Origin: Eledone cirrhosa
Taxonomy: Eukaryota
DNA length: 64,000 bases
Assembly (NCBI GenBank): GCA_964016885.1
Contig: OZ024745.1
Coordinates: 27,528,001 to 27,592,000, forward strand
Reading direction: 5' to 3'
Position 1 is the first letter of the stretch. Every line of letters starts with the position of its first letter. Shown here in pieces: positions 1 to 64,000 of the stretch. The notes beneath the pieces were generated by a model. That model was given only the letters and a program-made list of their open reading frames with translations, made no database searches and had not been told where the DNA came from. Position numbers and translations under genes: made by a program.

Positions 1-2317
1 TTGTTCTGGCTGTATGTTCACATGTATCTTTTAAGACCTCCCATGCTTGTACATTTCTTGCACCTTTTCAGATCATGATCTACATGAGGTCTACTGATAT
101 GACTTTGTTCATGTCTAATCAAACCAGCTTTGCTCAGGCTGACTCGACCACAGTGCTGGCAAACCAGATGATGTTCAACAGCAGGCAGTTCAGAACAGTC
201 TCAATCCTCACCTTCTTTTTCAGTGTTAGGTGTTCTCTCTGACGAGTTTCAAAGTGTTCATCACCTGACTTGATCAAACGTCTCCACTTCACACGCTCGT
301 CAGCCATTTTCTTCCATTCGTCAGATGAAATTCTAGCAGAAACCAAGGTGCCTCTGATACAGTCATGGTACCGCCTTTTTGGTTTATGTGGTGGTCGCCT
401 TCCTTCACACAGTTCTCCATAGAGAAGTTGCTTTGGAATACGATCATCAGACATCCGGACCACGTGACTGCACCACCTCAACCAATACCGAAAGATTTTG
501 CTCTCTATAGTCATGCACCTGCTCCGTTCTAGAACTTCCAAATCACTGGAGGACATTTTCCACCTCACCCCAAGTAACTTATGAAGAGATTGTTGGTGAA
601 ATCTCTCCAGATCCTTGAGGTGCTTTCTGTATGTGACCCACGTTTCACAAACATAAAGTAAAGAGGAGACGACACAAGTCAGATACACTTTCACCTTGGT
701 TTCGATAGTGATACCTCGTCTGGACCATAAACGTTGATGCAGCCGTCCAAAAGCATCACTGGCTTTCTTGATTCTTAAGGATATTTCATTATCATGTGTG
801 CATGAAGTGTTCAAGGTAAACAAACTTGTCAGCAACTTTTAGCCTCTTTCCGTACACGTACACACTTGGTGCAGTGTACTCGTTTCCAGGTACTGGATGA
901 TACATCTCAACAGTCTTTTCCAAGCTTATTGTGACGCCCAAAGTGCTGCAAGCTGCAGAAAAAGAGTTCATAATATGCTGCATGTCACTTTGTGAGTGTG
1001 CAAAAAGATCGCAGTCGTCTGCATACAAAAACTCTCGGATTATAGATGTTAATACCTTTGTGCTTGTACCAAAGTGCCTGGTGTTGAACAACCTTCCTGA
1101 AGTGCAATACCTGATATAAACCCCATGAGAACAATATTTGAATGCCATGAGAAACACTATCGTAAAATATGAGGAAAACAGAGTTGGAGCCGGAATGTCT
1201 CCCTGCTTTACTCCATTTTCAACTGATATTGGTTCAGAGATGCTACCACCAATACTGACCAAAGCCTTCATGTCATCATGGAAAAGATGCAGAATCTTCT
1301 ACCCTACCTTGGATTTTTTTCCCACAAAGCAGTTCGATTGACAGTGTCAAAGGCCTTTGTCAAGTCAACAAAGACCTGGTAAAGGTCCATATATTGTTCG
1401 ATACACTTTTCTTGCAGCTGCCGAGCAAAAACGATCATATCCACTGTTCCTCTTTCGTTTCTGAACCCACACTGCGACTCAGGCAACACATTCAGAGCAA
1501 CTCTTGGGACCAATCTATCCATCAATATTTGACACGACTTTACCAACTACTGAAAGAAGGGATATGACATGATAATTGCCACATTTGTCCTTGCCGTCCT
1601 TTCCTTTATGTAGAATCACCATGAGCGCATCCTTCTTGTGGGACATTCTCATCTTCCCACACCATTTTCATGAGGTCAGTCAGGCGCTGCGTGAAGTTTT
1701 CACCACCACACTTCAAAACCGCTCCACTCAGACCATCCATACCAGGAGACGTACCACAGTTCAGCTTATGCACAACAGAAGTCCCCTCTGCAAGAGAAGA
1801 TACATTAGCCATCTCATATGCTTCACTGGTTCAATAGGAATGGAACAAATGAAATCATCATCAACCTGGGATGGTTGGTTTAAGAGCTCGTCAAAGTGAT
1901 CTCTTATCTGTCGAGTGTCTTTTGGGTCGCGCAGTAATTGCTTGCCATCTTTCGATCTCAAAGGGGCCACTGGAGAGCTGAAAGGGCCTTACACCTCTGT
2001 GAGTAGAAAGTGCAGCAGTTTCACATTGTTGCCGTCAGATGCCACTTGAACTTCATCTGCTTTGTTGCTCCACCAGGTATTTTGCATAGCCCTGAGTTTC
2101 ACCTGCACTTCCTTCTTTACCTGTCTGTAACGCTCATAATTGTCACCAACAGAGCTACCACCTTTAAGAACTGCATCAAGTGCCTTTTATTTTCTGTCTA
2201 GCAGAGCCTTGACCTCCTGGTCATTCTCATCAAACCAGTCCTTGTTTTCTTGTGACAAAGCCAAGGACCTCTGCTGAAGCCTCATAGACCGAGCTCCTGA
2301 AGTCCTTCCAGTTGTTC
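1..2317 (-). mobile_element. Decayed RTE (BovB-like) non-LTR retrotransposon, 5'-truncated and frameshifted; its 3' end runs off the window start
   Basis: Consecutive minus-strand ORF pieces give RT motifs: LPESQCGFR..RGTVDM, FVDLTKAFDTV, GVKQGDIPAPTLF, FLYADD, and the RTE C-terminal RMSDDRIPKQLLYGEL. Confidence 0.92.
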
Positions 2318-2435
2318 TCATACACGCATACATACTTACATATATACATGTATACATACATGCATACATCCATACATCCATCCATACATATATGTATACA
2401 CACATACATCCATCCATACGTGTATACATACATAC
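2318..2435. repeat. Degenerate (CATA)n/(CATC)n microsatellite at the RTE truncation point
   Basis: Seen directly in the sequence. Confidence 0.9.
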
Positions 2436-3069
2436 AATGGTTAAAGTGTTTTACTGACGACCATAAGTTCATGGGTTCATATTTGGGACCGGGTAGTTAT
2501 TGAATCAACCTGATATCAATGTTTATTATACAGCACACTTCCTCTTTGGTATAATATGATACATAGTAATATCTAACATAGTACCCATCTAATCTGTTAT
2601 AATATGATTTACCTTTCCTCTGTGAAGGCACATGCCTTAGGGGTTACGGTACTGGACTAACCATTATAAAGTCATGGGCTCGTTTCTTCGATCCTGCAGC
2701 ATGTTGTGTCAGTAAAATACTTTAGTTCGTGTAGCATCTTCTACCAGGACTTGCGGCAGACAGATAATATCAGTAATGGAAAAAACCTTGTTTCATTAGT
2801 ATGACCTGGAAATCAGTTCCACTCTATTTATCTTCTTTATTAAAGGCAATCAAATTATTTTTTTTTATACTTTTTCTTATTTTTCCATGTTTGTTAAATA
2901 AATTCCAAAAAATCGAACTAAATTGAAATTTTGTAATAAAATTTCCATAAAAATTAATGTTTACAATACAATAAAATGTAATAAAATGTATTGAAGTCGA
3001 CGAAATGTGGACCTTCATTTTTGAAAGATGGATAATGCTATAAGCAGACCTTACAATAGTGTACCACAA

Positions 3070-3288
3070 TTTTCCTTTGTGCAAAAGTGGGCAGCCGAAT
3101 TTAGGAAAAGATAGGGGATTCTTGAAGATGACGTCTGGACGTCCTACAACTGCCACTACCGAGGAAAACATTGATCTCAGTACTGCAACACCGATGGAAG
3201 AAGTGTGTGGAACGCAAGGGAGACTATGTTGAAAAATAAACCTCATTTGGTCACATTCCATGAGAGTATCTTTGTCAACCCTCGTATC
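3070..3288 (+). mobile_element. Internally deleted mariner remnant
   Basis: Translates to mariner N-terminal pieces (VQKWAAEFRK, SGRPTTATTEENID) joined to the C-terminal LQHRWKKCVERKGDYVEK*. Its 3' sequence is shared with the MITEs at 5846 and 43058. Confidence 0.8.
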
Positions 3289-3320
3289 TATCGCAATATA
3301 CGTAAAGATACAGAATTGCG

Positions 3321-3709
3321 GGCACTACAACGCTATTAGCTGTCATATTTGTTGGTGAAAAAAATTTGATTATAAAACTTAAATTTATGAATGACTTGTT
3401 TTCTACATTGATAACCATGACTTGTTTTCTAATTAACTTAAATTTGTTTTCTAATTTGGCCCTTTTCATAGCCACCTATATTTTCATTTAAGTAACTCCA
3501 CTTACATCGATATGCTTTATAACCATGACTTGTTTTCTATTTGTTTTCTAATTTGGCCCTTTTAAGTCTTCTCTCTCTCTCTCAAAAAAAAAAAAACGCG
3601 TGTAAACTCCACTTACGCGTGGTAGTAATACGGAAATAAACGATGTTGACGAGTGACGTCACCGTCGCCTGTTTTCCACTGGACTGACAGCTAATAGCGT
3701 TGTAGTGCC
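3321..3709. mobile_element. MITE with perfect 25-bp terminal inverted repeats
   Basis: GGCACTACAACGCTATTAGCTGTCA (3321-3345) and its reverse complement (3685-3709). Internal direct repeats are present; no clear TSD. Confidence 0.75.
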
Positions 3710-3881
3710 GACTTTTCCTTCTTTCTTCTATTTCATCTTATATATTTGTTAAATATTGTATATATTATTTGTGTCTATTTTCATTCTGTAAGAATTATAA
3801 ATAATTTGTAATGTTATTTATACAATTGTGAATAAACATAATTGTATATGGTCCAAGTAGAATATAATTCTATTATTTACA

Positions 3882-3996
3882 CTTCAAATCCCGCCGAGGT
3901 TGACGTTGCCTTTCATCCTTACGGGGTCGATAAAATAAAGTACCAGTAATGAACTGAAAATTGCTGGCCTTGTGCCTAAAGTAGAAACAATTATTA
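3882..3996 (+). mobile_element. tRNA-derived SINE family S1, 5'-truncated
   Basis: B-box remnant TTCAAATCCC, the family core GCCTTTCATCCTTACGGGGTCGATAAAATAAAGTACCAG and the GAAACAATTATT tail. Confidence 0.85.
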
Positions 3997-4363
3997 CACA
4001 ATTCAAATAAAATTTTGTCAACTTACGAAATCCAAATGTAAAATGTCAGGCAGAGCTCTTTAGATACAGAAGTTGTTCCCCTTTTAGGGGATTTATCCGA
4101 TAGAGGGCTCGAATGTAGTTTGTTGAGATTTTCAATGACTTCATTTATATGAAATTTTAACTTCGAGGCAATGTCTAGATGTTTTTTTAGACCCCCCCCC
4201 CACCGTCACTACGTAATTCTTAAGATATTTAAGTATTATAAGAAACATTGACTTTAAAGCTCGAAATAAGGAAACAAAATAATCTCGTTCGATTCACTAG
4301 AGTTTTATATTATAATTCTAAACAAAATAATGAGTTTTGTCGTTATTTTTATATTGAATACAT

Positions 4364-4609
4364 ATATTTAAAATTTCATGCATTTAACATGTATGTGCGA
4401 CCTTGGGTTTTGGGGTCCAGTTATGACCATCACTCTACAGTGGAGCAACTGTTTCGAAACTGGCCTCTCATCGGACGCCAAGACAAACAATTCTCCTGGT
4501 GATGAGAGGCCAGTTTTGAAATGGCATCTCCACTCTACAGTGGTGGCCATAACTGGATCCCGAAACCTCAGATTGTGCATACATGTTAAGTGTATGAAGT
4601 TTTAAATAT
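4364..4609. repeat. Fold-back element: 109-bp inverted arms with a 28-bp spacer
   Basis: 4364-4472 is the reverse complement of 4501-4609 at about 80% identity without gaps. A related fragment lies at about 39421-39480. Confidence 0.85.
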
Positions 4610-5509
4610 GTTAAATAATTTCTTTTGCAATAGATTGAGCATTGTTTTTTTTTAAACACCCCATCAAGAGAGTAACCAGAACTAGAAGCTAGCGCCCTGG
4701 AGAACGAACAGAAAATAGCCAACACCATCATCTCGGACTTCACTCTGCAGAAGCACAGTCTGTTTTCCTCTCTGTGAAAGTTCCGTCCCTCAATGCATAT
4801 GGTACGTAATCCAATGTGACAAGGATCGGATAGCCTTGTGCACCTGCTTGAGCAGCATCACCTGGCATGTCTTCGATCTGCCTCCCGATCTGCGCTTAGT
4901 TATTTTATTTACTCCAGAGGAGTGAAAGGTAAAATTGATCTTTGTAGGATTTGAATGCGAGGCATAATTGAATACCGCGAAGAATATATTTCAACGATCA
5001 ATATTTACTGTAAAATTCTATTAAAAAAAGGGAGACAATAAATATACGACTTAAAATATTCTAATCTCAAGGGACATAACTCTGAAAAATAGACCAGATA
5101 AAGGCAACCATTTTCGTGCAGTGGGCCTATTAGGATATGGCTCACCATAAGGCGGGTCGTACTATTAAAAAATTCAAGGCAATTTTGAAATTAGGCGTGC
5201 CATTCAGAAAGCTAAACCGACCGCAGTTTGTCAATGACTGTTCTATATTCACTCTCAGCTGAGTGAACTATAGCAACGTGGAATAAAGTGTTTTACTCAA
5301 GAACATAACACAGTAGCCTATCCAGATATCAAACCAACGACATTACGATCCTACGCCAATCATCCTAACCATTATATATGTGCCAGCCATATACATTATT
5401 TATTAAGCAAACAGTGAAGCACTTTGAACATAAAACATATTTCTCATTATAAAAAACTTAAGCACTAAAGTTGCGTCTGATTCTTTTCTCGTGTGGGATG
5501 GATTTCTAT

Positions 5510-5830
5510 CGGTTTCGACGATGAGTGTAACAATTGTTCGATCAATCGAACAGCATGCTTATGAAACTTAACGTGTAATTGACCGAACATTCCACACATT
5601 CACAAACACGTGTATCCTTAATGTAATTTCCTAGAAAGATTCAGCGAGGCACAGTATGTGACAAGGCTGACTTAGTTGAATTACAAGCACAGTCCATCCG
5701 ACAAGCAGCCAAATAGTTTCCGTCAATCTAATTTTACTCACAAGCCATGGGTGGTCCCATGACCAATATAACACGCCGTGGGATTGAACCTGGGAACCAA
5801 CCATTGCGAAGTGAACTTTGGCTATGCTAC
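5510..5830 (-). mobile_element. Decayed SINE related to the copy at 25316-25758
   Basis: Reverse-complement similarity to the 25440-25620 body, plus a B-box-like GGTTCAATCCC on the minus strand. Confidence 0.65.
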
Positions 5831-5845
5831 GTCCTTTCTCATGTA

Positions 5846-6222
5846 CGAGGTTCGACTGAAAAGTTCATAGGGTGACTATGAAGAATTCATGCTAGGGCTG
5901 TGAAATCTTACATGCATTAATTTCAACTATGGCGGGGGATTGGCAGTATCGGTAGAGAGTCGGACGCCATGCTTTCCAGCATAGTTACGTCCCTTTGCCT
6001 TTCATCCTTACGGGGTCGATAAAATAAAGTACCAATAATGCACTGGGTAATTGCTGGCCTTGTGCCTAAACTAGAAACAATTAATTTCAACTATTCTTAT
6101 TTATAACTGCATTGTTTCTGTCCAAGGTTTATGTTGAAAAATAAACCTCATTTGGTCATTCCATGAGAGTATCTTGGTCAGTCCATGAACATTTTAGCCT
6201 ATGAACCGTTCAGCCGATCTCA
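5846..6222 (+). mobile_element. Mariner-derived MITE interrupted by a SINE
   Basis: TA|CGAGG..CTGAAAAGTTCATAG terminus and a matching right end. Collinear with the uninterrupted copy at 43058-43259. Confidence 0.85.
5931..6079 (+). mobile_element. SINE S1 with a 15-bp target-site duplication
   Basis: A-box TGGCAGTATCGG and the family core. ATTAATTTCAACTAT occurs at 5916-5930 and 6080-6094. Confidence 0.9.
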
Positions 6223-6394
6223 TAAGCTGTATTAAAGACTGATCTATTAGTTGTTTTAATCTTATATTTGATTTAATTTGTTTGGGGATGAATACACATT
6301 AAAGTTTGTGACAACGTATCAATTTTAAACGTATAGACGTGATATAGCCTATTTTTTTAATTTTATTTTTAACGGTGAGTATTTAAACGTAAGT

Positions 6395-6765
6395 TGAGCC
6401 CTGCTCGTAGTTTCCTCCTTCTTGTATAGTTAATCCCTGCTTATGCAGTTTACCTCTGTTTGTATAGTTGACTCCTGCTTGTACAGTTGATCCCTGCTTA
6501 TGCAGTTTACCTCTGTTTGTACTGTTGACTCCTGGTTGTGCAGTGGCCCTCTGTTTGTACAGTTGATCCCTGCTTGTGCAGTTGACTACTGCTTGTACAA
6601 TTGACCACTGCTTGGGTAGTTGATTCCTGCTTGTGCAGTTTCCCCCTGTTTACACTGTTGATCCCTGCTTGTACAGCTGACCTCTTTTTGTAAGTTGACT
6701 CCCTGCTTGTGTAGTTGACCTCTTTTTGTGAAGTTGACTCTAGCTTATGCAGTTGATTCCTGTTT
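6395..6765. repeat. Minisatellite, about 20-21-bp unit (consensus near CAGTTGAYYCCTGCTTGTR), about 18 copies
   Basis: Head-to-tail diverged units with no unique spacers. Confidence 0.9.
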
Positions 6766-6838
6766 TCGTCGTTCTAAATCTAATTTTGTGCAGCTCGTGT
6801 ATATCTTGTGTGAAATACTACATGTTCCTATATAGTAA

Positions 6839-7007
6839 ATAATTGTTTCTACATTTGGTACAAGACCAGTTCATTACTGGTACTTTATTTTATCGACCCC
6901 TTAAGGATGAAAGGCAAAGTTGATCTAAACGGGATTTGAACTCAGACCATAAAGAGGCGTAACTATGCTAGAAAGCATGGCGTCTAACCCTCTACCGATA
7001 CTACCAA
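6839..7007 (-). mobile_element. SINE S1
   Basis: Reverse complement of the S1 A-box, B-box, core and tail. Confidence 0.88.
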
Positions 7008-7439
7008 TGGTTAAAATACTTAAAACATTCAGATTAAAAAAATATAAAACATTGAGTCATGGCATCTATCCCAAGGATTACTTTAATATAAATTCTGGCA
7101 TTTGAAAATCTTTTGATATCTTCTGTAATTTGCTGGATGTTGGAAATTTACCTTATTGAGTAACAACGGATTAAAGTTTTTTTTTATTTAAAAAATTTTT
7201 TTTTTTTTAATGAATCTTATCGATATTTAAGGTGTCACCTACTTGTTGCAAGTGTCATATTTCCTAGGGATTGAGCTGATATTTTGTTTATGACAAACAT
7301 CGATGGCTTACACAGTTGGGATTAGATCAACATCTCCATAGATCTTAAAATGGGTGTGTAGGGTGCGGTGTCTGAGGTAGTTTTGGTGTAATATCGGGTG
7401 AAGCACTTGATTCTGGGAACGGGGTGGTTTTTATGGATT

Positions 7440-7810
7440 GGCATGTCGATCGCTACTGGTAACATGTAACCCAGTAGAACTTGTCACAGGGTCGGTTCAT
7501 CGGCGACTAAACTGGCAACCTCACCAAACTTGCTTGGTGAGGAAGGTGATTTTTGGATAGCCTGCAGGATGAAAGAGAAAACCCGTCAAAGGGCGGAGGA
7601 ACTCAGAAGAGTCAACGGTCATCCAATACGGGTAGACAGCTTGTTAGCCTTGGATAGCAGACTGTCTAAGAGAAAGATCTCTCTGATTTCAAAACTAGGA
7701 TTGATGAGACTCCGTAGTCACCTTGATCACCTCCTTTCAAGTGGCCAACGTCTTTATCCACGAAGATGAATGAGTTGCTGCTTAGTAGCCAACTTCCGAG
7801 TAATGCTTGA
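7440..7810 (+). mobile_element. Non-coding dispersed repeat resembling an RTE 5' UTR (family N)
   Basis: Shares CTTGGTGAGGAAGG..GGATGAAA..AAAACC.GTCAAAG.G.GGAGGAACTCAG.AG.GTCAACGGTCATCCAATA with 20130-20578. Confidence 0.7.
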
Positions 7811-8009
7811 AGTAACAGATTATAGATGTTAGGATATATTTTCTTTTCTTTCCTAAATGTGGATATAACATCTATTTTGTCTTTTCACGCCATTAGCATT
7901 TTAGCGTTGGTTAAGGGTCGAAGTTTTAAAAATGCATAAGCTTTAGTTGGAGTTATCAGGTAGAGTCGCTACGTCTCAGAATTGAGAGATCACAGCTCCG
8001 ATACTATGA

Positions 8010-8253
8010 GCATGTGATTAGAATGTCTCAGGAAAGAATGGCTGGACAGATTTTACGGGTAAAACCAACCGACAGGAGACCCAGGCGCAAACCCCGAGCA
8101 AGATGGTTGGATAACATCCATGAGCTCTCGCTTGGGGATCCAGCCGGATCAGTTGGAGACAGTTGCTTCTGACAGAACCAGTCGAAAGGAGTGTTTGAGG
8201 ACTCTTTGCCCACGACCCTCTCAGGAATAGGTGAACGAAGAAGACGAAGAAGA
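8010..8253 (+). mobile_element. RTE LINE 3'-end fragment with a (GAA)n-like tail
   Basis: Translates RMSQERMAGQILRVKPTDRRPRRKPRARWLDNI, the typical RTE C-terminal motif. Confidence 0.75.
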
Positions 8254-10327
8254 ATTTAACACTGCCACATGGTAGTTGAATACTTCTAACAGTGCCCAAT
8301 CTCTTTCAAGTGTTCAGGGTAGGTCTCTGGTTTGAAGATACCTTTCTCTTATACTCTCACAAATATCTGAGGCCCTGAAACGAGTCACGGGCATTGACGT
8401 ACCTTCTCTGAATATAACCACAGAAAAATATGATAAAAAGGATTAGTAACGAATACTGAAATTTGGATGTATTCATTAGTAAGAAAAACATGTTGTGAAC
8501 TGGCGCTGTACTTCTTAAAAATGTACTCAAAATACTATGATATTTTCTTTCATCTAAGATCTGCTAAAACTCAACAAAAAATACATTGGAACAAAATAAA
8601 TGCTAAGCAAATCAATCTGAACATTGTTCTGTAGAACATATAGTGCATAAAATGAATATGCATTAGTATTATACAGCAAATTCTATAATGGCACCAATAT
8701 AAACGGAATGGACAATTTCCAATTAATGGTAGCATAATACTTTCCACTTTGAAGTATTGAGAAGAGAGAGATAGCTACTGTTTTACAATCACGTCAGATA
8801 ATCATGAATCTTAGCTGTCATTGTATAATAATGGTTGTCTCTCTCGAAGCATAAGCAAATTGACACTTTTTCTTTTTCTTTTTCTTAGATACTGTCAGAG
8901 TTTATATAACTGGAACTATATATGGGATTGTCCTGAATAAAATATTAAGAATACAAGCGAAACTAATCACAACAACACATTTGAATATCAAAAACGTTAG
9001 ATAAGAAATCCGCTTAAAATTTCCGACAAGTACAGCCATAACAGAACATAGATATTGATCTCTAGTACAGAAATCAAAAGAATGCAGTGTTGTGGAATTT
9101 TGTTGAATCACTGATCATGAAAGGTCATTTATTTAAGATAATATTGTTGTCAAGCTAGTGCAGTACTCCGTGCATCGTTTGCACTCTAATTATAAGTCTT
9201 TATCCATTTGATACGCAATGTTGTGTAACCAAATGTCTATTCAATAGACTTGAGGAATTATGGTTTTCAAAGAAAGAATAGAAAAAACAAACAAACATTG
9301 CACTGAAATATTTAAATTATATATATTAATTTCGTTTAGCTTCGCATAACACCTGCTTCCACAGAGGAGCTGGCGCTGACATTATTTTATAGGAAGCTAG
9401 GAAGTTGACTAGCAAAGTCGTTAGAGCGTTGGACAGCACATATTTCGACTCTTTAGGTTCTGCGTTCAAATTCCGCCGAAGACAAGAAGAAAAAGAAGAG
9501 TGGGGTTGCAGTGTATCAGCGTGGGACCTCTTAGGAACGAGACCCAGTTGGGAGCAATTGGTCAAATTGGTCAAATTGGTTTCAGTACAGCCTTGCCAAC
9601 GATACCCGCTTATCTGAACTAGTAAGCTGTATAACTACTTCAACTGATTCCAATACACCCGTCATTTTTCTCCCCCGTTATTCCCCTTATATCGCACATA
9701 CAAAAGCTGACTCAAAATATTTTGCCAAAAATCCCAATTTTTTTTTTTTTAACAGGTCTGATACCCCCAATAACCTCTACCATTATCCAGGTTTTCTCTA
9801 GATAAATTAAATCGTAAAAATTAAAAAACGATCTCCAACCAGATTGATAAAAGTCTGAACGTCCCATTAAGTTTTTATAGACTTTATCTCTCCTCCCGAA
9901 CGTTAAAAACAAAACACACACACAAAAATATATGTACTCATATTCTGATGAACCAGCTTAGTTAAAATCAAGAGAGCGTCATATAGAGTCATACATACAT
10001 ATTTACATTCTGCTCCAGGCGAATGAAATTAATATGCAAAAATCAGAGCTTAAGCATCTTCCCATGAAAGAAATAAGTTTATATATAGCAGACAGTTCGA
10101 GAAAATAAAACCAACTAGCAATATGAAAATTTATCATTTGGATTTATGCAACATGAAGATTGTATTATCGTTTAATTTTCGTTGAATCGAGAACACTGAG
10201 ATAATTTCGAAAAACGTTAATATATTGGGAGACTTATACCAAATAACGAATTAATAACAAACTCGTCAGCTTCTCATATGATATCCCAAGGCAGTCATAA
10301 ACATTTCTTAGCAACATGAAATATTTC

Positions 10328-10398
10328 ATGTATGTATGTATGTATGTATGTATGTATGTATGTATGTATGTATGTATGTATGTATGTATGTATGTATG
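10328..10398. repeat. (ATGT)n microsatellite
   Basis: Perfect tetranucleotide array abutting the 3' end of R4-like copy A1. Confidence 0.97.
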
Positions 10399-11823
10399 TT
10401 TTCTCTTTCTCTTAATTTTGAGTATATTTTTTGACCGGCCACCTTCCTGGTGGCAAGGTTGTAAAAGAAAAGAAATTGTCATCCCTTGAATCGCAAGAAT
10501 GTTTTGCAAATTTTGAAGGTGCCAGCTATCGCAGCCATTTGTAGACTATGAATTAGGGAGCTGCGCTTTTTGTCCGCAAATCCAAGTTCAGTCATACTTT
10601 GGTCCAAGCGGGTTGGTATATAACCCGTAGCACCAATAATGATGGGTATGAAGCTAAAGGTGTATCTTGGATACTGGATTTGTAAACTCCTCATCAATGG
10701 TCCGTAGATGTCCTCCTTCTCCTGTATTTTTCTGACAACGTTTACATCAAGTGGGCAGCTGATCTCCACAACAGAACACGTTTTCAATGTGTGGTCCCAA
10801 ACAACAATATCAGGCCGGTTGTGCTTTAATTTGGTGGCAGTTTTTATTTTCAGGTTCCACCAGTATTCCTTAGTGCCATCTGTCTCAATATATTCTTCCT
10901 CGTTTGTTGTTGATTTTGTTTTCCGAAGTGCGTTCCAGATGGTTCTAGCTATCCCATCGTGTCTCATGGGGAGGTAGTAGCGAGATGACATTCTTTCGCA
11001 GCTGGCAACAATGTGGCTTACATCCTCGATCTTTGTTTTACATAGCCTACATTTATTGTCAGCTGCTGGCCCTCCTCTTTTGTGCAGCAGATATTTGGTA
11101 GGGAGTTCTTGTTCCTGTATTGCATAGAGATATCCCTCAAGGTGTGATGTCATAAACTTGTCGGAACTCCATGCCAGGCTTTTTGAGTGGTTTATCCCCT
11201 CTATGGTCTGTGTTTTACGCCTCAAGTATCCATGCACAACTTTTTCTGTAAATTGGCCAATTTTTTTTTCTTGTTTGAACATTGAATAGGATCTTCCAAT
11301 TTCTCTGGGTGAGAGATTTATATCGGGCTTTATTCCATATCTCTCCTCCAGATCAGTCGCTATTCTAATGATATTTCTTTTTTCATGGTCATAAACCTGG
11401 GCAAGATGGTTGCCAACCTTTTTCCTCTGTTGAAGGTGTTGCTTCAGTGTCACTATCCGGGTCTCATATGTTGTTAATATTGATTTTAGACCCCGGCCAC
11501 CTTCCTTGCGTGAGAAGTATAGCCTATCCACATCACCATTGATGTTAAAGTTCCCAGTAACACTGAGAAGTTTTCGAGTTCTAACATCCATCTCACTTAG
11601 TTCTTGCAATGACCAGTTCAGTAGGCCAAATGTTGGCGTTAGAATTGGCACAGCATAAGTATTGTGGGCAATATATTTGTTGTATGCTGACAGTTCTGAT
11701 GAGCATATTTTCTTTACTCTTCTGAGGTATTCAGTTCTGGTTCTCTCCTTATTTATGGGTCCATCATATCTGACATTCTCATCCTGTCCAAGATATCTGT
11801 AGTTGTCACCTGACTGCAGAGGG
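10399..11823 (-). mobile_element. R4/Dong-clade non-LTR retrotransposon, family A copy 1, 5'-truncated (ORF 10479-11651 and upstream in-frame sequence)
   Basis: YRYLG, RLYFSRKEGGRGL, CCHC finger CRLCKTKIEDVSHIVASC, RHD, and the restriction-like endonuclease motif NRPDIVV..VVEISCP. Confidence 0.92.
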
Positions 11824-12013
11824 TGTATGTATGTATGTATGTATGTATGTATGTATGTATGTATGTATGTATGTATGTATGTATGTATGTATGTATGTAT
11901 GTATGTATGTATGTATGTATGTATGTATGTACGTACGTACGTACGTACGTACGTATGTATGTATGTATGTATGTATGTATGTATGTATGTATGTATGTAT
12001 GTATGTATGTATG
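11824..12013. repeat. (ATGT)n microsatellite with an internal (ACGT)n variant block
   Basis: Seen directly; separates two R4-like elements. Confidence 0.97.
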
Positions 12014-15000
12014 TTCTTCTGGTTTTATAATTTCACAAAGTTTTACCAATAGAGAGAGAGAGTCGGTTTCTAACATAGACACAAGACTCTCTCTTTGGAA
12101 TTTACACAACAACTAGGTAGATATGTATGTATGTCTGCATGTGTAGATATGGATGTTATTGTATGTGTGGATGTGTATATTTTGAGTTGTATGTGTGGAT
12201 GTGTATATTTTGAGTTGTATGTGTGCATGTGTATATGCTTTGTATCTGTACATGTGTATATGCAGTTATTAGATGCAACATTTTTGGAATGTTTTACATA
12301 TTTTTACTGTTTCATTAATGGATTGTACTTGTAGTTTCCTAACTAGTTGTGTTCTTTCTGTTTCTGTGAAGCCTAGCTTCTCAAGATTTGTATTGGGGCA
12401 GTTACTAACATACCCCAGTGCCCCAATAATCACAGGCATAAATCTGAAGGTGTAATCAGGGTGGAGTATCTGCAGATTTCTCATCAGTTCTGCATAAATA
12501 TTCTCCTTTTCACTAATCTTTGATATTATATTGGCATCTGCTGGGCAGCTAATTTCCACTACTGTGCATGTTTTCTTCTCCCTGTCCCATATCATAATAT
12601 TTGGTCTGTTATGCCTGCATTTTATTGGGGTTTTTACTGGAACATTCCACCAGCACTCTTTTATATTATGTACATGGATGTCTTCCACATTGTTGTAGCT
12701 TTTAATGTGTTTATTATACAGTGCATTGTACAGTGTTTTGGCCACTACATCATGCCTCATAGGTAGATAGTACCGCGATGACATCTTTGGGCAGCTGCTG
12801 ATGACATGGGTGATATCCTCGATGTTAGTTCTGCAGAGTCTGCACTTGTTATCACATCTAGGTGTTTTGCCTGCATCCCTATCTCTTTTGTGAATCAGGT
12901 ATTTCGTGCTAATCTCCTGTTCTTGGATTGCAAAAGCGTATCCTTCAAAGTGGGAGCCAATATAGCGGTTGTTGGTCCAAGATAGACTACTTTTCTTATC
13001 TATATTATTCTCACTCTGGAGCTTCCTGGCAACATATCCATGCATGACTTTTTGCTGATAGGCATGCAGTTTTTCATCCATGGATTCACTGCGATACTGC
13101 TGAGCGACATCCCTGGGTGTAAGTTTTTGATTATCACACAGGGAATATCTCCCAAGGAGTTCCTTCCCAACTCTCATGATCTTATCTGTTTCATGCAGAT
13201 AGACTTGCTCGAGAAGCGGGATCCTACGCTTCGAGGTTCGTAGATGTTGTCGGAGAGATATGATGCGACATTCAAATGTTGTCTGGACTGATGTTAGGCC
13301 TCTGCCTCCCTGCTTACGTTTCAAGTAAAGGCGGTCTATGTCACTGTTGATGTGGAAGTTTCCGGTGTTGTTCAGTATTTTTCGAGTTCCAACATCAACT
13401 GCTCGGATTTCGTCTATCGTCCAATTGAGTATTCCAAACGTTGGTGTTAGGACAGACACAGCAAACACATTGTGAGCCACTGTTTTGTTTTGCGCAGAGA
13501 GTTCCGATGACCAAATCTTTCTTAATCGGGTGTAGTATTCCCTGGTTACGCGTTCTTTATTACAGATACCATTATAGGATATGTTCTCATCTATCCCCAG
13601 GTATCTGTAGCAGTCCTCATCAGATATCGGTGAAACAGTTAGACCATTGATGACAATGTTGCTAGATTGGGTTGTTGTTTTTCCCCGCTTTACAGTCATG
13701 TATGAGCATTTATCTTGGCCAAACTCTATTCCTATATCCTTTGAGAACGTTGTAATCAGGTCAAGATTTTTCTTCATCCCATCCATGTTCTTGGCATAGA
13801 GTTTCAGATCGTCCACAAAGAAGTTATGGGTTAGGTTCGTATTTCTGTCCTCCTGTGAGCCAATGATGTATCCCTCACATTTCTTGAGCAGAAATGACAA
13901 GGGGTTTAATGAAAAGATGAACAATATCACAGAGAGACTGTCCCCCTGAAATATACCCCTGCAATATTTTATTTTATCAGTGAAAATAGAGTCCTCCTTC
14001 TCTGTCTTTAACCTTAGGATAGTAGCCCAAGAAGAAGACAGCCTCTCTATGGCTCTGACAATAATGTCTGGGACTTTAGCAAGTTGGAGGGCCTCTATCA
14101 TCCAAGAGTGGGGAACAGAATCGAAAGCTTTCTTGTAGTCCAGCCAGACTGTAGTCATATTCTTCCTAAGTTGTCGCACATCCGACATCGCAGTTTGTTG
14201 ATTAGGAGTTGTTCAGCACATCCCCAAACCCTTTTCTTTCCAGCTGCTTGTTCATCTGTGATGATGTTATTATTTTCACAGTGATCTTGGAGGAATAGGT
14301 TCAGGCAGGCTGTATACATCTTATACATCAGGTTCTGGCATGCAATGGATCGGTAGTTTTTTTGCCAAGTGGGTATCTTTGTTCTTGGGGACCAGTAACG
14401 TTTGTGCTAATGTCAACCATTCTGGTATAAGTGTATCTCCCTTAAGAACTTGTTGGTAGAGGTCAGTGAGATACCTCCGATAGAATATTAGTTTTTTGTA
14501 CCAGTAGCCGACAATCATGTCTCTTCCTGGTGTTTTCTTATCTTGGAGTTTTCCTATCACAGTCTCAAGGGTACCCTCACTTATTTCATATGTTTTTGTT
14601 GTAGTGTAGGAGCAATAGTTCTTTCGGATTTCTCTTAGCCACACTGCATCTTGGTTGAAATTCTTCTTTTCACCCCATATATTTCTCCAAAAGGAATCTA
14701 TGTCTTTCTGGGATGGGGCCTCAGTAACACTTATTATTTTGCCCTTCATATCTCTATAGACTGATGTTTGGTTTCGTTTGAATCTTTTATTAAGCATTTT
14801 TCTCTCATCTACCTTCTTCAGGTATCGGCGTTTTTCGCTAACAGCTCTCAATTCTTGTTTATTGGAGAGTTCTGGTTCTACTGTTACCAAACATCGTCTC
14901 TATTTTATTTTTCACTCTTTGTTGGTGAGGAGTGAGGTTTTTTTGTGTTTGTTTGCATGTAAGGAGCATTGTCACATGTCCTATGTTTTTTCGTAGGTCA

Positions 15001-16189
15001 GCACTCCTTTTTTCTATTTTAGTTATATATGATGGCATTTTTAGCGGTGTTTTTTTCTTGTTAATATCTCTGCTATCACCAAGATAATGCTTCACTGTCA
15101 TTGCTAAGGCATATAAACAGGCGTTGATTTGCCAAAATGTTGGGGTTTTTATCCGTCGTAAATATTCATCCCCTATTTCGTCAATAACACGTAGTATTTC
15201 ATTATTTGGTTTTTTATTCACCATTGTCATTTTAACACGTTCAGCCAGAGAGATATTTATACATGAGTTAATTTCTCTCTGGAAGATTTCGTTGAGGGAA
15301 ATTTTCAATTGTTTATACTTTTGATTATCATTATCGATAGTATTTTCCACAACAGTCGAGGTAGACTCGGATGGTGTCAAATTTCTTCGATTATTATCAT
15401 TATCGATAGTATTTTCCACAATAGTTGAGGTAGACTCGAATGGTATACGTGGTGTCAAATTTATTCGATTATTATTATTATCGATAGTGTTTTCCCCAGC
15501 ATTCGAGGTAGACTTAGATGGTACAGGTGGTATCAAGTTTCTTACAGGCATAGTTGTTTCAAGGCGCTGTTCGACCTGGCTGCTAGGAAGTCTAGTAGCA
15601 TGGCGATCTGTAGCACGTGTTGTTGATAACATGTTTGTTGTGCAGGACTTACAATTAATAATATTTATCTTATTTTTACGTTCAACAAACGTAGCTTGTT
15701 GGCGTAATTGTTTCGCTGTGAAATAATTTAGCTCTGGGTGCATTTCGTCCCAGTGTAGCTTCATTCTATTCATATAGCCAATGGAGGGATTGTTTTTTGC
15801 CATTTTATAACAATTAAATAAATCATTATTAAGTTCGCAACTCCAAGAGAAATGCGATTTATAATTTCGGTTTCTTCTGTAGCTACAACTGAATAAAGTT
15901 TGATTACCTTCTTTGTTATTTGTCTTCGATACTTCCTTAATTTTCTTGTTGATGTTGTGTTCAGCCATGCTGTTTGTAGCAAATCCTTGTAAAATGGATT
16001 ATGTATTTAGTCGGATATCTCTACGAATTCGAATAAAAGGTGTCTTCAGAAGGGATAGTTAGAAGAATAACCAGTTATTCAACCTGGCTGTAGTTGTGGC
16101 ATTACTGTCGGAGATAGTATTCATCTTAAATTTAATAAATAGTCTCCCACGACAAAATATGCGACTGATCGCGTTGACTGATGGAATGG
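12014..16189 (-). mobile_element. R4/Dong-clade element, family B, apparently full length but frameshifted (ORF pieces 14859-15968, 14321-14890, 12269-14188)
   Basis: WLDYKKAFDSVPHSW, GIFQGDSLS, FFVDDLKL, CRLCRTNIEDITHVISSC, RHD and NRPNIM (PD changed to PN). About 220-bp 5' UTR and 255-bp 3' UTR. Confidence 0.92.
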
Positions 16190-16223
<34 letters not shown>

Positions 16224-16283
16224 TGTATGTATGTATGTATGTATGTATGTATGTATGTATGTATGTATGTATGTATGTATATG
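16190..16283. repeat. (ATGT)n microsatellite
   Basis: Seen directly; separates two R4-like elements. Confidence 0.97.
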
Positions 16284-17237
16284 TTCTCTCTTTCTCTTAA
16301 TTTCGAGTATAATTTTGACCGGCCACCTTCCTGGCAGCAAGGTTGTAAAAGAAAAGAAATTGTCATCCCTTGAATCGCAAGAATGTTTTGCAAATTTTGA
16401 AAGTGCCAGCTATCGGAGCCATTTGTAGACTATGAATTAGGGAGCTGCGCTTTTTGTCCGCAAATCCAAGTTCAGTCATACTTTGGTCCAAGCGGGTTGG
16501 TATATAACCCGTAGCTCCAATAATGATGGGTATGAAGCTGAAGGTGTATCTTGGATACTGGATTTGTAAACTCCTCATCAATGGTCCGTAGATGTCCTCC
16601 TTCTCCTGTATTTTTCTGACAACGTTTACATCAAGTGGGCAGCTGATCTCCACAACAGAACACGTTTTCAATGTGTGGTCCCAAACAACAATATCAGGCC
16701 GGTTGTGCTTTAATTTGGTGGCAGTTTTTATTTTCAGGTTCCACCAGTATCCCTTTGTGCCATCTGTCTCAATATATTCTTCCTCGTTTGTTGTTAATTT
16801 TGTTTTCCGAAGTGCGTTCCAGATGGTTCTAGCTATCCCATCGTGTCTCATGGGGAGGTAGTAGGGAGATGACATTCTTTCGCAGCTGGCAACGATGTGG
16901 CTTACATCCTCGATCTTTGTTTTACATTGCCTACATTTATTGTCAGCTGCTGGCCCTCCCCTTGTGTGCAGCAGATATTTGGTAGGGAGTTCTTGTTCCT
17001 GTTTTGCATAGAGATATCCCTCAAGGTGTGATGTCATAACTTGTCGGAACTCCATGCCAGGCTTTTTGAGTGGTTTATCCCCTCTATGGTCTGTGTTTTA
17101 CGTCTCAAGTATCCATGCACAACCTTTTCTGTAAATTGGTCAATTTTTTTTATATTGTTTGAACATTGAATAGGATCTTTCGATTTCTCTGGGTGAGAGA
17201 TTTATATCAGGCTTTATTCCAAATCTCTCCTCCAGAT
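16284..17237 (-). mobile_element. R4/Dong-clade family A copy 2, 5'-truncated (ORF 16363-17055)
   Basis: Nearly identical to 10399-11353, including the 3' UTR. Confidence 0.93.
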
Positions 17238-17440
17238 GTATGTATGTATGTATGTATGTATGTATGTATGTATGTATGTATGTATGTATGTATGTATGTA
17301 TGTATGTATGTATGTATGTATGCATGTGTGTGTATGTATGTACGCAGGCCCCTATACATATATGTACACAGGCCCGTATACATGTATGTACACAGACATG
17401 CAGGTACAAACATATATATATGTGTTTATGTATGTATATG
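17236..17440. repeat. (ATGT)n microsatellite followed by degenerate TG/TA repeats
   Basis: Seen directly. Confidence 0.93.
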
Positions 17441-17525
17441 ATGGACTATCTGATGTATGAGTGTCCAACAACAGTTAAATGTGAGAAAGTGAATTGATGT
17501 TGAACAACCCACACAAAGTTTTGTT

Positions 17526-17638
17526 TTAAGTGGTGAAGGCTTTTGTAGGACCAACCACACTTTTTGGAACTGACGACACATATCTTCGGTGCAAATATTT
17601 GCCCCGAAAAATACAACGACAGAATGATTCGCAGTCAT
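17526..17638 (-). CDS. Possible terminal coding exon of an unidentified host gene
   Basis: Acceptor GGTATTTTATAG, then a phase-1 frame (D)DCESFCRCIFRGKYLHRRYVSSVPKSVVGPTKAFTT*. No homology recognised. Confidence 0.22.
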
Positions 17639-17879
17639 CTATAAAATACCAAATATTCAATTATTTGATTTCTCATCACCCCGAACTAAATAGTAAAAAG
17701 GTCGCTCAGTACAAGGGACATTAACCTACATGGGGTTATAGAACATCACTTGAACATTGTTTAAATCGAAGTGATGACTATTCATTTCAGATCAAACCAC
17801 TGGCCATGATGAACTCTGCACAAATACTATAAAGTTGATTAAAACAAAGAGGCAAGTGTGTTATATATATGTATGAGAT

Positions 17880-19580
17880 GAAAGAATGGTATTTAACTAA
17901 TGTATTGGTACGCGATGGGGCTCACCCACAGCCCCGGCGGACAGAATGGAGAAGGCGTTTCCCCGGAGGACAGCAAGGGAGACGCGCTGGAAAAGCCACT
18001 CAAACTCGCGGGGTTCACACCTACGGCTGGCCAGCTCAGCGCCTATAGTGGTGAGTAAGGAGGTAGCCCTGGGGCCGAGGACACCAGAAGTTTCCACTGC
18101 CAGGGGAACGACCGCAAACCTGCCGGAGAGCGACCGGCATTTGAGGAGTTTGGACCCCTCAGCCCGACGTGCAGCAGAACCTGGGTCAGTCGCAGACTGC
18201 ACCAGGTTGCGGCTTCAAAAAGTGTTGGTGCAAGTGGAATCCCAGACGAGGGGTTTGCCACCGCGGAACGGGAAGATGGTCATGCCATCTGGCCTTTTGC
18301 CGTCCCCTCGATCGAGCCCCACCGGCTCGATCTGGGAAGGGAAGCCTGCAGCGTCCAAGCCATGCTTAATGACCTCGTTGAGGGCAGTATGGCGTGGAAT
18401 GCGGCCGGCACTGTGGCGACAGGAAAGCGGGTGGAGGCCGAAAGAGTCCACGGTGGAACCGCAGCGACATTGGTGTGGCTCGCAGATCCGGAGGCCGAGC
18501 CTCAAGGAAACGCCGATGCGCAGACTATTGTTGTCTAGCTGCGTGCCAGTGGAAAAGGAGGGCAGAGCATGGAGCCAGGCACCACTATAGGGTTTGGAGG
18601 CCGCACGAAAACAAGCAAGGCGGTGCTGGTCGAGCTGGCGCGTGAGCCTGTCTGAGGTCAGGCTGCACTTGATGGCATCCCAAGTGCGTTGGGGGGACTT
18701 GACGTCAAAAGGGGGAGAAGGAGGAGGGACGTCTACCGGGCTAAGTCCCAGCCGGTCCCACGTCTCACAGGCGGCCTCACGTTCTCTGAACACAGGGGGT
18801 TCTGTTGTGTTTTGAAGAACCCTGCTGACGAGGACGCGGCACGAGGTTACCGACGAAAGATACGACGGCAAAGCTAGTGAGATCGGAGACCGGAGGCCTA
18901 GGCCGCCATACCTGACCGGTAAAGTGGCCTGTTGCCACCCTATCCTATGTCGTCAAACTTGACGTTGCATATCCCCTCGGCTGCTGCTCGGATACAAGTA
19001 TCGAGGTCAGCGAGGAGAGATGTCTGGGTGTAGCATGGAGCGCTGCGGAGTGTATAGCGGAGCTTCGGCATGGCGAAGCAGTTCCTCAGCAGAAAGAGAG
19101 CTGGGTGGCCGTCAATCAAGCCCAGTCGGCTCGTGAGAGTCTGGAGCTGTTGAAGCCTTGACCTGATGGTGGAGCGGATGGCCGGCGGGTGGATCGGTGA
19201 CCCGAGGATGAGGACATCCTCTTTGGGGGGGGGGGTGTCACCTGAACCTGGCGGAGAATGGACCGCACGTCCAAGACGGAGGCTGCAAAGCTCAAAGCAT
19301 CGAGGCTGACGTTCACCACCTTCGACTTGGCCGAGTTGACCTGGAGGCCGATTCCCGCCAGGGCAGGAATCACCGATTGAAGGTCTTGGCAGACCGTCCA
19401 TACGGGCCCGCCCAAAGTAGCATCATCCAGATACCAAACGTTGAGAGGGGCCGTGATACACCGGGCGATGTGGTCAATACCAAGGGCGAACAGGAGGGGT
19501 CCCAAAGGGTTGCCCTGTGGGACCCCAGTAGCCGAGGGTATGACCGTATCAGCAGCTAGGAGCATGCTCGGGGCTCCATA
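17880..19580 (-). mobile_element. CRE-clade non-LTR retrotransposon (RT plus restriction-like endonuclease), 5'-truncated, frameshifted, GC-rich
   Basis: GVPQGNPLGPLLF, WYLDDATLGG, CRCGSTVDSFGLHPLSC, RH, KRPDGMT..WDSTC and PLAVETSG, which are typical CRE-clade motifs. Confidence 0.88.
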
Positions 19581-19777
19581 TAGATCCAGTATAGTTTCTT
19601 TCTATTATTCTATTACTGGTTTTATACCTTGTTAGACTGTAGCCATTCTAGGGCACCACCAGAAAGGATTTAGTGATCATGTCGATCGCAATACATTTTG
19701 TTTTCAAATCTGATTCTTATTTTATCCGATTCTTTTTGTCGAACCGCTAAATAAATGTAACGACACATTCATACTTA

Positions 19778-19893
19778 CATTAAAAAATTGTGCATGTAAT
19801 AACTGCATATACATTTGTATACATACAAAACATATGCACGTGTACAGATATAACTCAAAACATAGATATCCACACATACAATAACATCCATAC

Positions 19894-19964
<71 letters not shown>

Positions 19965-20010
19965 TGCATACATACATATCTACCTAGTTGATGTTGTCTA
20001 AATTCTAATT
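19778..20010 (+). mobile_element. Old 3'-end fragment of R4-like family B with a (CA)n expansion
   Basis: Reverse-complement similarity to 12095-12292 (end of ORF plus 3' UTR). Confidence 0.75.
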
Positions 20011-20129
20011 GCCCCTCGCCCCATTATACCCGGCCCTGGGCACACCAGGAGTCTCTCTCTTCCCACCTTTTTTTGCTGACATTATTTCTCAGATCTTCAG
20101 GTAGACGATCAGCCGAATTAGTCTTGCGA

Positions 20130-20578
20130 ACATGTGAGGGTCAATTAAAGCCAAGCTTTCTTGGTGAGGAAGGGTGATGTTTGAACACCTCGCGGGATGA
20201 AAAGCAAAACCTGTCAAAGTGTGGAGGAACTCAGGAGGGTCAACGGTCATCCAATAGTTTGTAAAATAATAAAACGGGTTGATAGAAATAGTTAGGCATG
20301 GCTGGAAGTGCAGTCAGTCTAGAAGAAGGATCACTTTGATTTCAAAACTGGGATAGTTAGTTACCTTGGTGACAACGTTTAAGTGGCCAACAGCTTCATC
20401 AAAGGTGGACGAGCTGTTGTTCGGTAGCCAGCTTCTGAGGAATGGTCGGACGAAGATTCAGGACCCACCAGCGTCACTTTTTTCCCGATGAGAATCATGG
20501 ACATACAGCATCATACAGATGAATATTTGTGCAATTGTTCATGGCTCCCGACCCTCAGAAATGAGGATAGGAAGAGAC
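20130..20578 (+). mobile_element. Family N non-coding dispersed repeat
   Basis: Similar to 7520-7810; its 3' part is shared with the minus-strand copies at 22480 and 40720. Confidence 0.72.
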
Positions 20579-20705
20579 AAGTTAAAAAAACTAAGGCTAT
20601 TCGCATTGTCTTTATAAAAAATGTATTTAACGTTGGGAATATTCCCCCATTTCAAACGCCTTAAAAACAGTTATAATAAGAATATCATAACAGAATCGGG
20701 TAATA

Positions 20706-20881
20706 TAATTGTTTCTACTTTTGGTACAAGGCTAGCATTTATCCCAGTGCATTACTGGTACTTTATTTCATCGACCCCGTAAGGATGAAAGGCAAAGTTA
20801 ACCTCGGCGGGATTTGAACTCATATCGTAAAGGGACGTAACTACGCTGGAAAGCATGTCTGACCCTCTACCAATACTGCCA
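20706..20881 (-). mobile_element. SINE S1
   Basis: A-box, B-box, core and tail on the minus strand. Confidence 0.88.
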
Positions 20882-20989
20882 AAAAGATAAATAAGGTGTC
20901 TGAGAATGTACCATGGTACTTCTTGTATGCTAACTGAGAGCATTATTATCTGAATAACGCCTCTTCGTTATGAATGACCATGAGTTTTG

Positions 20990-21280
20990 CACCCAGAAAG
21001 TTGTCCTGTTACACACAAGCCCGGGCAAGGTGTCTTTGAGGAAGACCAGTAGTCACCCATACATAGCAGTCTCCCCTCTCCACGCTACCAATGTTATCCA
21101 AGGCAAAGGTATAGGTCGATACAGCTTGGCATCAGTGACGTGGCAACGGACTCTTCAGCTGATTGAACTGGAGCAGCGTGAAATAAAGTGTCTTGCTCAA
21201 GGACACAATGCCCCGCTCAGTCCGGGAATCGAACTCAAAACCTCATGATTGTATACACAGCGCTCTAACTACAAAGCCAA
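20990..21280 (-). mobile_element. tRNA-derived SINE family S2 (CORE-like domain)
   Basis: Minus-strand GAGTTCGATTCC B-box and GTGTCCTTGAGCAAGACACTTTATTTCACG; similar to 23953-24272. Confidence 0.8.
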
Positions 21281-21927
21281 CTGTATATAATACACTTAAA
21301 GCTTGATTTTAATGGTTGCCTCAAAAGATATCCGTCCATTTAATGATAACATATATGTTAAATGATATATTTTTTCTTGTATGTTTCTAAATATAACTGG
21401 AAAGTAATTTCATTTTTTACAAATCCTATATTTGGCGTTCTCATACCGACAAAAACAAATATTGGAAGAGAAGTAAGTACATATTTATTATGTTGCAATG
21501 TGAATAATACGCATGCGTGGAGAATCCTTTATTATGCAATCAGCAAATGTGTGTCGGTGACAGGAAAAAGTAGTTAATTTACAAATCTGCCAAACTTATG
21601 AAGAAGCTGTCAGTTCGGGAGATATTTGATTCACAATACAGCGCATATTTATGAATGAAAACAACAGATTGTAGGCAGTGAATCTCGTATGAAAATAAAG
21701 CAAATTCTACAGCTTTTGAAACAAGTATCAAGTATATTAGAACATATTTCTAAATTGGAACACAAGTGATTACATTCAGCCAGACCAAACTAGGTGCGGG
21801 GATGGTGTAGCAGTTGGCATGGGAAAATAATTCTGAGGGGTGGCGGGGTCCTAGTTCTTTTATTCTATTCTGTTACTTGTTTGTACATTATGTACCCTGC
21901 ATATACGTATATATACCCGCACCCCAT

Positions 21928-22080
21928 GGCGTCTGGCTTAGGGGTTAGGGTATTGAACTTACGTTCATGATGTCGTTGGTTCGATTCCTGGGTTGTGTGT
22001 AGTGTTCTTGAGAAAAACATTTCATTTCACGTTGCTCCAGTATACACAGCCGAAAATGGGTACCAGCAATAGCTGGGGGT
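21928..22080 (+). mobile_element. SINE S2-like 5' part
   Basis: TGGCTTAGGGGTTAG A-box, GGTTCGATTCC B-box and CATTTCACGTTGCTCCAG. Confidence 0.7.
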
Positions 22081-22479
22081 TTAACCAGGTGGCGAGTTGG
22101 TGTCATGACAAGGGGAGAGTTTTGTACTTTCAATCGCTTAACGCCAATGACACCCGTAATAAGACATTAGACTTTAGTCATGAGAAGAGGGAGAAAGAAG
22201 ACGTTCTGTGAGAATATTTACAATAGTAGGGAATGCCTCTAGATCTACCCAAATGATTACTGAATTACTTGTTGAATAGGTTGAAATGGGGTCTCCATTG
22301 CTCATCTAGCCTGGGCCTATTACCGGTCTTTTCTTCATATATTTTACATCTTTGCACGGGTTTGGATATCATATAGCTATATTTAAATGTGGAACACACG
22401 CACACACACACACACACACACCCACACACGTACACCCCCCACACACATTCTCTCTCTCTCTCTCTCTCTCTCTCTTGCC

Positions 22480-22860
22480 TCTTTCTATCCTCATTACAGA
22501 GGATTGGGGCCCATGGACAATCTATATATCCATGACTCTCATCGGGAAAAAGTGAGGTCGGTGGGTCCCGAATTATCGTCCGACCATTATTCAGACTACT
22601 ATAGATTTGCCTTCATCATAAGGATAAAGCTGTTGACCACTTGAAAGGTTGCCAATAAGGTGATTAAGGAATTCCACCTACCTCGGTTTTAAAATCAGAG
22701 TAATTTTTTTTCTGGACATACTGACAACGAAGGCTGAAGAGCTCTGTCTACTCGTATTGTTTTTTACTTACTACTGGATGGCCATGGACACTCTAAGTTC
22801 CTCCACCCTCTAATGGGTTTTGTTTTTCATTCCGCAGGGTGTTCAAGAACAACCTTACTG
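22480..22860 (-). mobile_element. Family N non-coding dispersed repeat
   Basis: Reverse-complement similarity to 20160-20578. Confidence 0.7.
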
Positions 22861-22985
22861 AAATATTGATAAAGAATTGAATTGTATTTGGCTTTTTTAC
22901 AAGAGAGAATGAAAGACTGACGTGTGTTCGATAATAATATTTGGGTTGATAACTATAATTCACCGTAACTTTTGTAAGGTGCTTA

Positions 22986-23166
22986 TAATAATTGTTTCTA
23001 CTTTAGGCACAAGGCCAGCAATTACTCAGTGCATTACTGGTACTTTATTTTATCGACCCCGTAAGGATGAAAGACAAAGTCAACCTCGGCGGGATTTGAA
23101 CTCAGATCGTAAAGGGACGTAACTATGATGGAAAGCATGGCGTCCGACCCTCTACCGATACTGCCA
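22986..23166 (-). mobile_element. SINE S1, young copy
   Basis: Close to the S1 consensus, with intact A and B boxes. Confidence 0.9.
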
Positions 23167-23952
23167 AAATAATTGACCTCCAATTTGTACTGTTCTTACC
23201 GTTTAGTCAGAGAAGAAGGGGCTGTGCATATAACGATATATTTTTTCAAGGATTCAAGAATGGTTGGAGGAAGAAGGGAAGTTATTTTTAACTCAGAGAC
23301 CTAGCCCGAATGCTTGTAATAGAATAATCTTCGTTAAATATATGCAAGGACCGGATAAAAGTGATAAACCTTGCGATGGAACTCAGAAGGCAAAGGGCCG
23401 GAACAAATACCACAAAGCATCTCGCTGGACCATCAACAATCCCGTCAATCTCCCACTCTGTATTGGTACCATATTTTATCAACTTTGAATGGATGATCTC
23501 GGTGGGATTGAACTGTAGACAGACGGAACAACTACTCTCTGTTAATTCGTCGCCTAATAACTTACAAATATGTAGCCTGATAACAAAACACATTCTTTCA
23601 TTTAAAAATAAGCAATTTAAAGCAGAGTCTGTCCATTTATGACACAAGATTGATTATGATTCAAGATTGATTGCATCTTTGCTAATAAAAATGACTCATG
23701 AATTTTTATTGTATGCAGTTATAAATATCAAATCTCAGAGTGTCATGATTATATTATTGAAATACGATTCGATGTATTTAAATAAATTTAACATTTTAAT
23801 AGAAGTACTTAATTTAAGTCGAATGTTCCTGAAAACAAAACAAAACAAAAAAACTCCCCAAAACACAAACAAAACAAAAAGAAACAAACAAACCTGAACT
23901 GGAAAAAGAAAATACGAATACTATACTATTGAACACACACATTGCATATTTA

Positions 23953-24272
23953 AAGGGTAAAGGGTAAAAAGCCCCTTCGGTCACGAATGACCATGGGATT
24001 TGAACCTAGAAAGTTCCCCTCCGAGACACAACTCTGGGGAAGTTTCTGTGTGGAAGACTAGCAGCCGCCCATGCATACCAGCCTCCCCTCTCCACGCCAC
24101 CGATGTTGTCCAAGGGAAAGGCAATGGCCGATACAGCTTGGGACCAGTGATGTCGCAACTCATTTCTACTGCTGACTGAACTGGAGCTCAAGGACACAAC
24201 GCATCACCCGGTCCTGGAATTGAAATCACAACCTCATGATTGCAAGTCCAATGCATTAAGCTATGCGCCTTC
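23953..24272 (-). mobile_element. SINE S2
   Basis: Similar to 20990-21280; (TTTACCC)n tail on the minus strand. Confidence 0.8.
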
Positions 24273-24371
24273 ACTATATTTAGAAATATACATATTGTCT
24301 GAGTTTCTGCTTGGTCGCTACATTTGGGAGTACACAATGCATGGGGAGATGCAGAGATGCAGAATGGGTAT

Positions 24372-24440
24372 AGAGATATGTAAAAGCTTTGAAAAGGCTT
24401 CCGAAACCGTTTGGCGCTGTTGTCGGGGTTTTACATCTCT
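24372..24440 (+). ncRNA. Degenerate hammerhead ribozyme motif
   Basis: Stem I TGTAAAA/TTTTACA encloses TTGAAAA (for CTGANGA), GG-CTT-CC, GAAA and the GTC triplet followed by GGGG, as in family C. Confidence 0.45.
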
Positions 24441-24467
24441 CTCTCTCTCTCTCTCTCTGTATGTATA

Positions 24468-24529
<62 letters not shown>

Positions 24530-24566
24530 TACTGTATCGTATATATATATATATATATATATGAAC

Positions 24567-24933
<367 letters not shown>

Positions 24934-25020
24934 GATACAGTATAGCCACATCGTGAATGGTCGCCAAAAACACATATATATATATATCCATGACTTTGTC
25001 TAGTTTATGTATATGTAAAT

Positions 25021-25080
<60 letters not shown>

Positions 25081-25315
25081 TTATGTGTGTGAGTGTGTGG
25101 TAAGCATGTGTGTGGATATCAAATCGTGCAAATTGCTAATTTGCAACATGTATTGAAATAAACTGATAATTTGTGAAATAATTTATTCCAAACAAAATAG
25201 AAAAGATTCAATGAATTGTATTGTTGGCTCATGATTGTCTCTATATCGTATTGTATGTATTCATAGAAATCCAATATCTCCTACCGTATTTACGCAAGCT
25301 ATCTATTATGTAAGT

Positions 25316-25758
25316 GAAGGCGCGTGGATTTGTGGTTAGGGTATTTGGCTCACAATCCTAAGATCATGGGTTCGATTCCCGGCAAGTCCCTTTATTTCGT
25401 GTTGCTCCAGTCCTCTCAGCTGGCAAAAATGAGTTGTACTTGTACTTGGAAGGATCAGCCTTGTCACGTTCTGTGTCACGCTGAATTTCTCTGAGAACTA
25501 TGTTAAAGGTACGCGTGTCTGTGGAATGCTCAGCCACTGGCACGTTAATTTCATGAGCAGGCAGTTCCGTTGATTGTATCAACTTGAACACTCGTCGTTG
25601 TAACCGACGGAGTGCCAGTTGAATTTTTCTGAGAACTATGTTAAAGGTACGCGTGTCTGTGGAATGCTCAGCCACTGGCACGTTAATTTCATGAGCAGGC
25701 AGTTCCGTTGATCGTATCAACTTGAACACTCGTCGTTGAAACCGACGGAGTGCCAGTT
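25316..25758 (+). mobile_element. SINE (S2-type head) with a 138-bp tandem duplication of its 3' part
   Basis: A-box and GGTTCGATTCCC B-box; 25483-25620 is repeated at 25621-25758. Confidence 0.85.
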
Positions 25759-26066
25759 ATTTATTCATTACAACGTGTAAATAGTTTGAAATGATACGAG
25801 TTTTCTATTACAAAGTATACAATGATAGTGTCTAGATAAGAAATATATATTTAAAAGACAATAGCATACTAATGCGTGTAATAGGCCAACTGTTATTAAA
25901 TAGGGATATATATTGAAAAACGTACTGGAAAGTGGAGTATTCTGGGATCGAAACCTCGTCTCGTGTTTGTTTTTCTTTTTTTTTTCATATATGGCAATTG
26001 ATTAAACCAGCGGGAGCAGAAGACTATTTTACTCACATTTTAAAACAATTTCCTTTTATTTTGCAT

Positions 26067-26221
26067 TGGCAGTATCGGTAGAGGGTCGGATGCCATGCTT
26101 TGACGCATAGAGTTACGGCTCTTGCCATGCTGAGTTCAAATCCCGCCGAGGTTAACTTTACCTTTCATCCTTACGGGGTCGATAAAATAAGCTGCCTTGT
26201 GCCAAAAGTAGAAACAATTAT
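26067..26221 (+). mobile_element. SINE S1
   Basis: TGGCAGTATCGG A-box, GAGTTCAAATCC B-box and the family core. Confidence 0.88.
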
Positions 26222-26318
26222 TTATATATATAGATCGATACAGATCAAACATTGAGCTGATCAATAACGAAACCCCCGTCACTACTCAATAAACAAAGGT
26301 GAAGAAGTAATAAATCGT

Positions 26319-26373
<55 letters not shown>

Positions 26374-26538
26374 TAGGCTCGAAGTCACTGTTGCAGTGCA
26401 ACATATATATAAACTTTATTGGCATATTACTATCGTTTCAATATCAATCAGATCAGGCTACAGTCATAATTACGGGGCTCGACTCTTCCTCGATATCTCA
26501 TCAGATATGCGAGTTTATATGTGCAAAAACACTCACTA

Positions 26539-26575
<37 letters not shown>

Positions 26576-27262
26576 GGTGGGGGGGGGGGTTGTGTGTGTG
26601 TGTGTGTGTGTGTGTGTTAGTAAGCTGAAGCCAAATAATTGGTGTATTACAGTTCTGTCGTCTGGATCGACAAGGGGTGCATGTAACGAGGTGTAGCAAA
26701 GAAAATGAGTTTCGATTGAAGAGCACCAGCTTTCCGCTGTTTTAAACGATTTTCACATCCTTTATCGATACATCAGCGAAAAACATTTACACACGCGTAC
26801 ACGGTTACTCTCTCTCCTCCTCCTCTCTCTAGCTCTTTCTCTCTCTCTCTCTCTCTCTCTCACACATACATGAATATATATTGAAGACGGGATTCCATAC
26901 AGCTTATGTTTACCATATTCTACTTACAAGGTATTGGCCATGCTGGGGTCACGATAGAAGACATATGATCAAGACACCATACAATGGGATCAAACCCGGA
27001 GACAAGTGGTTGCGAAGCAAACTTCTTAACCAGACGGCCTGCAGCTGTTTCAAATTATTTAACATTTCCATTAACATTTCAGAATTACACCCTAATGTTT
27101 TATTTTCCTTTATAGAATCTATGCTCTAACAAGCAATATCCATTCAAAATAAGTCATTAAACTGCAATGTTATTCTCTTTAAATTTCAATTCATTATTTG
27201 AAACAAACTTAATTTATCTCAGTATTGGATTTTTCTTCGATTTACATGCATGTATTGATTTG

Positions 27263-27381
27263 ATTTCATCGGAATATATTTTAATTCTTGATATAAAAAA
27301 AGAAATGCTGTATCTTAATACTAAGTTTTTTTTAAATTTGAAATTTCATCGGAGTATATTTTAATTCTTGATATAAAAAAA
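27263..27381. repeat. Local direct duplication of about 39 bp with an 80-bp period
   Basis: ATTTCATCGGA.TATATTTTAATTCTTGATATAAAAAAA occurs twice. Confidence 0.8.
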
Positions 27382-27635
27382 ATTGTTATATCCTAAATTT
27401 GAGTTCTTTAAATATCGACATTTTTCTAAAGGAGAAGAGATAACCATAAAATGTATACTTTAGTTCTATATTTTAATTCTATATTTTTACAAGAAGACTT
27501 TTGTTTGGAAATCTACAGTATAAAAACTTTCTATAAAATCTAATTAGTAGCAGTAATTTATGTCTGTGTATTTGTGTGCCATGTAAAAGGGCTTTTAAGA
27601 ATTCTTACCCATGATTTATTATTTGTAAAGAATTG

Positions 27636-27858
27636 GGTGGTGAATTGGTAGTATCAGTAGAGTGTTGGGAAAAATGCTTTGCAACATTTAGTTGCATCCC
27701 TTTACATTTTTAGTTCAAGTCCCTCCGAGATCAGGTTTGCCATTCATCCTTCCGAGATCGTTAAAATAAGGTATTAGTGAAGCACTGGGGTCAATAGAAT
27801 TGATTTTCCCTCTACACACAAATGGTTGGTCTTGTGCTTAAATTAGACATCATTAATT
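27636..27858 (+). mobile_element. Older, longer SINE S1 relative
   Basis: Diverged A and B boxes and core, with an extra segment before the tail. Confidence 0.75.
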
Positions 27859-29324
27859 ATTTGTGAAGAATATATAATATCGAAATTGCTCATAGGAAAA
27901 TTAACGGTTATTCACCGACATTTTCACATAATTTTCATCCAAGTTTCATTTAGGATGTTATTCTATAATCAACATTATTATGTAATCATTCATATAATTA
28001 TTGACAATGACTAAATTGGCAATGTTTCCTCTACTCATTTCAAACATTTAAAAACATTAAAGACGGCTGATAGAAATTGTTAAATTTCAAGACAGTCTAT
28101 TCTAATTTTAACCAATCTATTTCAAACAGAAGTAAAAAGAATAATAATAAGCAGTATATATATATATATATATATTATCCACCTTTTTGTTTCTAATATT
28201 TAGAACTAAATCTAATAAAGAAAATAACATGTTTCTTATTTTTTCAGACAACCTATTTGGAGTTGACAAAACTTAGTTTTCTATTATTGATTAGAAAATA
28301 TAAATTGAGAAATCAGTTATTTTAAGAAATACCAATATTCTTAAAAATTGAATGTCTTATCCAGTAATCTAATGTTTTCTCCTAATCGCTACAGTTTTAA
28401 TATCTCATATACGTTGAAAATATTTCTTTGGATGGTAAATCTGGAGAGAATTAGTTATTATCTGATAAATTGTTATACCGTAGTTTTCCAACCAAATCAA
28501 AATATCAAAGATATAACTTTGCTTTTTTTATTTGAATGAAATAGTTTTATCTGCATGACTGAATTACCTAGCATATAACATTGCCTTGCATATAATATTC
28601 CTCTAACTTATCCTTAACTTTGAGAAAGAACTAGATTTTTTGAGAGGGGAAATTGAATATTGTGACGTTGAGGTGTTTGCTAACGAAATTAGTAAGGCAA
28701 GGAAAAACAGGGGATCAAAACAGGGTCTTGAACTGAACTCGCCTCACCATTTCTTGACTAAACACAAAACAAGGGAAGGCGTTTTCTTCTTCTTGGCGGG
28801 ATTTGAACTCAGTGCGCAGACAACCGGGACAAATATTATAAAGCGTTCTATCCAACGTTCTAACAACTCAGCCAATTCCCCACCAAGGGAAGTATTTATA
28901 TATTAACCTTGGTGGGATGAAAGTCGTTTGGAACTTCTAATATTCAATGACAAATCGAAATACATTTAATCTGGCTTTCTACGTCTCCTAATGTGTTATA
29001 TTAATACACTAATTCATAAAAAAGCTCCTATATTTTAGAGGAAGGAAATTATCTTGACAGAAACTATTCTCTTAAGAACGTCTCCCCACTTCTCGTACAT
29101 AACCAAAACATTTGACCTCAAATTCCCCCAAATACGTACGCTACTACAGAACTGGCGAAGAACATGCCTCAAATTATCGGGAAAATATCACCGACGTCCA
29201 CTATCTGGGTGGATTTCCACTTGCACATCTTTCGAAAAATTATTGTCTGAATACGAAGAATACATTTATGTATCGCACAAACCGCAAGCTCCTCTGCCTT
29301 TCAAATGACTTGCAAGCATTTTTA

Positions 29325-29432
29325 TTATTTTATCATAAGGACCTCTACTGACTTCACCACCATTCTTATTTCATCATAAGGACTTCTGTTGACTTCACCA
29401 GCATTCGTATTTCATCAAAAGGACTTCTACTA
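29325..29432. repeat. Three tandem copies of an approximately 40-bp unit
   Basis: TATTTCATCATAAGGACTTCT...TGACTTCACCA.CATTC is repeated. Confidence 0.75.
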
Positions 29433-30003
29433 ATTTGCTTTTAACTTCCTAAAGTAACGCGCGTCAAAACTCCAAAGAAAAATTGTTTCTCCACTCTGCC
29501 AGTATCAGCGACACGCACTGATATACGTCAAGTGAGAAAACAACTCCGGTCACTTCAAACCAAGAAGGCCATCCATCCCGACAAAGTGCATTCCATTACT
29601 CCCAAATGGGAACCCTAATATAGAGAGTCCCATCCGATTTCAAAGGGCAGCATGGCTAATCCTGTTAACTATCAACATATCACTCCACTTCCAACAAAAG
29701 CAATGGATACATTTGTTAAACATTTCTTTCACAATTTTGAGTTCCTGTCCCAATCAATGTAACTTCTTTGTTAGAGATCTGCTTTATTATGTCACCCATT
29801 AACCCCACCCCACCAAAGGTAACCGTGTCTGTCTCGACAATCCGATAATCTCTTAGCTTAAAAATGTTTCTCGAGAAGATTGAATATATTTTATAGTCAG
29901 GAATATGTTTTTAATATTCCAAACCCACTCAACAATGCATTAAACTCCGTTCTGAGAATATTATTTTTGAAACTTACCATAAAGCCATAAATTTTCATGG
30001 AAT

Positions 30004-30290
30004 ATGTCGTTTCGTTTTCCTGAGTATAAACGTAGTACTAACTTTGTGTCTAGGTCTCATCTATTTACTGTTGAAATTCCGAAATGTAATCACGAATTCT
30101 ATTATGATAGTTTTTTCCCTCGCACATTTCCCCTATGGAATTCTCTTCCAGCTTCTTGCTTTCCTGAACACACTATAATTTGCAAAATTTCAAAATCAAC
30201 ATCAATCGTCATCTTCTCTCTTCTTGAATTATATTCTCTCTGCTTTGTCCTTCTCCCTTCTCAGTAACCCCATGCATTTAGTTGCTTGTA
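30004..30290 (+). mobile_element. 3' end of a CR1/L2/Jockey-group LINE; further decayed pieces probably lie at about 29040-29600
   Basis: SFFPRTFPLWNSLP motif followed by a frameshifted YNLQNFKININRHL. Confidence 0.7.
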
Positions 30291-30410
30291 TATTATTTCT
30301 AGATAACAACTATACCGCTGTCGAAATGTATCCTAATTTTGTTATTTCTATAATTACCTTAATTATTGCTTATTCGAGTTATTTGACATAATCAAGATTC
30401 ATTTTGCTCG

Positions 30411-30919
30411 CACAAACATATTTAAACAGATTCGCCCAAACCATGCCAGTAGGGAAAGTGGACATTATGCTGATGGTTATAAGATAAACAGAGCTGCAAT
30501 ATTCATATAATAATATGTTGCATTGTAATAATATATTGTACTGATTTCTAATTTTGACACAAGGCCAGCAATTTGTAGGAGAGGGAAGTCGATAGTATCA
30601 ACCCCAGTTTTTTTACTGGCACTTTATTTTATCGACCTCTGAAGAATGAAAGGTAAAGTTGACCATGACTGGATTTGAACTCATGACGTAAAGGATCGTA
30701 CGTAAATGCTGCAAAGCATTTTGTCCGAAACTCTGATGATTCTTCCAATACAAGGCCATATACAGTGCATAATATATATTTACAATATATTTACAATATA
30801 TTATTACAATGCAACATACTATATAAATATTACATCTATGTTTATGTTATAAACATCAGCATAATATCCACCTTTCAATACTGGCATGGATTGGGTGAAT
30901 CTGTTTAAATATGTTTGTG
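30411..30919. repeat. About 130-bp inverted duplication (30411-30540 / 30792-30919) enclosing a minus-strand SINE S1 (30541-30748)
   Basis: The arms are reverse complements at roughly 85% identity; the SINE core lies in the spacer. Confidence 0.85.
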
Positions 30920-30952
30920 TGAAAAAGATGTATCTGGATAAATTATATTATA

Positions 30953-31202
30953 CAGGGTGAGTGATAAGTAACCAGACAGCCCAACATTTATATTCCAAAT
31001 GACAGTATTTACTAAAATTCTGATCATACATTACAGAATTATAAATACATCAAACAAAAGTAGTTCAAAAATATACTTAGTGTAAGTGTTCGAAAAGCTG
31101 ATTCCGTTCCTCAATACATTTTGAAGCTGATGTTCAAATTGTTTTCTGTGAACCTTGCAATAAAAATGCATTGACTGTCCGTTTACTTATGACCCCACCC
31201 TG
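30953..31202. mobile_element. Tc1/mariner MITE
   Basis: TA|CAGGGTG...CACCCTG|TA with imperfect TIRs of about 28 bp. Confidence 0.8.
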
Positions 31203-31431
31203 TATTATGTAATATTATCAAACATCTACCATTATATTAATAGTGAGTGGTTGATATAGCACAGCCGACAGAAAGCTGAATATATTAGTTCTATATATGT
31301 TCTAAAAAGAAACTCGGCTTTGATTTTTCAGTTGCTAGAATTGATAAAATTAGCACCACTAAGCTACAGAGATAGATATAACGACTTTTATAAAATTACC
31401 CATGTCCATTGTCAATAGAAATAATTATTAC

Positions 31432-31518
31432 CTTCAGACTGTTCTGTTTCTTTTTGGAATCTATTTTCAGTTTCTTTTGAAGCGAACATAGTATTTATTG
31501 CAAACTTAACTGCAAAAC
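31432..31518 (-). CDS. Possible 87-bp internal exon (phase 1-1) of an unidentified host gene
   Basis: TCGTTTCCAG acceptor, GAAG|GTAATA donor and an open frame (G)FAVKFAINTMFASKETENRFQKETEQSE. Confidence 0.25.
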
Positions 31519-34368
31519 CTGGAAACGATCGATTTCAAAGCATTTTCTTACAAAACTTATGTTTCGTTTTTTTTTTGTCAATGAACCGAGACACCATACA
31601 AATAAGTCTTGTCAGATTTGATAATGACTGTAAAACAACATTGTTTTTGTCCAGTCATATAGAAATGATGGACAGATTATTAACGGGATTAACGGGACTA
31701 TATAGCACTCTAGAGGTTTATTCTGGTTTTATGGTTGTAGATTTGTTCTTCATCAAAACGTGCAACGACAACCCAGATGTTTCGACTTACGTTATCTAGA
31801 TGGCGTGTAAAGCGGTAATTAATAGAACTAGTTCCCTAGATTTCGCAACTTGAATTGAAAGTTGCAAACACCAAAACCATTGCCAATATTTTCAAAAACC
31901 ATTTAAATGTACACCAGGTTGTCAGAATCAGCAGGGACTCTATTGGATATGTTTTTATCACGTAAAAATAAACATACATTCCCATTAACAGGGATATAAG
32001 GGCTACCGTGTGTACTTATAAGCGTCACTCCAAAACACATACGTATTTTAATCACGCACACTCACACACACACACACACACAACATATACACACAATGTA
32101 CCCCCCACACACACTCACAACAGACATGCACTTATATTTAATCGTAGGCAAGGTTGTGTAGTTAAAGAATTTTCTTCGCAACCACATGGTTTCGGATTCC
32201 GTCATACTACGTGGTACCTTGAGCAAATGTCTTCCACCATAACCTCTGTGTGTGTGTGGGTGTCTGTGTGTGTGTGTGTCTGTGTGTGTATGTGTGTGTC
32301 TGTCTGTGTGTCTCTGTGTGTCTGTGTATGTATTTACATATAAATATAATTGGAAACAAGGATCTTAGGTAGCTCATGATGAAAAGAACCAAATTTAGGG
32401 AATCTGTAAGGACGTACGGCTCTACGCTAGGTAAATGAAAAGCGTAGGGCTATGAAATTAATTTTATTTATATCGAGGTCTAAGAAAATTCAGCATATTT
32501 ACCTTGAGGTAGTAAATATAAAAGAATGTATAGTTTGGTTTACATTAAGGTTGCAGAAATTTAGTTTATTTACTTTGAAGTAGTAAATTAAAGAGAGATT
32601 TCTGTTGCTCATATTTGACCAAAGTTTGACCCACTGAAAGAAAATGTCGCATTTTTGTTTTGAAGTAATAAATTTAAGGGAATCCGTCTGCTGATTTTGT
32701 TTGATATTTGACCGAAATGCCATGGGTGAAGTTTGTGGTAGGGCTACGGGTGAGGGGAATGGCTAAGGTCACTGTTTTCTTTCTTTCTTTGTTTATTTCC
32801 TTTCTTTGGGTTAGCCAAAAGGATAGACAAGTTCTTAAGAGATGAACGCTAATCTCATAGGTCTTAATTTTGTTAATTTAAAAAATCTCTGTTTGTGCTT
32901 TTGATCTTATTTGTACGTGTATATTTGTGTATATAGGATTTAATCTGTATTATGTTTTACATTCGTGTATATATATTTATATTTATATGTATGTAAATAA
33001 TGATATTGAAGTTTGGCGTCATCTTTTGATATCGTATTTATGTGATTTCATCTTTGGTTCATTTCACTTATTTCTTTAATGACTTGGGTATTTTTGTTGT
33101 TGCTTTTCTTATGTTGTGTTGTACGGACAAGACTTCCCGATGCATGTTATCACGTCATCTAGGTGGATAGTTTGGGGGTTTAAAGTTGAGAGACGATGAG
33201 AGAAGGTGGAGTAAGGTCTATTATGTAATGGGACCGTAGTCGCTCCAGATAATAGTAGCTTTATTATCTTTATTATATGATAGCTGCAACTAGATAACGT
33301 CTGTCCTCCCCATTTGGGGGCTGTTGCAGTCCTATTGTTTGCTGAGTTTGGGAAGGTGGGTTGCGGGTTAATTTAGCAGGAGTCATGAGTGCATTTGGCG
33401 TTCGGTTTTAGGGTGTTTGATAAGTGTTTTCTGGATAGATTGAAGTAATAACGGTCTTACATAGACACACACACACACACACACATATATATATGTAGTA
33501 TTTATGCAAATATAATTTTATTTAATATATATTACATATATGTGTGTATGTCTATCTCTGTGTATGTGTTTGTACGTGTACAACTATGCACACACTTACA
33601 CACGTACTCATACGTACACACAAATACACGAGCTCCTTCTTAACTGTACAATATAGACTTTTTCAATTCTAAATATTTTCCATGTTCGAGAAAAATAGTT
33701 GTAATTATTTTGTTATTACAGAGGCATTTTACCAACTAAAAATACATTTTATATTTATTATTCTTAATTGTTAAGGGAACATACATTTTAGATGAAAAAT
33801 ACTATTACAATTTTTCTTTGTATTTAAAATTACATTACTTTTTCGCTGTACCTGTATTTCTTTTGCATTTGTTTTCAATCATTTTTTAAAAAAGTGTACA
33901 TTTGATATTTTAAGTTGAAATAATTTACAATATTATATTCTATTTTTTTCAAAGAATCATTTCTTAGAAAGGTCATTGAGAATTCTGTATGGCGATTGAG
34001 AATCTAAGGTATAATTGTTCGTCATTTTCTCATGTAGAAGAAACAATACAACCCCTTCCCTGAAACAATACAACCCTTTCCCTCAAAGAAAACAAATAAC
34101 AAAAAAAATGTTCGGCATGAAATTTGAATGCGCTAACAACTTTAAGTGTTTTTATTGCTAGATAATTTTTCAAAAGAGTTTTTGTGTGTTTAAAAAAAAT
34201 GTAGAATTTTGAAATTTCGGTTTCAGTCTTTGAATTCGTGGATTAACATTAATGCAAGAACTGATAATCCTTTGTTTGATAAGCTTCTACTAAGTGTGAC
34301 TTTATATTTTACACACACACACGCACACGCACACGCACACGCACACGCACACACACATATATATATAA

Positions 34369-34404
<36 letters not shown>

Positions 34405-34892
34405 ATGCAAATTTGGCTAATCAGACCATTTACACAGGTGAAAAAAATACATTTTCGCCTGTTTCAAGTTCCAGCAGAGAGCAGGGGAAGCACTTGCCCG
34501 ATGATAGCCAAAACTTGAAATGCAGTTGTCCCCCGTTGCTCTGCTAGAATCCGCCAGACGGCGCTAGCCGTTAGCATTTCATTATTCATACTAAGGTTTT
34601 CCAAATGTTTATTTATTAAACATGCCATATACCTTTAGATATACGAAATTCACATTCTTGTATGTATATAGCTATGTTGGAGCTAAACTTTAACTCGAAA
34701 TCAAATTATTTCAATGCACTTCAAATATAATTATCTCAAACGAAAGCATAAGTGAAAATTCCTTTGAAAGGGAGAGTTTGATCTCATTTAGTTAAAGTAA
34801 ATCTCTTTTTTTTTTTGTTCGAGAAATGTCTTTAAATGTCATAGTAATCCTCTAAAAGCGAATTTTTTCTTTTATTAACTAAAAAAAAAAAA

Positions 34893-35103
34893 GGCCTGAC
34901 AGAATCAGTAGAGCGTCGGACAAATGCTTAGCAGTATTTGTTCCGGGTCTTTACTTTCTGAGTTGAAATCCCACCGAGGTTAACTTTCCCTTTTATCTTC
35001 ACGGGTTGATAAAATAAAGTACCAGTAACACACTGGGGTCGATTTAATCGCCTTTTCCCTCCTCCCAAATTGTTAGCCTTATACCTAAATCAGAAACCAT
35101 TAT
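34893..35103 (+). mobile_element. Older SINE S1 relative
   Basis: Diverged head, core and tail. Confidence 0.78.
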
Positions 35104-35614
35104 TTTAAAGATATTTCTGTTATAACATTATTTCGAGCAGAGACAGTCAGTGGTCATTATTTATTTTAAGCCTCGTTTAAAGCAGTTGTATTTATAGCAG
35201 GCAGAACAGAGTTTCTAAAACTGCATTACAAACTGTAGACAATTCTCATACAATGAGAAAGCTTTGAATATGTCATGTCATATTGAGTAGAGTCTATGTA
35301 GTAGAATTCAATCTTAATATTTATGTAAATAAATAGCAACCTGCTCAATGAATTAATTTGGTTGTATTCACTCCCAGTAGAAGTTTTATCTATATAGGTT
35401 TCAGGATTGTTCTTCATAGAATTAAAAGTTGGAAATAGAACAAACTTTATAAAAAAAAAGAGCGCAAAAATATCGTAAAAAGTGACCTCTCTGAAAAGAG
35501 AACAATGGCATCATTGAATCAGTCAAAAATATTAAGGATTGTACACACACTGACATCTGAAAATGCTATAACTGATTGAACAATTCGTAATTATCTCATA
35601 ATATAAATATCGTT

Positions 35615-35776
35615 ACAGCGCCGGTCACCATCCACGCCATGTTGCTCAACGAGATCATAACAATGGCTTGAATGCCGCAGGCTTCCATTCCCAGCTCGAG
35701 ACGGTGGGGCTAAATCGAGGAGGTGGCAAAAGGCCGGATGGCATTACGATCTTCCCGTTCTGTGGCAAGCCCCTCC
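35615..35776 (+). mobile_element. Short CRE-clade fragment (endonuclease region)
   Basis: GLNAAGFHSQLETVGLNRGGGKRPDGITIFPF matches the protein from 18250-18420. Confidence 0.82.
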
Positions 35777-35825
35777 ATAGTAACAAGACTCCTCAACCAT
35801 AACAAAGAATATACATATGCCCCCC

Positions 35826-35943
<118 letters not shown>

Positions 35944-36372
35944 ATACTTGGGGAGGGTCATATTGTTGTAATAATATTGCGAGAACTAATAACAGAACAC
36001 ACTTACTGTTTGGTTGGTTTTCGCTTCTGCATCTTTTATATCTCCATAGTTAATTTATTTGGCAATCAATGTTTATCATTGACTGACCAACGGTTAAAAA
36101 TACAGATATAAATATATATATATAGTCTAACAAAGTTCTTTCGTTGCCATCAGTGGTACTATCATCATGTTTCCTCCTATTGTGTTATATTGTAGTGTTT
36201 ACGCCATTTTTATTTTCTCTTACAACTAATACAGGCCGACTATATATGCTCACTCCAATTTTCCCTTCACTGCTCTATATACACACATACAAACCCTTAT
36301 ATTAACATACTTTTGATCATAGCTTCGTTCTTACATGCACACACACTCTTTTAATCACATATATAGACGTAT

Positions 36373-36465
<93 letters not shown>

Positions 36466-36596
36466 CTTACGCACGTGCACAAGTATAGCTCTTTTTACAA
36501 AACGTTTTTTTTTTCCATTTCAGTTAGACGCGCTCCATCATCCACTTTTCTAAAAAATAAATCATACACAAAACGCCAGCACCAACAGTTTTGCAA

Positions 36597-36810
36597 GAGA
36601 TATCAACATGAATGGACCTGTTATTTTTTTCTAAAGACGTTTTTTCCAATTCCAACCCACCTGTCCCCTCAATCTATCTTATTTCTTATTCTTTCTTCTG
36701 ATGAAGGACGAGCGTCCGAAACGTTAAGACCCTCTTCCTGCTATATCAAGCGTTAACCTAATATATCCCTTCCATATACTGTACCGATTGTGTTGTTATT
36801 TCTGTTTACC

Positions 36811-36814
<4 letters not shown>
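36597..36814 (+). mobile_element. Penelope pLTR-like element, family A copy 1, between (CA)n arrays
   Basis: Highly similar to 48364-48564 and carries a hammerhead motif. Confidence 0.8.
36694..36729 (+). ncRNA. Minimal type I hammerhead ribozyme
   Basis: TCTT-CTGATGA-A-GGAC(GAGC)GTCC-GAAA-CG-TT-AAGA: conserved core, 4-bp stems I and II, palindromic ACGT helix III. Confidence 0.85.
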
Positions 36815-36864
<50 letters not shown>

Positions 36865-36865
36865 G

Positions 36866-37310
36866 CTAGACCTGAAAAATGCGCAAGCTCAGAAGAGCCA
36901 CAGAATGTTATAATAAACCTTCAAAAGTGTGGGAGTAGAGTTGTTGCTCAAAAATATTGTAATTATTATCTATCGTACACCTGTGGCGTCCTTTTATAAA
37001 AAAGAGACTCATAACGAACTCAAGACGACACGATAGTTATTTAAGCTAATGTTCAATATCTCATATTAGATATTTAGTAATGATTAATACGAAATGCACT
37101 TAAACCGAATTCTATATTATAAATTCCCTTAAATAATTATCGTGTCGTCTTGAGTTCGTTATGAGGCTCTTTTTTTTATAAAAGGATGCCACAGAGTGTA
37201 CGATAGATAATGATTACAACATTTTTGAGCAACAACTCTAGTCCCACACTTTTGAAGGTTTATTATAACATTCTGTGGCTCTTTTGAGCTTGCGCATTCT
37301 TCAGGTCTAG
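36866..37310. mobile_element. Fold-back MITE-like element with about 180-bp inverted arms and CTAG termini
   Basis: 36866-37045 versus 37128-37310: about 8 substitutions and 2 small indels. Confidence 0.88.
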
Positions 37311-38095
37311 TTTAATATTTTTTTAAGGCAACTCTTGTAATAACTCTAGTTAAACATGTTATATATTAATAATAAATTATCGTTGTAATGTAATTAGATT
37401 ATATAATTGTTATTTTATAAATGATCTTATAAATATTATTGTAAGATGTATAAAAATATTTTCAGTCTTTTAATATAAACAACTACAAAAAACAATCAAT
37501 ATTAAATAAATATATTTTACATAATAATTGTTATAGTTGAATTAATAAAAATTAAATATTACATACAAATAGTCTAACATAATAATAATAAAATAATCTA
37601 ACATAAAACGAACAATAATATGGACAAATATACAAGTAAATATGATACAACCAATATTGTAAGCATGTTATAACGAACTGAAAAAAAAAATAGCTAATAT
37701 AAATTTAAAAAATCATATATAAATTAACAATATAACTTACCAAAACAAGAAAAATATTTTGATGATAAACGACGAAATACAGGAGGAAGATTCAAAAGCG
37801 AAACGATAAATAAACGTGCAAACAAAGTGGCGGATGCTTTTGAGCAACAATTACTCTCATTGGTTGATTAGCCAATAAGACGATGAAATTAGCCAATAAG
37901 ACGACAAAACATGTTTGGGAGGGATCACCACGGCCAGCGAAACCCCTTGAAATTTTTATTCATAAGCTACGCATGTATGTCAGAACACGCAGACTTAAAA
38001 CATTCTGTTGTTAGTCACTGCGTGTCTAACATATATATATAAATGAAAGGTATAGAAAGTATTGTAGCAAGAAGCCAACAGTATTCCATAATATA

Positions 38096-38132
<37 letters not shown>

Positions 38133-38135
<3 letters not shown>

Positions 38136-38690
38136 AGGGTGTTAAAGTTTGCTTGAAGCATTGTGAAATGTGTAAAATACGTAGTTAAGAAAGCCACAAC
38201 AATGCAGAGGGAAATCTCGAGGTAGGAAGTGAAAGATAGATAGGAAAAACAGGTGAAAGTGAAAATTGAGAGAGACAAAGATGAAAACAAAACAAAGGTA
38301 GAAGGGTTACCGTAGTGGAGATTTAATCCCAATATTTCGGGCTCACGCCCATCAACGGGGGAAAGTTCCAAAAGGGGGGGAACAGGCCAAGCGGAGAAAG
38401 TTGTGATGTCGTTAAGACAGGAATGCCGTTAGCGGCATTAACGGCATTCCTGTCTTAACGACATCACAACTTTCTCCGCTTGGCCTGTTCCCCCCCTTTT
38501 GGAACTTTCCCCCGTTGATGGGCGTGAGCCCGAAATATTGGGATTAAATCTCCACTACGGTAACCCTTCTACCTTTGTTTTGTTTTCATCTTTGTCTCTC
38601 TCAATTTTCACTTTCACCTGTTTTTCCTATCTATCTTTCACTTCCTACCTCGAGATTTCCCTCTGCATTGTTGTGGCTTTCTTAACTACG

Positions 38691-38697
<7 letters not shown>
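38133..38697. mobile_element. Penelope pLTR-like element, family D: 259-bp inverted arms with a 7-nt loop, flanked by (TA)n
   Basis: 38173-38431 is the reverse complement of 38439-38697; each arm has a hammerhead-like motif. Confidence 0.85.
38508..38543 (+). ncRNA. Variant minimal hammerhead motif (mirror copy on the minus strand at about 38327-38362)
   Basis: TCCC-CCGTTGA-T-GGGC(GTGA)GCCC-GAAA-TA-TT-GGGA; the core differs from CTGANGA at two positions. Confidence 0.6.
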
Positions 38698-38756
<59 letters not shown>

Positions 38757-38821
38757 CTAATAAACGGAGTATAAGTATCAAAATGAAAATCCGAAGGCAA
38801 GGTAAAATTCCAATCATTTAA

Positions 38822-38895
38822 TCACGACACATGTTTCAATAAGAGATAGATCGATTGTGAAGCCATGATCGATTATCACTGATCTCATCAGGTGA
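38822..38895 (-). ncRNA. Type I hammerhead ribozyme with a long stem II
   Basis: Minus strand: TCAC-CTGATGA-[47-nt hairpin]-GAAAC-ATGT-GTC-GTGA. Confidence 0.8.
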
Positions 38896-39209
38896 AAATG
38901 AATTGTCTTCAAATTCTTGATATGTATTTCTTTTACTTTTTCTTTGACCTCGAGCCGATGTATGCGGGTGTGGAGTGTGTGTGTACCCACTCACTTCTAA
39001 CTGTCACTGACTGTATCCCTATGGATTTGTTTGATGTCCAGCATCTTTTGCAGCGATGGGAATCTGAAAACTTTTAATGACTTCAACTAAAGCTAATAGC
39101 AGTCGCCTTGTCTCTGACTGACTGATGTGTCTTCATATGAGGGAATGAATTGTGTGAGAGAACATCGTTTTTTTCTCCCTCATATCAAGAATTTGAAGAC
39201 AATTCATTT

Positions 39210-39283
39210 TCACCTGATGAGATCAGTGATAATCGATCATGGCTTCACAATCGATCTATCTCTTATTGAAATATGTGTCGTGA
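39210..39283 (+). ncRNA. Type I hammerhead ribozyme with a long stem II
   Basis: TCAC 39210-13, CTGATGA 39214-20, GAAA 39268-71, GTC 39277-79, GTGA 39280-83. Confidence 0.78.
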
Positions 39284-39324
39284 TTAAATGATTGGAATTT
39301 TACCTTACCTTCGGATTTTCATTT

Positions 39325-39362
<38 letters not shown>

Positions 39363-40719
39363 AAATGAAAATCCGAAGGTAAGGTAAAATTCCAATCATT
39401 AGCATAAACAAAGCTACACACACTTAACACGTATGGGCAACCATAGGTTTTGGGGATCTAGTTATGGTCACCACTGTATATTAAAGGAGGCACTTTTAAA
39501 CTTTTTAAGTCAGTAAAGATGAAGGAGATTTGGTTGCTATCTTTTGCATATGGAGCGACCATGTAGAAGCTCATAAAGGCTCTAATTACAGTTATAATAG
39601 CAGTTGAAGACAGATTTTTTTATAAATATAAAAGATGAACTGAATACAATAATTTCTCAACTTTAGCCTAAAATAATTTTCTCAGTGTTAGCCTCAAGTA
39701 AATCATTTGCAAATCTCCAATATGATTATTCACACAATAATAAAGGCTTCCTATACAATTTACCATAACGTTTTTATATTTTTTTCCAATGGTATATTCA
39801 TAATAAAAACTACTTCAAATTCTTTTACACAACATTAACAAAAGACAAGTATTTTCATTAACGTTTCATTGTTTATAAACAATAAAGAAGATACTCTTCT
39901 TTTTATGTTTACAATTATAAACATTCGTGCACTTATTTGCTTAAAGTTATACCAAATCGTGACTAAAGGGAATATACAAATATTGTTAAACATAAATTAC
40001 TTGGATTTTACACAAAAGCAACCACAAAAACACCCAAATTAATTTAAAATAATTTAAAATAATTTTTGTGAAGACAGTATTTAGATTCTGTTTATTGATC
40101 AGTTGGGTAATAAAAAGCGTCTGTAGAGTGTTTTATGAAATATAGAATAGTGAAACTAATGATGTATATCTCAACAAGTGTATTAATAATTATTAAAACT
40201 AATGAAATATGTATATGTATATTTGATCAATGGTTAATTAAACGTATTAGATACGCCTTACCTGTACGTTAGAAATTTCATAAATTATTATTGTAATACT
40301 TGCCAAGGACCCTTGTTTTAAGGGATAGTCAGTGGTTAGAAGCAAGTGTCAATGACCCTTGTCACATCCTGGCTATGGTATCTGAAACTACTCACTGCTT
40401 CCGTCTTTCTCGCTTATCCCATCTCTCACTATTATAAGCTAAGGGGGGCCCACGCACTGGCTTTATGCCATGATATCTATATAATAAATTAGAAAACTAA
40501 ACAAACAATTTCAACTTTGTATCTTGTTACAGCGATTATTTCAGAAAATATGATTCGCAATCGAATTGTTGTGAAACAAAAAAGTCGTAAAGTTCATGAA
40601 TTGAATCATAAATACGTTTGAAATATGTCACAGGAAGGCATAAATCACTTCTGTAACACAGCTAACAGGTTGTATTAGCATTGACAAATGAAGAGTTTGA
40701 TTTTGTATGTGGCAAGTCT

Positions 40720-40980
40720 GTTCTCTTCCCATCCTCATTACTGAGGGTCGGAAACCATGGACAATCTATAAGTCCATGATTCTCATCAGGAAAAAAGTTT
40801 TGTCAGTGAGTTTCGAATCCTTGACCAACCATTTTTCGGAAGCTGGCTACCAAGTCGCAGCTTATCCGCCTTCATCCCAAGGATGAAGTCGTTATCCACT
40901 TGAGGGGTTGTCACCAGGGTGATTAAGGAGTCAAATATACCCCTGTTATGAAATCAGAGTAGTCGTTCTCCTAGACAAAC
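40720..40980 (-). mobile_element. Family N non-coding dispersed repeat, 3' part
   Basis: Similar to 22480-22720 and to the reverse complement of 20310-20578. Confidence 0.7.
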
Positions 40981-42688
40981 TTATAGATGATGAATTGACA
41001 GAGTCATTTTGTCTTTCATCCTTTCGACGTCAATAGATAAATACCAGTTCTCTCACGAAGTCGTCTCGTCTTCTTTCTCGTCTTCTTTTTCTCTTTGGAA
41101 GAAGTTTGCTGTGGTCAAACATGAAGAGGGAAGGGGTCCTCCAGGTTTAAATGCCTAAGAAACATCTATATCACAATGATGCTCTCACCACTACATCGGG
41201 GCTTATGAGCTTAATGATGATGCATAGAATTCAAACCAAACACCTTGCTTACATATTTAAACTTTAGAACGTGACTCATGTTTCTATAGTGAAGGTTTGA
41301 CCTAGTGGTTAGGATGTTGAACGTACGATCATATGTTGTGAGTTCGATTCCTGGAATGGGTTGTGTGTTGTGTTTATACCATGTCACATTAGCATAAAAA
41401 ATCTGAATCAATTAAGCAGCCTCTAAATGATCGATCAACATTAAGTTTTGAATATTTGTATATATTAACTGTCTAGACTTCGAACTGTTACGGAGATTCC
41501 AGGCTGAATGTGATGGTCATCGAGTCAGAATGACTGACATATATTTCTCAACAAGTTTATCAACAGTGTACTGACAAAAACAAGCGCTTACATAGTCCCA
41601 AGAGAAAGTTGTTTGGAATTGAACCTACGATTTGCATATGATTGCTCAAATGACGTCAAAGTTATATTTCCAAAGATGCTGGCTCATTCGAGGGGACCAG
41701 AATTGGCAAAAATTCTTGTTTGTTTGCCAATCATGATAATCATTCTTCCGTATTATGCTATCTATTTTTTAACTTCCTGCATTTTTGGAGTGAGTTTCTA
41801 ATTAAAGAATGTACTTGGCAACAACATATCAAAGAAGAATCAAATGTGTGTGCTGTTTGTTACTTAGTTTTTACTATCTCAATGTTGTTGGTATACTAAT
41901 GGATAGGAAACGGAACAAAAAAATATGTTAAAATATTAAAGTGAACATTTAGAGGCAGTTTCCCTGGCGATCTTTAGTTTACAATTCAATTTAAAGACAG
42001 CACAAAATTCACATATGTGTACTTGGTTGTATAATTTAGAACGGTTTAATATTTATGTACCTCCAATCAATAATTTTTTTCTGTGAAAAGTGTTATCAGA
42101 TAGAATATTAACAAATATCTTTAGAAAAATTTAATGCATGTTTCATATAATTTATCTTTTAAAATTAAAATGTAAGCTTAAAATACAACGTAGCATATAA
42201 AAAGTTACGTCGAAATCCTGAAGCTCTTAAATTCCTAACCGAAAAAAAAAAAATGAAATTCATTATTGTATATGCAGAATCTCTATTGTAATATATTGTT
42301 TGTTTGATATTTCCATAGATATAAACTTTCAGTTGCGCAATGCCTCGGATATTTTCCTAAGGGCTTAATATTATAAATCAATATGTTATTAAAAACACTT
42401 CATTATAAATTGTATTTTTAGCCATCTATCATATAGACATTGTTTTTAGTGTAGATAAATCAAGACACATCGGAAATGCTAAGTCTCACATTATAGATAT
42501 TTTCCCTATATCATACAATTCATTAATGTGATACGGGTGAATCCAAAGCACATTTTGTGACCTTAAAATGTAGTGATTCAAAATAAATTTCACTTAACAC
42601 TTATAAATACAAAATGTATATTTAAAGAACTGTTGTCAATATGCTATACATCTCCACCGATAAATTTCGTTATTATATAACTTCAGAA

Positions 42689-42905
42689 TGGCGGTAGACT
42701 GACAGAATCAATAGAGCGTCTGAAAAATGCTTTGTGGTATTTATTTACGAATTTCTACTTTCTGAGTTCAAATTCAGCCCTGGTCAACTTTGCTTTTCCT
42801 CTTTCGGGAGTCAATAAAATAAAGTATGAGTAAAGTACTAAGGTTGATATAATCAACTTCCCATTCCCCGAAATTGCTTGCCTTGTGCCAATGCTAGAAA
42901 GAATT
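42689..42905 (+). mobile_element. Older SINE S1 relative
   Basis: GAGTTCAAATTC B-box, core and GCCTTGTGCC tail. Confidence 0.78.
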
Positions 42906-43057
42906 GAATAACTTCAATTATATTGTTTATTGTGCATTTACAGAACAATGACAAAAATACATGTTTCAAATTTTGTGATTTTCTTGACAATCCGCCCATC
43001 AATAAAGACAACTTCTCATAGAAGTGCAATAAGTTTTTAGAGGAACTGTATTAAAGA

Positions 43058-43259
43058 ACGAGGGTCGTCTGAAAGTTCATAGGCTGACTATGAAGGAGTG
43101 ATGCTAGAGCTGTGAAATCTTGCATCCATGAATTTCAACTCTTCTTATTAATAACTGCATTGTTTCTTTACAGGGGCTATGTTTAAAAAAATTAACCTCA
43201 TTTGGTCATTCCATGCGAGTATCTTGGTCAGCCTATGAACTTTTCAGCCAATTCTCGTA
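43058..43259 (+). mobile_element. Mariner-derived MITE, uninterrupted
   Basis: TIRs CGAG..CTGAAAGTTCATAGGCTGAC / GTCAGCCTATGAACTTTTCAG..CTCGTA. Confidence 0.85.
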
Positions 43260-43768
43260 ATTACGATTGGTTTTAGAAGGAAGGTCATGAAGTCAGCCTC
43301 TTTGCAATCCAGTTTTCATCATTGATTCAAACGACACTATGAGATGATGTAAGTAATGTGTTTATATTGTTGTAGTTATTTAGCTATTATTTCCTTAATG
43401 TTTCCCAACATACAATATAATAAGAGTTTAACAGATATAACCATCCTTTTCATTAGAAATATAAATACTACGAACGTTATATTTGAACGAAGGTAGTAGT
43501 TCAAATATAGAAAAAAATATACTAAGTTATGTGAGTCATGTAAAGTACAATTTTATACGCCATTGAAAAGAAAATAGAATTTATTACAATGGTTGTGGAC
43601 TATACGTTTTATTTGTAACTGTGTAACCACAACTATAAATCCAAAGGTAGTTTATGTATGTCAAATCTCTGTTTCAGGATTTATTCTTATTTTAGATTAT
43701 CACACAACATCCTACTAACTCTAGTAGTACATCTATATTCTATAGCCCAGATATATGTATATATATAC

Positions 43769-43844
<76 letters not shown>

Positions 43845-43849
<5 letters not shown>

Positions 43850-44022
43850 AACCAGTAAGACCCCGACAGCTGAGCTCAAGCCGTTTCGACGGCTAATTCC
43901 GTCGAAACGGCTTGAGCTCAGCTGTCGGGGTCTTACTGGTTCCTATTACCCACTCTACTACCTCAAGTATTGAGTACTTTGGTGCGTTATGGTCCACCTG
44001 GTTCCTTACCACATTTCCTTCG

Positions 44023-44024
<2 letters not shown>
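43845..44024 (+). mobile_element. Penelope pLTR-like element, family C copy 2: perfect 48-bp arms with a 6-nt loop, flanked by (TA)n
   Basis: 43845-43892 is the reverse complement of 43899-43946. Contains GAAA-CGGC..GCTG-TC-GGGG. Confidence 0.82.
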
Positions 44025-44055
<31 letters not shown>

Positions 44056-44559
44056 TGTATGTATTATTTTTATTACTATTAAGGAATGCATTCATTGTCC
44101 ATTAAAGCAAGAATATAATGTAACTCGTAATCCTACATTTTTCTAAACATGAGTTTTATTGTGTTTGTTATTAATAAGCTTGAAAAATGGGTCATAACTT
44201 TTAGACCTCTATGTGTCTATTAAATCACTTATTGATAATATTACATTTCAGATATTTCAATAGACCGAATAAGTATATTTATTGGTTGATTGTTAAACAT
44301 TTATGCTGAAGGAAACGGTTACCAATAAAATATAATTTTTCTACACAAGAATTCATTAAATATTCATTAAGTATTAACACTTAATTTAATTTGTCCGAGT
44401 AATATAAGACCAACGTTAGTCCATTATCATTATAAGAAATTCCGCAACAAAGAAATATATATTTATAGACAGAGGTGTGTGGAACGTTAATATAGTTGAT
44501 TGAATATTAATAATTAATATTAGCAATGAAATAAGAGCACAAATGTCTTAGTCTTCGCA

Positions 44560-44960
44560 GTATTGATATCTTTCTTGCTGTGCAGCACTCGGCAGCAAAG
44601 CTATCCAGTGATTGCTGGAAATCACATTCTGCAGAGATAAGTAGCACCATGTCGTCTGCAAATATCAGCCGATTGTTGCTACACCTGCCGGAGATCACCT
44701 TCTGCCGAGTTAAGTAGCACCATGTCGTCTGCAAATGGATGCTACATCTGCCTGCTTTTATACCACGTCTAACCCGGCTGCGCATGTTAATCATATTCAT
44801 GAAGAATATAACCAAGAAAGGTAACAATACGTGCCAATGACAGTACCCGACAACCATATTGCATGTGAATGGAATTACACTGAAGTAGGTGGAGAAGTTC
44901 AAGTATCTCAGGACCGTTTTTATGTATGGTGGAAGGCAGGAGACAGGAGATTGAATTAAA
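44560..44960. mobile_element. Rearranged RTE fragments on opposite strands
   Basis: Minus strand LIFADDMVLL..FQQSLDSFAAEC; plus strand VNGITLK*VEKFKYL; 26-bp duplication at 44638 and 44711. Confidence 0.65.
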
Positions 44961-45989
44961 TGCAAGAATTGCAAATCAATAATGCATGTCTGAAAAAGCA
45001 CCAGGCAATTGTTAAAAAATTATAAATCTTAAAAATAGTCTTTTCAAAAAATCAAAACAAAAATGCAAGATAAGTCCATAATTTGAGCAACGGAAAGCAT
45101 AAGTGTTAAATATCATGCAAGTTGATTGAAGCAACACCATAAATCTAATGTAAAGTAATAAGCCCTGAAACTGTAATTTAGTTTATGAACACAAGCCCAA
45201 ATATATATTTAACTTACATTCCACAAATCGAATATTGGTTTCCTGAAGAGGTTTCGTGATTTCAATTGTTTATTGATTTGATTGATTAATTAGTTAATCT
45301 GCAAATCATTTATATATTGCGATTGCATTTCGTTAAATTGAAACGAACGTAGAAATTGATTACGACGTAATGAAACAAAGAACTTCTTAACTTTCGATTG
45401 TTAACAGTTATTATAATATACACTACATAGCCACCACTTATGTATGGTTATTTCTTTGTTATAGAAATATTCCTCGTTGAAGGTTTTATTGCAATATTTA
45501 AATACTTGTCCTTGTGAATTATTTACTCCAAAACATTTACAAATTCATAGGCATGCAATCGTATTAAATCGCAGTTTTGGAATTAAATGTCACAAAAGGC
45601 ACACATCACTTCAGTAAAATAGTTGACAGATTATATTAACATTGACAAATGGAGATTTTGAGTCTGTAAGGGGTAGGAGGCTGGACTAAATATATTACAG
45701 TATTTAGTATCTGACTATAGCTTTCGTGTTGAAATCTCTCCGGAATCGATCACTTTCCAAAAGCGTATAATCTTGTTTCAGCGTTAGAAACCTTTAATTT
45801 TATTAACAACACAATCACGACACTTTTGTGATTTCTTGTGAAACATTTCCGAGACTGTTTAGTAATATCTTTTCAAAACTTTCATTAACTACAGCTGACT
45901 CGTATGATAAAAAACATTCAACGAAAATCCTTCAATGGTATCAACTGTCTGAATCAGCTATTTCAAACTTGAATGCGGTTGAAGTGATT

Positions 45990-46078
45990 ACATATAAATA
46001 TATATAAGATTATATGTAAATATATATAAGGTTACATATAAATATATATATAAGGTTATATATAAATATATATAAGTT

Positions 46079-46112
<34 letters not shown>

Positions 46113-46243
46113 AGGTTAAATATAAATATATATATAAGGTTATATATCAATTTTTAAAAGGTTATATATAAATATATAAGGTTATATATAAATATACATA
46201 AGGTCATATATAAATATATATAAGGTTATATATAAATATATAA
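45990..46243. repeat. AT-rich minisatellite, about 22-bp unit ATAAATATATATAAGGTTATAT
   Basis: About 10 variable tandem units. Confidence 0.9.
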
Positions 46244-46968
46244 ACATTTCCGCGACTCTGAAAAATTATTGATACTTTTTAACATATCCGTTTATTACAT
46301 ATACATAAAGCTATAGATAAAGAGGAATAAATTATGGGATATTGCAGCATTCATATCTTTCAAAAAGGAATTTGAGATATAAAAATGTTATAAAATGCTT
46401 TCAACGGAATATTCAGAAAGCATCGTGGATTTGGTATATAGTTTATATCACGGAGCTCACTTATCAGCATGATATACCTAAAGTTCTTTCTACAATGTAA
46501 CACGAGAGTATAGAATGACAAACACATCAATAAAGCTTAAATTGACGGAATAATTTCTGTATAAACTGCTGTACACGCTTTTCGTTTATATGGAATATGT
46601 TTACAATATATGGTATAGAATATCATCAGAGGTTGTCTCCCTTCAAAGGACAATTCACACGGAACTAAAAGGCGTAAATTTATCCGTATTGATGTTTAAT
46701 CAATTTTCCGACATAATACTCAGAGTTTCGCTTTTATGTGTATCGATAAATATGACATCGATAAGATTCTTTGTCCAGATTTTTGAATAGTATATCAAGT
46801 CAAATTATGTTAAAGGAGAGGTTCATAATGCTTTGTATAACATCTCACAGTCCTTTGTTTGACTGTCTCATTCATATTTCATGTCACGCGTATTTTGTAT
46901 TGATAACAACTCAGTGTTCATATAGTTATTGAAATTACTGTATAACATATATGAAACAGTAATTATAA

Positions 46969-47045
<77 letters not shown>

Positions 47046-47721
47046 GGGCAGAAAGTGTGTGAGGGAGGGGGAGAGAAAAGACAAGTCAACAAAAGATAAA
47101 AAGAAAGAAGAAATATGTAGAGTACAAATCGCGGAAATATAGAATGGTTTCTTTTTCTTTCTAAGGGGACTTGTTTGTAGTAAGATTAATGTCTAGAAAC
47201 GACACAGAGGAATTAGATGAAAGGTGAAGAACATGGAGAATAAAGTTGAGCTTCACCGGGTTTGTAAATAATGGAATAGTGTACACTTGCCATAATGACA
47301 TATGGTTCTCACCAATAAAAAAAATGATCGATTATCTGTTCTGCCTATTTAGCTATAAACTACACAAGGGAGAGCGAACTTAGTGTTCTAACATCTTAAT
47401 GAATTACAGTTATCGTTTTACGTCCGTTAATTTTACACTTCTAAATAACTGATATTGCTCTTTTAGTGAATAAATTATAATGAATACAAATGTGGCCTAT
47501 TGACTTATAGAACATTTGAGTATGTCACGTGTCTTTAAGCCGAGGCTAATCGATAGAATTTACATGCACTTTTCAAATCAAAAAATTCGTATTTAGTGAT
47601 AAAATTCTCAATATGTTCTCCATTGCATTCGATAACTTCATTCTATTTGTAAAGAAGCTTAAGTTTTGATGTGAGATAGAAGACTAACATATTTTTTTTA
47701 CTTTCTCTCTTGATGTTAGTC

Positions 47722-48244
47722 CAGGGGTCTCAAACAGGACCGCAAACTACTTTTCTATGGCTCATAGCAGTACTATTGTCGTGACTAATATGTTCCTAAA
47801 ACTTGCTAATTTGCTCCACCCCCTTTCCATATTCTTGCAGCAGCAGTATTAAGCTTGACCTGCTAACCTAATGCATGCAGAAAATCAAATTTAAGACCAG
47901 CCAGGGTCAAACCATATTCCTTCCCAGGGAAGAGTAGAATGTACTTTAATATTGCAATCCCTTTCACTTCAAGATCTAAGCTAAAAAGTAGAAATACATA
48001 TATAATTGTATATACACACAAAAACATTCTTAATAAGAACGTTAGCGAAATCTACATCGGCTTATTTCAATGACCTATTGTATTAATTCTTATATCCCAC
48101 TTATTCTCATATGCATACTCATTTTGATATTTAAAAAAGCAGCCTATCAGCTGTACTGCAGATTAGCATTATAACTGTTGGGAATCACGAGCCCCATTTC
48201 TATGTCGTAATGACCCTTTTGAGCCCTTGAGTTTGAAACCTCTG
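47722..48244. mobile_element. hAT (Charlie-like) non-autonomous DNA transposon
   Basis: TIRs CAGGGGTCTCAAAC / GTTTGAAACCTCTG and a perfect 8-bp TSD TGTTAGTC at 47714-47721 and 48245-48252. Confidence 0.9.
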
Positions 48245-48291
48245 TGTTAGTCTATATCCATTAAAATTGTTTTATAAACTTCTAAACTTCT

Positions 48292-48363
<72 letters not shown>

Positions 48364-48367
<4 letters not shown>

Positions 48368-48562
48368 TGTCAACATGAATGGACCTGTTATTTTTATCTA
48401 AAGACATTTTTTCCTATTCCAAGCCACCCGTCCCCTCAATCTATCTTATTTCATATTATTTCTTCTGATGAACGACTAGCGTCCGAAACGTTAAGACCCT
48501 CTTCCTGCTATATCAAGCGTTAACCTAATATATCCCTTCCATATACTGTGCCGATTGTGTTG

Positions 48563-48564
<2 letters not shown>
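48364..48564 (+). mobile_element. Penelope pLTR-like element, family A copy 2, flanked by (TA)n; hammerhead motif at 48461-48496
   Basis: CTGATGA 48465-71 and GAAA 48485-88; the stem II closing pair is mutated to C-C. Confidence 0.8.
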
Positions 48565-48629
<65 letters not shown>

Positions 48630-48630
<1 letters not shown>

Positions 48631-49440
48631 TCTTCGAGCAGATCGTGCGGAAAAGGAGAAAGTTATGCTGATTTCATAATGTTGTACGGAGTACTCCTGT
48701 AGATGACAGAATCACCATCTTTGGCGATTTTAGTGCCAGGGTAGTCCGAGTTTCCGAAACCCGTTGAAAATGGCAATAACAACGGGTGTATTAGAGTTTT
48801 GGTGGAGCAACAGTATATTACCAACATCATTTTCCAACAGAAAGACGTGCTGAAAGCAACATAGATGCTTCATCGGTCGAAGCATTGGAACAGCATATAG
48901 GACATCCCAGTGAGCCAGAGGGACCATGGATGTGTTTTCTATAGCAGAGTAATACCCAGTGTGATTTGTTATAAGGTCCATCGTCTGGTCTGCAACCTTA
49001 GCCTCAATTTCAAGCCCACGAAAAAGAGAGAATGGGCCCCAAAGAAGACATTTCGATTTGGTGACCTCCAGTCTGCTGAAATGAAAGCAATCTTCCAGAC
49101 GAATCTTCAGCATTCTGGGGTTTTCCACAAGGAAGAACAAGGACTTGTTAGATACAAATAATGAGGAGATCTAGGACCTGCTGGCTGAGAAACGATCCGT
49201 CGACTAGATGAAACTTATTGAACCATTTTGTTCTGTTAATAAAGCATCCTTCCGTCTTGTGTGCAATAACCGTTAACACAATTTCAAAGAAATTCAGAAT
49301 ATGTGGTGGACCAACCTTTCAAAGAGAACACAGCTTTGCGCAGTCATCGGTGACTACGGAGGGTTCTATGACGCTCTGAAGGCGATATATGGTCGTCCCT
49401 ATCTATTTACAACCCTTTCTACATTGTAACGGATTCCTAA
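48630..49440 (+). mobile_element. Heavily decayed RTE (BovB-like) endonuclease-region fragment
   Basis: Pieces such as ITIFGDF, ITNIIFQQKD, SKHW and HRLV..L.FKP, interrupted by stops and frameshifts. Confidence 0.65.
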
Positions 49441-49460
49441 ACACACACACACACGCACAC

Positions 49461-49571
<111 letters not shown>

Positions 49572-49727
49572 TATATATATATTATTGTCTTTAAAGCGTT
49601 GAAATATCCGAGACCCCCAGTAGACAACTGACGAGGACCCCCCCCCCGCGTTTTTGCTTTTTTCTTATTCTCACTCCATTTTTAAGCCTACCTTAACTAC
49701 CAACTACACAGCCAATCCTATTCTCCA

Positions 49728-49817
<90 letters not shown>

Positions 49818-49819
<2 letters not shown>

Positions 49820-51999
49820 AATTTCTTACGTGACAACTTACTGCAGGCTACTGATGAAACTTGTGGCTGGAGCAGAGCTTCAACCAGACAGAGAGTGACC
49901 TGGTGGTGGAACAGCACAGTAGATAAGGCCATTAGAGACAAAAGACTAGCATGGAAGGCTTTGAAAAAGGGTGGGAGTAGGGAAGAATATACAGCCACTA
50001 AGAGAGAAGCTAGACGTCAGGTGTACATAGCACGCAGGGAGGCGGAGAGTAGGAGGTTTGCCAATGTTCTGCGACGGGAAGATCAGAGGCGTGCGGTGTT
50101 CCACATTGCAAGGCAGTGTGTCAATGCAAATCAGGATGTTGTTGGAGATAAATGTGTCCGGGATGATGCCGGTGTACTTAGTGTCACGAATGATCAGAAA
50201 AAGGAGGCCTGGAAATGTCATTATGAGAGACTGATGAATGTGGAGAACGAATGGGAGAGAGAGAAATTACCCTTAGTAGATCCGACAGAGGGACCAGCTA
50301 TTGAGATTGACGAATATAGGGTCCTAGAGGCGATTAGGGAAATGAAAAATGATAAGGCTGCTGGACCATCGGGAATAGTTGCTGAGATGCTGAAGGCATT
50401 AGGGGACGTAGGCACTAAACTGGTTGCACGCATCATCAATCAGGCTATATATGGTGGTGTCATACCCAAAGACTGGTGCAGCAGTATTCTCATAAATTGC
50501 TACAAAGGTAAATGGGATGTTCTGGAGAGGAGCAATTATAGGGGTATAAAACTGATGGATCAGGTTATGAAAGTGCCAAAAAGGATATTAGCACAACTAA
50601 TTAGAGAAAGGGTCAAACTAGATGAGATGCAGTTTGGTTTTGTGCCTGGGAAGAGTACAACCGATTCCCTCTTCTTGGTGAGACGATTGCAAGAGAGGTT
50701 CTTAGAGAAAAATAAGCCACTATACTTAGCCTTTGTTGACCTAGAGAAGGCCTTTGATAGGGTACCCCGATCTGTCATCTGGTGGTCCCTAAGGAAGCTA
50801 GGTGTTGAGTAATGGCCTGTGAGGACAGTGCAAACTTTGTACAGAGGTACTCTCAGTAAAGTCAGGGTAGGAATGGAGTTTAGTGAGGAATTCCAGATAC
50901 AAGTAGTACATCAAAGTTCGGTCCTCAGCCCGCTCTTGTTCATTATAGTCCTCCAAGCCATAACAGAGGAGTTTAAGACTGGCTGTCCATGGGAACTTCT
51001 CTATGCTGACGATCTGGTTCTTATAGCAGAATCAGTAGAGGAGCTAGAGAATAAATTTTGGCTATGGAAACAGCAGTTGGAAGCAAGAGGACTGAGAGTG
51101 AACCTAGCTAAGACAAAAGTGTTGATGAGTAGAAAAGAGGACAAAACCCTGATTCCGTCAGGGAAATGGCCATGTTCGATATGCAGAAAAGGAACTGGCA
51201 TAAATTCTATAAAATGCACACAATGCAGTTCCTGGGTACACAAGAGATGTAGCGGGATAGCAGGCAAACTAACAGGTAGGGAGAAATATGTATGCAGTAG
51301 ATGTACAGGGAAATTAGACAGTAGAAGTCGCATTGATAGACACATTTTTCAGATGCAGGAGGGCGCTATAGAAGTGGTGGATAGCTTCCGGTACCTAGGA
51401 GATCAGATTAGCATGGGAGGAGGGTGTTCCGAGGCCATAGTATCTAGAATAAGGACGGGTTGGAAGAAGTTTAGCGAGCTGCTTCCTCTGTTGACGAAGA
51501 AGGGTTTCTCCCTGCGTACGAAAGGCCGGTTGTATGATGCCTGTGTGAGGAGCGCGATGCTGCATGGTAGTGAGACATGGGCAGCAACTGCAGAGGATAT
51601 GCGACGGCTGGAGAGAAATGAGGCAAGCATGCTCCGTTGGATGTGCAGTGTAAATGTGCGTGAACGACCCAGCATGAATGTGTTGAGAGAGAAACTGTGT
51701 CTGAGAGGGATAGAATGTAGTGTACGGGAGAGGAGACTGAGGTGGTATGGACATGTGATGCGCATGGAGGATGACCGATGGGTGAAGAAGTGCCAGGAAA
51801 TGCCAGTTGAAGGAAGACGTGGTAGAGGTAGACCACGAAAACATGGGCGGAGGTGGTGAGAACAGACCTCAGATCATTGAAGCTCACGGTGGAGATGACG
51901 AAGGACCGTGACGAGTGGAGAGATGCTGTGCTGAATAAGACCCGTCCCACCCTTGCAAGCAGGGAAAAGCGGACGTAAAATGATGATGATGATGATGAT
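49818..51999 (+). mobile_element. RTE-clade LINE, 5'-truncated at (TA)n, with few lesions (ORFs 49895-50812 and 50819-51859) and a (TGA)n tail
   Basis: QFGFVPGKSTTD, FVDLEKAFDRVPR, LLYADDLVL, FRYLGD and RLRWYGHVMR; premature TAA at 50810-50812. Confidence 0.93.
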
Positions 52000-52180
52000 A
52001 TCAAGCTTAGAACAGACAAACACAGAGATAGTTACACAAATTCCGCACATTCAATCCCCCTTCTCTATCTTTCAATCTATCTAGCTAGTTATCAAGCTAT
52101 TCCTCATGCATCCATACACACTCACATGCACATTCACGCACACACACACGCACCCACACATACACACGCACGCACACACG

Positions 52181-52275
<95 letters not shown>

Positions 52276-53348
52276 GTGTGTTACATGAAATATATAATTA
52301 CATGTCGTAAATCATTAAAGTGACGTTTATAATAAATGAAGAATACAACAGATCAACTCTCGCTATAATGTTGGGATTACTTATGATCAACTTAAGATAC
52401 AAACAACATATATTGAAAGATATATTCTGAAAATAGAACGAGCAGGTCTTTATCTGTCATCATCAATTTGGTTAAAATGTGACCGACTCAAATCAAATAA
52501 TTGAACACCAAAAGCTTCTGACATCCAACGATAATTTTACGGTAGTTAAAACGTTTGCGTTAAATCCTCTTTTAAACACCATTATTAATATAGATTTATT
52601 TCTTCCTCCATCGTCTTTATAGTGGATTCTTTATAGATAATGTTTCTAAAAATATCTTATGTAGCTTTCTTTTAGCTCTACATGTATAAATGTGGACTTC
52701 ATTGACGGGATCATTTAAATTATCATTGTCATGGAGTGACATACTTTCACCAAATATATCGCGTCCCAAATTTAAAAATAATTCTAAAATGATTCTGTTA
52801 GTAATCGGCTCTTTTTGTTTTTCTTATAGATTTTTGCTTTAGACACTAACAGTACGAGGCGTACATTTTTATCGGAAATTAACCTTTCTAAGAAGGTACC
52901 GCCTCTGACATAGATGTTACATTAGCTTCTTAGTCTACTCGCATTAAACTTATTAAACTTGCGCTACGGTATTCAGCATAAATCATTGGCTATCGTATAA
53001 TATTTTTATTACATAGGATATTATTTTTATTGATTTAACAATGGACATAGAAAATCTGTTTTTAAACATCTTTGCTTTATTTTCTATTGTTCGTGTTTCA
53101 TTGCATACTTGTTCGATATTGGCACACATTATCAACATGTTATTTCGAAACTCTATTTTGCGAAGAATAATGAAATATGAGACATCTGTTGAACTTACTG
53201 AAGATATGTGAAGCATCACTATGTTTTTGCTTTATTAATTTTCCTATCAGATTCCGTGATGTTATTGGATTTATTTCCATTTTTACAGTGTTATGTTTCA
53301 GCGTCCATATTTTTTTTATTCAACTCGCGTCAGAGCCTTTTCATGTCA

Positions 53349-53379
<31 letters not shown>
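53349..53379. repeat. (TAA)n tail or target of the intact R4/Dong element
   Basis: (ATT)10 on the plus strand directly abuts the element 3' UTR. Confidence 0.9.
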
Positions 53380-53380
<1 letters not shown>

Positions 53381-53523
53381 AGTTGCATTTATCTTGCTTT
53401 ATGTTCATACGAGTTATCACCAAGTCACAACCAGTGACCTCAAGAGACAACAAGGTCCGCCATGTTCAAGAAAGAACATACATATTCACACATGCATCTT
53501 TAGTGTTTAGACTTGTGATGTAC

Positions 53524-56500
53524 TTATATTGACAGAATCTTCCTTAGTATATGGGCAGTTCCCATTAGTACTATCTTTTGTATTTCTCCTATACGCGGGT
53601 TTCCTGGGATTTGCGATATGTAATCATTAGACCCCTTAGGTATCATTCCTAGAGCGCCTACAACCACTGGTATTGTTTTAGTTCTCAATTTCCACATTTT
53701 TCCAATTTCTATCTCCAGGTCCTTATACTTGCTCAATTTTTCAAATGTTTTTATAGATACATTCTTGTCTATTGGAACAGACATATCAATTAGCAGGCAT
53801 ACCCTCTTTTGAAAGTCTTTCAATATTATATCAGGTCTGTTTGCATCTATTTTTCGGTCTGTTTGGATGCTAAAGTTCCACAAGATTGAGATGTGATCTT
53901 TTTCAAGTATGGGAGGTGGTTGATGCTCCCACCAATTCTTTTGATGGGGCAGGTCAAAATGCTTACACATTATCCAATGTATGTATTGTGCAGCTCTGTC
54001 ATGCCTGTTTAGGTATTCGGTTGGAGCTATAGGACTGCACATTGAAATTATATGGTCAATGGTCTCTGGTTGTTTTTTGCATACACGGCATAATGGGCTG
54101 CACCCATTTTTTATTATGTTGGCTTGGTAATTTTTTGTTGGCAGACACTGATCTTGTGCCGATATAATCAGTCCTTCAGTCTCCGATTTCAGTCCAGAGG
54201 ATGCCAACCACTGATGGGTTAAAGTTTTGTCAACATCAGGATTGTTAGCTCGCTCTGGGTATTTTCCATACAGAGGCTTTTCTTGCCATTTCTTAGCCAG
54301 TTTCTGTAGCAGTTCTTTCTTTGCAGTTACTTTTACCTGCTTTGCTTTTTCTGTGTTTTCCATTTCAGCAGTAAATGGGACTTCTGAAATTTGTAGTCCA
54401 TTACTGTATCTTTGTGCATCTTTTGTAATGGAATATGATCTTTTGATGCTTTCGTGTTTCAAAACGAGTTTGATCATCCAATCATGTGATTCCCTTAGAT
54501 ATGTAGATAATCCAATTGTTGCAATTTTCAACGCAATGTCTAACTGGATTAACCCACGTCCTCCTTCTTTCCTAGGGAGATATATTCTATCTATATCTGC
54601 TTTAGGGTGATGCATTCTGTGCATGGTTAAGAATTTTCGAATTTTTGTATCGAGCCTACGGATCTCTGTGCTTGACCAGTTGATGACATTGTAACTGTAG
54701 GTTACTACTGGTATGGCAAGCGTGTTTATGGCATCGATCCTATTCCTTGCTTTCAATTCCGTTTTTAAGATTGCTCTCACTCTGTGGTAACATTCCTTCC
54801 TTATCCTTTCCCTCATTGTCGAGTGCTTGATTCCGTCTCCTTCACAAACACCTAGATATTTGTAAGTGTTTTCTTGATCAAGTTCTCTTATCACGTTCCC
54901 CCGATCAAGATTAATGTCTGAACTCTTCAGCAGCTTTCCTCTGGTGAACGTTGCTTTGGCGCATTTATCTAGTCCAAACTCCATTTTAATGTCATCACTG
55001 AACTGCTTCACAGTGGATAATAGCCCTTGCAATTGTTCATCATTTTTTGCAAATAGTTTCAGGTCATCCATGTAGAACAGGTGATTAATGGTTTTGTCAT
55101 AGACTTTATATCCATGATTTGTTTCATTGAGCATTTTACTTAATGGTATAAGTGCGATGCAGAATAAAAGCGGTGATAAAGAGTCACCCTGAAAAATTCC
55201 ACACTTAATATTAACTTCTCCAGCTTCCAGTGATTTTGTTTCACTATTCAAAAGGAGTGTCGTTTTCCATGTCTTCATACTGAATGACAAAAACCTCCTG
55301 ACAACGGGGGATACTTTGAAAATCTCTAAACATTTTTCAATCCAACTGTGTGGCAAACTATCAAATGCTTTTTTATAATCTATCCAAGCAATCGATAGAT
55401 TTTTGTGTCTATTATGACAATCTTCCAGTATCATTTTGTTAAACAGAAGCTGATCCTTACAGCCATATGAGCTTCGTTTACACCCTTTCTGCTCAATGGG
55501 AAATAGGTCATTTGTTATCAGGTGGTCATATGTGTATTCAGTTAGGACTGATGTTAAAATTTTATACATTGTGGTCAAGCGAGTTATCGGTCTGTAATTT
55601 TTGGGATTGCTTGTCTCATCATTCTTCGGAAGCAGGAATGTAATGCCGTTAACTAGCCATGAAGGTATCTTTTCTGGCTCCTTAACTATTTCATTGTAAA
55701 GTTGGGCTAACAGCTCATGAGACTCTGTGAAGGCATTTATCCAAAAGTTTTGTATTTTGTCTTTTCCTGGGGATTTCCATTTGCTGGTTTTTCTTAGAGC
55801 CAAGCGCAACTGTTCAACTGTTATATTTTCCCATGTTTGTTCCTCAAGGTGAGCTGTATTTTTCATTTGTCTGTCTATCCATGGGGCATGTATGTTATGA
55901 ACTTTTTCTTCGGCCCAGATCTTTTCCCAGAATTCTTGCACTTCCTCCTTGGGTGGTATTGATTTAGCAGTTATTGTTGACTTACCAATTTTTCTGTAGA
56001 AGTTTCTTTGGTTGTTTTTGAACATATTATTGTCCTTATAGAATCTAGATCGTTTTTCAAAGCGCCTTATACGAGCAGCTTTGGCCGACACTTTTTGCTT
56101 GATTATTTCTATCAGCATGTCTATGTCACATGTTGATTTTATACTGTACTTTTTTTTAAATTTTCTAAGTTTAGTTTGTTTAACATGTTCACCTACTTTA
56201 TAGTTTGTTAAAATTTCTATGTCAGATCGGAGAAGGTTTATTTGGCGATTGATGTTCTCTTGCCAAGTAGATTTCTTGTGGGAATTCCTTTGTTTTTTCA
56301 TCTTCACTCCACATAAGTGAGTGGTGACTTTAGCCGATGCATAATAGAGATGGTTTAAATCAGTAATGTTTAGTTTGTTTGTGATGATAATGTTTTTGAG
56401 AATTATGTTAGTCTTGTGTATTATCTTTTGGTTCTGTTTGGAGTTCTGGATCTTAGGGAGTTTGTCTCGTTGCCCCATGTCAGATTCTTTCATTTTCATC

Positions 56501-57174
56501 CATTCGATCATAATTTCATCCTTCAAGTTGGCAAGTTCATTCTCATTCATTTCTTTATCATTTACGATCTCATTATTTTCATTTGGAGTTTCATCCTGAG
56601 CATGCACTCCCTCCATTTTTTCGATCCTTTCTTTAATTTTTTCTGTTGCCAGTGATTCCGCCCCAATCCTGGGATTCGAAGTGTTACAGTTTACCTCGTT
56701 TTCACTGACACATGTTTCATTTTCCCTTTGCTGACTTTGTGCTAATAGCTTGATCTGATCAATTTCTATATCAGTTAGTAACTTTTTTCTTACAATATTT
56801 CTTCGTATATTGGCTAGTTTGTTGCTGTCAATATAGCCTCTGTTTTCGGGATGTTTCTTTTTCCAGTTGATATATGTCTGTTCTATATTCGATGTATTTG
56901 ATGGGTAGTACATGGCAGTGTAGAAAGCCTCAAGGACTTCTTTATTATCTTCCCTTGACCATTTTTCTCTCTTTTTCTTTGGATTTCTTGGTGGTGAGCA
57001 TGGAGGGCCAACAGTAGGAGTATTCCGGTTATGGGAGGTCTCCAGCTCCGAAGTGATGGGAAGGTTTGAACCATTAGCTGATTTTTCGACCCCAGTCTGG
57101 TTCCTCTCTGAGGGACGCGGCCCTTTTTTACCCGGGTGACGGCCGATCCGGTATGAGATTTTATCATTAGACAT
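53524..57174 (-). CDS. Intact 1216-aa ORF of an R4/Dong-clade non-LTR retrotransposon (RT, CCHC finger, restriction-like endonuclease); element about 53380-57375
   Basis: Uninterrupted ORF with WIDYKKAFDSLPHSW, GIFQGDSLSPLLF, HLFYMDDLKL, CRVCKKQPETIDHIISMC, RHD and NRPDIIL..LLIDMSVP..KLSKY. Confidence 0.95.
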   Translation of the reverse strand: MSNDKISYRIGRHPGKKGPRPSERNQTGVEKSANGSNLPITSELETSHNRNTPTVGPPCSPPRNPKKKREKWSREDNKEVLEAFYTAMYYPSNTSNIEQTYINWKKKHPENRGYIDSNKLANIRRNIVRKKLLTDIEIDQIKLLAQSQQRENETCVSENEVNCNTSNPRIGAESLATEKIKERIEKMEGVHAQDETPNENNEIVNDKEMNENELANLKDEIMIEWMKMKESDMGQRDKLPKIQNSKQNQKIIHKTNIILKNIIITNKLNITDLNHLYYASAKVTTHLCGVKMKKQRNSHKKSTWQENINRQINLLRSDIEILTNYKVGEHVKQTKLRKFKKKYSIKSTCDIDMLIEIIKQKVSAKAARIRRFEKRSRFYKDNNMFKNNQRNFYRKIGKSTITAKSIPPKEEVQEFWEKIWAEEKVHNIHAPWIDRQMKNTAHLEEQTWENITVEQLRLALRKTSKWKSPGKDKIQNFWINAFTESHELLAQLYNEIVKEPEKIPSWLVNGITFLLPKNDETSNPKNYRPITRLTTMYKILTSVLTEYTYDHLITNDLFPIEQKGCKRSSYGCKDQLLFNKMILEDCHNRHKNLSIAWIDYKKAFDSLPHSWIEKCLEIFKVSPVVRRFLSFSMKTWKTTLLLNSETKSLEAGEVNIKCGIFQGDSLSPLLFCIALIPLSKMLNETNHGYKVYDKTINHLFYMDDLKLFAKNDEQLQGLLSTVKQFSDDIKMEFGLDKCAKATFTRGKLLKSSDINLDRGNVIRELDQENTYKYLGVCEGDGIKHSTMRERIRKECYHRVRAILKTELKARNRIDAINTLAIPVVTYSYNVINWSSTEIRRLDTKIRKFLTMHRMHHPKADIDRIYLPRKEGGRGLIQLDIALKIATIGLSTYLRESHDWMIKLVLKHESIKRSYSITKDAQRYSNGLQISEVPFTAEMENTEKAKQVKVTAKKELLQKLAKKWQEKPLYGKYPERANNPDVDKTLTHQWLASSGLKSETEGLIISAQDQCLPTKNYQANIIKNGCSPLCRVCKKQPETIDHIISMCSPIAPTEYLNRHDRAAQYIHWIMCKHFDLPHQKNWWEHQPPPILEKDHISILWNFSIQTDRKIDANRPDIILKDFQKRVCLLIDMSVPIDKNVSIKTFEKLSKYKDLEIEIGKMWKLRTKTIPVVVGALGMIPKGSNDYISQIPGNPRIGEIQKIVLMGTAHILRKILSI

Positions 57175-57418
57175 TTACTTTATTTTGTCGCGTTTTATCC
57201 TTATCCGCCAAGGGGTAATAATTTCGTGTTACCACTTCTAGAACGAGTGTCAACCAAGACTAGAGGGGTCGTTCTCCCCTAGAGACACGGCTATTCCCCG
57301 CCGGCCGCCATCCCGGTATTTCTTGGTCGCGGGGTTTTCTTTTTGTTGTTTTTTTTTAAAATTGTTATTATCATGAGTGGTTCCTTAATGTGAGCATTGC
57401 GTGGCTTAAGAATGAAAT

Positions 57419-57474
57419 TATTAATAATTGTCTCCACTCCAGGCACAAGGCCAGCAATCACCCAGTGCATTACA
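57419..57474 (-). mobile_element. SINE S1 3' tail fragment
   Basis: AATAATTGTCTC..AGGCACAAGGCCAGCAAT.ACCCAGTGCATTAC. Confidence 0.7.
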
Positions 57475-58252
57475 ATAATATAATATACTTTTTGTTGTGG
57501 TTGGCTGTTATTGTTGTTGGCTATGTCGGTGGTGGTGCCGGGGCTTTTTATATTGTTGGTGAGGAAGGGGTGAGCCAGCAGTCCCATAATTGTTGATGTG
57601 GCCAGGTCACTAAGTCAATCTATTTATATCTTTTGCTAGCCTCTCCCTTGTCTAGTGATACCGCCACCTTCCCCTTTCTCTCTCAAGTTAACAGGGAATA
57701 GTGGTGGTAGCATTGAAGGAGTGGTGGCGGCGGGGAGATGTGGGAGACAGTAGCGACGGTATCGATACTGAGACAGTGGTGGTGGTGATGTCGATACCGA
57801 GGCAGTGGTGATCGTATTACTGTAGTGATGGTGTTGTAGCGGTGGCAGCAATGAAGGAGTGGTGGTAATGATGGCAGTAGTGAGTGGTGGTGGTGAAATT
57901 GCCGTTATCTGGCTGTTGTGTTTAGTGTACACAGAGAGGTGATGGGGTAGGTGTTGTATCTAGTTTCTGGTGTTGTTTGGCTGTTCTATATAGCGTAGAC
58001 AGATGAGGGGGGGGGTTTCTTCTTCCATTTATAGCCATTTTCTGTTTTGAATATACAATGTACAATACAAAGTTGAATATTTGAATATTTGAGCCTTATA
58101 ACAATATATTTTGGGTCTGAATTTTTTTGGGGCTCAAGCCGGATGCTTTACGTAGCATTTGTACTAAGAGTTGTTATTTCACAAATGATTTAAATATGTT
58201 AAAAATTCAAAACTTACGGGAGCGATTTCATGACCTTCTACCACCTCGTGCG

Positions 58253-58364
58253 TCTTCTTCTTCTTCTTCTTCTTCTTCTTCTTCTTCTTCTTCTTCTTCT
58301 TCTTCTTCTTCTTCTTCTTCTTCTTCTTCTTCTTCTTCTTCTTCTTCTTCTTCTTCTTCTTCTT

Positions 58365-58433
<69 letters not shown>
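58253..58433. repeat. Compound (TCT)n(TAT)n microsatellite
   Basis: Seen directly. Confidence 0.97.
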
Positions 58434-58877
58434 GGCGACCTACGTAGGAAATCGTATTATCGTGAGCTCCGCAAAGGTTTGTTGTTTTCAGTTGTTTCAA
58501 ATTGCCAGTTATGGAAAACTTTTGTTGTTAAGTGTTTATAAGATTACATATATTGCTTTCTGAAAAGGACACTCAAAATGATTGGGGCCTTGAGCTCAAA
58601 ATTTAAACTTTTATAATTATCAAACAAAAACATGGACGCCTCACAGCCACACGAAGCTGACAGCCTTCCTCACAAACTAACACCTCACACCAACACCACC
58701 ATTGTAAATATTACTACGTTTGCCAACACTAAAAATATAAGCAGTGGAAATAATTTAAATTTGTCTCATGCAGACATTCATTTCCTGCCATTACCAATAA
58801 CTGCAGGTGTTAAAGCTGCCACCACCACAGCGACAACAGAACCCCCGTAAAAATAATTATTATCTCGTGACATCGAA

Positions 58878-60552
58878 ATGGATTCACCAAGAATCGACTC
58901 TTCCACGCCAAACACCACTGACGCCACCACCACCACCACAACTGAAACTAAAAATAACAATAACAACAACAGCAACAACAACAACATCAACACCAGCGCA
59001 AAACAAAATGTGTCTTTTGCCAAAGCAGCCAAGAAAAGTGAAACAATCGAGATAAGTCAGGATGAATTAAATGAAGCCAAGCCAATGGTAAAAAAAGATG
59101 GGTACAGGGTCAGTCCCCCCCCACACACACCTAATAAAATGCACCGTGTCATATCGGACGATAAACACAAAATCACGCCGTGTGGAACGGGCATCCGAGT
59201 CCCAAATACAAAAAGCTTTGGGACATGTGTGGGCGAAACAAATCCACATCAGACGTGGGCAGAAATATGGAACTGTGGACGTGTTCTTTGGAACACTACA
59301 GGAAGCCAGAGAGCACTCCATGGCCCCATTAAGAAGTGACGACTTCACAATCGTCCCAAGCTATTGTAGTCAGAGACTCGTGAAGATCAGGGTGACCCAC
59401 GTTCCACCGGCCATCGAAATTCCCTGGCTAATGGCTGCCGTCCTCGCCGTCATCGAGGCCAACGCGAAAATAATTGAAATATCAAAAGAAAAGCAGGAGA
59501 ACTGGTCCGGATCTGGGATGGAGCTCCTGATCCAAGCGGACCATAAAAGCATTGAGGAGATCCCAGAGGTAATAGACCTCACTGACGGCAGCCACCCCAC
59601 CGTAATCATTAAGGGTAGAAGGCCTAGGTGTGTCGTTTGTGGTGAAGGAACCCACCTAAAGGCTTTCTGCCCCCAGGCTAAAAAGTTGAGGCTACCTCTC
59701 TTACCCACGCCAGTTACTCAACCATCAACACCACCAGCAGCAGAAATGGCAGCAACAACTGTAGCAGCAACAACAGAAGCAACCGTAGCAGCAACAACCC
59801 CAGCAACAGTAGCAAAACTAACACCACCACCACCCACCGCGCCAGAATTAACACCAGCGCCTCCACCATCCACCACGCCACAACCAAAACCAACGCCTGT
59901 GGAGGATTTTCCACTCCCTGACCTATCGCAACTGGAGACAGATTGTGACGACGAGGAGTGGGAAACTGTATCAGGAAAAAAGAAAAAAAGAAAAAGAACC
60001 CCAAAAAGAAAAAATCCTCTTCCTTCGCCCTCCAAAAACAAAATGCAGGGGCAAACAAATAAACAAACAAACAAAAAAGTTAGGACAGCTATGCCACCAT
60101 CCACACCAATATCACCAACTCCATCACCACAAACACCAACACCATCACCATTATTAACCCCAACACCATCATCACCAACACCACAAAAGTGACCAAAAAC
60201 TGAAACAGAAACAAACCCACAACAAACGCAAACAAAACAAAACAACCAAAACGATACACACTACACAGCCTTAAATTTGAACAACAACCAATTATTACAC
60301 TACATCCAACACAACACCAGCATCACAGAAAAAGACTACACAACAACCCAAAAATTCACACGACCTCCACACATACAAATCACTCGCATCACACAGAAAA
60401 CGTACACGACACTAAAACAAAAATTCCCCAAGGACATCGGAAACTTCCGACAAACACCCTCCAGGAGGATTTATAAGGACATCCTTCCTGAGGAGGCCAC
60501 AAGCAGTGAAAAGGATGGAAAAACCGTCCTTCCTCTACGAGAAGTAAGGTAA
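58878..60552 (+). pseudogene. ORF1 (gag-like) of an L1/Tx1 element, disrupted
   Basis: SFAKAA motif, zinc knuckle CVVCGEGTHLKAFC, Pro/Thr-rich tract and WETVSGKKKKRK; split over 58878-59339, 59098-60192 and 60277-60552. Confidence 0.8.
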
Positions 60553-60587
60553 GTGGTCTTTCCCATCTTTTTCCACTCTTTTTCAAC

Positions 60588-63500
60588 ATGACCTCACTCA
60601 GAATAGGCAGCATAAATGCGTGTGGCCTGGGGTCGTCATGGAAGCAGGGCCACCTGCTCAACGACCACAGGTCACTAAACATAGATGTGGTGGCCATCAG
60701 CGAGACCAGAATCTCCGGGCCTTCGCACCGATCTTCGGCGGCTACGATGTGTACGCATCTCCCAGCCGTCCTGGATCGGGGGGAGGAGTTGCTGTGCTTT
60801 TTCGGAGACGTTTGGATCTCGCCATACGGGCCATCTTCCTGGACCCAGAAAGTAAGTTGGTGGTGCTGGACGTGACCAGCGGAGACGGGCAAGCTTTCAG
60901 GCTAGTGGCCGTCTATGCCCCGAGAGGAGCAGGGCGGCCTGATTTCTTCCGGCGTCAGGAGACCTTTCTTGGAACGTCCCGCTCTTTAGTGTTAGTGGGC
61001 GACTGGAACGGGATCTTAGATACACGCTGGGACTGGGTGGGATTAGCGGATAGGGGAAGAGGGTGTAAAAGCCTCGCAAACTTGCTCAGACGGTTTCAAA
61101 TGTCTGACAGGTACCGTCTGGATTTCTCGCATGTGCCAATGTGGACATGGACAAACCGCATTGGGTCATCAAGATCATATCTAGATAGGGTATTTTGTAA
61201 GGAAATAGATAGGTCTAGTATAGGCTGTCCAAATAGATAGGTCTAGTATAGGCTGTTCAAAATAGTCGACTACAGGGACCACAAATTCGTGATCTGTGAG
61301 GTTGACTTAGATAGGCTTCATAGACAGGGACCCGACTACTGGAAGCTAAACGCGTCATTAACAGCGCGCAAGGCCTACAGAGACCGGATTAGTGAACTAG
61401 TTAAGCGGGTGTTGACGGGAGTCATTGTCAACAACAAATAGTGGTTTGCTCTGCAAAGAGCGATTAGAATAGAGTCCATTAGGCTTAGTAAGGCTTTAGC
61501 AATAGAGAAAAATAGAGCAGAGGGAGAATTAGTTAGAAAATTAGACGAGGCGCTTAGCAAAGGCATCGCGACCGACGTACTTGCGGCGAAATTGGCCCTT
61601 GACCAATTCTTCAATGCAAAGCACGAAGGCTGCGTTGTCAGAGCTAGGGTGCGTGCTCTCAGACACGAGGGGACGAAAGCCGTTCAATGGGCACGAGTGG
61701 CGGAGGTGCGTCGTGGCAACAAAGCCACGATCCGGTCTTTGGTGGACCATGACAGGCACATACTACACGATCCCGGGAAAATGTGTGAAGCTTTTAAGCA
61801 ACACTTCGCTCAGCTGTTCGGGGGCAGCGGCGCGCCAGATCGAGGGATGGACTTTAGTGTCTACCTCGACGGACTGCCGCAGCTCTCGGCCACTGAGACG
61901 GAGTGTTGCGAAAAGCCGATAACAGCCGCTGAAGTACGGGAGGCAATGACGGGCTGCACAAGGGGTAAATCGCCTGGTTTGGATGGTCTGCCCTATGAAC
62001 TATACGTACAGATGCCAGACTTGTTCGGAGGCCTCTTGGCCGACGTCTACTGCAACTGGCAACAGAACGGGAGAATTCCCAGCTATGTGAGCCGAGGTGG
62101 CGCTGCTGAGAAAGTATCCGAACAAGGGGGATAACATAGATAATTTCAGGCCTATAACTCTGCTAAACACAGAGTTCAAGATTTTGGCCAAGGTGCTAGC
62201 AAAGAGGTTGGCGCTTGTCGCTGGTGGTCTGGTGGGAGAGGCGCAGACATGCGCCATTCCCGACAGATCCATCCACGACAACCTCCACCTCATGCAATAC
62301 ATCGTGGAGAGGGTAGCTAGGGAACCTGGCACGGGTGGGACTTTGATCAATTTAGATCAGTCGAAAGCTTTCGATAGGGTCCACCATCGTTACCTAGTGG
62401 CAGTCCTGAGGGCGGCTGGCTTTGGGCCCGTCTTCAGAGGCTAGATCGCTGCCATGCACAGTGACATCTGCTCTGTGGTGAGAGTGAACGGTCACCTTTC
62501 GGAACCGTTCAACATCATGCGCTCGGTCCGCCAAGGATGTCCCCTCTCGTCCCTCTTGTACGTATTGACTCCCGAGCCATTACTGCACAAACTGGAGACG
62601 TTGAGGGGGATCCCGCGCGAACTAGGACGCGGAAGATCCGTGTCAGCATATGTGGACGATGTCACCGTAGTGGTGTCGAACGCCAAATACATCGAGGCGA
62701 TCGGCACTACACTATGAGAATACGAAGCGGTGACAGGAGCAATGATCAACCAGGAAAAGTCAGTGGGCCTGCAGCTCGGCACCTGGAGAGGCAGGTCCAT
62801 GCCGTCCAACAGCGTCGTCGGGCGCTGGACGGACGGACCGGTTAAATTGCTAGGGGTCTTGTTCGGTCCGGACCTCCAGACGGACAAAACTGGAACGAGG
62901 TGACGAGCAGGGTGGCTTCTCTCACCCAGAAATGGGCGGAGAGGAAGCTATCCCTGAAAGGTCAAGCGGAGGTGGCTAACGCGTACATCGCGTGCGTCAT
63001 CTACTACCGCCTGACCGTCGTACCTTGTCCTAATCCCCGCCTGACTGCGCTGGAGCGTTTGCTCTTTCGCTTTTGATGGAAGGGACGCGCTCCGATGGTC
63101 AGGCGGTCCATCTGCTGTCAACATCCGCTACGTGGAGGGCTGGGCATGCTGTGGCTGATGATGCGCAGACACGCGCTGAGGCTACGACATCTCCACCTCT
63201 TTCTCGACGGTGATCAGGTGTGGTCGCCGTTTGCTAGACGCGTCTTTCCCCAGCTCGTCTCCTTGACGGAGCTGCAGTCCTGGGTCAAGCGAAGACCGAG
63301 AGGGAGCGCTTGGAGACTGGAGTGTCTTCAGGCGCTCACAGCCCTCGACCAATCGGGCAATGTGATCGGTGGAAACTCCACCTTGACGTTCTATAGAGGA
63401 TCAGTGGAGGGGAAGAGCGACGACGTACTTGGGGAAACTCTAGGCGTCGACGAAAATCAACTAGCCAATCTCTTCGGAAGAACTTTCGGGCCGGAGCCTA

Positions 63501-64000
63501 TGGACAACTTTCAGAAATCCCTGGCCTGGCAGTGCTATGGAGGAGCTTTGCCAGTTCGGGATAAACTCTACAGGCATGGAGGTGCCGTCAGCCGGGCATG
63601 TCCGAGATGCGCGCAGGGCGACAAAACCGTCCTGCACGCACTCGTCCAGTGTCCGAGCATTGCTGACTTGTGGGTTTATCTCGAACACCTGCTGTCGCGT
63701 GTAGGACGGATCCAGCTATCAGCTGAGTCCATCGTGAGGATTGCCCCGCCCTCTTCTTTTAGCCGGGAAGGGCAGGCAATTTTTATCTGTCTGGTGGCCA
63801 TGGCGAAAGAGATAGAATGGTGGACACGTTTGAAAAGGCTGAAGACGAGCACTTACCTCTTCGGTGATGCCCTGATTAACTTTTTCAAATTTCATTTAAA
63901 AAGGAAAATCAGGGTAGAGAGGGAAGTGCTCTCTTCCCAGCATTTTGTTGAAAGATGGGTGAGAGAGGCAAGAATGGCCCGAGTGAATGGGCCTACTCTG
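60588..64000 (+). pseudogene. ORF2 (APE endonuclease and RT) of an L1/Tx1 element with multiple frameshifts and stops
   Basis: IGSINACGL, ISET, VYAP, VGDWN, SYLDR, KSPGLDGLPYE, NFRPITLLNTEFKILAK, LDQSKAFDRV, VRQGCPLS, AYVDD and a C-terminal CPRC..H...C; 26-bp duplication at 61203/61231. Confidence 0.92.

What the first reader, a model, noticed from the sequence alone, without database searches (positions are those of the whole stretch)
10328..17322. Three R4/Dong-clade retrotransposons stacked head-to-tail in one (CATA)n microsatellite
Seen: two distinct families (A twice, B once) are in the same orientation. Every junction is (CATA)n on the element strand and all three 3' ends join in the same register (..AA|CATA). 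The 5'-truncated copies also abut the repeat, so it is a target and not only a tail. Established: Dong targets (TAA)n and R4 targets 28S rDNA. I do not recall a (CATA)n-specific R4 lineage, but novelty needs a Repbase and literature check.
Basis: partly seen in the sequence, partly recalled or inferred. Interest (0 to 1): 0.72.

Follow-up and report, generated by a model that had tools for sequence, protein, structure and literature searches.

The report
Tetranucleotide-targeting Dong/R4 retrotransposon lineage
Three copies of two retrotransposon families sit end to end inside one (CATA)n repeat, and relatives from other sequence sets are flanked by (CATA)n or (CTTA)n, so this is likely a branch of Dong-type elements that inserts into four-letter repeats instead of the known (TAA)n.

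Summary
Two 5'-truncated copies of family A (97% alike) and one decayed near-full-length copy of family B (51% aa identity to A) lie on the minus strand, with a (CATA)n array at every junction. These are the only long (CATA)n arrays in the 64 kb. The proteins have the R4/Dong architecture: N-terminal Myb/SANT-like fold, RT, CCHC knuckle, C-terminal restriction-like endonuclease. Independent support: metagenome relatives in the same 100/100 clade abut (CATA)n or (CTTA)n at 5 of 5 visible 5' ends and 6 of 6 visible 3' ends, from about two independent hosts. The (TAA)n-flanked elements, including an intact one in this window, fall outside the clade. A covarying 3'-UTR hairpin marks the 3' ends. 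Most likely this is target-primed insertion into (C[A/T]TA)n that regenerates its own target. Protein versus RNA-tail guidance is untested, and the genome-wide 5'-flank test was inconclusive. Microsatellite targeting is known (Dong: TAA; the APE-type Waldo: ACAY). I found no report of an RLE lineage on (CATA)n or (CTTA)n, but Repbase and two key papers were not available. New variant of a known kind.

The parts
10328..10399 (-). (CATA)18 array at the 3' junction of A1
10400..11823 (-). Family A copy A1, 5'-truncated inside the RT. Open 445-aa frame with RT C-terminal part, CCHC knuckle and RLE (HNRPD..E.SCP..K); 79-nt 3' UTR
10434..10459 (-). 3'-UTR hairpin of A1 (3-bp outer stem, internal loop, 6-bp inner stem, 5-nt loop)
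11824..12014 (-). (CATA)15(CGTA)6(CATA)26 array between the 3' end of B and the truncated 5' end of A1
12015..16188 (-). Family B copy, near full length and decayed. Frame breaks near 14862, 14357 and 14193; the RLE motif reads PN where relatives have PD. Myb-like domain, Asn-rich linker, RT, knuckle, RLE, 254-nt 3' UTR
12062..12087 (-). 3'-UTR hairpin of B
15663..15887 (-). N-terminal three-helix Myb/SANT-like domain of B, preceded by a conserved SYRRNR.Y basic arm
16189..16280 (-). (CATA)23 array between the 3' end of A2 and the 5' end of B
16281..17235 (-). Family A copy A2, 5'-truncated at a different point (A1 coordinate 11352), two coding indels relative to A1; hairpin at 16318-16343
17236..17342 (-). 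(CATA)n array at the truncated 5' end of A2, fading into degenerate CATA-rich host sequence; no R4-like element upstream
53349..57174 (-). Comparison element C, not part of the stack: intact 1216-aa R4/Dong ORF with (TAA)10 at its 3' end
19783..20060 (+). Degraded remnant of the family B 3' UTR without its terminus and without long (CATA)n flanks

Best explanation
Families A and B are R4/Dong-type non-LTR retrotransposons of a distinct sub-lineage flanked by (CATA)n or (CTTA)n, and they likely insert into these repeats by target-primed reverse transcription, probably with the element's own protein recognising the repeat. Shown: the architecture, the junctions, the clade, the flanks of relatives and a covarying 3'-UTR hairpin. 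Inferred by analogy with R2: the protein binds its RNA through the hairpin 34-50 nt from the 3' end. The N-terminal Myb-like domain with its basic SYRRNR.Y arm, together with the RLE, would bind the repeat duplex. The RLE would nick the (TATG)n strand, predicted at TAWG|TAWG from the 3' register, and that 3'-OH would prime cDNA synthesis. Early termination gives 5'-truncated copies joined back into the repeat. Each insertion leaves repeat on both sides, so the site stays a target for both families. Copies therefore pile up head to tail, all in one orientation because the two strands of the repeat differ. A1 and A2 came from separate events.
For: (CATA)n lies at all six element ends against a 0.06% background outside the stack. 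A1 and A2 have different truncation points, and their differences are enriched for synonymous changes (pS 0.055, pN 0.016; 10 of 20 codon changes silent after dropping 1 indel artefact; binomial p=0.004). That fits two active source copies, not a local duplication. Of 15 metagenome loci, 10 fall in the A/B clade (support 100/100). All 5 with a visible 5' end and all 6 with a visible 3' end abut (CATA)n or (CTTA)n; L002, L006 and L007 have it on both sides; L001 has unique flank beyond its 5' array. 3' junctions start at the C position of the unit in both groups; in L006 the first unit reads TATA. (TAA)n-flanked elements C, L014, L017 and L020 lie outside the clade. The Myb-like fold is predicted at pLDDT 85 with Myb/SANT/trihelix matches at Z 5-5.9. 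The hairpin is 98% paired with 7 of 9 pairs compensatory, and 0 of 500 shuffles match its covariation score. B is a high-copy family with about 10-fold 3'-over-5' depth.
Against: No genome was available, so flanks of other A and B copies were not counted. One search showed only 24 of 6205 loose ends. Of the 12 on the element's 5' side, one (X4, place 12956) runs into a TATG-like repeat after 13 other letters, and the rest are uninformative or not CATA. A degraded B remnant at 19783-20060 has no long (CATA)n on either side. L008's contig starts with (AAT)17, which reads as an in-frame Asn-rich linker but could be a TAA flank of a truncated copy. By their contig names the supporting loci come from about two independent sources, L003 and L009 are one family, and short-read contigs tend to break at microsatellites. 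Full-length 5' repeats could be carried in the RNA. No binding or cleavage was tested, and the fold Z-scores are middling. No reads spanning the stack's junctions were laid.
Confidence: 0.7

Rival explanations
1. The elements are targeted, but by RNA-DNA pairing. The transcript ends in (CAUA)n, a weakly specific endonuclease or host nicks open AT-rich repeats, and priming succeeds where the tail anneals to (TATG)n. Specificity would follow the tail, not the protein.
For: Every 3' end runs straight into the repeat in a fixed register, as an inherited tail would. The CATA and CTTA families share a very similar Myb-like domain and RLE. B groups weakly with the CTTA subclade (85/80) yet sits in CATA.
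Against: RLE elements are described as mostly target-specific (PMC4640811, passages), and the R4/Dong Myb domain is proposed to direct insertion (PMC7998251, passages). The basic arm before the Myb domain is shared by this clade and its sister clade and is absent from the TAA-flanked C and L020. None of this is a direct test.
Confidence: 0.2
2. (CATA)n is only a 3' tail. The stack arose by recombination between tails, by passive accumulation in a repeat-rich region, or by an assembly misjoin through the arrays.
For: The junctions were not checked against spanning reads. The genome is rich in microsatellites. The remnant at 19.8 kb lacks arrays.
Against: A2's 5' array has no element whose tail it could be. 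B carries private changes and frameshifts absent from most family reads (5727 of 6113 reads in X22 lack the break at 14193), so it is a single copy and not a collapsed consensus. The window holds no N. Relatives in other data show the same two-sided flanks.
Confidence: 0.08

Closest known systems
Dong / DongAg / DongBg (R4/Dong clade, RLE type)
   Same: Single ORF with N-terminal Myb/SANT-like domain and no zinc finger, RT and RLE; insertion into a microsatellite (PMC7998251 passages; PMC3812793 passages). Element C in this window looks like this type.
   Different: The target is (CATA)n or (CTTA)n, not (TAA)n. A and B are only 27-31% identical to the (TAA)n-tailed C and form a separate 100/100 clade with a basic arm before the Myb domain.
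WaldoAg1, WaldoAg2, WaldoFs1 (APE type, R1 clade)
   Same: Target ACAY microsatellites, a class that includes (ACAT)n = (CATA)n (PMC3812793 passages).
   Different: Waldo uses an APE endonuclease. A and B have a C-terminal RLE and no APE match. The shared target would be convergent.
R4 of nematodes
   Same: Same clade architecture, including the divergent Myb domain (PMC7998251 passages).
   Different: R4 targets rDNA; no Rfam family, rRNA included, matches the window or five related loci.
R2 (solved structures 9NL3, 9DOU, 8GH6)
   Same: Closest solved proteins, E 9e-51, over RT to RLE; the source of the TPRT model used here.
   Different: R2 has N-terminal zinc fingers and a 28S rDNA site. 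No solved R4/Dong protein appeared among the 9 hits.
Cephalopod Dong-R4 repeats
   Same: Dong-R4 is abundant in octopus: 51 families, 92.7 Mb in O. vulgaris (PMC13282606 supplement). Family A's nearest named relative is an Argonauta hians protein, 70% over 137 aa.
   Different: The passages read in three cephalopod papers give no target sequence for these families.

Membership tests
R4/Dong clade | Single ORF with RT, CCHC knuckle and C-terminal PD-(D/E)xK restriction-like endonuclease | tested here: met
   RVT_1 E 3.8e-18 and zf-RVT; C..C..H..C and PD..E.SCP..K motifs in A1, B (PN) and relatives; intact single ORFs of about 1130-1175 aa from the first Met in L001, L002, L004, L006, L007; profile matches R2 structures over RT to RLE
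R4/Dong clade | N-terminal divergent Myb/SANT-like domain without zinc fingers | tested here: met
   Three-helix model, pLDDT 85; top VIA matches are GT-1, Zeste, ARR1, ISWI, Cdc5, Tbf1 at Z 5-5.9, middling scores; Foldseek gave no match at E<=0.001; Atlas lead Myb_Rap1 0.85
R4/Dong clade | RT phylogeny groups it with named R4, Dong and Rex6 references | tested here: inconclusive
   No named reference sequence could be fetched. Trees use unnamed (TAA)n-flanked elements and a lepidopteran protein (P0130) as stand-ins
R4/Dong clade | Insertion into rDNA or a microsatellite | tested here: met
   (CATA)n at all six ends in the window; (CATA)n or (CTTA)n at 11 of 11 visible ends of in-clade loci
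Dong in the narrow sense | (TAA)n target | tested here: not met
   A and B junctions are (CATA)n. Met at the 3' end of element C
Waldo (R1 clade) | ACAY microsatellite target | tested here: met
   (CATA)n = (ACAT)n (definition from PMC3812793)
Waldo (R1 clade) | APE endonuclease upstream of the RT | tested here: not met
   No APE family in B's frames or in full-length relatives P0018, P0218, L002; RLE motif present
R2 clade | N-terminal C2H2 zinc finger(s) and a 28S rDNA site | tested here: not met
   No zinc-finger family N-terminal of the RT; no rRNA match
HERO clade (some families target microsatellites) | RT phylogeny with HERO references | not testable with these tools
   No HERO reference could be fetched; microsatellite targeting of some HERO families is stated in PMC4640811
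Site-specific RLE retrotransposons | Sequence-specific nicking and TPRT on the target | not testable with these tools
   Needs a biochemical assay

The most novel reading that the evidence does not exclude
An undescribed sub-lineage of R4/Dong RLE retrotransposons, present in cnidarians and octopod cephalopods, that targets (C[A/T]TA)n microsatellites. It has switched at least once between (CATA)n and (CTTA)n and builds multi-family head-to-tail stacks. Its single Myb-like domain with a basic arm sets the target, giving a natural TAA / CATA / CTTA series with intact ORFs for working out how these elements read DNA.
Probability: 0.4. Interest if true: 0.68.

Novelty: new variant of a known kind. 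Interest (0 to 1): 0.55.

Why it matters
How R4/Dong elements choose their target is proposed (the Myb domain) but the passages I read give no test of it. Close relatives that differ by one base of a four-base target, with intact ORFs (L001, L002, L004 for CTTA; L006, L007 for CATA) and a defined 3' RNA hairpin, make domain-swap and tail-swap tests direct. An RLE lineage on (ACAT)n would also be a convergence with the APE-type Waldo elements. If these families are common in octopods, insertion into microsatellites would affect SSR markers, and it could hide new insertions from short-read callers; this last point is my inference.

Tried and rejected
No own genome was held, so no flank logos could be made. 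Read laying on B was inconclusive for 5' flanks. No RNA holder was listed. Rfam gave no match in the window or five loci, and the 5' ends of full-length copies align poorly, so no shared 5' ribozyme is claimed. Two further viral-contig scans found no relative. The genome-contig scan gave 4 loci: L016 and L017 fall in the TAA group, L018 is distant, and L019 was left out of the trees. The first 113-row IQ-TREE run timed out; it was redone with 61 rows (FastTree), 26 rows (IQ-TREE) and 32 rows. Foldseek found no significant match for the N-terminal domain, and hhalign of that domain to element C's was not significant (probability 2.4%). Three look-ups of earlier scan findings returned nothing. 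Rejected: a local duplication of A (different truncation points, synonymous excess), and B as a collapsed consensus (private changes). The hairpin pattern was written after inspecting the sequences, so its hit rate is descriptive. It missed L017 and L020, and L001, L004, L010 and L013, whose contigs appear to stop short of the 3' end. Ten literature searches found no paper on a (CATA)n- or (CTTA)n-specific R4/Dong element; one search returned 0 papers. Kojima and Fujiwara 2004 and Fell et al. 2025 were not held, and Repbase and Dfam could not be searched.
Full report
What is there. On the minus strand, 10328-17342 holds three non-LTR retrotransposon copies in one orientation, separated and bounded by four (CATA)n arrays of 72, 191, 92 and about 107 bp. 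A1 (10400-11823) and A2 (16281-17235) are 97% identical and truncated at different points. B (12015-16188) is near full length, 51% identical to A at the protein level, and broken by three frame shifts. All 5 perfect ACAT-class runs of 30 nt or more in the window lie in these arrays; outside the stack (CATA)>=3 covers 36 of about 56,900 bp. The three 3' ends read ..AA|CATA, with one base of ambiguity. A2's 5' array has no R4-like sequence upstream, so it cannot be another element's tail.

Independent insertions. A1 and A2 differ by 26 substitutions in 951 aligned bases, with pS 0.055 and pN 0.016. After dropping one codon that is an indel artefact, 10 of 20 changed codons are silent (p=0.004). 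This fits descent from two active source copies. Reads and contigs from four runs show B is a high-copy family, with 25,330 contigs laid in X1 and about ten times more depth at the 3' than the 5' end. This copy carries private changes: 5727 of 6113 reads in X22 lack its break at 14193. The order of insertion cannot be read from the locus.

What the elements are. B has RVT_1 and zf-RVT matches. A, B and relatives share a CCHC knuckle and a PD..E..K endonuclease motif; B reads PN. The closest solved proteins are R2 ORFs. B's N-terminal domain folds as three helices (pLDDT 85) and matches Myb/SANT/trihelix DNA-binding domains at Z 5-5.9, which the tool calls middling; Foldseek found nothing significant. 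This is the R4/Dong architecture described in PMC7998251 (passages). A basic SYRRNR.Y arm precedes the domain in this clade and its sister clade, but not in the (TAA)n-flanked C or L020. I could fetch no named Dong, R4, Rex6 or HERO sequence, so clade membership by phylogeny is not settled.

Relatives. One metagenome scan gave 15 loci. Ten fall with A and B in one clade (FastTree 100; IQ-TREE 100/100 on 26 rows holding 8 of the ten). Five show a 5' end: L006 and L007 abut (CATA)n, and L001, L002 and L004 abut (CTTA)n. Six show a 3' end: L006 and L007 run into (CATA)n, and L002, L003, L008 and L009 into (CTTA)n. L005 and L013 show neither end. The CTTA families form a subclade (97/93), A groups with L006 and L007 (93/91), and B's place is weak. 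Elements ending in or flanked by TAA repeats (C in this window, L014, L017, L020) lie outside the clade. Limits: by contig name these loci come from about two independent sources; L003 and L009 are one family; short-read contigs break at repeats; and L008 begins with (AAT)17, in frame with an Asn-rich linker, which I read as coding but cannot exclude as a flank. Named members of the clade are a Hydractinia protein (P0106) and an Argonauta protein, the nearest relative of A (70% over 137 aa). The host is therefore probably an octopod; this is an inference.

A 3' RNA element. A hairpin with a 3-bp outer stem, an internal loop, a 6-bp inner stem and a 5-nt loop lies 34-50 nt before the 3' junction in A1, A2, B, L002, L003, L006, L007, L008, L009 and L014, with a looser match in C. 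It was found in 12 of 18 UTRs scanned, L011 included. The window background is 0.09 per kb per strand, and at most 1 of 500 shuffles of each of 9 tested UTR ends matches. On six rows, 98% of cells pair and 7 of 9 pairs show changes on both sides, against 21-44% paired for slid controls; RNAalifold predicts the same structure. The pattern was defined after inspection and the six rows were cut to it. It is shared with TAA-type elements, so it likely serves template recognition and not target choice.

How it most likely works. By analogy with R2 (established TPRT model; not tested here), the protein binds its RNA at the hairpin, recognises the repeat duplex through the Myb-like domain and RLE, nicks the (TATG)n strand and primes cDNA from the nick. 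The 3' register in both the CATA and CTTA groups predicts TAWG|TAWG, unless the RNA carries a repeat tail that sets the register itself. Truncated cDNAs rejoin in the repeat; A2 shows a 2-nt microhomology. Each insertion leaves target on both sides, which explains stacking by two families in one orientation. I put insertion into the repeat as a true target at about 0.9, protein-directed recognition at 0.7, guidance by an annealing RNA tail at 0.2, and a tail-only or misjoin origin at under 0.1.

Results against this reading. The direct test, 5' flanks of other truncated copies, was inconclusive: one search listed 24 of 6205 loose ends, and of the 12 on the element's 5' side only one runs into a TATG-like repeat. 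A degraded B remnant at 19783-20060 (+) lacks long arrays on either side; it has lost its 3' terminus and is preceded only by a short CATT CATA CTTA run. No reads were laid across the stack's junctions.

What is known. PMC3812793 (passages) lists the microsatellite targets ACAY (Waldo), AC (Mino), TC (Kibi), TTC (Koshi) and TAA (Dong). PMC7998251 (passages) says the Dong target is (TAA)n in 'most' insects, molluscs and cnidarians, which leaves room for known exceptions. PMC4640811 (passages) adds (TG)n-specific Togen and microsatellite-specific HERO families. PMC13282606 (passages and one supplement search), PMC8967140 (passages) and PMC9115989 (passages) show Dong-R4 is abundant in cephalopods and give no target in what I read. 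Passages of PMC5678591, PMC3747384, PMC13708176, PMC7650587, PMC13586686 and PMC13580325 added nothing on this target. Ten searches found no report of a (CATA)n- or (CTTA)n-specific R4/Dong element. The primary survey (Kojima and Fujiwara 2004) and the recent RLE survey (Fell et al. 2025) were not held, and their tables, other papers' supplements and Repbase may list such a family; I put that at about even odds.

Verdict. It works like Dong, has the R4/Dong architecture, and fails the narrow Dong test of a (TAA)n target. It is a new variant of a known kind, with value mainly as a testable series of target switches. Interest 0.55.

Noticed in passing
window 53349-57174 (-): Third R4/Dong family C with an intact 1216-aa ORF and (TAA)10 at its 3' end. 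A (TAA)13(GAA)47 array at 58253-58432 lies 1.08 kb upstream of the ORF; whether it marks C's 5' end is unproven.
   Followed up: partly
window 19783-20060 (+): Degraded family B 3'-UTR remnant with an internal (CA)32 expansion, no terminus and no long (CATA)n flanks.
   Followed up: partly
L011:1925-2038: Member of the sister subclade has the same hairpin and runs into a short (CA)5 about 41 nt later; possibly another target class.
   Followed up: no
window 11932-11955: A (CGTA)6 core inside the (CATA)n array between B and A1; a point change that then expanded. L003's 3' array likewise drifts CTTA to CTGA to CGGA.
   Followed up: no
window 12117-12263 and 15324-15540: B carries CATA-rich tandem repeats in its 3' UTR, highly variable among copies, and a 78-bp coding tandem repeat in the linker after the Myb domain.
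   Followed up: no
window 17900-19600 (-): Fragmented ORFs of another RLE-type element (GKRPDG...WDSTC motif), CRE-like by recall, next to the stack; no Pfam match.
   Followed up: no
window 134-1298 (-), 49697-51859 (+), 59092-62947 (+): Other LINE remains: two RTE-like and one L1/Tx1-like with ORF1 and APE-like frames, labelled by recall from the translations.
   Followed up: no
L020:2399-6370: A full R4/Dong element flanked by (TAA)17 and (TAA)98 inside a record of the viral collection; its Myb domain is closer to this clade's than C's is.
   Followed up: partly
L016, L017: R4/Dong elements on short contigs of bacterial genome records, probably eukaryotic contamination.
   Followed up: no
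protein cluster of P0007: Several members list the same longest-contig length (19485 three times, 17116 twice), which could mean stacked copies in another host.
   Followed up: no
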